Assembly: GCA_963755915.1 (NCBI GenBank)
Contig: CAVWLP010000002.1
Coordinates: forward strand, 4,320,001-4,384,000
Direction of reading: 5' to 3'
Source: an uncultured Phycisphaerales bacterium
GTDB lineage: Bacteria > Planctomycetota > Phycisphaerae > Tepidisphaerales > Tepidisphaeraceae
Length of the DNA stretch: 64,000 bases
Positions 1 through 64,000 of this stretch are shown here, piece by piece; positions within the stretch are counted from its first letter, which is position 1; each line of letters begins with the position of its first letter. A model generated the notes under the pieces. That model saw only the letters and a program-made list of their open reading frames with translations, did no database searches and was not told the origin of the DNA. The position numbers were made by a program, and so were the translations under genes.

Positions 1-467
1 CATCCCATCGCGCCGCGTAGGTCAGGCCGGCCAACGTCGCCGATAAAGAGCGTATCCCCGGTCAAAACCGCGTGCGGCTTGTTCGGCGAGGCACTCAGGT
101 CGTAAATCAAAATCGAAATCGATTCCCGCGTATGCCCGGGCGTCTCCAGCGCCACCAGCCGCACGTTGCCCAGCTCAATCGCCGCCCCATCGGCAAGCGC
201 CTTAAACGCATACCCCGCCTTCGCGGTTGCCCCCAGGCAAATCTCCGCGCCGGCGCGATCTCTCAGTTCCAGATGTCCCGCGACAAAATCGGCGTGCAGG
301 TGCGTCAGCAGCACATACTTGATCGACAATCCGTTGGACTGCGCAAACTCAACGTATTGCCCGATATCCCGCTGCGGATCGACCACCGCCGCGATCCCGG
401 ACTTTTCGTCCCCCACAACATAAGAGGCATGCGCAAGGCACGGCAGATAAAACTGCTTCAAGATCAA
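1..467 (-). CDS. MBL-fold metallo-hydrolase, persulfide dioxygenase/rhodanese-associated type (partial, runs off window)
   Basis: Translated by hand (absent from the ORF track) from TTG at 467: MILKQFYLPCLAHASY...VVDPQRDI...LLTHLHADFVAGH...ETPGHT...LTGDTLFIGDVGRPDL, with MBL metal-binding motifs. Confidence 0.85.
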   Translation of the reverse strand, partial: MILKQFYLPCLAHASYVVGDEKSGIAAVVDPQRDIGQYVEFAQSNGLSIKYVLLTHLHADFVAGHLELRDRAGAEICLGATAKAGYAFKALADGAAIELGNVRLVALETPGHTRESISILIYDLSASPNKPHAVLTGDTLFIGDVGRPDLRGAMG

Positions 468-498
468 TGGCGCACCCAAATTCTCGCCGGCCCCAAGC

Positions 499-1156
<658 letters not shown>

Positions 1157-1308
1157 GGCTCTCTCCTTTGGTTCACAACTCTTAATCGCCCTTACCTGAT
1201 GAATTCGAGCAGGGAAGTGTACCCCATCGTGCATAAGCTGCAAATCCGTCCTGGTAGGCTCACGGAACGGACGTCAGGGCGATTACCAACCGCGCGCGTC
1301 GCTCGAGC

Positions 1309-1314
1309 TATAAT
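1309..1314 (+). promoter_or_regulatory. TATAAT -10 box 6 nt before the OYE start codon (likely leaderless mRNA)
   Basis: tataat-cgccac-ATG(1321); no Shine-Dalgarno. Confidence 0.6.
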
Positions 1315-1320
1315 CGCCAC

Positions 1321-2382
1321 ATGAGCGTACTCTTCTCCCCCCTCAAACTCCGCGATCTAACCTTCAAAAACCGCATTTTCGTCTCCCCCATGTGCCAGTA
1401 TTCCTGCGAAGACGGCATGCCCACCGACTGGCACCTCGTCCATCTCGGCAGCCGCGCCGTCGGGGGCGCGGCGATGGTCTGCGTCGAAGCCACCGCCGTC
1501 TCGCCCCAGGGCCGCATTTCGCCCGCCGACAGCGGAATCTGGTCGGATGCTCACGTCGAAGCCTTCGCCCGCATCGCCCGATTCATCCGCGGGCAGGGCA
1601 GCATCCCCGCCATCCAGCTCGCCCACGCCGGCCGCAAAGCCAGCACCGCCATCCCCTGGCTCGGTGGCGGACCCCTCGAAGAATCCCGCGGCGGATGGCA
1701 AACGATCGCCCCCAGCCCTATCCCCTTTGCCCCCGGATACTCAACGCCCCGTGAAATGACTACACATGATATCTCCGAAGTCGTCGCCCAATTCACCGCC
1801 GCCGCACGCCGCGCACTGGCCGCCGGCTTCGAAGTTGTCGAAATCCACATGGCCCACGGCTATCTCCTGCACCAATTCCTCTCCCCGTTGAGCAATCACC
1901 GCCGCGACGAATTCGGAGGCTCTCTCGCCAACCGCACGCGCCTGCCCATCCGCATCGCCGGCGCCGTCCGCGAAATCTGGCCGGCCCACTTGCCTCTTTT
2001 CGTCCGTATCAGCTCCACCGACTGGAAAGAGGCCGGCTGGGATCTCCCCCAATCCATCGAACTTGCCAAATCCCTCGCCGCCGTCGGCGTAGACCTGATC
2101 GACTGCTCCAGCGGCGGACTCGCCTACGACGCCAAAGTCCCCGCGCGACCCGGCTATCAGGTCCCCTTCGCCGAGGCGATTCGCCGCGAAGCAAAAATCG
2201 CTACCGGCGCCGTCGGCCTCATCACCGACCCACGCCAGGCCGAAGAAATCGTCACAACCGGCAAAGCCGACGCAGTCCTCCTCGCGCGGCAATTGCTCCG
2301 CGATCCCTACTGGCCGCTGCGCACCGCCAAAGAGCTGGGCGTCGAGATCGACTGGCCGAATCAATACGTCCGCGCGAAGTAG
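1321..2382 (+). CDS. NADH:flavin oxidoreductase / old yellow enzyme (YqjM/NamA-XenA type)
   Basis: SPMCQYS, IQLAHAGRKAS, EIHMAHGYLLHQFLSPLSN, LLRDPYWP motifs. Confidence 0.92.
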   Translation: MSVLFSPLKLRDLTFKNRIFVSPMCQYSCEDGMPTDWHLVHLGSRAVGGAAMVCVEATAVSPQGRISPADSGIWSDAHVEAFARIARFIRGQGSIPAIQLAHAGRKASTAIPWLGGGPLEESRGGWQTIAPSPIPFAPGYSTPREMTTHDISEVVAQFTAAARRALAAGFEVVEIHMAHGYLLHQFLSPLSNHRRDEFGGSLANRTRLPIRIAGAVREIWPAHLPLFVRISSTDWKEAGWDLPQSIELAKSLAAVGVDLIDCSSGGLAYDAKVPARPGYQVPFAEAIRREAKIATGAVGLITDPRQAEEIVTTGKADAVLLARQLLRDPYWPLRTAKELGVEIDWPNQYVRAK

Positions 2383-2443
2383 CCAGCATAAAAACGCAAA
2401 AGCTCGTGCGCATCTCCGCTGATTTCTCTCGGCATCCTCCGCT

Positions 2444-2471
2444 TGCCGCAAAGCATTAAACTATTTACGCG
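2444..2471 (+). promoter_or_regulatory. Putative XylR/AraC-type operator, copy 1
   Basis: TGCCGCA-aagcattaaact-ATTTACGCg upstream of the PEP-CTERM gene; same spacing as the copies at 9477 and 10778. Confidence 0.7.
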
Positions 2472-2574
2472 ATTTATGATGGCATCCGCGCCTGTTCAAT
2501 CACTATGTTGTGGTCATCGTTTTTGATGGACCTGGAGGAAATTCCGGCACGCCTTGCTGGAGAGGAGCGGTTTC

Positions 2575-4494
2575 ATGCGGACGAGGAAAAATACGAGGAC
2601 TACATTCTATATCGCGGCGGCAGCAGGCGCGGCGGCGCTGCTGGCTACCCATGCCAACGCACAAACAAATCTGCTCATTGACCCCGGATTCGCCGCCGGC
2701 GTTGACGGCGCTCCAGATGCTACTGCGGGCGATCAGGCCATGGGCGGGGTCGCGGGCGGTGGCGGAAGTGTCGTGCCATGGAATGGGTACAGCACTTTCT
2801 TCTATCCGTATTCGGCCTATTACACCGTCAGTGTTACGCCGCGTACGCCGGGCGATCAGGTCGGCAAGACCTTTGGCGGCGGCGGGACATACTCCGGCGG
2901 AATTTATCAAGTAATCAGTGGCGAATCACAGGGCGTTTATGGCGGGGATACCTATGTGGCCGCCGGATGGTTCGACGACGACGCCAGCGATCCGCTTTCG
3001 CCAGGCGCTACCGACCAGATTGAGCTGAACTATTATGCAGCCCCGGAATCGGCGGCAGGTTCACCGAACGGGACGCCACCCGAACAGGAATACACTTCTT
3101 CCTCTGCGTTCATGACAAGCACCGGCTATACGCCAAGCACATGGTTTCAGTTCAGCACCCCCGACGGTCCTACCGCGGTCACCGGTGGATTTGCGGTTTA
3201 TGGAACCCAGGCGCTGGAGTGGGAAGCGTTATACAGCGATCCGGGATATCAGGGCGGCTCACTTTTTGTCGATGACGCGAGCCTGATCGACACCACCCCC
3301 GTGTGGAACGGCGGTGGCGCTGATAATAACCTGATGACAAACGGCAACTGGAGCGCTGCAAGTGGGACTGGCGGGGCATCGACCGCCGTTGCGCCGGCTT
3401 CCCCCGACGGGCTGGTCTTCGACGGCACAACTAAAACGACTCCAAACAACAATTTCCCGACCGACACGACCTTCACCGGCATCCGCTTCGGTGCCCAGAT
3501 CGGTGAAAGTGCCGGATCAACGGGCGCCTTTACCCTGACCGGCAACGAGATCGATCTCGCGGGTGACATCATCAACAACAGCACGATCACTCAGACCATC
3601 AACATTGGCCTGGTTCTCTCCAATGGCGTCACCAACAACGTCAATATCAACGGCAACGGCGCGGGCACCGGCAATCTGGTCATCAACGGCGCCATCAGCG
3701 GCGGAAATTCACTCACCCTCCTTGGCCCCGGAACCGTAACCCTCAAGGGCGCAAACAGCTACTCTGGCGGCACCAACGTCGCCGCCGGCGAGCTCGTAAT
3801 TGGCGCAAACGGCGCGCTCCCCGCCAACAGCGCCCTCTCCATCACCGGCGGAACCGTCCAGCTCGGCCAGTCCACCGGGTTAGAAACACTCTCTTCCCTC
3901 AGCATCTCCACCAACGGCGTCCTCGACATCACCAACAACCACCTCATCATCAACTACGGCTCCGGCAGCGACCCCATTGCCTCCATCGTCGCCGCCATCC
4001 AGACCGGCTACACCAACGGAACCTGGACCGGCAACGGCATCATCTCTTCCTCGGCGCAGGTCAATACCAACGGCCTGCGCTACGGCGTCGGATTCGCCGA
4101 CGGCGCAGACGGCGTCGTCGTCGGCCTCTCCAGCGGCCAGATCGAGCTCAAATACACCCTGCTCGGCGACGCCAACCTCGACGGCAGCGTCAACGGCTCC
4201 GACTTCTCCATCCTCGCCGCCAACTTCGGCCTCGGCCGCACCAACTGGGACCAGGGCAACTTCCTGTTCAGCTCTTCGGTCAACGGCAGCGATTTCAGCG
4301 CACTGGCCGCCAACTTCGGCCAGGGCGACTCCGGCGCCGACTCATCCGTCACTCCCGCCGACATCGCCGCGCTCGACGCCTTCGCCGCCGCCAACGGCCT
4401 GCCGCTGCCAACCATCGCCGCCGTACCCGAGCCCGCATCCCTCGGGCTCCTCGCCACGGGCGCACTCTATTTCACCCGCCGCCGCCGGCGCTGA
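2575..4494 (+). CDS. Secreted PEP-CTERM protein with autotransporter-associated beta-strand repeat and dockerin-like module
   Basis: Signal peptide; GPGTVTLKGANSYSGGTNVAAGEL repeat; duplicated GDANLDGSVNGSDF Ca-loop motif; C-terminal VPEPASLGLLATGALYFTRRRRR. RBS GGAGAGGAG. Confidence 0.88.
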   Translation: MRTRKNTRTTFYIAAAAGAAALLATHANAQTNLLIDPGFAAGVDGAPDATAGDQAMGGVAGGGGSVVPWNGYSTFFYPYSAYYTVSVTPRTPGDQVGKTFGGGGTYSGGIYQVISGESQGVYGGDTYVAAGWFDDDASDPLSPGATDQIELNYYAAPESAAGSPNGTPPEQEYTSSSAFMTSTGYTPSTWFQFSTPDGPTAVTGGFAVYGTQALEWEALYSDPGYQGGSLFVDDASLIDTTPVWNGGGADNNLMTNGNWSAASGTGGASTAVAPASPDGLVFDGTTKTTPNNNFPTDTTFTGIRFGAQIGESAGSTGAFTLTGNEIDLAGDIINNSTITQTINIGLVLSNGVTNNVNINGNGAGTGNLVINGAISGGNSLTLLGPGTVTLKGANSYSGGTNVAAGELVIGANGALPANSALSITGGTVQLGQSTGLETLSSLSISTNGVLDITNNHLIINYGSGSDPIASIVAAIQTGYTNGTWTGNGIISSSAQVNTNGLRYGVGFADGADGVVVGLSSGQIELKYTLLGDANLDGSVNGSDFSILAANFGLGRTNWDQGNFLFSSSVNGSDFSALAANFGQGDSGADSSVTPADIAALDAFAAANGLPLPTIAAVPEPASLGLLATGALYFTRRRRR

Positions 4495-4734
4495 ACCCCA
4501 AACCAATATCGGAGAACCAGCAATCGTTGCAACCGATCATCGAAACATCGCACACAAATTCATCCATGAAGGTCTTCCCGATCCGGTATTATCGTGGGAC
4601 TCATCCGGGGGTGCGCAAACTTCTTCCGCCGTGAAAATTGAAATCGCCGTAACTTCCGGATTTAAAATGCCTACAACGCTCTGGTCTTGTGGTAGAATCG
4701 ATGCGCGGACATCGCGATCGGTCCGGGCTGCTTT

Positions 4735-7700
4735 ATGACCGTCTCCTCCACCATCCGCTCTCTCACATCGCCCGCCGATGAGCTCGAAGGATTCGTCCTC
4801 CTCGACGGCGTCGATATGTACCGCATCCCCGATTTCGACCGCCTCCCCCCTTTCCTCATCGCCGTCACCAGCGAGTCCGACCTCTGGATGTACGCCTCTT
4901 CCGCGGGCGGCGTCACCGCCGGCCGCATCGACCCCGACCACGCCATCTTCCCCTACGAAACCGTCGATCGCCTGCACGATTCCCACGGCATCACCGGCCC
5001 GCAATCCCTCTTCCGCGTTTCCCGCCCGGGCCACCCCACCGTGCTCTGGGAACCCCTGGCCATCCAGAACCGCTCCCCGCTCACCACCCGAAACCTCTTT
5101 AAAAATGCCCTCGGCAACCGCCTCATCTTCGAGGAAATCCACCACCAACTCCGCATGACCTTTCGCTTTGCCTGGACCACCAGCACCCGCTGGGGATTCG
5201 TCCGCACAGCCCGGCTCATCAACAATGACGAAGATTCCCCCGCCCGCGTCGAAATCCTTGACGGGCTGCTCAACATTCTCCCCGCCGGCGTCTGCCTCTC
5301 CATGCAGCAAACCCTCAGCTCTCTCGTCGACGCCTACAAGCAGAGCGAAATCGACCCCGAAACCGGCCTGGCCATCTACTGCCTGACTTCTCTCGTCAAT
5401 GATCGTCCCGAGCCGCTCGAAGCGCTCACCGCCACCACCGTCTGGACCCGCGGCCTGACCGGCGCTTCCATCCTGCTGCGCGACGACCTCCGCCGCGCCT
5501 TCCGCGAACGCGCCGACCTCCACCCCACCCCCCGCGTCAACGGCCGCCGCGGCGCTTTCCTTATCCACCACACCGCCCAGCTCGATCCGCGCCAGCATCT
5601 CGAATGGGACATCGTCTGCGACGCCGACCAGGACCACCGCGCCGTCGCCTCCACCCGCGCCCTCCTTCGCCAGGACGCCCAGCAGATCCGCTCCCAGATC
5701 CGCGACGACTGCCGCCGCAGCGAAATCGGACTCCTCAAAATCGTCGCCGAGGCCGACGGCCTTCAGTTCTCCGGCCAGAAAATGGCCTGCTCCCACCACC
5801 TCGCCAACGTCCTCTTCAACTCCATGCGCGGCGGAATCCCCCTCGACCAGGGAAAAATCCACGCCGAGCTTTTCCGCCAGTTCGTCGCTTCCCGCAACCT
5901 CCCCGTCTTCCGCGTCCATACCGATCTCCTCAACAATCTGCCGAACAGTTTCGACGTTCCCCAACTGATCGAATTCGCCGTCGCGGCCTCCGTCCCCGAT
6001 CTTTCGCGCCTGGCCCACGAATATCTCCCCCTCTTCTTCAGCCGCCGCCACGGCGATCCCAGCCGCCCGTGGAATCTCTTCGCCATCCATCTCCGCAACC
6101 CCGACGGTTCCGCACGCGTCGACTACCAGGGCAACTGGCGCGACATCTTCCAAAACTGGGAAGCCCTGGGAGTTTCCTTCCCTTCCCTCATCGAAAGCTT
6201 CATCGCCAAGTTCGTCAACGCCTCCACCATCGACGGCTTCAACCCCTACCGCATCACCTCCCGCGGAATCGACTGGGAAGCCCCCAGCCCCGATCACTCC
6301 TTCGGCCACATCGGCTACTGGGGCGATCATCAAATCGTCTACCTGTTAAAACTCCTCGAGCTCTCCCGCGACTTCCACCCCAACCAGCTCGAATCCTGCC
6401 TCACCTCCGAAATCTATAGCTACGCCCGCGTCCCCTATCGCCTCGACACTTACAGCGCCATCCGCCGCAACCCGCGCCAAACCATCCTCTGGGACGAAGC
6501 CCTCGCCGCCCAGATCGATCGCCTCGTTCAGGAAGAAGGCGCCGACGGCAAGCTCCTTCGCAACCATTCCGGCCAGGTCTATCACGCCTCGCTTCTCGAA
6601 AAACTTCTCGTCCCCCTCCTCTCCAAGCTTTCAAACCTGGTCCCCGGCGGTGGAATCTGGCTCAACACCCAGCGCCCCGAATGGAACGATGCCAACAACG
6701 CCCTCGCCGGCTTTGGCCTCTCCGTCGTCACCCTCGCCTACCTCCGCCGCTACGTCGATTTCCTGCAGACCCTTTTTGCCACCGTAAAGTCCGAGCCCTT
6801 CTGGCTCTCCGCCGAACTCGTCGATTGGTCCATGGACGTCCGCCGAATCCTCGCGCTCCACCAGCCGATTCTCCACAGCCAGACCATCTCCCCCGAAGCC
6901 CGCTCCGCCGTCATCGACGAACTCGGCTTCGCCTTCGAGCACTACCGGCGCGAAGTCTACCCCGCCGGCTTCTCCGGCAAGCGCACCTGCGAAATCGACT
7001 CCCTCCGCGAGCTCCTCGCCCTCGCGCTCCGCTATATCGACCATTCTCTCGCCGCCAACTGGCGACCCGACGGCCTTTTCCATTCCTACAACCTCCTCGA
7101 GCTTTCCGAGCGCCCCAACCGCGCCTCCATCCGCCCCATGCACGAAATGCTGGAAGGCCAGGTCGCCCTCCTCAGCTCCGCCACCGCCGACCCCGCTCGA
7201 TCCATCTCGCTGATCGATGCCATGTTCAACAGCCACCTTTACCGCGCCGATCAGCAGACGTTCATGCTCTATCCCATCCGCGAAATCCCCGGCTTCCTGG
7301 AAAAGAATATCATCCCCCCCGCCGCCGCAAGGTCGAGCCCCCTGCTCTCGGTCCTCCTGGCCTCCGGCGCAAACGACATCGTCTGCAAAGACGCCGCCGG
7401 CGTTGTCCGCTTCAACCGCGATTTCCGCAACCGCGGAAACCTCCAGCAGGCGCTCGATCTCCTCTCCTCCGACCCCGCGTGGAAAAATCTCGTCGCCCGT
7501 CACGGCCAGGAAATCGCCGAACTCTACGACAAAATCTTTGCCCACGACGCCTTCACCGGCCGTTCCGGCGCGATGTACGCCTTTGAAGGCATCGGCTGCG
7601 TCTACTGGCACATGGTTTCCAAGCTCCTCCTCGCCGTCCAGGAAACCTTCTGGCGCGCCGTCGATTCCGGAGCGACCCCCTCCCAGATCGACGCCCTCGC

Positions 7701-8220
7701 CGACGCCTACTACCGCGTCCGCGTCGGACTCCAGTTCAACAAATCCGCCCACGACTTCGGCGCCTTCCCCACCGACCCCTATTCCCACACCCCCCTCGAA
7801 GGCGGCGCCTCCCAGCCCGGCATGACCGGCCTCGTCAAAGAAGAAATCCTCACCCGCCTGGGCGAATGGGGCCTGCGCATCAAGACTGGCCAAATTCATT
7901 TCACCCCACGCCTATTGCTCCGCAACGAACTCCTGGCAAAGCCCGCCACCTTCTCCTATTTCTCCCTGGCAGGCCCCATCGCCACCATCGACCTTCACCC
8001 CAACATGGCCGCCTTTACCTTCTGCCAAACCCCCATCGTCTACCGCGCCGACGAATCCGCCCCCGCTCTCTCCCTCACCGTCATCCGCACCGGCGGCATC
8101 CGTCACCACCTCGACGCCAGCACCCTCGGCCCCAAGCTCTCAACAGAAATCTTCCGCCGCACCGGCGCTGTCTCCCGCGTCGAAGTGACAATTCCATCAA
8201 AGATTCTACGCCCCGACTAA
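4735..8220 (+). CDS. Beta-1,3-glucan phosphorylase, GH149-like
   Basis: 1161 aa with YQGNWRDIFQNWEAL, GYWGDHQIVYL, NTQRPEWNDANNAL, EGIGCVYWHMVSKL, FPTDPYSHTP and QPGMTG motifs; no signal peptide. Confidence 0.82.
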   Translation: MTVSSTIRSLTSPADELEGFVLLDGVDMYRIPDFDRLPPFLIAVTSESDLWMYASSAGGVTAGRIDPDHAIFPYETVDRLHDSHGITGPQSLFRVSRPGHPTVLWEPLAIQNRSPLTTRNLFKNALGNRLIFEEIHHQLRMTFRFAWTTSTRWGFVRTARLINNDEDSPARVEILDGLLNILPAGVCLSMQQTLSSLVDAYKQSEIDPETGLAIYCLTSLVNDRPEPLEALTATTVWTRGLTGASILLRDDLRRAFRERADLHPTPRVNGRRGAFLIHHTAQLDPRQHLEWDIVCDADQDHRAVASTRALLRQDAQQIRSQIRDDCRRSEIGLLKIVAEADGLQFSGQKMACSHHLANVLFNSMRGGIPLDQGKIHAELFRQFVASRNLPVFRVHTDLLNNLPNSFDVPQLIEFAVAASVPDLSRLAHEYLPLFFSRRHGDPSRPWNLFAIHLRNPDGSARVDYQGNWRDIFQNWEALGVSFPSLIESFIAKFVNASTIDGFNPYRITSRGIDWEAPSPDHSFGHIGYWGDHQIVYLLKLLELSRDFHPNQLESCLTSEIYSYARVPYRLDTYSAIRRNPRQTILWDEALAAQIDRLVQEEGADGKLLRNHSGQVYHASLLEKLLVPLLSKLSNLVPGGGIWLNTQRPEWNDANNALAGFGLSVVTLAYLRRYVDFLQTLFATVKSEPFWLSAELVDWSMDVRRILALHQPILHSQTISPEARSAVIDELGFAFEHYRREVYPAGFSGKRTCEIDSLRELLALALRYIDHSLAANWRPDGLFHSYNLLELSERPNRASIRPMHEMLEGQVALLSSATADPARSISLIDAMFNSHLYRADQQTFMLYPIREIPGFLEKNIIPPAAARSSPLLSVLLASGANDIVCKDAAGVVRFNRDFRNRGNLQQALDLLSSDPAWKNLVARHGQEIAELYDKIFAHDAFTGRSGAMYAFEGIGCVYWHMVSKLLLAVQETFWRAVDSGATPSQIDALADAYYRVRVGLQFNKSAHDFGAFPTDPYSHTPLEGGASQPGMTGLVKEEILTRLGEWGLRIKTGQIHFTPRLLLRNELLAKPATFSYFSLAGPIATIDLHPNMAAFTFCQTPIVYRADESAPALSLTVIRTGGIRHHLDASTLGPKLSTEIFRRTGAVSRVEVTIPSKILRPD

Positions 8221-8343
8221 CCGCTGCCCCGGCGCTTTTCGTTCGGCATTTGGCAACCAGAAACTGCCCTCCGGGCAGATGGCATCCAGCCGATGCGGTG
8301 TACCGCTCCTCGCCTCCGGCTGCGGTTCGGCAATCGGCAATTC

Positions 8344-9471
8344 CTAAAGATTTCCCACCCGATGCCCCTTCCGATACGCCGTCGGCGTCATCGCCAGATG
8401 CTCGTGAAATACCGTGCTAAACCTCACCCCGCTGGCAAACCCCGATTGCTCCGCCACGTCCGGGATCGGCAGGCTCGTCTCTCGCAGCAGCTTGCACGCC
8501 CGGTCCAGGTGTACCCGCCGAATCTCATCCAGCAGACTCCTCCGCATGACGCGCTTAAACCGCCGCTCCAGGTTCCGCCGGCTCATCGCCACTTCTTCCA
8601 GCACGTCCTCCACGCTGATTCGTTCGTTGGCCCGCCGCCGGATAAACTGCGCCGCCTCCGCGACCACTTCATCCTCGATGCTCATCACGTCGGTCGAGTG
8701 CCGCGTAATCACCCCATTCGGCGGAATCTCCATCGGCGACCCTTTCACCGATTTTCCGTTCATCAGGTCCTCCAGCATCTTCGCCGCGGCGAACCCCACC
8801 CGCTCGGCCCCCAGCTCGATGCTCGACAATGTCGGCCGCACCATCTCCGTCAGAAAGACGTCGTTGTCCACCCCCAGCACCGCGATCTCCTCCGGAACCG
8901 AAATTCCATTCTCCCGGCAGATGTCGATCGCATGCCATGCATACCGGTCGTTCGCCGCCAATATCGCGCAAGGCCGCGGCAGCGACATGATCCAATCCCG
9001 CGAAACAACATCCACCTCCGTCGAAGCGCTGAAGAAAGCTTTTTCCCCCCGGCACTCGGCCCCAAACGCCTCCTGCCGCAGCTTCGACCACGACGCCGTC
9101 GGATGCCCGCAAAATCCGAACGAGCGGAACATCCTTTCCCAGAAATACTCAAACGCCATCTTCCCCACCGCCGCATCGTCCGGCAAAACCGTCGGGACCT
9201 TGGCGGCCTGAAGCTGCCGAGCCGATAGCGTCCGCGCCGCGTTCACCATCGGCACCTTCCCCTTCTTAAACCGCTCGATGCTCCGCATCCCATGCACCAT
9301 CGCGATGATCCCATCCGCCCCGCCCGTCTGCGGCGTCTTCGACGAGAGCGAATACATCGGCGGCATGATGAACTCCCAGTCCGCCCGCAAGTTCGCATAA
9401 GCCATCACCCCGCGCAGCACCCCCCTGCCGTAACTGCCCGCAAACTCGACCTGGATTCCGATTCGAATCAT
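8344..9471 (-). CDS. XylR-type transcriptional regulator (LacI-like ligand domain + AraC HTH)
   Basis: YGRGVLRG...VPEEIAVLGVDND...PTLSSI...SRRNLERRFK...VAEQSGF...MTPTAYRK. Confidence 0.92.
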   Translation of the reverse strand: MIRIGIQVEFAGSYGRGVLRGVMAYANLRADWEFIMPPMYSLSSKTPQTGGADGIIAMVHGMRSIERFKKGKVPMVNAARTLSARQLQAAKVPTVLPDDAAVGKMAFEYFWERMFRSFGFCGHPTASWSKLRQEAFGAECRGEKAFFSASTEVDVVSRDWIMSLPRPCAILAANDRYAWHAIDICRENGISVPEEIAVLGVDNDVFLTEMVRPTLSSIELGAERVGFAAAKMLEDLMNGKSVKGSPMEIPPNGVITRHSTDVMSIEDEVVAEAAQFIRRRANERISVEDVLEEVAMSRRNLERRFKRVMRRSLLDEIRRVHLDRACKLLRETSLPIPDVAEQSGFASGVRFSTVFHEHLAMTPTAYRKGHRVGNL

Positions 9472-9476
9472 GTGGA

Positions 9477-9504
9477 TGCCGCAAAACGTTTAATTATTTA
9501 CGCA
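9477..9504 (+). promoter_or_regulatory. Putative XylR/AraC-type operator, copy 2
   Basis: TGCCGCA-aaacgtttaatt-ATTTACGCa, 5 bp from the regulator start codon, in the divergent regulator/DUF1559 gap. Confidence 0.7.
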
Positions 9505-9612
9505 AAATAGCGTCACACCCCCCCTTTGGCAAATCGTAGTATTCGTGCGTCGCCCCTAAGGCGGCGGCACACGTTTTCTGGGCGACATACGCAGGCGGCT
9601 GAGGAAACAAAT

Positions 9613-10611
9613 ATGAGTCTCGACTATGCAACGCGGGTAAGCGCTCGATCAACTGCAATCCAATTCCCCGCAAATTCCCCGAAACCCCGCCCCGCCTTTA
9701 CGCTCGTAGAACTTCTGGTTGTTATTGGCATAATCGCTATTCTCATTGCCGTTCTACTGCCGGCGTTAAACAGGGCCAGGGAACAGGCAAACTTGATCAC
9801 CTGCCAGACCCACCTTCGCCAGATAGGACAGGCCATTCTGCTTTATACGATAGACAATCAGGGATACCTCCCCTTCGGCTACAGCAACGGCGCCTCAACC
9901 CCGTTGGGTGCAGCAAATAATAACAATGCATCAGACTGGAGTACCCTGCTAATTAATGAAATGTCGTCCAATCACGGTAATACGTATGGCACGCAGGGCA
10001 CCGGAGCCTTGAGCTTCAATCGAGGCGTCTTCCTGGACCTCGACACGCCGGGAGTCGGAGACGCCCCTCTTAATTACTCCTGCCACCCTCGGCTCATGCC
10101 TAGCCTAAGCGACCGGGACGATTACAGAAACCCCCCTATTCAAGCGGAGAAGATCACCCTGACTCCGTACAAGCTCGCTCAGGTTCAGCGGTCCTCCGAA
10201 ATAATTCTCATCTTCGACGGGGTACTTTGCACCACTAACGGAAGCGATAATGACTTCCATTATTTCGGTGCCGCGTCTACCGGTTACGCAATTGACGACT
10301 ACCGCCTATATCAAGTACCCGCAGGCGAGCCCGGCTACACGCTGGAGCAAAACGCCACCTATCTTCTCTTCAATCAATGCGGCACAAATGGAAGCCCCAT
10401 CGATGCCGGCACCAATATGGACGATCCGAATGACATAAGCCAGGCCTTTCCCAGTGAGCCTACGCAGGTAGGATTTCCAAGATTCCGTCACATGGGCAAC
10501 AAGGTGGGAAATTTCCTCTTCTGTGACGGCCACGTCGAGTCTCGAGCTTACAAGAGCCGATACCAAAACGAAATCCTCAGGCGAAACGTCAACGTTAACC
10601 TGAATCCCTAA
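9613..10611 (+). CDS. DUF1559 (SBP_bac_10) protein with prepilin-type N-terminal cleavage/methylation motif and H-X9-DG C-terminus
   Basis: [32 protein letters not shown]...C...[32 protein letters not shown]. Confidence 0.92.
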
Positions 10612-10777
10612 ATGATCACGCCGGAAAATTAACTTACTGATTCCACCGCCTCTCCCTTTTCTATATCAAAGCCCCCGGCGCACCAGACCACCTAGTGCGT
10701 CTCTCATTCCCGGAAAACCTTCCCCGATTTCCCCTTCTTCCCCTTTCCCGCATCAAATTTCTCCCTTTGCGTCTTCA

Positions 10778-10805
10778 TGCCGCATTCCATTAAATGATTT
10801 ACGCA
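10778..10805 (+). promoter_or_regulatory. Putative XylR/AraC-type operator, copy 3
   Basis: TGCCGCA-ttccattaaatg-ATTTACGCa upstream of the PEP-CTERM/GH158/GH16 genes. Confidence 0.7.
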
Positions 10806-10908
10806 AAATGGGATGGTGATCCGCCTGAACTGCCTTATCTTATCCGTCGTACAAATCGCTCCGGGCTGGCACCCGCAGCAGGTCATTTCAAACACTTGGA
10901 GGAAAGAG

Positions 10909-11628
10909 ATGCGAGGCCCAATCTTCTCACGTACCGCGTACCTTACGGCCGCCGCTCTGTTCGCTTTCGCGGCACGCTCCCATGCGGCTATCGTCACCGT
11001 CAGCTCGGCAACCATGACCGACGCCTACATGGCCTGGACACCGCTGCCCGGAAACACCGTTGGCGGCGCCAGCGCCGGCGGCTGGAGCGTCGGCGCACTC
11101 GACGCCAGCTTCGACGTCACCGGCGAAACCGTTACCGTCAGCCCCAACACCAATATCGCCGACACTGCTGCCGGTAGCACCTACTGGTTCATCGGCGGCA
11201 ACACCAACGACCCCGGCCAGCTTATGGACGCCAGCCTCTACGCCGAAGTCGACAGCATCACCGACCTCAATTGGACCTTCAACTACAACGTCCTCTCCAA
11301 CACTTTCCAGTTTCCGCCAATGACCTCCTCCAACGCCTTCATCAAGGCCTTCGCTCCGGGCTATGCCTACATCGGCGAAGTCGACGCGCCATTGACCGTC
11401 GGCACGGGCAGCCTCACCTTGAATCCCTCAACCCCCGGCTTCTCCAGCCTCGCCGCCGGCGACATCATCCAGTACGGTTTTGAAACGGTCGGCCCCGACC
11501 TGACCGACAGCGCCGCTGCCGCCGCAGGCAACGCCGTCATCACCGCGGTCGTCCCCGAGCCAACCACCTGCACAATCCTGCTCGGCCTGGCGGGTGGTTA
11601 TCTCCTCCGGAGGAAACGGACTGCCTAA
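10909..11628 (+). CDS. Small secreted PEP-CTERM protein
   Basis: RBS GGAGG; signal peptide ending RSHA; C-terminal VPEPTTCTILLGLAGGYLLRRKRTA. Confidence 0.88.
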   Translation: MRGPIFSRTAYLTAAALFAFAARSHAAIVTVSSATMTDAYMAWTPLPGNTVGGASAGGWSVGALDASFDVTGETVTVSPNTNIADTAAGSTYWFIGGNTNDPGQLMDASLYAEVDSITDLNWTFNYNVLSNTFQFPPMTSSNAFIKAFAPGYAYIGEVDAPLTVGTGSLTLNPSTPGFSSLAAGDIIQYGFETVGPDLTDSAAAAAGNAVITAVVPEPTTCTILLGLAGGYLLRRKRTA

Positions 11629-11704
11629 AATAGGAATTGTCTTCAGCCGTTGAAATGTAAGTCGCGTGTTTCCAAAATTTGTTTCAGGAAGTTCGCAACC
11701 GAAT

Positions 11705-13527
11705 ATGTACTCGCATGCGACTCGTCTCCGGCTGGCCTTCGTTCTCCTGGCCGTTGCAGCTATTTCGCCCTCCTACGCTGCCTCGGACCCGGACGCCCCC
11801 TCACACGTCCAGCTCCGCAAGACCGACAACGGCTGGACGATCCTCCGCGAAGGCCAGCCCTTTTTCATCCAGGGCGCCGGTGGCGACGGTTCGAGACAGC
11901 TCCTGAAAGATTGCGGCGGGAACTCCTTTCGCCTCTGGGGAGCGGATGACATCGGGCCCCAGCTCGACGAGGCACAACGCCTGGGGCTCGCTGTCACCGT
12001 CGGCATCTGGCTCGAGCACGCCGGTGGGCCAAACCACTTCGACTACCACGACCCCGCCCAGGTCGCCCACCAACTCCAAAAAGTCCGCGACGCGGTAGAG
12101 CGCTACAAAAATTACCCCGCCGTTCTAATCTGGTGCGTCGGCAACGAAATGGAAGGCTACGCCGACGGTGGTGATCCCGCCGTCTGGAAAGCCGTCGAAG
12201 ACGCTGCCGCCGCCATCCATCAGCTCGACCCCAACCACCCCACCATGACCGCTATCGCCGAGATCGGCGGCAAGCGCGTCCCCTCCATCAATCAATATTG
12301 CCCCGACATCGACATCATCGGCGTCAACACCTACGCCGGCGGCCCCTCCCTCGCCTCCCGCTATCGCGCCATGAACCCAACCAAGCCCTTCCTCATCACC
12401 GAGTTCGGCCCAGCCGGCACTTGGGAAGTTCCCCTCAACTCCTGGGCGCTCCCGTCGAACCCACCAGCACCGCCAAGGCGGATGAATACCGCGCCACCTA
12501 CGAAAACTCCGTTCTCCCCGAAAAAAATCGCCTCTGTCTTGGCTCCTACGCCTTCCTCTGGGGAAACAAGCAGGAAGCCACCGCCACCTGGTTCGGCATG
12601 TTCCTCCCGGATGGCACCCGCCTCGAACCCGTCGACGCCATGACCCAACTCTGGACCGGCAATCCCCCGCAACAACATTGCCCGCGCCTCCAGCCGATTT
12701 TGGTTGATCACGCCGACGCCAACCCCGGCCAAACCATCCACGCCACCCTCGACGCCACCGACCCGGATGGCAACCCGCTCATCGCCCACTGGGTCCTCAC
12801 CCGCGACGCCGCTGTCTACAAAACCGCCGGCCAATTCCAGGCCGCTCCCAAAAGCCTTCCCGACGCCATCCTCTCCGCCGACATCCGCACCGCGCAAATC
12901 CGCATGCCCACGAGCCCCGGCCCCTACTGGCTCTACGCCTACGTCTACGACGGCCACGGCCGTGCCGCCACCGCCGTCGCCTCCCTGCGCGTTCACGAGC
13001 CATCCGCGCCGTCATCAGGCCACTCCGTCCAGCTCCCCCTCGTCCTCTATTCCGACGATCCCCATCCTCCCACCTTTGTCCCCTCCGGCTGGATGGGCGA
13101 CATCCCCTCCCTCGCCCTCGACGAAAAATGCACCACCTCTCCCCACGCCGGCGATCACTGCCTCAAATGCCAGTTCAAATCCGACACCGGCTTCGGTGGA
13201 ATCGCCTGGCAGAATCCCCCCAACGACTGGGGCGATCAGCCCGGTGGCTTCGATCTCACCGGCGCAACCAAGCTCACCTTCTGGGCCCGCGGCGAAGAGG
13301 GTGGTGAAGTCGTCTCCTTCAAGCTCGGCATCCTGGGCGAGGGCAAAAAATTCCCCGACTCCGACCATGCCGAGCTTCCCGATGTCTCCCTCACCCAGGA
13401 CTGGAAACAATATTCCATCGATCTGGTCGGCAAAGATCTCTCCCGAATCAAAACCGGCTTCGTCTGGGTCACCACGGCCACCGGAAAACCCGTGACCTTT
13501 TACCTCGACGAGATTCAGTACGAGTAG
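11705..13527 (+). CDS. Secreted clan GH-A glycoside hydrolase, GH158-like endo-beta-1,3-glucanase, with C-terminal CBM-like domain; frameshift near 12445
   Basis: FIQGAGG...NSFRLWG...WCVGNE (acid/base)...ITEFGP (nucleophile)...CLGSYAFLWGNKQEATATWFGMF. C-terminal PSGWMGD...DLTGATKLTFWARG domain. One G missing in tgg(g)gc rejoins the frames. Confidence 0.78.
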
Positions 13528-13532
13528 ACGTT

Positions 13533-16032
13533 ATGTTCACAAATACCGGACAGAAAAAGACAAATTCCAATCCCGATAAAACCCGGCGCGGCGACTTCAG
13601 TCGCCGTGTCTTCGCAAACTCCACAAAGCGCCGCGCCAAACTCTTCTCTAACGCCATCGAACCCCTCGAATCCCGCTTCCTCCTCACCGCCGCCCCCACC
13701 ACCGTCAACGCAAACAACGGCTCCACTCCCACCGACATCCAGGTCACCTGGTCCGGCGTCTCCGGCGCAACCGGCTACCAACTCTGGCGCAACTCCTCCG
13801 CCACCACCAACGGCGCAACCGAAATCGCCTCCAACGTCTCCGGCACTTTCTACGACGACACCAATCTCACCGTCGGCAACAACTATTACTACTGGGTCAT
13901 CACCAACGCCTCCGCCGGCAACAGCGGCTTCTCCACCATCGCCAGCGCCACCGCCGGCACCCTCGTCTTCAACGACACCTTCGGCGCCACCGGAATCTCC
14001 TCCGCCTGGGGCAAGGAAAACACCACCGACCCAAACAACCCCGACGTCAATTACGTCAACAACTCCACCACCCTTTATCTCACCAGCGATCCCAACGCCA
14101 CCGATGGCGAAGCTCTGGCCATGTCTCTCTACCCCGTCAACAATTCCACCTCCGATTACGACTCCGCCGAGATCAGCACCCGCGTCGATCCCTCCAACGT
14201 CGCCAACAACCTCGAATACGGCGAAATCGAGGCCCGCATCCAACTCCCCGGCGGCAACGACTCCGCCGCCATCTGGCCCGCATTTTGGATGCTCGGCACC
14301 GACATCTCCTCGGTCGGCTGGCCCAACTGCGGCGAAATCGACATCATGGAAAACGACGGCGCCTACCCCGGCACCAACGACTCCACCCTCCACGGCCCCC
14401 AGACCGGCCAGACCGACGGCTACAACGGCGGCGACGGCGTCGGATCTTCCTTTACCCTCCCCGGTAATCAGGATTTCTATTCCTCCTTCCACACCTTCGC
14501 CGTCAATTGGGGACCCAACTTCTGCACCTTTTCCATCGACGGCAACGTCTTCGCCACCATCACCCCGTCCAATCTCCCTTCGGGCGCCACCTGGGCCTTC
14601 AACGGTCACCCCTTCTACATCATCCTCGACGTCAACGAGGGCGGCAGTTTCGCGCCCGGCAACATCACCAGCGAGCAAACCATGTACGTCGACTGGGTGC
14701 GCGCCTATAGTTTTTCAGCGCCGACGAATCTTGTCGCCTCGGTTGCCACCAGCAGCAGCCCGGCTCACATCTCGTGGGCCGCGGTAACCGGGGCGACTTC
14801 TTACGAGATCTGGCGAAATTCCTCCAATAACTCATCAAGCCCACGGAACTAAACGGCAACGTCACCACCACCAGCTACAACGACACCAGTGCCACCGTCG
14901 GCTCCAACTACTACTACTTCATCGTCGCGGGCAACGCAGCCCAAACCAGCAACTATAGCGCCGGCATCGAAACCCGCCTCACTCCCACCGTCACCATCGC
15001 GACGCCCCCCAGCTATATCGCCTACGATGGCACAAGCGATGTGACGAATTGGGCCACGGCGACCCTCACCGGCGTGAGCGGAAAACCTGCTCCCACCGGC
15101 TCGCCAACCCTCGCCTGGTACGCCGGCTCAACCGACACCGGCACACCGCTCAGTTCCCCCCCAACTAATCTCGGCATCTATACCGTCGTCGCCAACTACG
15201 CCGGCGACACCAACTACGTCCCCACCCAAAGCGCCCCGACAACATTTACGATTCAAAACCCCGTCGGCCTCTCCACCAGCGCCGGGGCAGCCTACAACAT
15301 TACCTGGTCCTCGGGCATCCCGAGCTTAAATGTCACCGCCGGCACCATCACCCTCTCGCAAGACCTCTCGACGACTTTCCCGAATTACAACCTCTCCATC
15401 AACACGAATTCCACGGTCGTCCTGAACGCCACCCAGCACCTCGGCGCCTCGTCCTCACCGGCGGCACCATCGACATCAGCTACTACTCCTTCTATATCGA
15501 TTACGGCTCCAATTCCGACCCTATCGCCACCATCGCCGGCTACATGCAAACCGGCTTTAACCAGCAGCGCTGGACCGGCCAGGGCGGCATCACCTCCTCC
15601 GCCGCCGCCGCCAACCCCTTCGTCTACGCCGTAGGCTACGCCGACTTTAACGACCCGGGAAATCCCGCCAACCTCCCCTCCGGCACCATCTATGTCCGCT
15701 ACACCCTTCTGGGCGACGCCAACCTCGACGGCACGGTGAACGGCTCCGACTTCTCGATCGTGGCCGCCAATTTCGGCCTCGGCGTCACCAACTGGGACGA
15801 AGGGAACTTCCTCTACGGGAGCTCCGTCAATGGGTCGGACTTCTCCGCGCTGGCCTCCAATTTTGGGCAGGGAGTGAGTATTCCGGCGGCTGTTACGCCG
15901 ATCGTCGAAGCTCCTGCCGCAACCAACGCAACGGCATCGACTTCTACGTCGTCCACATCCTCTCAAAGCACGGCGGATCAGACGCTTCACAAGGCGAAGG
16001 GCGGGCACGCAACCGACCGGTTGCGGCACTGA
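13533..16032 (+). CDS. Multidomain GH16 laminarinase-like protein (LEPR-XLL N-terminus, FN3-like repeats, GH16, dockerin-like); frameshifts near 14840 and 15448
   Basis: IEPLESRFLL; YGEIEARI...WPAFWMLG...GWPNCGEIDIME (GH16 ExDxxE); later frames give a second FN3-like repeat and YTLLGDANLDGTVNGSDF. Confidence 0.85.
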
Positions 16033-16199
16033 ACATTTTCGGACAACGGCACCCCGGAAGTGACGGGCGCGCCCGTGCCGCTTCCGGCAACGGCCTGGGG
16101 CGGGCTTGTGCTGCTGGTGGGACTTGGGGGTTTTAAGCAAGTCCGACGGTACTTCATGAGCGTATCGCTGCCGATGGCGTGAAGGAGCGCGATTCTCTG

Positions 16200-16272
16200 C
16201 GCAATCGCTTCGAACGGCAGTTCCGTTGCAACGTGGCCTGAGACGGTGGGCGACTACACCCACCCTACTGGC
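16200..16272 (+). repeat. 73-bp direct repeat copy A, ending in a REP-like GGTGGG...CCCACCCTAC hairpin
   Basis: Gapless match to 17113-17185, 60/73 identical by manual count. Confidence 0.8.
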
Positions 16273-16289
16273 TCGCCAAACCAAAACCC

Positions 16290-16319
16290 TTGACCCGTTC
16301 CTACCGAATACGGTAGTAT
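16290..16319 (+). promoter_or_regulatory. Sigma70-like promoter of the TA operon with a palindromic operator
   Basis: TTGACC-N18-TAGTAT; inverted repeat CTACCG-aata-CGGTAG (16301-16316) overlaps the spacer and -10 box. Confidence 0.6.
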
Positions 16320-16342
16320 CCTCGCGCACTGGAGCGGTCCGC

Positions 16343-16669
16343 GTGCGGCACGAGCGATTTGAATGGGAGAAGGCCAAGGCCGATGCAAACCTCAGAAAGC
16401 ATCGCATCTCTTTTGAAGACGCCGCCGCGGTGCTGGCCGACCGGTTTGGGGAGCAGAGCCATGTTACCGAATTCGATGCAGGGCACTCGCGGCGGGAGGA
16501 TCGCTGGAAGACGGTTGGATCCTGGCCGTTCGACCGATCGAAGGTCTTCGTGATCGTCTGGACCACGCGGGCTGACGAAAGCGGCATGACTGTCACCCGG
16601 ATCATCAGCGCCAGACCGGCAACGCGCGGGGAAAGAAAGGAATACAAAGATGAAACGTCGAGCCCCTAA
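16343..16669 (+). CDS. brnT: BrnT-family ribonuclease toxin
   Basis: RFEWEKAKADANLRKHRISFEDA...EDRWKTVG...TRIISARPATRGERKEY; GTG start after GGAG. Confidence 0.85.
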   Translation: MRHERFEWEKAKADANLRKHRISFEDAAAVLADRFGEQSHVTEFDAGHSRREDRWKTVGSWPFDRSKVFVIVWTTRADESGMTVTRIISARPATRGERKEYKDETSSP

Positions 16670-17015
16670 ACTTATCCGATTCAGCGCATCACAAATCGCC
16701 GCACCAGGTCCGGCCGACCGTCGGCGGATTCGGCAGGCGTTTAAGGGCCGCGTCGACACCAGCGATATCCCCGAAACACGCGGAATCAAGCGTCACGGCC
16801 CGATTTGGAACGCGATTGCCGACGCGATGCAGCGACAGGGCTTGACCGGCCACGCCCTGTGGAAGCTGGCGCGCCCCTTTGCCCCGCAGATGCCCGAATC
16901 CGCGGTATATGAATTCCTTTCCGACAAGCGATCGGTCCGCGTGGAATATGCGGATGCCATGCTCCAGGCATTGCAAGTGCGCCTCGTGTCATGGCGAAAG
17001 AAAAAAGCCGGTTGA
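16650..17015 (+). CDS. Putative antitoxin (BrnA-like DTSDIPE motif + Cro/Xre-like HTH)
   Basis: Overlaps the brnT stop. VDTSDIPE motif, then helical IADAMQRQGLTGHALWKLA...PESAVYEFLSDKRSV...ADAMLQAL. Confidence 0.65.
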   Translation: MKRRAPKLIRFSASQIAAPGPADRRRIRQAFKGRVDTSDIPETRGIKRHGPIWNAIADAMQRQGLTGHALWKLARPFAPQMPESAVYEFLSDKRSVRVEYADAMLQALQVRLVSWRKKKAG

Positions 17016-17062
17016 GGTTGGAGGCGCCGTCTGAATCCCTATTCGTCATCCTAAGAAATTGT

Positions 17063-17185
17063 GTAGGGTGGGGCGTAATCGCCCACCGTCTGGATTACTC
17101 ATCCGCCGACTTCGCGATCGCGTCGAACGGCAGTTCGGCCGCAACGCGCGATGAGGCGGTGGGCGGGTACGCCCACCCTACTGGC
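17063..17185. repeat. Inverted pair of GTAG-type REP-like sequences (REPIN-like), containing direct repeat copy B (17113-17185)
   Basis: GTAGGGTGGGGCGTAATCGCCCACCG at 17063 and its inverted relative CGGTGGGCGGGTACGCCCACCCTAC at 17157-17181. Confidence 0.7.
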
Positions 17186-17201
17186 GCGGTTCCTTGAACA
17201 T

Positions 17202-18809
17202 TCAAATTCTTGAGATCCTCTGCTTCCCCGGAGTACGGAGTGACTGATACAAAAAGATGCCGGCACACAGCAGTAATGCCCACCCCAGACCGGGATACAT
17301 TCCGTCAATGAGCCGCTTTAGCGGCGGTCCCAATGGACCGTGTGCCGTGGGGAGAAAGTCGAGCCGGCCGTCACTGTCGAGCAGAATACCCAGTGTCATC
17401 AAACCGCTGGCTGCCGAGATTATCATCAGAAGAAGGGTCATTCCGAGTGAATCGCCGATCACGATTGCCCCGACGCCGGCGGCCCATACCAAATATCGCT
17501 CGTGCATGTGCGGAGCGAGGGCGAAAAAGAGCAGCCAGGGCGTCGTTGCCGCCACCAGCCAACGAGTACTTTTCCAATGCCGTTGCAAAACCAATCCCAC
17601 GATTGCGGGGATCAACCCGCAAACGTAAATCGCGCCAAGGAGGTCAGCGGTCGTTACCGGGACCGGCGGTAAGGACCAATTCCCCACATGAGGCGTGAAT
17701 GTGAAACAGATATCGTCTGAATTGAAGTGATATCGTCGCTGAAGAATGCCGGACAGAGAGTCGCTTGCGCCCATATCGAGGTTCGGATATTTCTCAATGC
17801 CATATTGGAAGCCGATGCGATACCAATCGAGCGCGGTCGACGAGGAAAAAGCTCCCGAAAAAAAGGCGCCCGCCAGGAGAGTCGTTATAACGCCCTCGAA
17901 CCAAGCTCGCGGCAGCCGACGCAGCAAAAGGGCCGACGCGGCGACGACGGCGATGAAAACAAGCGGAGGCCAATTGGGAGTCCTTCGGCCATCGGAGAAA
18001 TGCGTCAGTAACCACGGAGATACGATTGTGGCTGCGGCAAGCAGAAATCCTCCTAGCCAGCGCAAAGCGGCCAAAAGGTCTCCGCGGAAAACAGGCCAGA
18101 GAACGAATACCGGCGCCACCACCAGCAACTGCCCTTTAAACATGCACCCGATTCCGATGACCACACCGCTGACCATCCATCGCCGCCTGGAGGCCGCCAA
18201 AATCGCCCACAGATAAAATGGCAGGATCCATCCATCCCAACTGGGACGCATCCAGGAGTCGATCCAGATACCGGGATTGAGCCACAAACACATTGAAGCC
18301 GCCAGCGCCAGCCACGAACTGCGAATGGTTTGCCACACGAGCAAGCCGGCCGCCAGCGCCGCGGCCAGTTCCGTGGCATTATTGAACAGAAGCAAGGGCC
18401 GATTGACGCGATATTCGCTTCGCCAGTGACGCAGCTGAAAGCCGGCCAAAAAGTCGGGCATTTTCAGCTCATTGGGATTGATCTGGGGTACCATGTCCGG
18501 AGCGGCGTGATCGAGCCATTTCGCCCAGAGCGTGAAGACCGCCAGCCGAAGCGGCGGATAATCCAGGCCGTAATCATTTTTATCGCGGCTTTGCATCAGC
18601 AACGAATAGAGATTGAAATACCCCAGTTTGTGCGCACGATTTCCCCATCGCAGCGCGTTTTCCATGTCTGACGAATAATGGATACGCGCGCTGGCGCGCC
18701 AAGCCCACGAGCGCAGATGCAGCCCCGCCTCAGCCAGTAGCGCACAGGCGATCGCAAGCAAGACGCGGCGCAACCACCTCGGCCAGAAACCTGGGTCAAC
18801 ATTCTTCAA
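17202..18809 (-). CDS. Polytopic membrane GT-C fold glycosyltransferase-like protein
   Basis: LDYPPL after the first TM helix, WLNPG, FKGQ and PHMHERY motifs; many TM segments. Confidence 0.6.
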   Translation of the reverse strand: MKNVDPGFWPRWLRRVLLAIACALLAEAGLHLRSWAWRASARIHYSSDMENALRWGNRAHKLGYFNLYSLLMQSRDKNDYGLDYPPLRLAVFTLWAKWLDHAAPDMVPQINPNELKMPDFLAGFQLRHWRSEYRVNRPLLLFNNATELAAALAAGLLVWQTIRSSWLALAASMCLWLNPGIWIDSWMRPSWDGWILPFYLWAILAASRRRWMVSGVVIGIGCMFKGQLLVVAPVFVLWPVFRGDLLAALRWLGGFLLAAATIVSPWLLTHFSDGRRTPNWPPLVFIAVVAASALLLRRLPRAWFEGVITTLLAGAFFSGAFSSSTALDWYRIGFQYGIEKYPNLDMGASDSLSGILQRRYHFNSDDICFTFTPHVGNWSLPPVPVTTADLLGAIYVCGLIPAIVGLVLQRHWKSTRWLVAATTPWLLFFALAPHMHERYLVWAAGVGAIVIGDSLGMTLLLMIISAASGLMTLGILLDSDGRLDFLPTAHGPLGPPLKRLIDGMYPGLGWALLLCAGIFLYQSLRTPGKQRISRI

Positions 18810-18852
18810 ATCGAAACTATGCTATCGTTGAAACGCGCCAGGTCCATTGATC

Positions 18853-19923
18853 CTAGGGGGCCACTGACGCCATTTCGCGGAGTTGGCCGCAGGCGGCGTT
18901 GATGTCGTCGCCGCGGGTTTCGCGGAGATGGGCAACGACGCCGCGCGAGCGGAGGAGGTTGACGAATGCCCTGACGCGAGCGGGCGGTGGCGCGACATAA
19001 GCAACCCCGCTGAGGCCCGCGCCGATCGCGTTGTAGGGAATGATGTTGACGTGAGCGCGGAAGCCTTGCATCAAACTGGCGAGCATTAGGGCTTGCTGGT
19101 CTGAGTCGTTCACGCCGTCGATGATGCAGTATTCGATGTTAGGCGTGCGGCCCGTAGCCGCCTCGAACCGCCGGGCGGCGGCCATGACATCGGCGATACT
19201 ATATCGGCGGTTGGAGGGGACGAGGCGCGAGCGCGTCGCGTCGTCGGGCGCGTGCAGCGAGAGGGCAAGGTGCACGTTCAAACCCTCGGCAGCGAGGCGA
19301 TCGATCGCCGGAACGATGCCGACGGTGGAGACTGTGATCTGCCGCCAGCCGAGCCCGCCGAGATTCGGATCGGCGATCCTGCGGATGGCGGCGACGACCG
19401 CGTCGAAATTCAAGAGCGGCTCCCCCATGCCCATGAAAACGAGCGTCTGCAGACGCCGGCCCATCTCAACTGCCTGCTCCTTGAGATGCAAAAACTGCTC
19501 GACGATTTCGCCGGCGTCGAGATTTCGCTCCAGACCCCGGCGGGTGCTGGCGCAAAAGTCGCACCCCATGGCGCACCCCACCTGCGATGAAACGCACCCG
19601 GCCGCCGCGCCCGGCCGAAAGCCAGGCATCAGGACGGATTCGACCGCGGCCTGATCCTCAAACCCGATCAGCAGCTTCAGCGTTCCATCCGCGGCCTGGT
19701 GACGCCGCAGGATTGAAGATCGTCGGACGCAATAATTGGCATCGAGATGCCGCTGGAGCTCCTGTCCAAAAACGCGGGGATCACTCGGCAACTGGCCATT
19801 GGCATGATAAAAACACCGCAGGATGCGGGCGGCGTGCGTAGGCTTATGCCCCGCCTCGGCAAGCTCGCATGCGAGCCGAGTGAGATCGTAGTCAACCAGA
19901 GAGTTTACCGGCGAAGCGCTCAT
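18853..19923 (-). CDS. rlmN: RlmN-family radical SAM RNA methyltransferase
   Basis: CVSSQVGCAMGCDFCAS, VFMGMGEPLLN, LALSLHAP and RGDDINAACGQL. Confidence 0.9.
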   Translation of the reverse strand: MSASPVNSLVDYDLTRLACELAEAGHKPTHAARILRCFYHANGQLPSDPRVFGQELQRHLDANYCVRRSSILRRHQAADGTLKLLIGFEDQAAVESVLMPGFRPGAAAGCVSSQVGCAMGCDFCASTRRGLERNLDAGEIVEQFLHLKEQAVEMGRRLQTLVFMGMGEPLLNFDAVVAAIRRIADPNLGGLGWRQITVSTVGIVPAIDRLAAEGLNVHLALSLHAPDDATRSRLVPSNRRYSIADVMAAARRFEAATGRTPNIEYCIIDGVNDSDQQALMLASLMQGFRAHVNIIPYNAIGAGLSGVAYVAPPPARVRAFVNLLRSRGVVAHLRETRGDDINAACGQLREMASVAP

Positions 19924-19963
19924 CCAACCGAGGTTTTACCCCATCCCGCGGACGTTTAGAAGA

Positions 19964-20048
19964 ATCTCACGCAGAGGCGTGAAGGCGCAGAGGAAAACAT
20001 AGGTTCGAATTCTCAGTACCTCTGCGCCTCCGCGCCTCTGCGTGAGAT
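19964..20048. repeat. Intergenic palindromic element with 30-bp arms and ~9-bp internal periodicity
   Basis: atctcacgcagaggcgtgaaggcgcagagg ... cctctgcgcctccgcgcctctgcgtgagat, 2 mismatches. Confidence 0.85.
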
Positions 20049-20189
20049 CTGAATTCGTTTGGGTTTCAGTAGCGAACCGCCGAGCATATGGCGACTATTT
20101 CACAGCATCAGTTTTACTTGCAACTTTTTGCCCGGTCGAGGGTACAGACACCAGAGCAACTAAAATAAGTCTCCTGCCGAGGATTCATC

Positions 20190-21701
20190 ATGCGCCAAAG
20201 AATCGCGGTGGTCATCATCGGGTTATTCGTTGTCGCTCACGCATTCGCTGATTTACCAGCGCCGGCGACGCAGCCGGGTACAAATGCCGATCTGGACGAG
20301 TTGTCACGTCCTGGATCAATTCTGGTCGTGCGCTGGGATGCACTTCTTGACGACCAGACCGCAGCGGCGATTCAAGCGCTGGGAACCGTGCAGCAATCCC
20401 AGAGCACGGTTTATCAGGCGATGACGGTAAGCGCTAACGATCTGCGAAACGCACTCGCCCAGGCGCGCTTGCGCAAGGGGGTGCTGGCCACCGGGCACGC
20501 GGTGGATTTCGGAAAGTCGGAACCCGGCGACAATCAACTGAAGATCGGCCAGCCGCTCACCGTGCAACTGGTCGTTCGAAAGCCCAGGCGCATGACGCTT
20601 CAGAGCGACTGGTCCGGCTTCGATAGCTTTGATCCTCCCGATCGGAACAGCATTCACATCGTGCTGAACCACGCGAATCTCGGGCTGCGACTTGAGGAAC
20701 AGCCGCAACAGGCCAGCCCAGCAACGGAGCCGAGCGAGCAGTCGATCATGTACGACGGCCGCCTCAAGCCGGGTGAAGCACTGGCGTTTCTGGGGACATT
20801 CACGGACGCATCCGGGACGAGTTATCATCACCTCCTCGTCTGGGAGGCGTTCCGTGCCGAGGGGTGGGAAGCTCCAAATATCGGCAGCGGAGGCTCGGGT
20901 ATCACGACTGACTGGTGGATCAAATACGGCCCGGCCAAACTGCGCTCGCTCGCGGATGTCGCTGCGGTCTGGGCGTCGCGGGCCAAGCACGCGCCGGAGG
21001 ATCCGCCCGCGGCCTATTCGGTGCTTCTAGATAACGGCGCCGGCGTGCGGCTCCTGGGTTTCTGCGAGCCGAGCAAATTTAACTTCTGCTGGTGGGACCC
21101 GGCAGGAGATCCGATTGACGCACCGATGCATATAGGGCTGCAAAGTAATAGTCAGCGAAGCCCATACTCGTATGCAATAGAGGTTCGCGGCTCGACGACG
21201 GAGCCGGAGACGCCGCTGGCGCCCGCGATGGGCGAGCAAGGGGACGCGGATTGGAAGCTGAGCGTAATGGGACTTCGGACTTTGCACCAGATTGAAGCCA
21301 TTGTGGGCGTGGGGCCGTGGAAACAGGTTGGCGAATTGAATTTCGATAAGCCGCTCACTGTTGATAGCGTCACCTACAAAATGACGACACCAGGCGGCGA
21401 TTGGTTGAACCTCGTTACTCTGCATCGGAGTTTGTCGAGCGATGACCTAATGACGGTAACGGTCGTTTCCATCGATGGGAAGGAAATCCGGCCGGTCTGG
21501 ACGGACTGTGGCGGGGAAGAGGGGGACATGGATTTCTCCGACCCCCGGCGGAGCAAAGTGAAAACGTTTCATCTCTGGTTGCGCAAGGGGCACGTCGTGA
21601 CGTTCGCAAATTTCGCCCTGTCACCCAACGTCAGACCACCGATCACGGTCACGCGCGATGAGGTTTTGGCCGCCACCAAGAATCCCCAACCGGTGCGTTG
21701 A
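20190..21701 (+). CDS. Hypothetical secreted protein
   Basis: 503-aa ORF, RBS GAGG, signal peptide ending AHAFA, PATQP motif; no family recognised. Confidence 0.75.
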   Translation: MRQRIAVVIIGLFVVAHAFADLPAPATQPGTNADLDELSRPGSILVVRWDALLDDQTAAAIQALGTVQQSQSTVYQAMTVSANDLRNALAQARLRKGVLATGHAVDFGKSEPGDNQLKIGQPLTVQLVVRKPRRMTLQSDWSGFDSFDPPDRNSIHIVLNHANLGLRLEEQPQQASPATEPSEQSIMYDGRLKPGEALAFLGTFTDASGTSYHHLLVWEAFRAEGWEAPNIGSGGSGITTDWWIKYGPAKLRSLADVAAVWASRAKHAPEDPPAAYSVLLDNGAGVRLLGFCEPSKFNFCWWDPAGDPIDAPMHIGLQSNSQRSPYSYAIEVRGSTTEPETPLAPAMGEQGDADWKLSVMGLRTLHQIEAIVGVGPWKQVGELNFDKPLTVDSVTYKMTTPGGDWLNLVTLHRSLSSDDLMTVTVVSIDGKEIRPVWTDCGGEEGDMDFSDPRRSKVKTFHLWLRKGHVVTFANFALSPNVRPPITVTRDEVLAATKNPQPVR

Positions 21702-21799
21702 TCGAATCGCGAATCGCGGATTAGTCACCCGTTTCCGGGAAAATTTGCAAGACATAACTCTCCCGGACCTTCAAATTCCAAGTTTCGAATTTTACAGGG

Positions 21800-21835
21800 C
21801 GATATCATCGATATCATTGATATCAACGATATCAC
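21800..21835. repeat. Tandem 9-bp repeat (4 x nGATATCAn)
   Basis: cgatatcat cgatatcat tgatatcaa cgatatcac in the gap between convergent genes. Confidence 0.75.
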
Positions 21836-21989
21836 GAAAACCCGTACTCCATTATCCCCATCTCCCCCATTTTGTTGCCGACTGTAAAGTTTTGTATTGA
21901 AAGGTCCAAAACCAAAACACAATGCCGGCCAGAGGCAAATGATTTCTCAGCGCTCTCCGCATCTCCGCGGTGAGCCCAAAATCCCCTCC

Positions 21990-23234
21990 TCACTTCCGAT
22001 CGATCATCTCCCCCCACTTCAATTCCAATTCCCCCCGAAGCGCTTCCAGCCGATCATCCGGCAACCCCGAAATGTCCAAATCGGAATCCCCAACCCGCCG
22101 CTCCAAACCCCTTACATACGCTTCCAGCATCTCCCGCGAACCGGCCGGCTTTCCCGCCCCGCACGCCTCCGCGGCCGCGTCCATCAGCGGGGTCGTGTCG
22201 CCAAATAGATCCGCCCCCACATGCCAGATCATGATTCCGCCGCAATTCAAACCCGCCGCATACAGGCATTTCGCCCGCACCGACTCCGGCGTTTCAAAAA
22301 CCACGACTTGCCCTCCCCCCCGCCGGACTAGGTACGCCGCCGTCGCCTTCGCATCCCAGAGCTGCGCATAGTTCCCGGCATGCAGCAGACACATCGCCCC
22401 CGCATAACTGAGATCCTTCACCCACCCCTTCTGGTTCGCGGGAAAACGATCGCCGATGTGATCCACCGAAAACCGCATCCCCCAAAAGCTCATCCCCAGC
22501 AGCAGCTTGCCTGGCGGGACGTGATGGTTCTCAATCAGGTTCCTCATCCCCTCCGCCACCGAAAGCTCTCGCTGCGGCTCATAATCGCCCGGCGGAAAGA
22601 GGTTCTCGCAAAAGGCCGCCCTGCCACCCCAGCTTCCGCTGAAGTCGTAGGCCATCACGTTCACGTAGTCGACGTTCCGGACGATGCGATCCCAGTCGAA
22701 ATGCCCCACCCAATAGTCGCTGGTCCCCAGCGCGGTGGTGATAATCTGCGTTGGGAATCGCGCCCGGAGATTTGCCAGAAATGAGGTAAAGGCAACCCCA
22801 TCCTGAGAATTAGTCGCCGACGGCTCCCAGTCGATGTCGAAGCCGTCGTATTCATGCTGGTTCAGCAGCTTCGCCAGATCCGTGCAAAAGCGCTGGAAGA
22901 ATTCCGGATGCCGGGCGATCGAGAGCCAGTTGTCGGCATTGCGGGCCTCGCCGCCCAGGGAGATGAGCAGCTTCACGCCATGCGCTCGCGCCGCCGATTC
23001 CAGCGATGGATTGAAAAAGCCTTCCGGCGCTTCGACCTGGCCATCCTCCCGCGGCACCAGAAACGCCCGGGCCAGATGCGTCAGCCCATCAAAGTCATAA
23101 CACTGCGCCGGAAAATCCGCATCCGCCCAGCTCGCCGAATAACCGAGCACCACACGATCCGGCTTCCCCCACGCTCCGCTGGCCAAAAGCGCCGTCACTG
23201 CCGTCGCGATCAGCACGTGGGCGAAGATCCTCAT
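21990..23234 (-). CDS. Secreted GH18 glycoside hydrolase (chitinase-like)
   Basis: Signal peptide; KLLISLGG, YDGFDIDWEP (DxDxE), VNVMAYDF, GGIMIWH. Confidence 0.9.
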   Translation of the reverse strand: MRIFAHVLIATAVTALLASGAWGKPDRVVLGYSASWADADFPAQCYDFDGLTHLARAFLVPREDGQVEAPEGFFNPSLESAARAHGVKLLISLGGEARNADNWLSIARHPEFFQRFCTDLAKLLNQHEYDGFDIDWEPSATNSQDGVAFTSFLANLRARFPTQIITTALGTSDYWVGHFDWDRIVRNVDYVNVMAYDFSGSWGGRAAFCENLFPPGDYEPQRELSVAEGMRNLIENHHVPPGKLLLGMSFWGMRFSVDHIGDRFPANQKGWVKDLSYAGAMCLLHAGNYAQLWDAKATAAYLVRRGGGQVVVFETPESVRAKCLYAAGLNCGGIMIWHVGADLFGDTTPLMDAAAEACGAGKPAGSREMLEAYVRGLERRVGDSDLDISGLPDDRLEALRGELELKWGEMIDRK

Positions 23235-24808
23235 CGTTTTTCGCCGGTGGTTCCCACCAGGTAATTCTTCGCCACCGCATTGAATTCCGCCACTTCCCGT
23301 TCCTCCCAGGCCGCATCCTTCATCAACTCCGCGGCCATGATTCGCGCCGCCTGCGGCGCCATCGCGATTGCCGCCCGCGCGTCTAGGAATAGCGCCCGCG
23401 TCCGCCGGGCCAGGACATCCTCCACCTTCCGCGCCATTTCCTGCCTGACGGCCCAGACCACTTGCGCTCCGACGATCGGCAGCCGATCATGCAGCCGTTT
23501 TCCCAGCTCCGCATTCTTCTTCACGATCTCCCCGATCTCTTCCGCGTCGGCGCCATAAAAACCCAGGTCCGCAATTGGCTCTGGATGATCGCAATACCCA
23601 TGAATGCGAAGCTCGCGCGTGGCGCACGGCCGCTCGTCGAGCATCGCCAGCGTCGCCGCCTGGTCGACGCAATCCTCGGCCATTTTGCGGTAGGTCGTCC
23701 ACTTCCCGCCGGCGATCGAAAGAAGCCCCGATTTGGAAACATCGATCGTGTGTTCGCGCGAAAGTCTTGCGGTCTTTTCGCCGCCGCTCTTCACCAGCGG
23801 GCGAATGCCGGCGAAGACGCTGAGAATGTCGTCGCGTGTCGGCCGCCTGGCGAGATATTGCGCCGCCGTCTCCAGAATAAAATCGATTTCCTCGCTCATC
23901 GCCACCGGCTCCAGGCTTACCTCTGAGATCGGCGTATCCGTCGTCCCCAGCAGGGCATGATCGTGCCAGGGAATTGCAAACATCACACGCCCATCGCTGG
24001 TGCGCGGCACCATGATGGCGGCATCCCCGCCCAGAAACGAACGATCCAGCACCACGTGCACGCCCTGGCTCGGCGCGACCAGCGCCGCGCTGGCGGGATC
24101 ATCCATCCGCCGCACCGCGTCCCCAAACGCACCGGTTGCGTTGATGACCACCCGCGCTCCGCTGGCATGACGGTATCCGGTTTCCAGATCCTCCCACTCG
24201 ACTCCATTCAGAATCCCATCGCCGCCGCGGGCGAATTTGACCACCCGCGCATAATTCACCAGCGCGGCCCCTTCGCTTTCCGCAGTTTGTGCGAGGCCGA
24301 TGAGTAATCTCGAATCGTCGAACTGACCGTCGTAATAAAGGACGCCGCCGCGCAGGCCTTCTTCATCCAGCGCGGGAATATGGCCGAGCACTTCCTCTTT
24401 GCTCAAGAGCCGGGAATGGCCGAAACCATATTTGCCGGCGAGCAGGTCATACACCTTCATCCCCACGCCATAAAACGGCGCTTCCCACCAGGTGTAATTC
24501 GGGACGACGAAGGCCAGATCGTGGACGAGGTGCGGGGCGTTGTTGCGCAGAATCCCGCGTTCTTTCAGCGCCTCCATCACCAGCGCGACATTCCCCTGCT
24601 GCAAATATCTGACGCCGCCATGGACCAGTTTCGTCGACCGGCTCGAAGTCCCCTTGCCAAAATCGCTCTGCTCAAAGAGGCAAACCGAATACCCCCGCGA
24701 AGCGGCATCGACTGCGATTCCCACTCCCGTCGCCCCGCCGCCAATGACGGCCATGTCCCAGGGATCTTTGCGATCCAGAATACGTTTCAGCGAGCGATTG
24801 CGATCCAT
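23231..24808 (-). CDS. glpD: FAD-dependent glycerol-3-phosphate dehydrogenase/oxidase
   Basis: IGGGATG...GTSSRSTKLVHGGVRYL...YYDGQFDD...GTTD...FAGIRPL...GGKWTTYRKMAE. Confidence 0.9.
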   Translation of the reverse strand: MDRNRSLKRILDRKDPWDMAVIGGGATGVGIAVDAASRGYSVCLFEQSDFGKGTSSRSTKLVHGGVRYLQQGNVALVMEALKERGILRNNAPHLVHDLAFVVPNYTWWEAPFYGVGMKVYDLLAGKYGFGHSRLLSKEEVLGHIPALDEEGLRGGVLYYDGQFDDSRLLIGLAQTAESEGAALVNYARVVKFARGGDGILNGVEWEDLETGYRHASGARVVINATGAFGDAVRRMDDPASAALVAPSQGVHVVLDRSFLGGDAAIMVPRTSDGRVMFAIPWHDHALLGTTDTPISEVSLEPVAMSEEIDFILETAAQYLARRPTRDDILSVFAGIRPLVKSGGEKTARLSREHTIDVSKSGLLSIAGGKWTTYRKMAEDCVDQAATLAMLDERPCATRELRIHGYCDHPEPIADLGFYGADAEEIGEIVKKNAELGKRLHDRLPIVGAQVVWAVRQEMARKVEDVLARRTRALFLDARAAIAMAPQAARIMAAELMKDAAWEEREVAEFNAVAKNYLVGTTGEKR

Positions 24809-24827
24809 GTTGATCCCGTTGTGTGAT

Positions 24828-26408
24828 CTACCTCCCGCGCGATTCCCCGCAACCGACTTCCGTTCCCGACTCACCGGGAGCATAACCCCGCACCGCCATC
24901 TCCAGCATCACCCCATCCGCCGGCTTCGTCGAAACGCCGACCTTGGCCTCACATCCATCCTGAATCGCCCGGAACTTAAAGAGCTTCACAAACGCTCCCA
25001 CCACCAGCGCGACTTCCAATTGCCCGAGGTTCTTCCCCGGGCAGAATCTCGGGCCGTGCCCAAATCCAAAATGCAGAAGCTCACCCGATCCATGATCGTG
25101 TGCCCCGAGTTTCTCCCAACGCTCCGGGACAAATTTGTCGGCAGGATGTCCGGTCACGGAAACGCCCCAGTGATCCTCATGCCGGTTTGCGTGCCACACA
25201 TCCAGCAGAATATGCGTGCCGGCGGGAATCTTCAATTGATTCCCCGCGACGGTTTTTACCCAGCAATCGACGGTCGCCCGGCGCGGCAGAAAATAAAGCG
25301 CCGGCGTCAGCCGAAGCGTCTCGTTCAACACGCAACCCAGGAATTTCGCCTTCTCAAGATTCTCCGGCGTAAACCGCTCCACGTCCTTCACTTCCTCAAA
25401 CACCCGCTCCTGCGCGCCCGGCGAATTCCCCAGATGATGAATCGCCCAGGCGGCGTACGATGTGGTCGCCTCCAGCGCCCCGGCCAGAAAGACGCGGATG
25501 TTTCCCCGCAGCGCCTCATCCGGCGCATCTGATTTGAATTGCTTCCACAGCCTCTTTCCCTCTTTTCGGGGGGCGAGCACCAGATCGGTCAGGCGCTCAA
25601 AATCGGCGTAAGACTCCTTAATCTCGGCGATCCGCCGGGTAAACGACGGCACTGCGCGGATCGGAATTCCGAGCTTGTTCAAAACCGTGTCTCTCACAAT
25701 ATGATCGATCACCCGCTCCAGGGCCGGCACAAAGCGGTTCCTGATTTCGTCATAGGAAATCTCCGCCCCGAAGAAATTGTTCGCCAGCATCTCCAGCATG
25801 ACGGCCTTGATCTCGCCTTCAACCTGCACGCGCGCCGTCGGCGTTGCCGGGCCCAGGCTTTGCTTCAACGCCTCCAGCCGCTGGCCCACGGTCTCCCGGA
25901 ATGTTTCCTCGAACTGTTCGAATTGATCGGGCTTGAACAGCGTTCCCCGCGCGAATGGGGGGCCAGTGAAGCGCTTCTGGCGCTTCCACACCGAGCCGTT
26001 GGCATACAAAAGCGTGTCGACGCCCGTCGCCCGCGCGATCCCCTTGGTCGGCAGCGTGTCGCGATCGAATTGGCCCGGCACATCGCCCGTCTCGGTCGCG
26101 ATCGCGCGAATGACCGCGGGATCCCTCGTCACCAGCACCGGCGTAAACCCCGGCACTTCGAGATAGCGGTTGTGCCGCGCCGATCGCTCTTCCGATTCGG
26201 CGCCCCAGAAAAACGATTCCAATATCCGCAGTGGCTGCCGGTAATTCCAGGGATGCGGAAAGGGCAGCGTCGGCCGCCCGCTGGGGCCGAGCAGCAGGGG
26301 AACGCGCCCTGGCTTGATCTCCCCCTCAAACGGGCTCACCCCGGCCAACTGCCGCGGCAGGCGCACGAGGCGCCGATAGCCCGGTAGATTCTCGATCCAT
26401 TTGCCCAT
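24828..26408 (-). CDS. Cytochrome P450
   Basis: ETLR (ExxR), FVPERW, heme motif FGFGHGPRFCPG. Confidence 0.92.
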   Translation of the reverse strand: MGKWIENLPGYRRLVRLPRQLAGVSPFEGEIKPGRVPLLLGPSGRPTLPFPHPWNYRQPLRILESFFWGAESEERSARHNRYLEVPGFTPVLVTRDPAVIRAIATETGDVPGQFDRDTLPTKGIARATGVDTLLYANGSVWKRQKRFTGPPFARGTLFKPDQFEQFEETFRETVGQRLEALKQSLGPATPTARVQVEGEIKAVMLEMLANNFFGAEISYDEIRNRFVPALERVIDHIVRDTVLNKLGIPIRAVPSFTRRIAEIKESYADFERLTDLVLAPRKEGKRLWKQFKSDAPDEALRGNIRVFLAGALEATTSYAAWAIHHLGNSPGAQERVFEEVKDVERFTPENLEKAKFLGCVLNETLRLTPALYFLPRRATVDCWVKTVAGNQLKIPAGTHILLDVWHANRHEDHWGVSVTGHPADKFVPERWEKLGAHDHGSGELLHFGFGHGPRFCPGKNLGQLEVALVVGAFVKLFKFRAIQDGCEAKVGVSTKPADGVMLEMAVRGYAPGESGTEVGCGESRGR

Positions 26409-26429
26409 GCCTTCACCCTGCCCGGTCCG

Positions 26430-27110
26430 TCAGCTTCCGGCGTGCCGATCGGCTGTCAATAGTCTATCAGCGCGATCCGAATCCTTCCCGAAATCGGCTC
26501 CGCCTCGAACGATGCCGATGCAGCCGGCCCCGACCGCCAGCCCGCCCAGAACGTCAATAAAATGATGCTGATAGGTCAACAGCGTCGAGGCAACGATCAG
26601 AACAAACCACAGCAAAAGCACTACACGCAAAATCCGTGGGCCGCGCCGAAGATAGACGTTCGCCACAATAACGCAGAAGGCCACGTGCAATGACGGGAAT
26701 TCATTGAAGGGCCTGTCGAACCCGTGCAACGCATCGAAAAGCGGGCGGAACGCTCCACGAACCTGCGGCACAGGAAACGCAAACCGCAGGGGGATGACCA
26801 TGAAGCACACGCCCGAAATGAGCATTGCTAAAACGACTCGCTTCGCGAAGATCCTCAACTCTCGCTCTGATTTCGCCAAAAAAGGCGCCCCGACAAAGAA
26901 AAGATTGATGGAGGCGTACGGAATGATGAAGGCCGGCACAAACGGAATCGACTTTTCCCACCCAAAATAGAAACTCGAAACGTGCCCGCGCCGGCTGGCG
27001 AGCGAATTGCACAGGGGATAAACGATGAAGAAGAGCGCCGACAGTCCCGCGGCTGTCGCCGCTGGCTTCCACACAATCAATCCGTCTCGACGCTCGGTTG
27101 AGCGATGCAT
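26430..27110 (-). CDS. PAP2/IPT1-like membrane phosphatase or phosphotransferase
   Basis: WEKSIPFVP, FNEFPSLHVA and STLLTYQHHFIDV; several TM helices. Confidence 0.8.
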   Translation of the reverse strand: MHRSTERRDGLIVWKPAATAAGLSALFFIVYPLCNSLASRRGHVSSFYFGWEKSIPFVPAFIIPYASINLFFVGAPFLAKSERELRIFAKRVVLAMLISGVCFMVIPLRFAFPVPQVRGAFRPLFDALHGFDRPFNEFPSLHVAFCVIVANVYLRRGPRILRVVLLLWFVLIVASTLLTYQHHFIDVLGGLAVGAGCIGIVRGGADFGKDSDRADRLLTADRHAGS

Positions 27111-27241
27111 CGCATACTCCCACGCACCCGCGTTCTCATACCTTAACCCCTACAACCGTCGCCACCAAAACCCCCAGCCCACCGGGTTCCGTTCACAACC
27201 CACAATTGGCAATCGGCAATTGCCCCCCTATCCTCCCTCTC

Positions 27242-28042
27242 ATGGGCGTCATCGTCGCCGACAACCTTGTCAAAACATTCGGCGATCTCACTGCCGTCGC
27301 CGGCGTTTCCTTCGACGTGCAGGCGGGTGAGATTTTCGCTTTTCTCGGTCCCAACGGCGCTGGCAAGACCACCACCATCAAAATCCTCACCACGCTCCTT
27401 CGCCCCACTTCCGGCAGCGTCCAGCTCGACGGCCTCGATCCCGCCACCCAGCAGAATGAAGTGCGCAAGCGATTTGGAATCGTTTTCCAGGATCCCACGC
27501 TCGACGACGAGCTGACCGCCTTCGAAAATATGGATTTCCACGGCGTGCTCTACAAGATGCCGCGCAAACACCGACGCGAGCGCATCGAGCAATTGCTCAA
27601 GCTCTTCGATCTATGGGACCGGCGCGACGATCGCGTGAAAACCTTCTCAGGCGGTATGCGCCGCCGTCTCGAAGCGGCCCGCGGACTACTCCATTCCCCT
27701 AAAATCCTCTTCCTTGATGAGCCGACGCTTGGCCTCGACCCGCAAACGCGCAACCAGCTCTGGGCTCAGGTCCGCGCTCTCAACGAACAGGAAGGCGTCA
27801 CCGTTTTCCTCACCACGCATTACATGGAAGAAGCCGACCGCGTCGCCCACAGGATCGCGATCATCGACCACGGCAAAATCGTCGCCCAGGGCTCGCCCGC
27901 GGAATTGAAGCAGCAGACGCAGTCGCAAACGCTTGAGGAAGCTTTCCTCGCCCTGACCGGATCATCGATCCGCGAAGAACAGGCGAGCGGACTGGACCGG
28001 ATGCGCAATATGCGAAGGATGTTTCGAGGCGGGCGATCATGA
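27242..28042 (+). CDS. ABC exporter ATP-binding subunit (DrrA-like)
   Basis: GPNGAGKTT, FSGGMRRRL, LFLDEPT, TTHYMEEA. Confidence 0.92.
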   Translation: MGVIVADNLVKTFGDLTAVAGVSFDVQAGEIFAFLGPNGAGKTTTIKILTTLLRPTSGSVQLDGLDPATQQNEVRKRFGIVFQDPTLDDELTAFENMDFHGVLYKMPRKHRRERIEQLLKLFDLWDRRDDRVKTFSGGMRRRLEAARGLLHSPKILFLDEPTLGLDPQTRNQLWAQVRALNEQEGVTVFLTTHYMEEADRVAHRIAIIDHGKIVAQGSPAELKQQTQSQTLEEAFLALTGSSIREEQASGLDRMRNMRRMFRGGRS

Positions 28043-28784
28043 GCGTCATCTATATCCTCTGGCTTCGTCAGCTCAAGCGCTACAGCCGCTCGCGGCCGCG
28101 GATCATTGCCTCGCTGGGCCAGCCGCTGCTTTTCCTCGTCGCCCTCGGCTTCGGGCTGGGGCCGGTCTTCAAAAAAGCGGGGCAGGGAAATTACATCCAG
28201 TTCCTCGCGCCGGGAATCATCGCGATGACGGTTTTGTTCACGTCCGTCTTCTCCGGGATCGAACTGATCTGGGACCGGCAGTTCGGATTCCTCAAAGAAA
28301 CCCTCGTGGCCCCCGTCCCGAGGATTCTGATCATGCTGGGCCGCACGCTTGGCGGGGCGACGGTCGCCATGATTCAGGGAGCGATTGTGGTGGTGGTGTG
28401 TTTGATCGCGGGGTTCAGGCCGCACAACTTCGCCATGTTCCCCGCGGCGATTATTTTTCTGGCCCTGATCGCGATCCTGTTCACGGCCGTGGGGACGGCC
28501 ATCGCTTCCCTGCTTTCAGATTTCCAGGGGTTTCAGTTGGTGATGAACTTTCTGGTGATGCCGATGTTTTTTCTGTCGGGAGCACTGTTTCCGCTCAAGA
28601 CGGTGCCGCGGCGCTGGAGGTGGTGGCGTCGATCGATCCGCTGACGTACGGGGTGGACGGGTTGCGCAGGGCGCTGATTGGCGCGTTTTACTACGGGCTA
28701 TTCACCGACATGGCGATTCTTTCGCTTGTTGCAGCGCTGATGCTTTCGATCGGGGCGTATCTGTTTTCGCGGATACAGCTTTAA
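28039..28784 (+). CDS. ABC-2 exporter permease (DrrB-like); frameshift near 28608
   Basis: DRQFGFLKETLVAPV, FFLSGALFP, then IDPLTYGVDGLR in the shifted frame; ATGA overlap with the ATPase gene. Confidence 0.88.
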
Positions 28785-28793
28785 AAGCTGATT

Positions 28794-28853
28794 TCGCGCG
28801 GAGGTGCGGAGGCAGGAATTCTCCCGCTCAGCGAGCTCTGCGCCTCTGCGCGA
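28794..28853. repeat. Palindromic element between convergent genes (same family as 19964; possible terminator role)
   Basis: tcgcgcggaggtgcggag ... ctctgcgcctctgcgcga; the 3 mismatches are G-U compatible. Confidence 0.7.
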
Positions 28854-29513
28854 TCAAGCTCTTCCGATCACCGGCACCGATCCGCATTCCGGGCAGCGCT
28901 GTGGTGTCATTCGCAGGTCATAGCCGCAGTTCAGGCAGACTCCCTTTGCTCTCGTCACCAGCGGGATGCGTGCGTAAATCCGCCAGAGGATCAGAAGTCC
29001 AATCACGCTCAGGCAAGCCACCGGAAACCAGCAGGGCGTGGCCCATACCCGGCAGTCGACGCCATCGGTCGCGTTCTGAATGACCGGGACGGCGACGCCG
29101 TGACTGATGTTCAATTTCGCTACATAAGGAATATACGTCAGGGAATACAACCGCGCGCCTTGATCGACGGGCCACGGCCTGAATCGCACCTGGGGAATTC
29201 GGTAGGGAACAGCAAGCTTTCTCGCATCCGTTTCCATAACGGGGACTTGCACGGTCAGGAGTGGCGATCCCGTCGATATCTCACGCGTATCGAAGCGAAT
29301 GAGCTTGCTATACCTGGCAACAATCCACTGCACGCTTCCATGGTCACAGCGCAGGCAATATCGCTCATGCAGCGTCAAGTGCGCTTCAAGAGGATGTTGG
29401 AAACCGCGAATCCAGGCGACGATGAGTCCGACGCCAGCTACGAGTACAACGCGAAGAAGAATACGTTGGATTCCCGTCGCCGCGCGGCGCATGTTGTGCA
29501 ATGGGCGGTCCAT
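28854..29513 (-). CDS. Two-TM hypothetical protein with C-terminal zinc ribbon
   Basis: Two hydrophobic segments and CLNCGYDLRMTPQRCPECG. Confidence 0.75.
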   Translation of the reverse strand: MDRPLHNMRRAATGIQRILLRVVLVAGVGLIVAWIRGFQHPLEAHLTLHERYCLRCDHGSVQWIVARYSKLIRFDTREISTGSPLLTVQVPVMETDARKLAVPYRIPQVRFRPWPVDQGARLYSLTYIPYVAKLNISHGVAVPVIQNATDGVDCRVWATPCWFPVACLSVIGLLILWRIYARIPLVTRAKGVCLNCGYDLRMTPQRCPECGSVPVIGRA

Positions 29514-29707
29514 CGGGACATTAGTTTACCTACCCGGCGCAGTGGAGAAGAGGGAACGAAACATCTGAAAAGCGGGCGGCTTTTTCGTTACGGGAGCCCT
29601 CAGCCTGATAGTAGAAGCGGCGTCCTCGCCGCTTGGGGCGGGAAAGCGGCGGGACGCCGCTTCTACGGGGGTCGATTTGCGGCCGGGGATATTCTATAAT
29701 TCGCTTC

Positions 29708-29760
29708 GGGTGTGGACATTCGCTTGAATGCTCCGCAGGCGTCGGAATGGTCGGGCCGCC
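29708..29760 (+). ncRNA. nhaA-I motif (Li+-I riboswitch)-like leader
   Basis: GGGTG-[hairpin tggacattc-gctt-gaatgctccg]-CAGG-N-GGTCGGGCCGCC, starting 7 nt after TATAAT (29695-29700) and upstream of an ion transporter. Matches the nhaA-I consensus as I recall it. Confidence 0.72.
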
Positions 29761-29804
29761 ATTTCTCAGTCGGCTTTTGCCGGTCAATTCGCCAGAGGCT
29801 AGCG

Positions 29805-31260
29805 GTGGCCCGAGATCGAATTCCAGATAGCTCCCTGCACTTACCTCCTGTGGCGCCCCGGCAATTGCCTCGGGCGATGCTTTTCGTTTCGCTGCTGATT
29901 GCGACGGTTGCGCTTTTACGAGCGCGATGCACAACGGCGTTTTGGAGAGCACCAACAGGTCAAGAGCCTGAGCATCTTCTGCGGGGTGATATGGGGGATC
30001 CTGCTTTACGAGGAATATCGCCTGATAGTCTGTGCTGCGGCCGTCGCCGCGACGATTGGGCTCGGGCTTTTCTCGTCCATCCACCAGCTTCTAGCCGCCG
30101 CAGGGTTGGATGTGATTCTGTTTCTGCTGGGGACTTTTCTGGTCGCCGGTTATCTGGAGGAGAATCTTTTCTTCGAGCATCTGGCCAGCCAGATCGTCCA
30201 CCATGTCGGCCGGCGGCCGGGAATATTGATGGGGGTGCTGATGCTCTGCGCGATGGTCGCCTCCGCCATCGTGGGGGAAGTCGCGGCGATTTTGTTCGTG
30301 GGCGGGGCAATGCTGCACATTGCCAATCGGTATCGCCTGAAGGCGATTCCGTTTTTGATCATGCTGGTTTTCGCGACCAACGTGGGGTCGGCTGCCAGCG
30401 CCTTTGGGCCGGTGGGGGTGACGATTGCGCTGAAGACGAAATTGAGCGTGCTCGATTTCTTTCGCTGGGCTACGCCGATCGCGATTGTCGTTTTGGCGCT
30501 GGTCTTTGGGATCTGCCGATGGTGGTTTGCGTGGGATTGGGAAGCGCTGGCGCTGGCGGTGCATCAGCACGATTTTGCCGACAGCGTGCCCGACCCGGCC
30601 CGGCGGCGATCGCAGGCGCCGGCGTGGATTCTGATCGGCATGATGACAGCTTTGTTCGTGCTGCATGCGCAGATCGAGCAGATGCTGGGGCTGAAGCCGG
30701 ATATGGTTTTAGTCGGCGCTGCGCTTGGAGCGGGGGTGATTGCGCTGGTGATGTCGAGAGCCAAGGCGAAGGCGGTCGTCGTTCACCGCGTCGATTGGGA
30801 AACGCTGCTGTTTTTCCTGGCGCTTTTTATCGTGGTCGGAGCGCTGGAAGCCACCGGGGTAACCGGCGTAATCGCCCGCGAGCTGCTCCGCGGCTCGGGC
30901 GGGCATCCGGCCGCACTCGTGCTCACCGTGGGATGGTCCACCGGATTTCTCAGCGCCTTTCTGGCGAATATTCTGGCCGTGGCGGCATTTCTGCCGATCG
31001 TCGCCGACCTCAAGGCCCACGGCGCGGCGTGCCCTACCGCGATCTATTGGCTCATGCTCTTCGGTGGAACATTCATGGGAAACATGACGAGCATCGGCTC
31101 GACGTGCAATATCATCGCCTGCGGAATGGCCGACAAACGGGGGCATGGGACGATCTACTTCAAATCGTGGATCAAGATCGGGGCGATCATCAGCCTCAGT
31201 TCGATGGCGCTGGCGACTTTTTTGCTGGCGATTCAGACGCATTGGTTGAGGAGTGGGTAA
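29805..31260 (+). CDS. ArsB/NhaD (ion transporter superfamily, SLC13-like) permease; 1-2 frameshifts near 29915-29955
   Basis: VFATNVGSA, VDWETLLFFLALFIVVGALE, LSAFLANI, FGGTFMGNMTSIGSTCNII; many TM helices. The GTG start is inferred. Confidence 0.82.
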
Positions 31261-31270
31261 AAAGAAGAGC

Positions 31271-31310
31271 CCCCTCCCCTGCCCTCCCCCGGCGTACCGG
31301 GGAGCGGGGG
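31271..31310. repeat. CCCCTC...GGGGAG-type hairpin repeat between convergent genes
   Basis: cccctcccctgccctcccccggcgtaccggggagcggggg with stem ctcc(c)ccgg/ccggggag. Confidence 0.55.
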
Positions 31311-31318
31311 AAATGCGA

Positions 31319-33672
31319 TCAGTTCATCACGCCGGCGATCAGGGTCTTGAAGAGCTTCGGCTCGACTTTGGTCCGGAAGGAATATTGAAGGGGCGTTGTG
31401 CTGCAAATCACGATGACCATGTCATCCTCCGGCACAACGCGGAAGACGGCGGAGCTGTTGGTGGTGTAGCCGAAGGTTTTGGGAGGGAGACCACCGTTGC
31501 CCAGGGGGACGAGTCCGATGCCGCCGCGCGGACCCCAGTCGGGAGAGGGGAGCATACGATTGAAATTTTCGGGGGTCAGGAACTGCGAGCCGCCGTAGCT
31601 TCCGCGGTTGAGGAGCATCTGGCCGTAGACAGCCAGGTCCCAGGGGCGCATAAAGACGCCGCTGAAACCGAGGAATCCGTTGGCAGAGGAAATGCCGAGC
31701 GGTTTGAAGAGCATGTCCTGGAAGAGGTGGGCGAGGTCCTCGCCGGTGAGGTCTTCGAGGATGTCGCCGGCGAGGTTAAAATTGACCTCGGAATATCTGG
31801 GGGTCATCGGAGTCACGAGGGGCATGTAGTCGGCGGCGACTTCTTCAAGATCGGCAATGTGGCCGCTGCCCAGCGGCAGGTCGCTCATGTGGCTGAGGAG
31901 CATGTGCATGGTGATGCGGTCACCGCCGGGGCGATTGGCGAAGGATGGGATATAGGCGCCCAGGGGTTTGTCGAGATCGATAACGCCGCGCTGTGCGACC
32001 ATCATGGCCATGGTGCCGACGAAAGATTTGGTGATGGAGGCGAGCTCGCCGGGTGTATCGACCGTCATGGCGGTGCCGTCTTTAAACGTGCCGTAGGCGC
32101 GGTGGTAAAAGACGACGCCATGGCGGGCGAAGCAGAAGGAGAGCGGCTCAGAGGGATATTGCCGGACGCCGGCGCGGCAGAGGGAGTCGACGCGGGCGAC
32201 GGCATAGGGCTCCATGCCAGCTTCCTGGGGCGTGCCGAGACGAAGGGTGATGGCGGGAGGGTTGACGGGCGCGGGTGTGAAAGAACCTTTGAGGGAGGGG
32301 AAAGCTGTGTCATAGCCGTAGAATTTGCGGCGCATTCCGGCCCACCAGTGTTCGTCGGCTTCGAAGGGTGTGCCGTCGTCACCGCTGCACAGGTTGGCGG
32401 CGATCCAGGCGAACTGCTGGTTTTGCAGAGGATTTGCAGAATGCAGCGGCCATGATTCATCGATTCTGCTGAGCAGCTTGGAGTCGCTGGCGATGGCGGA
32501 GGATAGCGCGGCAAGCCCGTCCCGCTGGAGCTGCCAGGAGCCGAGGGTCTGCGGCACCCGGCAGAGGGTGACGAAGCGGCGGGTGACATATCCGGCCGCG
32601 GTTTTGGCTTCGAGAATTGCCCCATATCGGCCGGGCCTGTCCGCGGATTTCACTTCCTGGTAATCGTTGTTGAAATAGCGCACGGTGGTCATGTTTTGGC
32701 CCAGGACGAGATTGGCTTCGTCGGAATTGTTCCACGAGATGGAGGGAAGGGCAGAGCCGCTGAAGACCAAATCGCCAGCGGGCTTGAGATCTTCGATGGC
32801 GGCTTGAATCTGGGCAGTCGTGCTTTGCGCGACTGGAGATTGGATGGGGGCGCTTTGGTCGGCCGGCGGCAGAGGTGTTTGAACGGTGGCGAAATGGACG
32901 ATGCCGAGGCTGACGACGAGAACCGCGACAAGGGCCAGCACCGGGGGGATGGCGGTTTTGAAGCCGGACCAGGTGATGGCCCTCGACGCCGCATCAGCGA
33001 TGGCAGCCGCGGTCGATCCGCCGATGGTTTTGCTTAGCGCCAGCCCGCAGGCTTTTTCCGCCAACCCCACCGGCGCCGCTTGCGATTTGGAACTGATCGC
33101 CGAAGTGACAACCGCGGCGGAAAGCGTACCGCCCTTACCGCCCAGGATTTTGCGCAGCTTTTCCACCGCGCGCGACACCCGCCGCTTGGCGGCGGATTCG
33201 GTTGACCCCAGGGCGGCCGCAACTTCGGCGAAAGACTCGTCGCGGAAATAGCGCAGAACCACCGCGGCGCAGTCATTGGGACGCAACGCGGCCAGCGCCT
33301 CATCAAGCTGCGGGGAAATGTCATCACAGTCCGCGGAATGTGCAGAGGTGTCTGTTTCGGCGGCCATTTCGGCGGCCCTCCGTTCGTGTACCCGGCGCCG
33401 CACCGCCGATCGGCGGGCGTCGGTCGCGCAGTAGTGCGCCACTTGAACCAGCCAGGGACTCAGCAGCCGCGGATTGCGAATTTCCCCCGCCCGTGCGCCA
33501 ACACGATAAAGACCGCCTGCGTCACATCCTCAGCTGCCGCGGGGTCCCCCAGTTGCCGGCGGGCGGCGGCGTAAATCATGTCGATGTGCCGCTCCACCAG
33601 CAGCCGGAACGATCGCTCGCATCGCTGCGAGACGTATTGGGAGAGAAGCTGCTCGTCGGTTTCGGGTGGCAT
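31319..33672 (-). CDS. ECF sigma factor fused via a TM helix to a beta-lactamase-like serine hydrolase domain; frameshift near 33495
   Basis: Region 2 FRLLVERHIDMIYAAARRQ...AEDVTQAVF...SPWL; region 4 AVVLRYFRDESFAEVAAALG...AAKRRVSRAVEKLR; TM PVLALVAVLVVSLGIV; then ASITK (SxxK), LLSHMSDL, YSEVNF, DLAVYGQMLLNRG. Confidence 0.82.
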
Positions 33673-33847
33673 GGTCTTTGGCGCAATCATAAAATAGTGG
33701 GCGGCCAACGAAATTGGGGACAAAGTCGCCGGTTAATTATGGCTTAATTGAGTGACTCTACGCTCCTGAAACGGCCTTAAGGTTGTCCTTGACGCGGGTG
33801 GTCAGGCTGTTAGGATCGCCTGCCGATGTAGATTGCTGTTTGGGCAT

Positions 33848-35070
33848 TTGAACGATCGACCGATCAATCCCGACCTTGAAAAGCGGCTGGGAGTTATTGC
33901 ATGGGGAGCATGGCTCACCGTGCTGTTTTTCGTCTCTGCGCTCATCTGGGTAGCGCCCTGCAGCGCAGCGACTGCCTGATCTACTATCTTGCCGCAAGAA
34001 ACTGGTGGCGGGGAACCAATCTCTTTGCCTTTAACTTCAACATTGACGGCTTCCTCTATTTTCCGCAATTTGCGATTCTTTATACGCCCTTCGAGCTGCT
34101 GGGGATGACGATTGGGCAGATCGTCTGGCGCGTCGGGGGTTTGGCGCTGCTGACCTGGGGAATCTGGCGGTTCGCAAAACTTTTCAGCCCGCAGAGAACC
34201 ACGCTCATGTTCGCGCTGGCGACGATCGCGGCCCTGCCGCCTTCGGTTGCTTCGCTGCGAAACGGCGAGGCGAATTTGCACATCGCCGCTTTCATGCTTC
34301 TTGCTGCCGCCGACCTCAGCGAGCGGAAATGGTGGTGGGCGACATTCTGGATGACGCTGGGGCTCATGATCAAGCCGATCATGATCGTCATGCTGCTTCT
34401 TTCGGCGGCGGTCTACCGGCCGGTGATCTGGCGGCTGGCGATTGCCATTTTGCTCGCCGTCGTGTTTCCGTTTGCGTTTCAGAGGCCGGAATATGTGATC
34501 GAGCAGTATCGGAGTTACCTCCACTGGACACAGCTTGCCACTGAGCCGCCGAATCTGTTCTGTAATATCCGGGGGCTTTTCGGATGCCTGGGGTGGGTAA
34601 TGTCGCAGCCGATGTTCAAGATCATCGGCGCCATCGCGGCGGCGGCAACGCTGGGGTTGTGCCTGATGGCGGGGCGAATGTGGAAAGAGCCGTGGCGGGC
34701 TTTGTTTGTGTTCGGATACGCGGCTGCATATCTGGTGCTTTTCAATCCGCGCACGGAGTCGAATTCTTATGTGATTCTAGCGCCGGTGGTTGCGTTGTTG
34801 GCGGCGGTTTTTGTCGCTTTGATCCCCCGGCCGCGAATGGCGACGATTCTCTATGTCATCGCATTCTTGCTGATCTGTGATGCCTGGGCGTTTAAACCGA
34901 CCAAGAATTGGCTGAAGCCGTTAGCGGGCGTTTTTGTGGTCGGACTACTGGTTCGGGAAATGATTGCCGAGGCGCCGGGACCGGAATTGCCCGAAAAGGG
35001 AGTTCCCGGAAGAGGATTTGAGGTCGTTATCCCGACCCGTCCGCAAGCTCTTTCGCCAGAGCCCCAATAA
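33848..35070 (+). CDS. GT87/DUF2029-like membrane glycosyltransferase; frameshift near 33957
   Basis: GFLYFPQFAILYTPF, SLRNGEAN, IKP and LFNPRTESNSY; the N-terminal TM helix is in another frame from TTG 33848. Confidence 0.72.
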
Positions 35071-36463
35071 CCTGCTTGGCGTCGCCGAAGAGCATCAGGG
35101 TGCGGTCCGACGTGTAAAGCTCGTTTTCAATCCCTGCGAAGCCGGGGTTCATGGAACGCTTGATCGCGATGACAGTTCGAGCCTTGTCGGCGTTGAGGAT
35201 CGGCATGCCGTAAATGGGTGAAGATTTATCATGCCGGGCGGCGGGGTTGACGACATCATTAGCGCCAACGACCAGTGCGACGTCGGTCTGGGGAAATTCG
35301 CCATTGATCTCATCCATTTCGACGAGCCGATCGTAAGGAATCTCCGCCTCGGCAAGCAGCACGTTCATGTGCCCCGGCATCCGGCCGGCGACGGGGTGAA
35401 TGGCGAATGAGACGAAAACGCCCCGCCGGGTGAGCTGATCGTACAGATCCCGCACTTTGTGCTGCGCCTGGGCGACAGCCATTCCGTAGCCGGGAATGAT
35501 AACGACTTTTTGACCGGCTTCGAGAATCGCGGCAGCTTCCTCAACGCCGGTGGAGCGCACGGTTTTGGCCTCGGTTCCCACGGCTTTCTCCTGCACCTGC
35601 CCGAACGCGCCGAAGAGGACATTGGTGAAGCTGCGGTTCATCGCCTTGCACATGATGATGCTCAGGATCAACCCGCTGGCGCCGTCCAGCGCACCGGCGA
35701 TGATCAGCAGCTTGTTGTCCAGAACGAATCCCATCATGCTCGCGGAGAGGCCGGCGTAACTGTTCAGCAGCGATATAACAGTCGGCATATCCGCGCCCGC
35801 CGATCGGGATGATCAGCAGCACGCCAAACGTGAGGGACAGCAGCAGCAGGACCGGAAAGAAGAACCAGAACTGCGGATGGAGAACGCAGGACGATTCCGC
35901 AGCCGAGGGCAGCGCCGAGGAGGCAAAAGTTGTAGATGTTCTGATTTTTGTAGGTGAGGGGCCGGCCAGGCAAAAGGTCCTGGAGCTTACCGAACGCCAT
36001 GAGACTGCCGGTAAAAGTCGAGCGCCCCCAGCAGCACCTCGAGGCAGAGGAAGACCATGATGACGGAGGTCGGCGGGTGGTTGCGAAGATCGAAGAGGAA
36101 ATAGTGTGCCGTGCCGACAAGGGCGGCCGCCAGCCCGCCGCAGGCGTGCGAGAGCGCCGTCCGCTGCGGGACGGCGGTCATGGGCATCCAGATCGCCATC
36201 GGCGCGCCGATGAGAGCGCCGATGACGAAACCGGCGATGATCCAGTCGTAGCTGATGATGCCGCGGTTCACCAGCGCGCCGATGATGGCGATCGTCATCC
36301 CGATCTCGCCGGTGAGATTCCCACGCCGGGCCGTCTTCGGTGAGCTGAGCCATTTCAGCGCCAGGATGAAGCACAGAGCGGCGACAACGTAAGCCGTGGT
36401 GGTGATCGCATCCACGAACATCGCCTTTGCATCTGGGGAAATATCGGCAACGAGGGGAATCAT
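35027..36463 (-). CDS. pntB: NAD(P) transhydrogenase beta subunit; three frameshifts (~36020, ~35885, ~35795)
   Basis: SSPKTARRGN, MTAVPQ, TFTGSLMAFGKL, IGG.DMPTVISLLNSY, CKAMNRS, PGYGMAVAQAQ, IHPVAGRMPGHMNV. Confidence 0.93.
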
Positions 36464-36774
36464 GATTTGGGTTTCCCGTCGCTGGTTGCCGTTACGTTTC
36501 GCTTTTTGAACATCTTGAGCATCCGGTCGGTGATCATGAATCCGCCGATGACGTTGGCCGAAGCTGCCGCTACGGCGGCGGTCCCCAGGATTGTCGAGAG
36601 CACCGTTCTCTGCTCCCCGGCGAGCTGGATCGCGGCGATGACGCTGATCGCGGAAATCGCGTTGGTGAGGGACATCAGCGGCGTGTGCAGCAACGGGCTC
36701 ACGCGTTTGATCACCTCCAGCCCCAGAAAGGCCGCGAGGATAAAGACGTAAAGATGGGCCGTGAAATCAGGCAT
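36460..36774 (-). CDS. pntAB: NAD(P) transhydrogenase alpha subunit, membrane part
   Basis: LHTPLMSLTNAIS...NVIGGFMITDRMLKMFK. Confidence 0.92.
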   Translation of the reverse strand: MPDFTAHLYVFILAAFLGLEVIKRVSPLLHTPLMSLTNAISAISVIAAIQLAGEQRTVLSTILGTAAVAAASANVIGGFMITDRMLKMFKKRNVTATSDGKPKS

Positions 36775-37905
36775 GGGCGATGCACTCCTTCAGGCGGGGA
36801 TGAACGATCTGCCCGTCTTTGCAGAGCAGGATACCGGCGATGATTTCATCGGAGACATCCATATTGATTTCCCCCGGTGGTTTCACGATCAGCTTCAGCA
36901 GGCTGGCCAGATTGTTCGCGTAGACCTGGCTGGCGTGGAAGGGAACGGACGCGGCGACATTGATGGCGCCGATAATCGTAACGCCGTTTCTGCGAATGGT
37001 TTTGCCGGGCTCGGTCGCCTCGCAGTTTCCGCCGGTATCCGCGGCGAGATCGACGATAACCGCGCCCGGCGGCATTTTGTCGACAACCTCGGCCGGAATC
37101 AGCCGCGGCGCGGGTTTGCCGGGGATCGCGGCAGTGGTGATGACCGCGTCAGATTCGATCACCGCGCGTGCCAGCAGATCGCGCTGCTTTTGCTGCTGCT
37201 CCGGCGTCAGCTCTTTCGCATATCCACCGGCGTCCTGGGCGGCGGCGGTTTCGAGCGGCAGCTCGACGAATTTTGCCCCCAGGCTCTGAATCTGCTCCTT
37301 CACGGCCGGGCGAACGTCGTAGCCGCTGACGATCGCCCCCAGCCGCCGTGCCGTGGCGATCGCCTGAAGCCCGGCAACGCCCGCCCCGATCACCAGCACC
37401 TTCGCCGGCTGGAGCGTGCCGGCGGCGGTCATCAGCATGGGGAAGATTTTCGGCGCATGATCGGCGGCGAGCAGGACGGCCTTGTATCCCGCGATATTCG
37501 CCTGCGAGGAAAGCGCATCCATGGCCTGGCGCGGGTGATTCGGGGAAGATATTCAAGGGCCATCGCCGCAATACCCTTTTGGGCGGCGGCGCCGATCAGA
37601 TCGCCGGCGCGGTAAGGCGAGAGCAATCCCACGAGCAGGGCGCCGGATCGCATCTGACCAACCTGCGCCGTCGATGGCGGCCCAACGACCAGCACAATAT
37701 CAGCATCCGCCCAACCATCGGAAGAAATGACTTTTGCCCCCGCGGACTGGTAAGACTCATCGCTGTGAGACGCCGCCACCCCGGCGTGCGATTCGACGAA
37801 CACTTCCGTGCCGGCCAATCCCAACCGCTTGATGACCGGCGGCACCAGCGCGACGCGCGTTTCGCCCCGATCACTTTCGTTAGGCACGAAAATCTTGACC
37901 GCCAT
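36767..37905 (-). CDS. pntAA: NAD(P) transhydrogenase alpha subunit, soluble NAD(H)-binding part; frameshift near 37528
   Basis: GETRVALVP...LPRITRA / MDALSSQANIAGYKAV...IGAGVAGLQAIATARRLGA...VDLAADTGGNCE. Confidence 0.92.
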
Positions 37906-37989
37906 GCGGGACATCAGTTTACAACGAATCGCTCTTCGCGTCTCCAGGGGACGGAGCCAAAGAATTAATCCGTTTGCTACAATTGAAAC

Positions 37990-38520
37990 ATGCCCCTGTT
38001 TGATCTGACCGGCCAGCGTGTCGGCATCCGCCGGCCTACTACCGACGATTGCGACGATTTTATCCGCATGGTTTGCTCCAGCCGGGATCTCCATTATCCC
38101 TGGGCTGAGCCCCCTTCAACACCGGAAAAATACGCTACCTATCTTGAGACGCGGACGGGCCTCGCGGACGATGGATTTCTGGTTTGCGAAATCGATTCCG
38201 GTGCGTTCGCTGGAGTGATCAATCTCAACTGCATCGTCCGCGGGCATTTTCAATCCGCATACCTTGGCTATTACGCCTCAGCAGCACTCTCCCGACGCGG
38301 ATTGATGACGGAGGGAATGCGGCTGGTAACCCAATGTGCCTTTCAGGAGCTGCGATTGCACCGGTTGGAGGCAAACATTCAGCCGGCGAACCTTGCCTCG
38401 ATCGCTCTGGTGAAAAAATGCGGGTTTCGGCTGGAGGGATTTTCCCCCCGGTATCTGATGGTCGCCGGCGAATGGCGCGATCATCAGCGCTGGGCGCTAT
38501 TGGCCGATGAAAAGACTTAG
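37990..38520 (+). CDS. GNAT N-acetyltransferase, RimJ/RimL family
   Basis: FQSAYLGY...GLMTEG...LRLHRLEANIQPANLAS...GFRLEG; TACAAT 6 nt before the ATG. Confidence 0.9.
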   Translation: MPLFDLTGQRVGIRRPTTDDCDDFIRMVCSSRDLHYPWAEPPSTPEKYATYLETRTGLADDGFLVCEIDSGAFAGVINLNCIVRGHFQSAYLGYYASAALSRRGLMTEGMRLVTQCAFQELRLHRLEANIQPANLASIALVKKCGFRLEGFSPRYLMVAGEWRDHQRWALLADEKT

Positions 38521-38521
38521 A

Positions 38522-38596
38522 ACCACGGATTGCGCGGATGGGCGCGGATAAAGCCAATTCCTCTTCTTATCCGCGCCCATCCGCGAAATCCGCGGT
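38522..38596. repeat. Palindromic element with 30-bp arms between convergent genes
   Basis: accacggattgcgcggatgggcgcggataa ... ttatccgcgcccatccgcgaaatccgcggt, 2 mismatches. Confidence 0.85.
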
Positions 38597-38603
38597 CTAA
38601 ATT

Positions 38604-39110
38604 TCATCCCGCCGAATCGGCCATGATGGCCCATTCTGTCACGCTGATCGGTGGAAGGGGTTTGACGCCGAGCTGGCGCAGCATGTTCAGCGATTGCGTG
38701 CGGTGATGATAACCGTGGGTCAGGACGTGAGTGAGGATTGCGCCGCGGGTCAGCTTGATTGTTTTTCCATCGCGAGTTCGAGTCGCGGTTTCGCTGTAAG
38801 CAAGTCGATGGGCTTCCGCGGCCAAATCCTTTGAGACGTTTTCAAGCAGCAACAAAATCTCCGCGGGCGTCCGCTGTTTGCCGTCCTGATCGATGCGCGG
38901 CGCGGGCTGCTGGCCCGCCAGGGTCTGCGTCCAGGTGCGCATGGCGCCGACGATGTGCAACGTGGCGTTATGCAGGGTGCCCGGGCCGATCTCAAATGTC
39001 TTGTGAAACTGCTCGGGCGTCAGCTTGGCACAGGCTTCCAAAACATTTCGCGTTGCCCACTCGTTGTGGGCAAGCATGATGTCGATGGGATCGCTTTTTG
39101 GCATAGGCAT
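38604..39110 (-). CDS. DinB-family protein
   Basis: HNEWAT...TLHNATLHIV...ILTHVLTHGYHHRTQSLNMLRQLG. Confidence 0.88.
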   Translation of the reverse strand: MPMPKSDPIDIMLAHNEWATRNVLEACAKLTPEQFHKTFEIGPGTLHNATLHIVGAMRTWTQTLAGQQPAPRIDQDGKQRTPAEILLLLENVSKDLAAEAHRLAYSETATRTRDGKTIKLTRGAILTHVLTHGYHHRTQSLNMLRQLGVKPLPPISVTEWAIMADSAG

Positions 39111-39246
39111 TCAATTTAGCGGTTTTGGACCCGTCTGGAAATGAAAATATGGCGATTGCACCTCGCAAGAGTGGCGGTCGAGAAACCGCGGGGGCGATTT
39201 AGCCGATAATGGTTCAGACACCCGGCATACGCCGGCTTTTCACGCC

Positions 39247-39684
39247 ATGTTAATTTCACGAGAGCAAAGAGAATTCCAATGGCAATTGATCGCCGCCATC
39301 GTTTTCCTGGCGTGCCTGATCTTTTCCGGAGTTTTTTGGGTAGGCGAAATCCGATACGCCTTCTGGGGAGCAACCGCCCAGGCGGTCGTGGTTGGCTACG
39401 ACGATGTTTACAATTCCAACGGCGTCCGCACTTCAGTGGTGGACATCGATTACCAGTATTTTGACGAAGGGGCAAAGGCCGTTTGTCGGGGAAGCTATCG
39501 GCTCTACCCGCCCGCGGCCATCCCGGCGCCGGGGGAGACATTCGCGGTGAGATACCTGCCCAACGACGCCAACTCGTCGATGCGGGTCGCGGACGACTTT
39601 CTGGGGCCCGTGTGGGCAACGATCCAGTTTTTTGCCCTCGTGGGGGTTTGCGTTTTGTGGGTACGGTTCAGTGGGTGGCTGTAA
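39247..39684 (+). CDS. DUF3592-like two-TM membrane protein
   Basis: TM - AQAVVVG...IDYQY...PGETFAVRYLPNDA - TM. Confidence 0.65.
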   Translation: MLISREQREFQWQLIAAIVFLACLIFSGVFWVGEIRYAFWGATAQAVVVGYDDVYNSNGVRTSVVDIDYQYFDEGAKAVCRGSYRLYPPAAIPAPGETFAVRYLPNDANSSMRVADDFLGPVWATIQFFALVGVCVLWVRFSGWL

Positions 39685-39785
39685 TCAGCTTCGAATCACG
39701 CCTCAATTCAACTCATTTTTGAAATGAATGCCTCGCAGCCGGCGTATAAGGGGCTGATTAACGGCCAACAAAGCCGGAAGGCACG

Positions 39786-40913
39786 ATGATTCGAAGCGGG
39801 CTGCTGGCGGCGGTGATTGGGCTGATTGGGCAAGTCGCGTCGGCCGATGGGATCCGCTATGACCGGATTCCTACGGATACGACGGGATATGGCCATGTGG
39901 ATTTCGATCGGCTGGTTTCGTCGCGACTCATGCACTCGATATACGACGGCCGGCAATCGTTGTCTGATCTGATGGCGAACCTTGGCGATGTCGGCGACGG
40001 AACCATCTATACGCTGAAGATCGGCCGGGCGAGTGAGGCGGTGATGCTCTGGCACACGAAAGACGTTGCCGCCCGAAGCCAATATTGGAACGAGGTGATT
40101 TCAGATAAGGACGCCATCGTGATTACCTACGACGGCCAGGAGGTACGTTATATCCCCACGAGCCTGGGAGATCTGGTGAGTCAGAAGTGGAACGCGACGT
40201 TTTTTGCCGAAAAAGCGAAGTCCAGGGGGATTCAGCAGGCGCCGCCGGAGGCGAGTCCACCGAAATCCACCAGGATTGAGCTTGGAATTGGAGACGAGCA
40301 GACTTCCACGCGGTGGTTTGAGCGCGGGCCGTTTTACGTTGCCTTTTATGGGAACGATCTGATCGTATTGACCGGGGATATTCCCTCAATGGCGGCGGCG
40401 CTGGACGTGTTGCACGGCAAAATGCCGTCGCTGGCGACAAATGATCCGCAGAGCCTGAAGATGGATATCCCCCCCGGAGCGATCATGGTGGGCGCGGGGG
40501 CGATGGCAAGTTTTTCAACGGACGGGAAGGGTTCGGCGACGCAGCCTACCGAGGCGAATACGGCGGGCGGCGCATTTGGATTGAATCTGGCGGGTTCACT
40601 TCAGGCGAACGCGCGGCTGGCGAAATTCGATTTTGGGGAGGATCAGCAAAATTTATATGGCGACGCGACGGTTCTGATGAAAGATGCCGATTCCGCCGGT
40701 CAGTTCAGGAATCTGGTCACCGGGGTGAAGGCGCTGATCAGCCTGACGCAGCCGGACAAGGCGGCGCTGCTGACGCCGCTGACGATTGACGCGAGCGGGG
40801 ATAGCGTTGGGTTGCATTGGTCGTGGCCGACGGGGACACTTTCGGAGCTGATACGGATTGCCCAGTCGCCGACCGACCATGACGCTTCTTCGCCCCCCAG
40901 CACCAGGCCGTGA
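39786..40913 (+). CDS. Hypothetical secreted protein
   Basis: Signal peptide ending VASA; 375 aa; first gene of the ECF operon. Confidence 0.75.
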   Translation: MIRSGLLAAVIGLIGQVASADGIRYDRIPTDTTGYGHVDFDRLVSSRLMHSIYDGRQSLSDLMANLGDVGDGTIYTLKIGRASEAVMLWHTKDVAARSQYWNEVISDKDAIVITYDGQEVRYIPTSLGDLVSQKWNATFFAEKAKSRGIQQAPPEASPPKSTRIELGIGDEQTSTRWFERGPFYVAFYGNDLIVLTGDIPSMAAALDVLHGKMPSLATNDPQSLKMDIPPGAIMVGAGAMASFSTDGKGSATQPTEANTAGGAFGLNLAGSLQANARLAKFDFGEDQQNLYGDATVLMKDADSAGQFRNLVTGVKALISLTQPDKAALLTPLTIDASGDSVGLHWSWPTGTLSELIRIAQSPTDHDASSPPSTRP

Positions 40914-40926
40914 ATCCGAGGCCGCG

Positions 40927-41485
40927 ATGACGCCGAGCCACGGTGGGCGAGAATCTTCGGCGGAGGCGCTGGCGCGGTGCGTGGCGCACGGGGGATGCGA
41001 GGCGTGTTTTGGGGAGCTGGTGCGGCGGTTTCAGACGCCGCTCGTGCATTTTTTGATGCGACGGGTGGGGTCGGAGCATGATGCGGAGGATTTGGTTCAG
41101 GAGGCGTTCGTTGTCGCGTATCGGAAGATCGGGCGGTATCGGCCATCGTGGAAATTCAGCACCTGGCTCTTCACGATCGCAAATCGGCTGGCGGTTTCGA
41201 AGGCGCAGGACGCGAATCGGCAGGCGGCTGGGGCAGGAGGCATGTGATGCGAGTTCCGATCCGTCGACCGTTGCCGAAGAGAGTGAGATGAGGAGCCGGC
41301 TATGGGACGCGGCGCGGGAGATTTTGGACGGGGATGCGTTCACGGCCATTTGGCTGAGTTGTGTGGAGTCGATGCCAGCGGAGGAAATTGGGGTGGTGCT
41401 CGGGCAAAGCGCCAATGCGGTGCGGATTCTATTGCACCGGGCGCGCGGGCGGCTGGCCAGGGAGTTGAAATATGAGTGGAAATGA
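40927..41485 (+). CDS. ECF sigma-70 factor; frameshift near 41200-41245
   Basis: FGELVRRFQ...DAEDLVQEAF...FSTWLFTIA; region 4 AEEIGVVLGQSANAVRILLHRARGRL in the next frame. Confidence 0.85.
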
Positions 41486-42128
41486 CGATTTGCCGAACGA
41501 TCCGCTGATGGACCGGCTTCACCGCGAGGCGCTGGCGGAGCGCCCGCCGTTTTCGGAGGAATTGCATTCGCGAATTATGCGAAACGCGAAAGAGAGGGAT
41601 CGAGCTGATTTTCTTGGCGTCTTGGCGGTTATAACGACTTTTAACCGCCAAGACGCCAAGGGCCCCAAGAAACAAGAAGTGACAAACCGGGACGCAGCTA
41701 GTTTTAAACTAGCTGCGTCCCCGTTTCTCAGGATTGCGGCGGTTTTGGTGGTGGCGGTGGGGTTGATTGCGACTTGGGAAATTCATTTGCGGCGAGGGAC
41801 TGGGCAGGATCTGGTTGTGATCGAGCGGGCACCGAAGGTGCAGCGGGAACAGCGGCCGATTGCGATATTCAGTCCCATTGACATTAGCGGCGTCGTCTCG
41901 GCGCGGCTGTTTCCGCCTGAACTTCGGATTCAGCTGCCGACGATTGCGGGGGCGAAATTGCCGGAATCGCAGAACTTTGAAGCTCAATCCGGCTCGGTTT
42001 TCGAATCCCTGGATGCTCCTGCGGATAGTGCGACGCAAACGATCGCGGATATGGTGCCCCCCAGCCTTCGCGCCATGGTGAAATTGGCTCAGTCAGCCAC
42101 TTTCGCCGATACCCAAGTCGCGAAATAA
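41472..42128 (+). CDS. Putative single-pass anti-sigma factor
   Basis: Overlaps the sigma stop; RPPFSEELHSRIM, then TM helix LRIAAVLVVAVGLIATW. Confidence 0.65.
   Translation: MSGNDDLPNDPLMDRLHREALAERPPFSEELHSRIMRNAKERDRADFLGVLAVITTFNRQDAKGPKKQEVTNRDAASFKLAASPFLRIAAVLVVAVGLIATWEIHLRRGTGQDLVVIERAPKVQREQRPIAIFSPIDISGVVSARLFPPELRIQLPTIAGAKLPESQNFEAQSGSVFESLDAPADSATQTIADMVPPSLRAMVKLAQSATFADTQVAK
41613..41721. repeat. Two perfect palindromes inside the anti-sigma CDS
   Basis: cttggcgtcttggcggtta-N10-taaccgccaagacgccaag (19 bp) and gggacgcagctagttt-t-aaactagctgcgtccc (16 bp). Confidence 0.85.
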
Positions 42129-42135
42129 TGGGGCG

Positions 42136-44353
42136 ATGACCCAGACGCAGTTGATGGAGCAGGCGAACCAGATGCACCAGGCCGGACGGCTTGCCGAGGC
42201 GGAGGGATTCTGCCGGCGGGTTCTGGAGCGGTCGCCGAAGAATCCGGCGGCGCTTCGGCTCCTCAAAAAGCTCTCCCCGGAGATTGGCAAGGTGGATGAG
42301 GCGGAGCGTTTGCTGCGGGCCGTGATTGCAGCCAATCCGAAGCAGCCGGCCTATCACGTCAATCTTGGCGATGTCCTGGCCGGGCGCGGGGAGATGAATG
42401 AGGCCCTCGCATCTTATTGCCGGGCCCTGGCGCTGGATCCGAAATCGTCCCAGGCGCTCTATCGCCTCGGCCGCACGCTCAACTGCGCCGAGCCGTTGAC
42501 GAGCGGCGCGCTGGGGGCGTATCAGCAGGCGATCGATTCCGGAACGGATGTGGCCGAGGCGTTTAATCTGCTCGCAAATTGTCTTGTTGCGATGGGACTC
42601 AACGAGCAGTCGCTGGCGGCCTATGCCGAGGCAATCAAGCTGCGGCCCCATGATCCGGTTTATCATTACAACACCGGCATCCCCCTGAAATCCCTGGGGC
42701 GATGGGACGATTCCATGGCCGCCTATCGAAAGGCCCTGGAACTACAGCCGGATTATCCCGAAGCGCTGAATAATCTGGGGATTCTCCTAACTGAGCGCAA
42801 TCGGCTCGATGAATCGGTCGAAATATTGAAGAAAGCCGTCTCGATTCGTCCCGACTTTGCCGCGGCGTACCAGAACCTGGGGAATTCGCTGAAAGACCTC
42901 GGCCGCACCGATGAAGCGCGCGACGCACTGCAGCGCGCGATCGAGATCCAGCCCGACTTTCCGCTGGCGCTGAACGCCCTGGGGATCGTTCACCTGATGA
43001 CGGGAAACGTCGCCAAAGCGATCGAAAACTATCGTCGAGCGCTGGAGTTTGACCCCACCAGCGCGATGATCCACAGCAATCTCCTCTTCGCGATGAGCTT
43101 TTCGCCCGATTGCGACGCAAGGGCGATTCTGGCCGAGGCAAGAATATTTTACGAGCGCCAAGGAATGCCCCTGAAGCATCTCGCGCGGCCGCACCGCAAC
43201 GAGCGCGATCCGAATCGCCGCCTTCGCATCGGCTATGTCTCGCCCGATCTTGGGCAGCACGTGGTTGGATATAACCTGCTTCCGCTCCTGCGCTGCCATT
43301 CACCCCAGCAGGTGGAGGTATTCTGTTACAGCAGCCTGACCCGACCCGACGCGACCACGGCAGAGCTGCGCTCGCGGGCCCATCATTGGCGCGAGGTCGC
43401 CCTTATCGGCGACGAGCAGCTTGCCGACCAGATTCGCGAAGACGCGATTGATATCCTCGTCGATCTGTCCCTCTTCACCGCCGGAAATCGGCTGCGGACC
43501 TTTTCAATCGTGCCGGCGCCGGTGCAGATCACCTATCTCGGCTACTGCGGAACCAGCGGCGTCGAGGGGATGCACTACCGCTTTTCCGATCCCTATCTCG
43601 ATCCCCCCGGCGAAGATTTAAGCTGCTATAGCGAGGAGACGATCCGCCTACCCGAAACCTACTGGTGTTACGGTCCGGGCGGCGAAGCGCCGAAAGTTTC
43701 GCATCTCCCTGCCGGAGAGCGCGGCAATATCACCTTCGGCTGCATGAACCAGTTTCCCAAGGACTCACCGGCGGCGAGGGAATTGTGGTGGCAGATTCTC
43801 AATCGCATGCCGGGCTCGCGGATGATCATTCATTCGCCGCCGGGCAATCATTTGAACGCCATTCGCGAAGAAATCGCCCGGCATGGAATCGACGAAGATC
43901 GCGTCGAATTCATCGGCCGCCAGTCGTGGGACCAGTACATGCGAACGTCATATCGCATCGACATCGCCCTCGATCCCTTCCCCTATAACGGCGGAATCAC
44001 CACCTGCGACTTGATGTGGATGGGCGTGCCGATCATCACTCTCTCGGGCCGAACGGCCGTTGGGCGGGGGCCGCAGTCTTCTTTCCAATATCGGCCTGCG
44101 AGAGCTCGTCGCCTACAGCCCGGAGCAATATGTGCAAATCGCCGTTGAATTGGCCGCCGATCGCGCCCGGCTCTCAGAAATCCGCGCCGGCCTGCGCGAG
44201 CGGATGCAGGCTTCCCCCCTCATGGACGCACCCCGATTTGCCCGCAATGTCGAGGCGGCGTATCGCCAGACCTGGGTCCGATGGTGCAATGGGAAATCAA
44301 GCAAGAATCCCAGGCCCAAACCTTCAGCCGCGAACCAGCTTGGCAAGAAGTGA
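42136..44353 (+). CDS. TPR-containing SPINDLY/OGT-like glycosyltransferase (GT41); frameshift near 44068
   Basis: Multiple TPRs; LRIGYVSPDL, IDILVDL, APVQITYLGY, DIALDPFPYNGGITT, then GRSLLSNIGL...ASPLMD. Confidence 0.9.
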
Positions 44354-45544
44354 CAGACCCCGCTCCGGCTGCGCGACATAGGGGTTGGATTTGTCCCAGA
44401 CATAACCCGCCAGCACCGAGCAGATTTGCCGCATCACCGTCAGATCCTTATCGCCCGAGAAAAAGATTTCCCCTAGCGTGCCGTCGTACCACGCATTTAC
44501 ATAGGCGCGAAACGTGTTGATTCCCTGCGTGAGGTAATCCGCGTAATCCGTCTGCCAGTTGACCGCCTCCCCGTGCAGTTCGCGGATGATGGTCTGCGCC
44601 GCCCGCGTTCCCGATTCCATGGCCAGGGTCGCCCCGGAGCTGAATACCGGGTCCAGAAATTCGGTCGCGTTTCCCGCCAGCGCGAAACGCGGGCCGAATA
44701 TTTTCTTGATCGAGCACGAAAACCCCGCGATCCGCCGCGGCGGAAAGGTGAATTCCATCCCGCTCAGCCGCGCGGCCGCGTTAGGATCGCTCATCACGAT
44801 CGAGCGCAACTGCGCCGATGGCTCGGCTGGGAACTTCCGATAGAACTCCGACTCCGCCACCACCCCCACGCTGGTCTTGCCGTTGGAAAACGGGATGATC
44901 CATATCCACGCCCCCTGCGAATGCACGCACACCCAGATTTTCCCCTCATCCCCCCCGCCAGGCCGGCGATCGCCGGTCACGTGCGTAAAGAGCGATTCAC
45001 GAAAAGCCTGCGTGGAAGGTTTCTCCAGGTCGAGCAGCTTGGGAAGCACCCGGCCATATCCACTGCAATCCAGCACGAATTTCGCGGTGACGGTGCGCAG
45101 CGATTTGTCCGGCTGCTCGATGGTGATTTCCGCATGGGAATCGTGAAATTTCACCGCGGTGACGCCATGGTTAAAAAGGAATTCCACGCCCCGCGCGGCA
45201 ACGGTGTCAGCCAACGTCTTATCGAAATCAGCCCGGGGAACCTGAAACGCGTAGCTCCAGCCATTGGTGGACTGCTGCGAAAAATCAAAATCGCACGTCT
45301 CATCGCCGCGGTAGAACGTCGCTCCGTTTTTCCGCATGAATTTCTGCTTCTCGACGGCTTCGAGAAGGTCGGCATCGCGCATCAAATCCATCATCCGCGG
45401 CAGCAAACTCTCGCCGATCACAAAGCGCGGGAAAACCTGCTTTTCAACCACAAGCTGCCGGACGCCGGCGCGATGCAGGTGAGAAGCGGCCGTCGAGCCG
45501 GCCGGGCCTGCGCCGATCACCAAAACATCAACGTCGCATTGCAT
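44324..45544 (-). CDS. NAD(P)/FAD-dependent oxidoreductase, flavin halogenase-like
   Basis: GAGPAG, FPRFVIGESLLP, WIWIIPF (WxWxIP), GNATEFLDPVFSSG. Confidence 0.82.
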   Translation of the reverse strand: MQCDVDVLVIGAGPAGSTAASHLHRAGVRQLVVEKQVFPRFVIGESLLPRMMDLMRDADLLEAVEKQKFMRKNGATFYRGDETCDFDFSQQSTNGWSYAFQVPRADFDKTLADTVAARGVEFLFNHGVTAVKFHDSHAEITIEQPDKSLRTVTAKFVLDCSGYGRVLPKLLDLEKPSTQAFRESLFTHVTGDRRPGGGDEGKIWVCVHSQGAWIWIIPFSNGKTSVGVVAESEFYRKFPAEPSAQLRSIVMSDPNAAARLSGMEFTFPPRRIAGFSCSIKKIFGPRFALAGNATEFLDPVFSSGATLAMESGTRAAQTIIRELHGEAVNWQTDYADYLTQGINTFRAYVNAWYDGTLGEIFFSGDKDLTVMRQICSVLAGYVWDKSNPYVAQPERGLSLLAKLVRG

Positions 45545-45638
45545 TTCGAAATCTCCTCAGGCCGATGTGGCGAATGCGCGGCATTGTCGCCGTGGCCGGT
45601 GAGATTACAAGTGACCGAATGCACCCAGCGCCGCGCAT

Positions 45639-45668
45639 AAAAAAACCCACGGCATAACCGTGGGCTTT
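45639..45668 (-). terminator. Rho-independent terminator after the APC permease
   Basis: Minus strand cccacgg-ttatg-ccgtggg followed by T7. Confidence 0.8.
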
Positions 45669-45696
45669 AGAGGCACTATTAGTTTCCGGACCTTCT

Positions 45697-47700
45697 TCAG
45701 GCGCCAACCGCTTCCGGCGGCTTGGTCACCATCATCGTCCGGCCCAGCTTCTTACTTCGCATCATGAAGTAGATCGCGCCGTAGATGCCCCAGATTGCAC
45801 AGAAACCAAGTGCAATGAACGGCTCTTTGGGGCTCATGCCCGGCACGCTCAGTGGACCCACCAGGTAGAAGATCATGCAACCCAGGTTAGCGATCAATCC
45901 GAAACCTGGAATCAGCAGATGCTTGATGGGGTTGTGCAGTTGGTGCTCGTGGAAGGCCACCATCGCCACGATACAGCTCATCATGTAGAGCAGGAACGTC
46001 CCGAAGTTGCTGATCAGCACGATGATCAGCAGGCTGCACGGAATCTTCTGGGCAGTGGCGTAGCTGAAGACGCCCTTGTACCAGAGGCTGTGCTGCTGGG
46101 CGGTGTTGAGATTGGTATCCAGCGACGCGCTGGCGGAAGGACCGCAGAGGTAGAACAGCACGCCGAAGATGCCGACCACGACGGAGATCGTCGCCAGCGT
46201 CCAGATGCAGCGGTGTGGGGTGTTGTTCTTGCCGTGGAGGAGGCCGAAGTGGTTCGGCACTTCCTCATCGCGGCCCATGGCGTAAGTCACCCGAGCGCCC
46301 GTGTTGATGCACGAGAGCGTCGTACCGATCAGCGCCAGGAAGACCGTGATGGCTTCGACAAACATGAACCACCAGCCGGCCCTTGCCGAGCCCCAGAGCC
46401 AGGCGCCGGCAAGCTGCATCATGTCACCAATTGGAGCCGGTGAACCGGCGGCCGTCTGGTTCGTGTACAGCGAGCTTTGGAAGTAGTTGGCGGCGAAATA
46501 TTCAAACAAGTAGCAGAAACCGCCCTGAATCAGCAGCGACGCCACGATGGCGATCGGGATGTGCTTCTTGGGGTTCTTGGCTTCCTCACCCATCGAGGAG
46601 ACCGATTCGAAACCGACGAGGCACAGGATCGCGATACAGCCCTGGATTAGAATGTACTGGCCGCTGTGCCAGTGGATCACCGACTTGGCGCTGTCGTGAT
46701 AATTAAACTGCCAGACACCCTTGGAATCCTGCACCATGCCGCCCTGGTAGCTGATGGTCACTTTTTCAGGCAGCGCCTGGGCAGCCCCGGCCGGAAGGGC
46801 CGCGAGCTTGCCGTTGGCATCCGTCGCCACGACGATCGGGTTGCCCGAGCTGTCGTTCATGGGATTGCCCTTGGCGTCGATGGCCTCGTAGACCCAGATG
46901 GGGGTGCCACTGGAGTCGGCCTTGGGGCTGGTGGCGCCGCTGGGATCGGGAATCTGCTTGGTGGGATCATTGGGGAACTTGGGGTCCTGGATCATGTTGG
47001 GCGTGGTATCCTGCACAAATTGCGTGGGAGTGCCCGTGGAATCCAGCGTCCAGTCGACATCCCCCTCTTTCACGTGAACGCGATGGGCGATCGCCATGAT
47101 CGAGAAGATGAGCAGTGCAGTGATCTGAATGATGTTGATGGCGACGTTGACGCCGGTTGCGCCCGCGACGCCGCGGTAGGCGATATACGACACGCCGTAG
47201 GAGAAAATCACGCAGAACAGGATCATCAGCAGGGGGCTTCCCTCAAAGACGCTGAAGGTGCTGGGGAAGAGCTGCCCGGCCATGTAGCCTATGAATATGG
47301 CGGTCACCGCCACCATCACGCCGGGATAGATCCAGTAGTAAAGGTGGCTTGCCCAACCGACCATGAACTTATAAATGCGTGCCCAGCGGAAGGCCTGCTT
47401 CTTGGAGAGGAAGGCCTGCTCGGCAAAGAAGTAGCTCGAGCCGGCGCCGGGATAGAGCTTTGAGAGCTCAGCGTATGAGATCGCCGTTGCCAGGCAGAGG
47501 ATAGTTGCGAGCAACATACCCATCCACATGGCCGAGCCGGCAGATGGAGCGCCGTAACCCGACTGCTCGGTAAAGGTCAGCCACAAAAATGCACCCGGCG
47601 CGATCAGCGCCATGGCATTACTAGTGAGCCCGGTCAGACCCAGGGTGGCCTTCATTTGGCCGCCCGAGGCTCCTCCAGAACTAGTGGTATCTGTAGACAC
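45697..47700 (-). CDS. APC-superfamily (amino acid/polyamine/organocation) permease with a large inserted loop
   Basis: MALIAPGAF, SYAELSKLYPGAGSSY, LVGFESVSSMGEEAKNPKKHIP, ARVTYAMGRD; GTG start with AAGGAG RBS. Confidence 0.88.
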   Translation of the reverse strand: MSTDTTSSGGASGGQMKATLGLTGLTSNAMALIAPGAFLWLTFTEQSGYGAPSAGSAMWMGMLLATILCLATAISYAELSKLYPGAGSSYFFAEQAFLSKKQAFRWARIYKFMVGWASHLYYWIYPGVMVAVTAIFIGYMAGQLFPSTFSVFEGSPLLMILFCVIFSYGVSYIAYRGVAGATGVNVAINIIQITALLIFSIMAIAHRVHVKEGDVDWTLDSTGTPTQFVQDTTPNMIQDPKFPNDPTKQIPDPSGATSPKADSSGTPIWVYEAIDAKGNPMNDSSGNPIVVATDANGKLAALPAGAAQALPEKVTISYQGGMVQDSKGVWQFNYHDSAKSVIHWHSGQYILIQGCIAILCLVGFESVSSMGEEAKNPKKHIPIAIVASLLIQGGFCYLFEYFAANYFQSSLYTNQTAAGSPAPIGDMMQLAGAWLWGSARAGWWFMFVEAITVFLALIGTTLSCINTGARVTYAMGRDEEVPNHFGLLHGKNNTPHRCIWTLATISVVVGIFGVLFYLCGPSASASLDTNLNTAQQHSLWYKGVFSYATAQKIPCSLLIIVLISNFGTFLLYMMSCIVAMVAFHEHQLHNPIKHLLIPGFGLIANLGCMIFYLVGPLSVPGMSPKEPFIALGFCAIWGIYGAIYFMMRSKKLGRTMMVTKPPEAVGA

Positions 47701-47843
47701 AGAGTCTCTCCTTTCACCCGGCCGATGGACCGGAGGCAAATGGGATGCAGCAGAGCGCCCGTACTGAGTTCGCGATAAAGTCCGCGTGAACGCGGCAGCG
47801 CAACGGTTGGTTCAAGCGCTGCGGTTCGAGCGCTGAATGCCTA

Positions 47844-47859
47844 AACAAAGGCAATGCCA
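47844..47859 (-). promoter_or_regulatory. Sigma54-like -24/-12 promoter for the APC permease
   Basis: Minus strand TGGCAT-TGCCT-TTGTT against consensus TGGCAC-N5-TTGC; -12 is GT rather than GC. Confidence 0.5.
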
Positions 47860-48553
47860 TTTGCGCGGCGCTGCACGCGCAATTTCAAAATGCTCTAAAT
47901 GGAGTGCACCGCGCGTCCACATTGCTTAGCTGGTGAGACAGAAAAGATTTTCGTGCGCGTTCTGCACGCAGTGTTGCAAAATGCGCGGTGTAAAGGTGTG
48001 GGTGCTGCAATCAAATCGCCGAACGAATTTGCCTCGCTATGGACCATTTAATCCATAAAGGCCGACACTTCCGGCGATAGGCCGTAGCAACCAAATCCAT
48101 ACGCAAACCAGACAAGTTTTTTGTCCGGATGTTGGACGCCTTCCACGAACGAAAACCGGTTTCTGCTTATTTTATATACATGTTTGCCCACATATTAAGC
48201 CATCAAAATTAAAAAACTGACTTTGCGCAAACACCCATAAAAACAGGAGTAATGACAAGCGGGGGAATATCAGCCTGCTCAAATTCGGGCAAAAAGCGGA
48301 GGCCGTATGATCATTCGCCCGTTTTGCGGCACCTGTCCGTTTCCCAGGCCTTGAGTGAGAGTTTTTGAGAGGTTCTGGGATCGAGAGGACGTGGCAGTAT
48401 GCCAATCATCCAGCACACCTAACCCTTTGATGCACAAAGTGCTTTACAATAGGAAGAATCGAGTCGGGAGAGTTTTTTCTCCTCACCGCGCTGCAGATTT
48501 GAATATACTTACTGCCTGGTATTCGATTTGCAATATCGAATCAGCACGAGAAA

Positions 48554-49966
48554 ATGGCGGGGGACCTGCTAAATAATCCCATGCTTCAGATACGCACAGA
48601 ATTCCGCCCCCTACGAATCTTGGTCGTCGACGACGAGGAAAACATCCGCTTCATGATGCGCATGTGCCTGGAGATCGAAGGGCACAAAGTCGCCGCGGCC
48701 TCCACGATCGACGAGGCCCTCGAACATACTGCCCGCGAGGCCTTTGACCTGATCTTTCTCGACGTTCGCCTCGGCAGCAACGTCAACGGCCTCGACTACA
48801 TCAAGATCCTCATGGACGAGAACCCCTGGGTACGCATTATTGTGATCACCGCCTATGCATCTATACAGAGCGCCGTCGAGGCGATGAAGCGCGGCGCCAG
48901 CGACTATCTCCCGAAACCCTTCGAACCGACCCAGGTCAGGCTCCTCACTCAGAAGGTCGCCGAGCGGCGGATGCTCGAACGCAAAGTCGAGGCGCTCCAG
49001 AAAGCCCTTGGCTCCATGGACGTCGAAACCGATTTGTCCTCCGCCTCCCCCATCTGGCGGGAATCGATCGAATTTGCCCGCCGCATCGCCACCGCCAATT
49101 CCTCTGTCCTGATTCGCGGTGAATCGGGAACCGGTAAATCCTGGCTCGCCCGCGCCATTCACGAATGGAGCAACCGCGCCGACGGGCCTTTCACCTCGAT
49201 CTCATTCGACGGAAAAACCGTCGACGCCATCGAAGCCGAATTGTTCGGCTCCGGCTCGCAGGTCGGGGCGATCGCCCTCTGTCACGGCGGCACCCTGCTG
49301 CTTAAGGAGATCAGCAACCTGCCCATGCGCCTCCAGCCGCAGATTCTTTCCGTGATCCGCGACAAGGAATTCGAAAAGCAGGATCAGTTCGTCCGCCGCC
49401 CCGCCGACGTGCGCATTATCTCCACCACCGGCGTCGATCTCGCCGCCGCCGTCAGCATCGGGCGCTTCCGCGAAGATCTCCTCATGGCCCTCAGCGTTTC
49501 CCAGATCAACACCCCCGCCCTGCGCGAGCGCAAGGAGGACATTCTTCCCCTGGCCGAACGATATCTGGCCACCTACAGCCGCGAGCATCACAAACCCATC
49601 GCCGGTTTCTCGCGCGACGCGGCTTACCTTCTGAAGAGCCACAAGTGGCCCGGCAATTGCCGGGAGCTGCGCAATATCGTCGAACGCGCCGTGCTGGCGT
49701 GCGATGCGGATTATGTGGGGCTCGACCATCTCCCGGTCGATCTGAAAAATTCCGTCGCCGCCACGCCCGAAACGCCCTTTGGCGGCTATCGCATCGGCGA
49801 CCTCGTTCCCCTCGACGTCATCGAGGAAGCCCACATCCAAAAGGTCCTCGCTTCCGCGAAGACGATCCGCCGCGCGGCCGCCGTCCTCGGCCTCAACGCC
49901 AGCGCCCTGTGCAGGCGGCTTAAGCGAAATAAAGAGGTATCCGAGAATCAGAACCTGGCGGGATGA
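48554..49966 (+). CDS. NtrC/AlgB-like response regulator (REC-AAA+-HTH) with degenerate sigma54-activation motifs
   Basis: VVDDEE...LDVRLG...PKPF; GESGTGK; WPGNCRELRN. GAFTGA absent; Walker B reads LLLKE. Confidence 0.85.
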   Translation: MAGDLLNNPMLQIRTEFRPLRILVVDDEENIRFMMRMCLEIEGHKVAAASTIDEALEHTAREAFDLIFLDVRLGSNVNGLDYIKILMDENPWVRIIVITAYASIQSAVEAMKRGASDYLPKPFEPTQVRLLTQKVAERRMLERKVEALQKALGSMDVETDLSSASPIWRESIEFARRIATANSSVLIRGESGTGKSWLARAIHEWSNRADGPFTSISFDGKTVDAIEAELFGSGSQVGAIALCHGGTLLLKEISNLPMRLQPQILSVIRDKEFEKQDQFVRRPADVRIISTTGVDLAAAVSIGRFREDLLMALSVSQINTPALRERKEDILPLAERYLATYSREHHKPIAGFSRDAAYLLKSHKWPGNCRELRNIVERAVLACDADYVGLDHLPVDLKNSVAATPETPFGGYRIGDLVPLDVIEEAHIQKVLASAKTIRRAAAVLGLNASALCRRLKRNKEVSENQNLAG

Positions 49967-49969
49967 CGA

Positions 49970-50699
49970 TCAGCGATTGGCAATCCACTGCAACACCGCG
50001 AAAACAGCCAGATTCAAAATAAAAATCGTGATGACGAAGTACCAGGTATCGCTCTCGTCAAGATCGAACAGCGCCCCAATCAGCGCGAAATAAAGCACGA
50101 ATTCGATCCCCAGCAAAAGCACCCATCCGAAGCAGATAACGTGAGCCAGCGGTTCCAGGAGCGTCACCAGAGCCCCGGGCGCGACCGATATCGCCGCCAG
50201 CCGCAGGGCGGCGCTTCCGAACGACCCGATATCGATATGCCGAAGCTTCGCGGCAATCATCACTCCTACGAGCATGAGCATCGTCCCGGCGATCAGGCCC
50301 ACGCCGATGTCGATCATCGCCCCCTGAAGATTGCCCGCGTGCCGGAAATATTCCGAAACGAATTCAATGACCAGTCCCCCGCCCAGCAGCCATAGCGGCG
50401 CGTAATATTTCTTCAGAAGGTCTGGATCGACGCCTCGGTCCTGCGCCCGGGATCAGCAGTTTGGGCGTCTGGTAAGCCAGCGTTGGCGCCGGGGGAATTG
50501 CGGTATCCGTCGGCACCGGCTTCGGCTTCGCCGCCGCCGGTCCATCCTCGGCGAGATCATACAACCCATCTTCCGCCGCCTGATTCTCCGGACACTTCAT
50601 CACCTGTCCGCAAGGGCAACGCACCTGCTTCCCGGCCAGTTCCGCTTTCCAACGGAACTGCTTTCCGCACGCCTGGCAATTGAAGAACTCAAGACCCGT
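49970..50699 (-). CDS. Membrane protein with N-terminal CxxC...CxC zinc finger; frameshift near 50450
   Basis: FNCQACGKQFRWKAELAGKQVRCPCG, a Pro-rich linker, then several TM helices; start apparently ACG. Confidence 0.65.
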
Positions 50700-50955
50700 A
50701 ATGACTCCTTAATGTTAAGACCGATTATCGGCGGCGATGAGCCCGCTGCAATTATGTAAAACCACGCCCCTTCTAAGCGCCAATCTTTACCAACAGCTTA
50801 AATCCCCCACGACATGAATCGCGGGAACGACCGCCACCAACCCATTGGATTGGCAGCAAAACCCAAACGGGACCCCGAAACGGCGAACAATCTTCGCAAT
50901 TTTTATTTATATCCGCAGGGTCTCGCCGATGGTTCAAACGGAGGATACATCGCAA

Positions 50956-53676
50956 ATGAAGCTCGCCAGAACACGTTTGCCGCGCAAATTTTCCCCTTTC
51001 GCAAATTTCTACGAAAGTCTGGAGAAGCGGCTCATGTTTACGGCCGCGCTGCCGGAGCTGCCGCAGGTCGTCGCGCCGGCGAGCAATCCCACCCTGCCTT
51101 CGGGGTTTGATACGTTTGTGCCGCCTGCAACGCTAACAACGCCTTCGGCCGGAACACCGCAAATCGCCGGCGCCACCAACTCGGCCGACCCCGGTGACAC
51201 CATCGCCGTAAGCGATGTCAACATTTCGGCGCTGCCTGCTTCCGACAAGGATTCCGACAGTGAATTCGTAACCTACGGCCAGACGACCGCCTCCAACGGC
51301 CAGCTCGTCGAAGACACCATCCAGCAATTGGGCCCGAACACCGCCTCGGTGACTTTGGCCTCCGATAATACCCCGGATTCGATGTACTTCCTCTGGGCCG
51401 GCAACGCGAACGGATTCAGCGCGCCGGTAGCGATCAACAAAACCGACGCCATGTGGGTCGGGCCGAACCAGGCAACCGCCGGGCAGACGATTTCCGTCTA
51501 CGGTCAGAACCTCACCTTCACCGCCACCGATGGAAAATCCTGGGTCTACATCACCCAGGCCGGCAGCAACTCCGGCCAGTGGGCCTCCGTCGTCAGCGCA
51601 AATCCGTATTGCGTCACCTTCGTCGTCCCACAAAATCTTTCCGCCGGAAGCTACCAGGTCTGGGTCCATAACGGCCACGGCGGCGTCTATGGCTGGAGCA
51701 GCCCGGTCACCCTCACCGTGAATGCACCCGTCGCCGCCAGCACCCAGGTTTTCAACGTGCTCAACTACGGTGCGGTCGGCAACGGAACCACGGACGACAC
51801 CGCCGCCTTCAACGCCGCGATCAGCGCCGCCTCAAAATATCCCGGAGCCACCGTTTACGTCCCCACCGGAACCTACGTCATCAGCCAGATCACCATCGGC
51901 AATCTCCAGCTCGTCGGTGACGGGCAGGGAAAATCCGTGCTGCTGGGCGCGCCAACGTCGTCCCCCTCCGTCGCCATGGTCTGGCTCAATTCCAATACGC
52001 AGATCAGCAATCTGACGCTTGATTCCAACAACGTGGGATATTCCGATCTGATGTACGGAAGGTTCAGGACCAACCTGCAATTCACCGACGTTACCTTCAA
52101 CGCCCATCTCACCCAGTACTTCGACATCCACGCCGACAATCTCGTTTCTTTCACCGGCTGCAACATGATCGGCGACGGTGCGTTCCTTGGAACCGCCTCG
52201 CAGCTTTTCTTCAACGATTGCAATTTCTACGGTACCAACGACGCCAACACCCTGCTGTATTCCTGGGGGGGAACCGGCATCAGCATCACCGGCTGCACGG
52301 CGCAGGATTATAACGATTCCAATCCCAATTCGGGGGCGGGCTGGGCAAAGGGGCGCTTCTTTGTCGCAAGTCCCAATTGGGGACCCGTGGATGACATCTA
52401 CATTGCCGACAACACCACCATTGCCCTGGGCGTCCGTCCGACCTATCCGGATCAGAACGTGGGCGAACAGCTTTTGTTTGAGGGCAACAACATCTACTCT
52501 GATCCGGGGGCCGTGTTTGTCGCGGCGACCCAAAGCAGCGTAACTCTCTCGGGGCTGCCCAGCTCATTTTCCGCAACTGGATATGAAGTAATAATCATGG
52601 GCGGCGATGGCGTGGGGGAGCATCTGCCCATCGCCTCCTATAACGCCGCAACCGGACTCATTACGCTCGATGGCGCCTGGGCCGTCGTACCCGACTCCAC
52701 CAGTATCGTTCGCCTTGGAATGATCGACGACGGAATCGTGATTTATCAGAACAGTCTTTCCGGCAAAGGTTCGGTGACAACGACCGCGTCAGCCGGTGTG
52801 GAATTCTGGGGCGGAGCCATCGACGCCGTCGTCGCTTCCAACACGATCAATAACGTCGATACCGGCATATTCGATGACAGCCTGGATTCCGGTGGAAACA
52901 GCGAGCCGGACTACTGGAATTTATACCAGAATAACACCATTACAAATTCGGTCACTGGAATTGTCATCGCCAACGACGGTACCGGCGGCCAGGCCGGCGC
53001 CTTTGGCGATATCGCTCGCAGCAATCAAATCACCACCATGAGCAATTCCGGCTTTACGATTTCCGACGATAATGCAACCCAGGCGAGCGAGTATTATCTC
53101 ATCCTCGAAGACAACACGGTCACCAATGCAAAAACTGCCGTCTGGATCGTCGAGGCGCCATCCCTTCCCGCGAACCCCGCCGCGGTTACTCAACTTCTGC
53201 TCGTTGGCAATACGTTTGTCTCAGGAGCGGATACCCCCGCCGGGGCGGCCGCCGTCGACGTGAACGAAACGGCGGATATCACTCAGGATGGCAATACTTT
53301 CGAGAATTATCCGCAATCGTATGCCGGCGACGCCGCGTCGGCCCTGCTGCAACCGGTTTCCACGGCGCCCTCGGATAATCTGCTGTCGGTTCCGGCGAAT
53401 GTCGTTGCGACCGTGCCTACCGGCGCTGGTTCGACAGAGACTGCGGATACGACCTCAAGCTCCACATCCGATCAGTCGTCGAGCAGCACCTCAAACGAAA
53501 GCAACACAAACGCTTCGACGTCACAAACCCAACCGCCCCGCAAAACCTCCAGGTTGAGCTGGGTCGCGGTCACCGCCGCCGGTTCAACGCCCACGACCAT
53601 GACCTCGGATGACCTGAAAAAACTCCACCAGGCCACCGCGATTTTAGCTTCCAACACGCACGTTCTGGCGGCATAG
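50956..53676 (+). CDS. Extracellular beta-helix (pectate_lyase_3/GH55-like N-motif) protein with LEPR-XLL-like N-terminus and IPT-like domain
   Basis: YESLEKRLMF; GQTISVYGQNL; FNVLNYGAVGNGTTDDTAAFNAAI...TVYVPTGTY; repeated NTI beta-helix turns; Ser/Thr-rich tail. Confidence 0.78.
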   Translation: MKLARTRLPRKFSPFANFYESLEKRLMFTAALPELPQVVAPASNPTLPSGFDTFVPPATLTTPSAGTPQIAGATNSADPGDTIAVSDVNISALPASDKDSDSEFVTYGQTTASNGQLVEDTIQQLGPNTASVTLASDNTPDSMYFLWAGNANGFSAPVAINKTDAMWVGPNQATAGQTISVYGQNLTFTATDGKSWVYITQAGSNSGQWASVVSANPYCVTFVVPQNLSAGSYQVWVHNGHGGVYGWSSPVTLTVNAPVAASTQVFNVLNYGAVGNGTTDDTAAFNAAISAASKYPGATVYVPTGTYVISQITIGNLQLVGDGQGKSVLLGAPTSSPSVAMVWLNSNTQISNLTLDSNNVGYSDLMYGRFRTNLQFTDVTFNAHLTQYFDIHADNLVSFTGCNMIGDGAFLGTASQLFFNDCNFYGTNDANTLLYSWGGTGISITGCTAQDYNDSNPNSGAGWAKGRFFVASPNWGPVDDIYIADNTTIALGVRPTYPDQNVGEQLLFEGNNIYSDPGAVFVAATQSSVTLSGLPSSFSATGYEVIIMGGDGVGEHLPIASYNAATGLITLDGAWAVVPDSTSIVRLGMIDDGIVIYQNSLSGKGSVTTTASAGVEFWGGAIDAVVASNTINNVDTGIFDDSLDSGGNSEPDYWNLYQNNTITNSVTGIVIANDGTGGQAGAFGDIARSNQITTMSNSGFTISDDNATQASEYYLILEDNTVTNAKTAVWIVEAPSLPANPAAVTQLLLVGNTFVSGADTPAGAAAVDVNETADITQDGNTFENYPQSYAGDAASALLQPVSTAPSDNLLSVPANVVATVPTGAGSTETADTTSSSTSDQSSSSTSNESNTNASTSQTQPPRKTSRLSWVAVTAAGSTPTTMTSDDLKKLHQATAILASNTHVLAA

Positions 53677-53785
53677 CCGGCCGATCCCTTATGATGGCCG
53701 ACGATTCGCGTGGGATATCGAAAACGCCTATCGGCAAATGTGGCGCATTTGTCTCACCCGGATCTTCGAACCCCGCCCCCCAGCC

Positions 53786-55521
53786 ATGAATTGCAAAGAT
53801 ATCCGTAACGCCGCTCTGTGCGCACTGGTCGTCCTGGCCGCGTTCTTCCTGACCAATCCCTTCGTCCAGATTCCCTTCAACGACGACTGGATGTATTCCT
53901 ATACAGTTCGGCAATTGGCGCAGACCGGAAAACTCGTTTATTGCGGCGAGTCGGCTGGTTTTCTGATGCAAGCCGGTTGGGGCGCCGCTGTTGCCCGCAT
54001 TTTCCACTTCTCTTTTGTCTCGCTCCGCTTCTCCACCCTCCCCTTTTCCATGACCTGCGCGGCATTGTGTTATCTGCTGGCCCGGCGGGCAAACCTCGAT
54101 CATAAAAATGCATTTTTCGTTGCCATCCTTCTTGCCCTTTCACCGCTGTTTCTTCCTCTCGCCGCCTCTTTCATGACCGATGTGCCCGCGCTCGCCTGTA
54201 TTCTTCTTTCTCTCTACTGCCTCGCACAGTCGCTGGAAAGCCAACGCCCCTGGGTTTGGCTCGCCGCGGCATACATCGCCGCCCTCGTCGGAGGGCTCGA
54301 TCGTCAAATCGTCTGGATCGTTCCCCTCACCTGCGGTCCCTACGTTGCATGCCTGCGGCGAAAAGATCCCGCCGTTCTATTCGTTTCCGCCCTCGGTTTC
54401 GCGGGAAACCTGGTCGTCGCCTTCGCCTTCACCGCATGGTTCGCCGACCGGCCTGGCGTCGTCACCGACTGGACATTTTCCCACACCATTCAAGTCGCCA
54501 AAACCGTTTGGGCCGATTCCCTGATTATTTGGCTATGCGTCTGGTTGACAACACTGCTTTTGATCCTCCCTGCCGCCATTCCAGTCGTCTGGTCGTCGAT
54601 CGCGCAAACCTGCAATCATCTTCGCGGCCGCCGAGGTCTCTTGGCCGCCTCAATCGCCGTCGCCATCGCTCTACTTTCCGTACACTGGCCTGCGATGTCA
54701 ATCGAGCCCTGGCTCGGCGACGTGGTCTCGCCGCGCGGACCGCTTTCCGGCATGGAACTTTCCGGATACCGCCCCGTTTCCCAGCCCCCTTTCTTGCGCA
54801 CCTTGTTCGGAATTCTGGTCATCATCGCCGCCTGGTCGCTGCTCACCGATTTAGCCGACCGATGCTTCCACCCCCGCCTTTTCCCAACCCCAAAAAACGC
54901 GCCGCCCGTTGTCGTCATGATGCTTATCTTCGACACCGTTTATCTCGTTCTTCTGGCCTACCGCGCCCGCGCGGATTCATATACGATCGCTACGCCCTGC
55001 CCCTGATCCCCTGCGCCGCGATCCCCTTGCTCCTGAAATCCCAAAATCAACGCTGTCCGATTCCCATAAAAATCCTCGTCTGGACAATGCTCGCCCTCTG
55101 GAGCATCTACGGCATCGCCGCAACACAAGACGTACACGCGCTTCAATGGGCACGCCGAACCGCCATGGATCGCCTCCTCCGCGCCGGCAATCCCGACACC
55201 TCAATCGCCGACGGCAGCGAATTCGACAACTGGACGCAGCTCCTCCACCAGGGATACGTCAACATTCCCGGCATCAATTCCCCGCCCGGAAAATACAACC
55301 CCGCCCTCGGCATTTGCCCCGCCCTCCGCCCGCTCTATAGCGTCGAATTCCTCCCCACTCCCGACACCGCTCCATCCGAATTCGGCTCGGTCGATTACAT
55401 TTCCTGGCTTCCCCCCTTCCACCGGCGAATATTCATCGATCGTTTCCGCGATCCCTACTGGCTCAATCCAAATAACAATACTCCTCCGCCGAAGGACTTC
55501 GAGGATTTCCATATGCACTGA
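53786..55521 (+). CDS. GT-C (PMT_2/ArnT-like) membrane glycosyltransferase, paralog 1; frameshift near 54967
   Basis: PFNDDWMY, SLRFSTL, SPLFLPLAASFMTDVP, YDRY, C-terminal SWLPPFHRRIFID. Confidence 0.75.
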
Positions 55522-55582
55522 AGATCGCTCCACCGCCCCAGCTTGCGATACACCTCCCGCGCTTGTAGGGTTTCACCCATTC

Positions 55583-57342
55583 ATGTCACGCCACGATGCG
55601 CACAACGGGCTGCTTTGTGCGGCGGCAGTCGTCGTCGCCATATTTATTACCAATCCATTCGTTCAAATGCCCTTCAACGATGACTGGACCTATGCCTTCT
55701 CCGTCCACGAATTGCTCCGCATCGGCCAAATGACCTACCACTGCGGCGAATCCGCCGCCTTCCTCACCCAGGCCTATTGGGGTCTCCTCTTCGTCAAATT
55801 ATTCGGCTTCTCCTTCGTGACCCTTCGCCTCTCCACCTTGCCCTGGGCCATCGGATCCGTACTCGTCTGTTACTTCCTCGCCCGCGAGGCCGGCCTCGAA
55901 ACCGCCCCCGCGCTTCTGGCCACCCTCCTCTTCGGCCTCTCCCCACTTTTCCTTCCCCTGGCCACATCGTTCATGTCCGATGTACCCTCCGAATTCGCGA
56001 TTCTGCTCTCGATCTACGCCCTCACCCGCGCCGCCCGCGCCCCCACTCGCCGCCACTGCATCGCCCTTCTGATCCTGGCATTTATCACCACTCTATTAGG
56101 CGGACTAAGCCGGCAGATCATCTGGATCATCCCCCTCACCGCCGGAATCCAGGTCGCATTTCTGCGCCGCCGCGAAAAGCCGATTCTTTTTGTCTCGCTC
56201 GTCGGCATCTCCGCCAACATCTTCGCCGCCTACGTTTCAGCTCGCTGGTTTTACACTCAGCCCTTCGTCGTGAAAGAATGGACGTTTTCGCAAAGCGTTA
56301 GCGCCGCCTCCCACAACTGGCAATATCTGCTCGCCCTCTGGTCCTACCTCTGGCTCACAACGCTGCTCCTCATCATCCCCGCCTCCCTCCCCGCCGCGTG
56401 GGTCGCACTCCATCAAACCCTGCATAACCTCCGCGGCCGCCGCGGCATCATCGCCGCCGCCGTTGCCGTCTTCATCGCCTTCGCGTCGATCCAGTGGCCC
56501 GCACTCTCCCTCGCTCCCTGGCTCGGCGACATCGTATCCCGTCGCGGCGTTCTCTGGGGGATGGAACTCTCCGGCCACCGCCCCCTCTCCATCCCCACCC
56601 CCCTCGGCGAAGTCCTCGCCCTCATCGTCATCTTTCTGGCCTGGATTTTCCTCACCGATCTCGCCGACCGCGCCTTCCATTCCCATCTCCTCCATCGCAC
56701 CGCCGCATTCTGTTTCCCCGCGAACAATCGCATCGCACTCCCCGCGCTTCTTCTCTTCGCCGCCGCCTATCTCGCCCTTCTCGCCTATCGCACCCCGCGA
56801 GAATTCATCTACGACCGCTACACCCTCCCCCTCATCCCCTGCTTCGCGATTCCTCTACTGTTGAGGTATCAGCATTCCCCAAAACCAATCATCTCCCTTT
56901 CATGGACCTTGCTCGCCCTCTGGAGTATTTATGCCGTCATCACCACGCAGGACGTCCATGCACTCCAGGCCGCCCGCCGATCCGCTCTCGACCGCCTCTT
57001 CGCCGCCGGCGTCCCCGACACCGCCATCGCCTGCGGCTCAGAATACGACAACTGGACCCAGCTTTTGCAGACCGGCTATATCAACGTCCCCATGATCAAT
57101 TCCCCGCCCGGAAAATACGACCCCACCCTCGCCGGATGCTTCAGCCTCCGACCCAAATACCGCGTCGAATTCCAGCCCGCCGCGAAACCGAACCCTCCCC
57201 ATTCGGCGTCATCGACTACCTCTCCTGGCTCCCCCCCTTTCATCGCCGCATTTTCATCGACCAGTACCACGATCCGCTCTGGCTCAATCCCAACAGTCAT
57301 CTCCCCCCGCCCATCAATTATGAAGACCACCACTTCGACTAA
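55583..57342 (+). CDS. GT-C membrane glycosyltransferase, paralog 2; frameshift near 57180
   Basis: PFNDDWTY, SFMSDVP, YDRY; the true C-terminus SWLPPFHRRIFID...EDHHFD lies in the frame ending at 57342. Confidence 0.75.
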
Positions 57343-59100
57343 TCCCCGCTCCAGCGACTCGCGGATCGCCTTGCTATGCGCCGTCCTGACCGTCCTCGCG
57401 TTCCTGTCCGTCAACCCCTTCGTGGAAATGCCTTTCGACGACGACTGGTCCTACGCCTGGACCGTCAAACAATTCCTCGCCACCGGCCACATCCTCTATC
57501 ACGGCTGGAGCACCGCCGCGATTATTACCCACGTCCTCTGGGGCGCCCTCTTCGCAAAAATCTTCGGCTTCTCCTTCACCGTCCTCCGCTTCAGCACCCT
57601 GCCCCTCGCCGCCGCCTCAGTCGCCCTCTCTTATCTCCTCGCCCGCAAGGCCGGTCTTTCCACAAAATCCTCTCTCTTCGTCGCCATGACCCTCGCCCTC
57701 TCTCCCGTCTTTCTCCCGTTGGCGACCTCCTTCATGACCGACGTCCCCGGCCTTTTCTTCATCCTCTTTTCCCTTTACTGCCTCGTCCTCGCCTGCATCA
57801 CACAACGAAGTGCCCTCTGGATCATCCTCGCCGTCGTCGCCTCGATGCTCGGCGGCATGGGCCGCCAGGTCGATTGGCTCGTCACCCTCGCCCTCCTCCC
57901 CTACGTCGCATTCCTCCTCCGCCGCCGGCTTCGACTCGTCGCCATGTGCGCCATCGGTTGGCTGCTCGTCGTCGCCAATGCGGCCCTCACCACCGCATGG
58001 TTCAACCATCAGCCCGACGTCATGATTGATCGCCCCTTTCACCAGTCCCTCGTCCAGGTCGCTTTCGAGCCCACAGGCGTGCTCATCGCCCTATTAAAAA
58101 TCGCTCTCACCACCATCCTCCTCTCCCTTCCCGCTGCCATCCCATTTTGCCTGAGCGTCGCCCGGCGAACCTGGCGCGAAAGGCGCGGCCGGCTCGGGTT
58201 CATCGTCGTCATCGCCCTGCTGCTCATTTCCGCCGCCCTTCTCCTCTGGCCCACCCTCGATTTCGAACCCTGGGTCGGCAACATCCTCACCCCCAAAGGC
58301 GTCCTCGGAGACATCGAACTCGCCGGCAACCGCCCCACCGCCCAACCTCAAATCCTTTCAGACATTCTCAGCGCCGCATGTCACATCGCCTTCGGCCTGA
58401 TTCTCATCGCCGTCCTTGATTGGCTCTCCCGCCCCGCGCTGGCGTTCAAAATTTCCGCCAATTCTTCGCCGCCTCCGATGGCCAGGTCGCCCTGCCCATG
58501 ATCGCCATTTTCACCGCGGCTTATCTGTTCGCACTTATCCCCCGGATCTCAGAATCCCTCATTTTCGACCGCTATCTGATCGAGCTCTTCCCGTTACTCG
58601 CCATCGCTCTCCTCCGCCGCTTTCCCTCCCCCGGCGCAGCCCCGATTCTCCTTTTATGCATCTACGCCGCCTTCGCCCTCGCATCCACGCAGGATGTTCT
58701 CGCCCTCGGCCGCGCCCGTTTCGCCGCCGCTCAGCGCCTCCAGGCCGCCGGCGTTCCCAGAACCGCTTTTGTCGATGGATTCGAATTCAATTTCTGGACC
58801 CAGCTCCAGGCCCAGGGCTATATCAACCGCGCCGCCGTCGCAAACACCACCCACCCCTACAACCAGTTCATCGGCATGAAGCCCGCAATCCTCCCCCGCT
58901 ATCGCATCGAACACAATCCGCGCTCCGGCGAAACGCAGCCCAGCCCCTTCGGCTCAATCCATTACATTTCCTGGCTGCCCCCATTTCATCGCAGAATCGA
59001 TATCGACGAATTCCGCAATCCCTGGTGGCTCGATCCAAATCGGAAAACGACCGAGCCGATTCCCAGATACTGGGAAGACTACGAAGCTTATTTCAACTAG
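57320..59100 (+). CDS. GT-C membrane glycosyltransferase, paralog 3; frameshift near 58450
   Basis: PFDDDWSY, SFMTDVP, FDRY, SWLPPFHRRIDID. Confidence 0.75.
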
Positions 59101-59162
59101 CGTTCCTCGGCCTTGGCATGATTTGACGTACAATAGAGCTATTGTCACTGGAGATTTTGTCG

Positions 59163-59726
59163 GTGCGGAAACTCTCGCTGTTGTTTCTTCTGGTAATGGT
59201 TGGTTGCACAGCACGGACCGCCAATCCTGGAAGTCAAGCGCCGGCTACTCGCACTTCGACTCAGCCTTCGGATAATGGACGCAACGAAAAGATTGCATCA
59301 AACTTTCGTTCCATCGCGATGGAATTGTTGCTCTTCATCGATAACCATAACGGCAGGTTTCCCGGCGATTTGGGCGAGCTTTCGATCGACAATTTTGATC
59401 CCCCGCAGCTTTTTGTGCTTCCCCAAGCCGAAAACCGGGTCCCGACAAATTGGCAGGAAATGAGTTTTCCCCATCGCGCAAAATGGATCAACCGTAATTC
59501 CGCGTTCACCTATCTTGGAGGAGGCCTCGTGTTCGGAAGGGATTATTCATCGCTGACGTCTTTGCCGCCTGACAAGATTGTGATCGCATATCAAAATATT
59601 CAAACGTCAACGCGCGGAATTTACATGCTTTACATGGACATGCATGTCGAATTTGATGCATCGGATCTAGCCGGTCAGCGGCTTTCCGACACAAACGCGT
59701 TTCTTCAGCGCATCAATCCGAATTGA
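59163..59726 (+). CDS. Putative lipoprotein with a DUF1559-like core
   Basis: Lipobox-like LVMVGC; NFRSIAMELLLFIDNHNGRFP and MLYMDMHVEF parallel the DUF1559 motifs at 9613-10611. Confidence 0.6.
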   Translation: MRKLSLLFLLVMVGCTARTANPGSQAPATRTSTQPSDNGRNEKIASNFRSIAMELLLFIDNHNGRFPGDLGELSIDNFDPPQLFVLPQAENRVPTNWQEMSFPHRAKWINRNSAFTYLGGGLVFGRDYSSLTSLPPDKIVIAYQNIQTSTRGIYMLYMDMHVEFDASDLAGQRLSDTNAFLQRINPN

Positions 59727-59794
59727 ATTGGCTTAAGGGGCGGCCGATGACGAGGCGATGAACTTCGTCACAACTCTCTCCGCCTTGGGGGTGT

Positions 59795-61931
59795 CTATTT
59801 CAGACTTTCCAAAATCGCATTCTTCACATTCGTCGGCACCGGCGCATACCGCAACGGCTCCATTACCGAGCTGGCCCGGCCCGTGCTCATCGAACGAAGT
59901 TCGGTCGTGTACCCGAACATTTCGCTCAGCGGAACTTCCGCTTCCACGATCCGCGTGTTGCCACGCTGATCGCTGTTGACGATCATCCCGCGGCGGCGAT
60001 TCAAATCGCCGGTGACGTTGCCCACGAATTCCTCGGGCGTCGTCACGACGACTTTCATGATCGGCTCCAGCAGCGTCAGCCCCGCCTTCTGGCACGCCTC
60101 TTTGAACGCGATCTGCCCCGCCAGTTCGAACGCGATCTGCGAGCTGTCCACCGGGTGATAGCTGCCGTCGGTCAGCGTCACTTTCACGTTGATCAGCGGA
60201 TAATTCGCCAGCACGCCCGTCTTGGCGGCCATGCGGGCGCCGTACTCGATCGACGGGATGTATTCCTTGGGAATCGACCCGCCGAACACCTTGTTTTCGA
60301 ACGCGAAGCCGTCTTTCCAGCCCCATTTCTTGAGGGTCTCGGGATCGACGCCAGTGCCGTTGAACGGCTCGATGTTGATCGTGCAGTCGCCGTACTGGCC
60401 GCGACCGCCGGATTGCTTGACGTGCTTGCCGCGAATATGGCTCGCCGAGCCGATGATCGTTTCCTTATACGCCACCTTCGGCCGGCCGACGTTCACCTCG
60501 ACCTTGTGATCGCGCGTGAGCTTGATTCCGGAGGATTTCCAGGTGAAGCTCGCCCATGCCGGCGATGATGGTCTGGCCGGTTTCTTCATCGTAATTGGCC
60601 TGGAACGTCGGGTCTTCGCGCTTGAGGGTTGTGAGCGCCTCGCCGAGTTTCTGCTTGTCGGCGGCGGTCTTGGGCTCGATGGACATGCTGATGACCGGCT
60701 CGGGGAAAGTCGGCCGTGTCCAGGATGATCGGATGATCCTGGTCGCAAAGCGTGTCGCCGGTCAGAGCATCCTTGACGCCGATACACGCGACGATGTCGC
60801 CGGCCTCGGCAACGTCGATAGGATTTCGGTCGGCGGCGTGCATCTGGAACATCCGGCTGATGTTCTCGCGCTTGTTGCGGTTGCTGTTGAGAACGCGGCT
60901 GCCCTTTTCGAGCCTGCCGCTGTAGACGCGAACGTAGGTCAGATCGCCGTGCTGGTCGTTGACGATTTTGAACGCCAGGCCGCAGAACGGCTCATCCGGA
61001 TTCGGATGCCGCTCGATGATCTTCTCCGGGTCCTTCACGTCGTGCCCCTTGATGGCCGGCATATCGATCGGGGCGGGCAGATAATCGATGACGCCGTCGA
61101 GCAGGCGCTGAACGCCGACGTATTTCAGGGCCGACCCGTAGAACACCGGATGCAATTTGAAGCTGATCGTGGCCGCGCGCAGGGCCTTGCGCAGCTCGTC
61201 CTCGGTCGGCTCCTGACTGTTGAGATATTTCTCCATCAGGTGGTCGTCGGTCTCGGCGACTTTTTCGATCAGATCGTGACGCCACTTTTCGTAGCGCTCT
61301 TTTTCGTCCGCGGGGATCGGCTTTTCGATGATGGTCATGCCCCGGTCCTTGTCGTCGCCCGACGTTGTAATACAGGGCCACGCCGCGGATCAGATCGATC
61401 ATTCCTTTGAATGTGTTGCTCTGTCCGATAGGAATTTGCACGGCCACGGCCGGAGCGCCAAGCCGTTCGCGGATGGAATTGAAGCTGAAGTCAAAATCGG
61501 CGCCGACCTTGTCCATCTTGTTGATGAAACAGACGCGCGGAACGTTGTACTTGGTGGCCTGCCGCCAGACGGTTTCCGATTGGGCTTCGACGCCTTCCTT
61601 GCCGTCGAACACAGCCACCGCGCCGTCGAGCACGCGCAGCGAGCGTTCCACCTCCGCGGTGAAATCGACGTGGCCGGGCGTGTCGATCAGGTTGATCGTG
61701 TATCGTCTCGCCGTTGCGGTCCCACGGACAGGTGGTGGCGGCGGAGTTGATCGTGATGCCGCGCTTCTGCTCTTCCTCGTCAAAGTCCATGACGGCGGTG
61801 CCTTCATGTACCTCGCCCATCTTGTGGATCTTCCCGGTGTAATAGAGGATGCGCTCGGAGACGGTGGTTTTGCCCGCGTCGATGTGGGCGGCAATGCCGA
61901 TGTTACGAATTTTGGAAAGATCGCGAGCCAT
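59795..61931 (-). CDS. fusA: Elongation factor G; four frameshifts (~61705, ~61360, ~60715, ~60525)
   Basis: [78 protein letters not shown]. Confidence 0.95.
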
Positions 61932-62414
61932 AAAAATTTCCTGCTACTCCTGGAGAAATCGATATCGACAGTACGACCCACCGCCGACCAAAGTTTGCCC
62001 AAACCCACACCTGCGGGCCGTCGAAAGAGCGAAGTAATGTAATCGTAGTCCGACAATCGTCAAGCCGACGCGCCCTGCTGGGAATCAAATCGACGCCTTT
62101 CAGGCCGAAAATAAAAAAGAGGATCGCAATTTTTGTGAAATTGGTGCCTAATTTAAGTGGGGTTAAACCTTTAAGCCTATCCCGCATAGGGGCGGTTCCC
62201 TTAACTCTCTGGCAAACGCAGGCCGATAAGACTAAAAGCCGGAAATAGTCGTTCGTTGGGCATATACAGGGAATTTCATCCATACTTAAGCAGCCATGGC
62301 CAGAAGCGTTTAAACCCCGTTTTCTCTGAGCAGCCCACCCTCACGGGCAGCCAGCGGCGGTCCCAGCCAACAACTATTTCCTTAAAAATGGCGTATTACT
62401 CATGTAGGAAACTC

Positions 62415-64000
62415 ATGAGCAGGACATTAATTACACTCGCGATCCTGCTGGCCATCGTCGCCATGGGGTATCCCTACATCAACCACAAAGCCCCCGCCGC
62501 CGTCCCCTCCACCCGCCCCGACCTCTCCGCCGACCAGATCTCCGCTGCATCACTCTCCGGCCTGCTCCACGTCAACCCCTACACCCAGCTCCGCGGCCAC
62601 TCGGGATTCTGGCGCCTGGGTGAAGACCAGTCCGGTGTCTGGTGGTTCGTCTCCCCCGAAGGAAAACAGGAATTCCTCAACACCGTCACCACTGTCCAGC
62701 CCATGCAGGATGGCCGCGACAAAGATGCCGTCCACTTCGTCTCCACCGACTGGGACGGCCGCGACCGCGATGCCGACCTCAACCTCTGGGCCAAGGCAAC
62801 CCTCAAGCGCGTCTACGACTACGGCTTCAAGGGCCTCGGCGCCTGGTGCAACCCCGCATTCCACAACCTCGACGTCCCCATGGCCCAGGACCTCAACCTC
62901 TGGGCCTGGGTCACCGACGAATCCAAACGCTTTTATTCCCCCGAATGGGCCGACATGGTCGGCACCGCCGTTAAAGAGCAAGTCCCCCAACTCCGCACCA
63001 ACCGCAATCTCGTCGGCTACTATCTCGACAACGAGCTCGACTGGGGCGACGGCTTCGCCGGCCCCGGCGCTTACTTCGACAACCTCCCCGCCAGCGATCC
63101 CAATCGCGAGCAGGTCATCCAGACCATTCATTTCCTCTGGCCCCAGCTCCACGATTTCAACACCGCCTGGGAGACCAAACTCACCGACTGGTCCCAGCTC
63201 GACTCCTGGGTCGCCCTCCCCCGCGAGCAGGCCCAGGCCTACGACAAGCTCAGCACCGCCTGGCTCCTCCATCTCGCCAACGACTATTTCCGCCTCACCA
63301 CCTCCCTGGTTCACCGCTATGACCCCAACCACCTGATCCTCGGCGTTCGCTACAAAGGCCTCGCCCCCGAGCAGGTCGTATCCGCCTCAAGAGATTACAC
63401 CGATGCCCAATCCCTCAACTATTACGTCTCCGACGCCCGCCTCGACTCCGACATGTTTCACATGATGTATCAGCGCTCCGGACAGCCGGTCATCATCAGC
63501 GAATACTCCTTCCACGCCATGGACGGCCAAAGCGGCAACCTCGACGCCGTTGGCTTCAGCGCCCAGGTCCCCGACCAGCAGGCCCGCGCCGATGGCTATC
63601 GCCTCATGACCACTCGCCTCGCCCGCGTCCCCTACATCATCGGCGCCGACTGGTTCCAGTGGTGCGATGAGCCCCCGCTTGGCCGCGCCAGCGACGGCGA
63701 AGACGTCAACTTCGGCGTCGTCGATGTCCACGACAAGCCCTACACCCTCCTCGTCGATTCCATCCAGAAAACCGCCCCCCTCCTCGATCCCATCCACGCC
63801 CGCAGCGCAGCCGATTCTCAGTCCGATGTCTGGCGCGAGAGCTATTCCATCAAGCCCGCCATGCACGTCCCCTTCCTGGTCCACCCGCCCACCCTCGACG
63901 GCGATCTCTCCCAATGGACCGCCCTCGCCCCCCTCGACGGAATTCGCCGCGAGCAAACCGTCGGACTCGACCGCTGCAAAATCCGCTCCCCCGACGTCTT
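62415..64000 (+). CDS. Secreted or anchored clan GH-A glycoside hydrolase, GH50 (agarase-like) type, with start of a CBM9-like domain (partial)
   Basis: Translated by hand from ATG 62415: N-terminal TM/signal, GVWWFVSPEG, LVGYYLDNEL, DPNHLILGVRY, PVIISEY, GADWFQWCDEP..GR..DGEDVNFG, PTLDGDLSQW. Confidence 0.75.
   Translation, partial: MSRTLITLAILLAIVAMGYPYINHKAPAAVPSTRPDLSADQISAASLSGLLHVNPYTQLRGHSGFWRLGEDQSGVWWFVSPEGKQEFLNTVTTVQPMQDGRDKDAVHFVSTDWDGRDRDADLNLWAKATLKRVYDYGFKGLGAWCNPAFHNLDVPMAQDLNLWAWVTDESKRFYSPEWADMVGTAVKEQVPQLRTNRNLVGYYLDNELDWGDGFAGPGAYFDNLPASDPNREQVIQTIHFLWPQLHDFNTAWETKLTDWSQLDSWVALPREQAQAYDKLSTAWLLHLANDYFRLTTSLVHRYDPNHLILGVRYKGLAPEQVVSASRDYTDAQSLNYYVSDARLDSDMFHMMYQRSGQPVIISEYSFHAMDGQSGNLDAVGFSAQVPDQQARADGYRLMTTRLARVPYIIGADWFQWCDEPPLGRASDGEDVNFGVVDVHDKPYTLLVDSIQKTAPLLDPIHARSAADSQSDVWRESYSIKPAMHVPFLVHPPTLDGDLSQWTALAPLDGIRREQTVGLDRCKIRSPDV

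Follow-up and report, generated by a model that had tools for sequence, protein, structure and literature searches.

A PUL-like module of the planctomycete superphylum is located between positions 2444 and 16032 of the window, the 64,000-nucleotide stretch of DNA analysed here, and as a whole it is best explained as a predicted β-1,3-glucan utilisation regulon whose pilin would assist in glucan capture or uptake (probability about 0.45). The identity of the locus and the co-regulation of its genes, taken as a single joint claim, are highly probable. The host is a soil planctomycete; the nearest relatives that bear a name are MAGs carrying the label Tepidisphaeraceae or Phycisphaerales. The 27-nt element described below, the synteny among congeners, and the fold and β-glucan context of the small PEP-CTERM family are novel here. 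The layout recurs in related phyla and may help to explain polysaccharide uptake without the usual outer-membrane importers.

Organization of the locus

A previous examination of the DNA letters (the sequence-only reading) had described a contiguous seven-gene β-glucan locus of a planctomycete PUL type. All seven genes were found, with the order and approximate coordinates it gave, and the PUL type holds as a PUL-like module, while the interpretation of the locus as a whole is only partly supported. The locus comprises three same-strand transcription units, each with its own 27-nt element upstream (Table 1).

Table 1. Features of the β-glucan locus (positions in the window).
Feature	Positions	Strand	Characteristics
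27-nt element copy 1	2444-2470	+	105 nt before ATG 2575
PATR/dockerin-like PEP-CTERM surface protein	2575-4494	+	signal peptide, PATR, dockerin-like repeats, PEP-CTERM anchor
GH149 β-1,3-(oligo)glucan phosphorylase	4735-8220	+	PDB and NCBIfam matches
XylR-type regulator	8344-9471	-	Peripla_BP_3 sugar sensor and AraC-type HTH; divergent from pilin-like gene
27-nt element copy 2	9477-9503	+	107 nt before ATG of pilin-like gene
Prepilin-type/DUF1559-type (H-X9-DG) pilin-like protein	9610-10611	+	N_methyl, TIGR02532, homologs
27-nt element copy 3	10778-10804	+	102 nt before ATG 10906; 3 mismatches to IUPAC pattern
Small PEP-CTERM protein	10906-11628	+	signal peptide, ~190-aa β-sandwich, PEP-CTERM anchor
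GH158 endo-β-1,3-glucanase	11666-13527	+	signal peptide, C-terminal extra domain, two frames
Multidomain GH16	13533-16032	+	three frames; PF00722 60.1 bits in 13533-14852
Unit (i)		+	PATR/PEP-CTERM protein and GH149
Unit (ii)		+	DUF1559 pilin-like gene alone
Unit (iii)		+	small PEP-CTERM protein, GH158 and GH16

Twelve congeners, which are not independent samples, were searched, and GH149 was present in eight. The order GH149, XylR, DUF1559, GH158, GH16 was kept in all eight, with the PATR/PEP-CTERM gene preceding GH149 in 8/8 and the small PEP-CTERM gene between DUF1559 and GH158 in 4/8. The conserved co-occurrence expected from the sequence-only reading was thus borne out.

Enzymes and predicted substrate

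The GH149 protein matched PDB 6hq6 (residues 20-1156, E 1.3e-296) and the NCBIfam equivalog NF058639 (1406.8 bits, cut-off 1150); inspection of its N-terminus revealed no hydrophobic signal, so a cytoplasmic location is predicted. Both frames of GH158 matched PDB 9oro_A (11666-12643, residues 23-240, E 2.1e-51; 12298-13527, residues 225-423, E 1.2e-33), 6pal and 9oro being GH158 structures. The GH16 protein is arranged as FN3, GH16 with an EIDIME motif, FN3, Ig-like domain, dockerin-like repeats and a Ser/Thr/Pro-rich tail, and its best PDB matches were endo-β-1,3-glucanases or laminarinases. These PDB, Pfam and NCBIfam matches confirmed the three family assignments made earlier, the GH16 being of laminarinase type. 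From this enzyme combination the predicted ligand is β-1,3-glucan, and the earlier expectation of a predictable ligand stands as such a prediction.

In correction of the sequence-only reading, the GH158 frames belong to a single gene, and so do those of GH16, with single-base gaps breaking the frame in both. A G is missing after position 12443 in GH158 and after 14840 and 15447 in GH16, which accounts for the two and three frames, respectively. The three breaks might indicate a locus on its way out, with GH158 and GH16 as frameshifted pseudogenes. Against this, each break is one absent G that contigs from public runs supply (depth 3.6-4.1, 1-2 runs per site), and 4/4 aligned congeners carry an additional G at the break in GH158. 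The genes for PntB and an EF-G-family protein are likewise split inside the window, as are GH3, GH36 and one MFS gene in other parts of the genome. Since public contigs supply the G and other genes are also split, the breaks are probably assembly errors. The catalytic motifs of both enzymes are unbroken, and each is a single ORF in congeners (632-680 aa for GH158, 863-1097 aa for GH16). Decay of the locus is therefore very improbable.

Regulator and candidate operator

The XylR-type regulator scored 17.8 against the PBP1_XylR model, under the cut-off of 27. It adjoins copy 2 of the 27-nt element, which lies 6 nt from its start codon. The element has the pattern TGCCGCA-N5-TT-N-AA-N2-ATTTACGC and stands 102-107 nt ahead of the start codon in all three units. 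Three matches were found in the window against 0 expected from shuffles, and the genome-wide search returned these three copies and one poor intragenic match only. Two to four copies occur at corresponding places in 8/8 congener loci; in locus L106, which has two tandem DUF1559 copies, the element is found ahead of each. Because it precedes all units, this candidate operator gives in-silico support for a single regulon in which the pilin-like and PEP-CTERM genes would be co-regulated with the enzymes.

PEP-CTERM proteins

The ORF of the PATR/PEP-CTERM protein opens with TTG 2554, ATG 2575 being the likelier start. Pfam PATR was matched at 32.8 bits, PEP-CTERM at 20.8 (cut-off 20.7) and TIGR02595 at 25.0 (cut-off 16). 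Its N-terminal domain of ~230 aa resembles CBM4/9 or DUF642, as a lead only (Atlas 0.84-0.86). Dockerin_1 exceeded its cut-off in the homolog of the GH16 tail in locus L001, not in the 2575-4494 protein.

The small PEP-CTERM ORF opens at 10813 with an ATG at 10906, and its product matched TIGR02595 at 18.9 (cut-off 16). No paralog was found in the genome, the gene thus being single copy. The AF2 model (pLDDT 90.8) gave CBM matches with Z 7.6-9.2, a range also reachable by unrelated models. The family comprises 177 representative clusters, and fusion to GH16 was seen in 4/40 members scanned. Among 66 family loci found via one peptide pattern, six had GH16 and the small PEP-CTERM domain in one ORF and 47, mostly from Planctomycetota and Verrucomicrobiota, contained a β-glucan CAZyme marker. 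The CBM-like fold, the GH16 fusions and the 47/66 β-glucan loci make this protein a good candidate for a surface glucan binder; on the same grounds, the proposal that the PEP-CTERM proteins are surface lectins stands for the small one, as a candidate. Outside the genus, a DUF1559-type ORF was located within 500 bp in 19 of 48 family loci, 17 on the same strand, where the prepilin gene density of five such genomes (43-89 per ~5 Mb) would predict adjacency in ~2-4%.

The pilin-like protein

The pilin-like ORF opens with TTG 9526, the likelier start being ATG 9610, which is preceded by GAGGAA. The protein bears the class III signal motif G|FTLVE and combines an N-terminal helix of 50 residues with a ~250-aa head. 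The Pfam prepilin N_methyl model was matched at 27.1 bits (cut-off 21.2), and TIGR02532 was also over its cut-off. The DUF1559 label given previously is upheld by homologs at 38-51% identity, many of which carry PF07596, whereas the protein itself scored 20.0, under the cut-off of 23.3. In a VIA-wide fold search with the AF2 model (pLDDT 87.1), 25 of the 27 matches with Z>=2 were pilins or pseudopilins, PulG and EpsG among them, the similarity being weak (best Z 4.9). No solved relative of the head was found, the PDB profile search aligning only the N-terminal ~55 residues. The N-terminus fitted best the GspG/ComGC models (TIGR01710, E 2.3e-8; NF040999, E 3.9e-8), far under their cut-offs, and close homologs are named by NCBI "type II secretion system protein"; both features would suit a secretion pseudopilus equally well.

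The head-domain DNA (9893-10675) did not align to the nearest congener, although the DNA on either side of it is 89% identical; head identity is 39%, as compared with 87-97% for the enzymes of that congener, and at least three allele groups occur within the genus. A hypervariable head in conserved surroundings is typical of exposed pilins, and its replacement between near-identical loci suggests that this protein is surface-exposed. The same variability makes a substrate-specific pilin binder doubtful. Outside the genus, only 3 of 34 DUF1559 genes of β-glucan loci were most like this one among the genome's paralogs, and most of the 34 proteins align along the N-terminal 60-80 residues only, which speaks against the head having a conserved site for glucan binding. 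Given these values and ~64 paralogs, the substrate specificity previously proposed for the DUF1559 protein is not obvious.

The ~64 DUF1559-type genes cluster with sugar regulators and CAZymes, as counted from crude gene calls, made with an in-house program on an assembly prone to errors. A DUF1559-type gene is the immediate neighbour of 6 of the 13 XylR-type regulators (0.31 expected; reached in 0/2000 shuffles). By the same gene calls, 13 of the 64 abut a LacI- or XylR-type regulator (1.2 expected) and 28 lie within five genes of one (5.6 expected). Seven regulator-DUF1559 loci contain CAZymes directed at different substrates (GH3/GH76, GH53+GH2, three GH16, alginate lyase, GH36/GH95, GH28+pectinesterase), and further such loci hold GH10/GH44/GH52, GH43 and PcRGLX/GH35. 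The genome also encodes type IV machinery (four secretins, several assembly ATPases and PilT-sized ATPases), with small core pilins adjoining the type IV filament machines.

Transporters

No TonB-dependent receptor, SusD, ABC or MFS protein was detected with Pfam in 13 selected ORFs inside 2444-16032 or in six selected flanking ORFs (19 in all), so the absence of a recognisable importer noted earlier holds among the ORFs scanned. As a separate lead, the neighbouring membrane protein at 17202-18809 resembles a glycosyltransferase of the GT87 type rather than a transporter.

The pilin-like and PEP-CTERM proteins had been placed in the importer's position, and in the strictest form of this idea they would jointly make any dedicated transporter needless. 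Besides the lack of transporter families among the ORFs scanned, it draws on the finding of only three TonB-dependent receptor matches in the 6.6 Mb genome and of no homolog of the GH149-linked MFS_2, with the genome being 81% complete, which limits the weight of such absences. A cytoplasmic phosphorylase requires passage across the inner membrane, a step that neither pilins nor anchored lectins can supply. DUF1559 genes share other loci of the host genome with MFS, SSF or ABC transporters. Of the six other GH149 loci scanned in Planctomycetota and Verrucomicrobiota, three (L003, L006 and L040) combine a DUF1559-type or prepilin gene with MFS-type transporters next to GH149. In L004 an ABC importer is present and DUF1559 was not matched, in L073 both are missing, and L001 has the same layout as the window. 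Of the 21 loci in which GH149 occurs together with the small PEP-CTERM family, 14 have an MFS-type transporter within 8 kb, and one congener has gained inside the locus an MFS_2 gene 83% identical to Limisphaerales MFS_2. Since importers of the MFS, ABC or SSF type are also present in other loci of this kind, the pilin-like protein is no substitute for an inner-membrane importer; the earlier placement is not borne out generally, and its strictest form is hardly credible.

Proposed mechanism and alternatives

In the proposed regulon, the XylR-type regulator would sense β-glucan oligomers and the units would be switched on. Secreted GH16 and GH158 would cleave the polymer extracellularly, while PEP-CTERM-anchored CBM-like proteins would retain glucan on the outside of the cell, with the small, single-copy protein as the substrate-specific binder. 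The DUF1559 protein may act as an inducible accessory pilin with a large head, incorporated into one of the type IV filament machines of the cell. There it would form or tip a surface fibre that helps to capture glucan and to pull it towards or across the outer membrane. Such a fibre would correspond to SusC/D at the outer membrane and not to the inner-membrane importer, whose gene would be located elsewhere. Oligomers would then enter the cytoplasm and be converted by GH149 phosphorolysis to glucose-1-phosphate. The part assigned to the pilin, drawn from sequence and context, is proposed tentatively, at somewhat under even odds.

A serious, if lesser, possibility is that the DUF1559 protein serves a T2SS as an accessory pseudopilin specific to the locus and is not involved in capturing or importing glucan. 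It would be co-induced so that the pseudopilus can export, or display on the surface, GH16, GH158 and the PEP-CTERM proteins of the locus. The GspG/ComGC-like N-terminus and the NCBI name of the homologs agree with this, as does a T2SS-like set in the genome, which has its own small pseudopilin. Four of the seven locus proteins, with signal peptides or anchors, must cross the outer membrane, and the pilin gene is usually directly downstream of a secreted protein with the small PEP-CTERM domain (17/19 pairs on the same strand). Periplasm-confined pseudopilins are usually well conserved, and the replacement of the head between near-identical loci better suits an exposed fibre. One generic pseudopilus would be enough for export, so that ~64 large-headed paralogs would need, for example, cargo specificity, and the head of ~250 aa compares with ~100 aa in GspG-type subunits. 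A parallel for export is the pulG-like pseudopilin in the alginate cluster of Verruconatronum alginivorum, for which T2SS lyase export is proposed in the part of that account available (PMC13274419).

It is unlikely that the pilin-like gene is present merely through the abundance or mobility of its family, with a general envelope role unrelated to β-glucan (adhesion, motility, phage or predator defence). The number of paralogs, the hypervariable heads and the absence of an orthologous clade across phyla would fit such a role, and the essentiality of 2/68 paralogs in Planctopirus limnophila on laboratory medium, from a source seen in part, hints at general roles (PMC10632474). Against it, the gene has a fixed position and its own copy of the locus-specific element in 8/8 congeners, and DUF1559-type genes are strongly enriched beside sugar regulators and, across two phyla, beside the small PEP-CTERM family.

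Comparison with known systems

Bacteroidota β-1,3-glucan PULs combine GH16, GH158, GH17/GH30/GH3 and sometimes GH149 with SusC/SusD and surface glycan-binding proteins. GH149 was flanked by GH16 or GH158 homologs in many Bacteroidota loci. The present locus resembles these laminarin PULs in its set of enzymes and in having surface endo-glucanases, candidate surface glycan binders and a substrate-sensing regulator in one cluster that is probably co-regulated. It differs in that neither a SusC-like TonB-dependent transporter nor SusD nor an inner-membrane transporter was detected among its ORFs scanned; the binders are PEP-CTERM-anchored instead of lipoproteins, the regulator is of the PBP+AraC (XylR) type instead of the hybrid two-component or SusR type, and a prepilin-type gene with its own putative operator copy belongs to the regulon.

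Within the same superphylum, Verruconatronum alginivorum (Opitutales) has a CAZyme cluster, up-regulated on alginate, with a pulG-like pseudopilin of a family with 67 paralogs, and a further pseudopilin is among 17 over-expressed proteins (PMC13274419). The likeness lies in a pilin-type gene, there called pulG-like, of a many-paralog family; that cluster concerns alginate, PL families and an SSF transporter, its pseudopilin being read by the authors as serving T2SS export. In the portion of that account consulted, neither an operator common to the genes, nor variation of the head domain, nor a partner family is described (PMC13274419). In Akkermansia muciniphila, also of this superphylum, mucin uptake and intracellular glycan accumulation need mul genes, including those for pilin-like and PilM proteins, according to the excerpt available (PMC13174399). 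MUL1/MUL2 thus provide a precedent for the use of pilus-type components in acquiring glycans. MUL2A is described there as similar to an archaeal type IV pilin, and its locus is small and conserved, not placed inside each CAZyme cluster (PMC13174399). For Planctomycetota, selfish import "through an unknown mechanism" and crateriform structures that bind dextran are described in the part seen of a preprint (bioRxiv 10.1101/2024.01.10.575047).

With the GspG/PulG and ComGC pseudopilins the DUF1559 protein shares the class III signal motif and N-terminal helix. It differs from them in scoring far under the family cut-offs, in a ~250-aa head with an H-X9-DG-type end, and in its dozens of paralogs, which are scattered in substrate loci and not in a machine operon.

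Gene Content and Enzyme Identities

The genome holding the window comprises 6.63 Mb in three contigs (81% complete, 8% contaminated), and close homologs and related contigs carried Tepidisphaeraceae or Phycisphaerales names in NCBI and JGI. The genes that the sequence-only reading had listed for positions 2444–16032 were recovered by ORF listing and family scans.

Genes and repeated element of the β-1,3-glucan locus (window positions)
Feature	Position	Strand	Basis or remark
PATR-repeat, dockerin-like, PEP-CTERM protein	2554/2575–4494	+	ORF listing and family scans
GH149	4735–8220	+	PDB 6hq6 and NCBIfam NF058639
XylR-type regulator (sugar sensor and AraC-HTH)	8344–9471	−	family scans
Prepilin-type protein, weak DUF1559 match	9526/9610–10611	+	family scans
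Small PEP-CTERM protein	10813/10906–11628	+	family scans
GH158	11666–13527	+	PDB 9oro_A match in two frames
Multidomain GH16	13533–16032	+	PF00722; continues across frame changes
27-nt element, three copies	starts 2444, 9477, 10778	+ (all)	105, 107 and 102 nt before likely ATGs

The GH149 product scored 1406.8 bits against the equivalog NF058639 (cut-off 1150; model positions 9–1133 of 1134) and matched PDB 6hq6 over its full length (E 1.3e-296, residues 20–1156); no N-terminal signal was found in it. The GH158 product possesses an N-terminal signal and belongs to its family by the match of its two frames to residues 23–240 and 225–423 of 9oro_A, 6pal_A being matched too. Its GNE and TEFGP stretches, which we take to be the sites of the catalytic Glu residues, aligned with 9oro_A. 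The GH16 product, a candidate laminarinase-type member (subfamily GH16_3), scored 60.1 bits with PF00722 (cut-off 22), its best solved relatives were endo-β-1,3-glucanases, and it contains EIDIME, presumably the ExDxxE active-site motif of GH16. An N-terminal EPLE[SG]R[FLV]LL[ST] stretch following a basic region, with no classical signal peptide, was seen in GH16 (13533–13700) and its orthologs in the congener loci L105–L109. Similar N-terminal motifs occur on secreted planctomycete proteins.

Both PEP-CTERM proteins are members by TIGR02595 (25.0 for the large and 18.9 for the small protein, cut-off 16), with C-termini VPEPASLGLL...RRRRR and VPEPTTCTILL...RRKRTA, respectively, and three exosortase matches were found in the genome. 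Comparison of the N-terminal domain of the large protein with the small one revealed nothing in common except the PEP-CTERM tail.

The GH158 frames overlap near 12440–12460, and GH16 spans two further frame changes. In the congeners (related genomes of the same genus), which are assembled in many contigs, the orthologues are single ORFs of 632–680 aa (GH158) and 863–1097 aa (GH16), and all four aligned congeners have one extra G at the GH158 site. Contigs from public runs labelled as soil metagenome had a G inserted behind 12443, 14840 and 15447 and no other such insertion within 9400–16100, the read support being thin (depth 3.6–4.1, one or two runs per site). Two further genes of the window, PntB at 35027–36463 (−) and an EF-G-family gene at 59795–61338 (−), each consist of two ORFs in different frames, and the same splitting was seen in GH3, GH36 and MFS genes elsewhere in the genome (L081, L085 and L087, respectively). 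Such splits suggest that single-base indel errors are frequent in the assembly, and these errors may lie behind the completeness figure. Because of the single ORFs in congeners, the extra Gs and the split genes elsewhere, the GH158 and GH16 breaks are probably assembly errors and the locus was read as intact.

A Shared 27-nt Element and the Regulator

The intergenic DNA before three genes of the locus contains a 27-nt element, TGCCGCA-N5-TT-N-AA-N2-ATTTACGC, for which no site would be expected in the window by chance. A relaxed pattern applied to the whole genome returned the three locus sites and one poor intragenic match, and no gene outside the locus was marked by the element in the genome-wide search. 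All eight congener loci carry it in corresponding places (2–4 copies each); in L106, one copy precedes each of two tandem DUF1559 copies. Of the evidence at hand, the element speaks most strongly for a single regulon that takes in the pilin-like and PEP-CTERM genes as well as the enzymes, and its putative binding protein is the neighbouring regulator. The latter matched Peripla_BP_3 (110 bits) and HTH_18 (71 bits), and scored 17.8 against PBP1_XylR (cut-off 27); it can be considered XylR type by architecture, with a putative relation to the E. coli-type XylR. The half motif TTACGC[AG]A[AT][AT]T was considered as a general promoter element of other DUF1559 loci and discarded, only 2 of its 18 matches lying before DUF1559 genes.

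Conservation of the Locus and the Missing Importer

GH149 was present in eight of the 12 congeners searched. In each of the eight, the best pilin-like homolog lay about 1.4–2.5 kb from GH149 with the regulator in between, and GH158 and GH16 came next; the small PEP-CTERM protein turned up in four of the loci. In agreement with the claim of a conserved co-occurrence of these genes, and together with the enzyme identities and the shared element, this synteny marks a real, conserved and very probably co-regulated β-1,3-glucan locus.

Six other Planctomycetota and Verrucomicrobiota GH149 loci were scanned. L001 repeats the layout of the window. In L003 and L006 an MFS_2 gene adjoins GH149 and the DUF1559 gene is 7 kb off, while L040, from Limisphaerales, contains MFS_2 and Sugar_tr transporters as well as a prepilin gene and two members of the small PEP-CTERM family. 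An ABC importer and no DUF1559 match were found in L004, and neither an MFS or ABC transporter nor a DUF1559 or prepilin match in L073.

The absence of an importer family, also part of the sequence-only reading, held for the ORFs scanned in 1–22000: Pfam revealed no transporter family among them, and no SusC-like TonB-dependent transporter or SusD, so that the locus is not a polysaccharide utilization locus of the Bacteroidota type. The whole genome, searched in its 81% complete state, gave three matches to TonB-dependent receptors, none in the window, and three weak matches to PF13347 elsewhere; the MFS_2 of L003 used as query matched nothing in it. A homolog (35% identical, contig C1) of the L004 ABC binding protein was rejected as a laminarin importer, since it sits in a GH52/GH44/GH10 locus of xylan/xyloglucan-type look. 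We infer that import relies on an unlinked transporter.

In the congener G004 an MFS_2 gene (L107:1293–2717) lies between the PATR gene and GH149. Its product is 83% identical to that of the Limisphaerales MAG (L040:8490–9905, beside GH149), and the GH149 proteins flanking the two are each about 45–61% identical to that of the window, which looks like a recent transporter transfer between phyla. No homolog of the G004 MFS_2 was found in the window's genome and six other congeners.

The Pilin-like DUF1559-type Protein

The pilin-like protein has a class III signal motif, G|FTLVE, and fell into the type IV pilin/pseudopilin superfamily (PF07963 27.1, cut-off 21.2; TIGR02532 21.2, cut-off 16.3). 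Its DUF1559 scores were just below threshold (PF07596 20.0 bits, cut-off 23.3; TIGR04294 18.3, cut-off 19); many of its homologs (38–51% identical) carry a precomputed PF07596 and are H-X9-DG proteins by JGI name, and PF07596 was passed by four other paralogs in Pfam scans of loci and at 21 places in a genome search. In the AF2 model (pLDDT 87.1), an N-terminal helix of 50 residues is joined to a large head. Foldseek found no PDB match to it at E ≤ 0.001, the resemblance to pilins being limited to the helix, and a PDB profile search matched only the first ~55 residues (PilA4, E 6.3e-11 over the helix). An all-against-representatives structural search gave 27 chains with Z ≥ 2, 25 of them type IV pilins or pseudopilins, with a best Z of only 4.9. 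These signatures place the protein in the superfamily, and its processing and assembly are predicted.

The genome encodes about 64–66 DUF1559/prepilin-type proteins, whose mature lengths have a median of 287 aa, and small canonical pilins (129–162 aa) beside secretin/ATPase operons. Four secretins, at least five full-size GspE/PilB ATPases and PilT-sized ATPases were found. In an alignment of 76 DUF1559-type proteins (A2, 333-aa numbering), the polar residues C65, Y156, H159, R161, R291, R293, H294, N301, D306 and H308 outside the N-terminal helix are invariant, which suggests one conserved site, perhaps for metal or assembly, common to all family members whatever their locus.

On both sides of 9893–10675 the DNA is 89% identical to that of the closest congener, and the stretch itself does not align. 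At the protein level, the identities to this congener are 97% for the regulator, 95% for GH149, 91–94% for GH158, 88% for the small PEP-CTERM protein and 87% for GH16, and for the pilin-like protein 76% at the N-terminus and 39% in the head. The locus pilins of the genus form at least three allele groups; the allele of the window is not a misassembly, since public-run contigs cover it without difference. Only three of 34 DUF1559 proteins from β-glucan loci outside the genus had the window's pilin as best match among the paralogs of this genome. Such variability would fit a surface-exposed subunit under diversifying pressure. It agrees poorly with a conserved head that binds a specific substrate, the role that had been proposed for the DUF1559 protein.

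The pilin-like gene is one of many in a similar setting. A DUF1559-type gene directly adjoins six of the 13 XylR-type regulators (0.31 expected; none of 2000 shuffles reached six). When LacI-type regulators were counted too (52 genes), 13 of the 64 DUF1559-type genes bordered on a regulator (1.2 expected) and 28 lay at most five genes from one (5.6 expected). The gene calls behind these numbers came from a crude home-made codon-usage caller. Pfam scans of 11 DUF1559/regulator loci revealed large PATR/PEP-CTERM proteins, CAZymes that target widely differing substrates and, in some of the loci, MFS, SSF or ABC transporters. The varied substrates and the transporters argue that the pilin-like gene accompanies sugar-regulated CAZyme loci in general, as an accessory, and is no substitute for an inner-membrane importer. 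The proposal that it stands in the importer's place thus fails, also for L003, L006 and L040 with their MFS-type transporters.

At L081:17973–19358 and L082:13328–14713 (contigs C2 and C3), within or next to two separate DUF1559/XylR CAZyme loci, two ORFs for a group II intron reverse transcriptase/maturase scored identically; a mobile group II intron appears to be spreading in the genome.

The Small PEP-CTERM Protein and Its Family

No paralog of the small PEP-CTERM protein was found in the genome. Its ~190-aa domain matched no Pfam or NCBIfam model, and no relative was found among PDB sequences (best E 0.023, an antibody). In a library of 1.84 billion proteins the family comprised 177 representative clusters at E ≤ 0.001, some members having up to eight tandem domain copies. 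Of 40 members scanned, four were fused to GH16, seven had a Por_Secre_tail and many had Ig domains.

The AF2 model (pLDDT 90.8) is a β-sandwich, whose best fold matches were carbohydrate-binding modules (CBM44/30-type, CBM15, CBM16, CBM86 and a porphyran-binding CBM) at Z 9.2 to 7.6, values that common architecture can also produce. Interspersed were phage tail-fibre and tailspike proteins, a glucosyltransferase domain and a Vip3A toxin fragment. Foldseek with the whole model gave CBM rows of high probability, the terminal helices muddying the result (JMJD7 rows, rmsd ~20).

One family pattern from an eight-row alignment (A4) retrieved 66 family loci, judged by their record titles to be mostly from Verrucomicrobiota and Planctomycetota, and a β-glucan CAZyme marker lay within 8 kb in 47 of them (GH16 in 41, GH158 in 22, GH149 in 21). 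After five full-synteny congener loci and 13 loci without a phmmer-recovered family ORF had been set aside, 19 of the remaining 48 had a DUF1559-type ORF within 500 bp, on the same strand in 17. About 2–4% would be expected, because five such genomes hold 43–89 prepilin-type genes per ~5 Mb. The pairing of the family with a pilin-like gene is thus kept across two phyla. A predicted complex of the DUF1559 head with the small PEP-CTERM domain scored 0.00, which counts neither for nor against binding. On account of its single copy, CBM-like fold, GH16 fusions and β-glucan context, the small PEP-CTERM protein is a better candidate than the pilin-like protein for a substrate-specific surface binder.

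Possible Role of the Pilin

The enzyme identities, the gene order, the shared element, the enrichments and the signatures of pilin and PEP-CTERM proteins are observed; in the mechanism proposed here, glucan oligomers would first induce the locus by way of the regulator. GH16 and GH158 would cleave the polymer extracellularly, the CBM-like anchored proteins would retain glucan at the surface, and an unlinked transporter would import the products for phosphorolysis by GH149 in the cytoplasm. The pilin, in the reading that we prefer with a probability of about 0.4, would form a surface fibre aiding capture and passage of the outer membrane. The interpretation given by the sequence-only reading is partly supported: it stands for the conserved β-1,3-glucan locus and loses ground for the pilin as substrate-specific binder or importer substitute.

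A pseudopilin of a secretion system tuned to the locus is nearly as likely. In Verruconatronum alginivorum, according to the accessible part of the report (PMC13274419, 2026), an alginate-induced cluster includes a pulG-like pseudopilin with 67 paralogs, for which T2SS export was proposed; the capture fibre finds its parallel in Akkermansia, where the available text (PMC13174399, 2026) describes MUL genes, one of them pilin-like, as required for mucin accumulation. That the pilin is a bystander is improbable: the pilin-like gene of the window has its own copy of the 27-nt element.

A bolder extension of the capture fibre is doubtful: bacteria of this superphylum that lack SusC/D would take up polysaccharide 'selfishly' by a modular type IV filament, in which an inducible large-headed DUF1559 pilin, one per locus, enters a shared retractile machine. 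With a locus-specific CBM-like anchored protein, here of a new, unnamed β-glucan-associated domain family, the fibre would grip the polymer and reel it through a secretin into an enlarged periplasm, the hypervariable heads reflecting exposure to phages and grazers.

Polysaccharide internalisation in Planctomycetota was ascribed to 'an unknown mechanism' in the accessible part of a recent preprint (bioRxiv 10.1101/2024.01.10.575047). The available parts of the literature searched named DUF1559 rarely and gave it no function; a search for H-X9-DG returned nothing relevant. As the V. alginivorum cluster carries a pseudopilin, this kind of CAZyme cluster has already been noticed once in the superphylum, as far as the accessible texts go. 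No systematic link to sugar regulators, shared operator, head variability or β-glucan-associated CBM-like partner family was found in the literature searched.

The locus bears on how polysaccharide is bound and internalised without SusC/D in Planctomycetota and Verrucomicrobiota. It is a compact and predictable test case with a known ligand class, β-1,3-glucan, and a defined operator; further handles are the single-copy CBM-like protein, from an uncharacterised family that tracks β-glucan enzymes mostly in two phyla, and the pilin-like gene of the regulon. The DUF1559 family gains its first systematic genomic context, its genes lying next to sugar-sensing regulators and CAZyme clusters. Should the pilin act in uptake, there would be a system for polysaccharide utilisation that differs from the one in Bacteroidota; should it act in secretion, there would be substrate-tuned pseudopili. 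Both outcomes would matter for carbon turnover, these bacteria being common in soils and waters.

Neighbouring Genes

Just past the glucan locus, 16226–16669 (+) encodes a BrnT-type ribonuclease toxin domain (PF04365, E 1e-17, 64.6 bits, cut-off 34.5). A small ORF without family match (16650–17015) overlaps it downstream and may encode the antitoxin. The polytopic membrane protein of 535 aa encoded at 17202–18809 (−) had no Pfam match; it was considered as a hidden transporter and rejected, its Atlas features indicating GT87/GT-C glycosyltransferases (score 0.98). Nothing corresponds to this stretch when the locus of the closest congener is aligned, and more GT-C type genes lie in the window (GT87 at 33901–35070; PMT_2 at 53738–55006 and 55583–58501). 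At 21990–23234 (−), 6 kb past the glucan locus, lies a GH18 (chitinase-type) gene that carries no 27-nt element; taken together with the β-1,3-glucan enzymes, it might mean that fungal cell walls serve as food in the soil.
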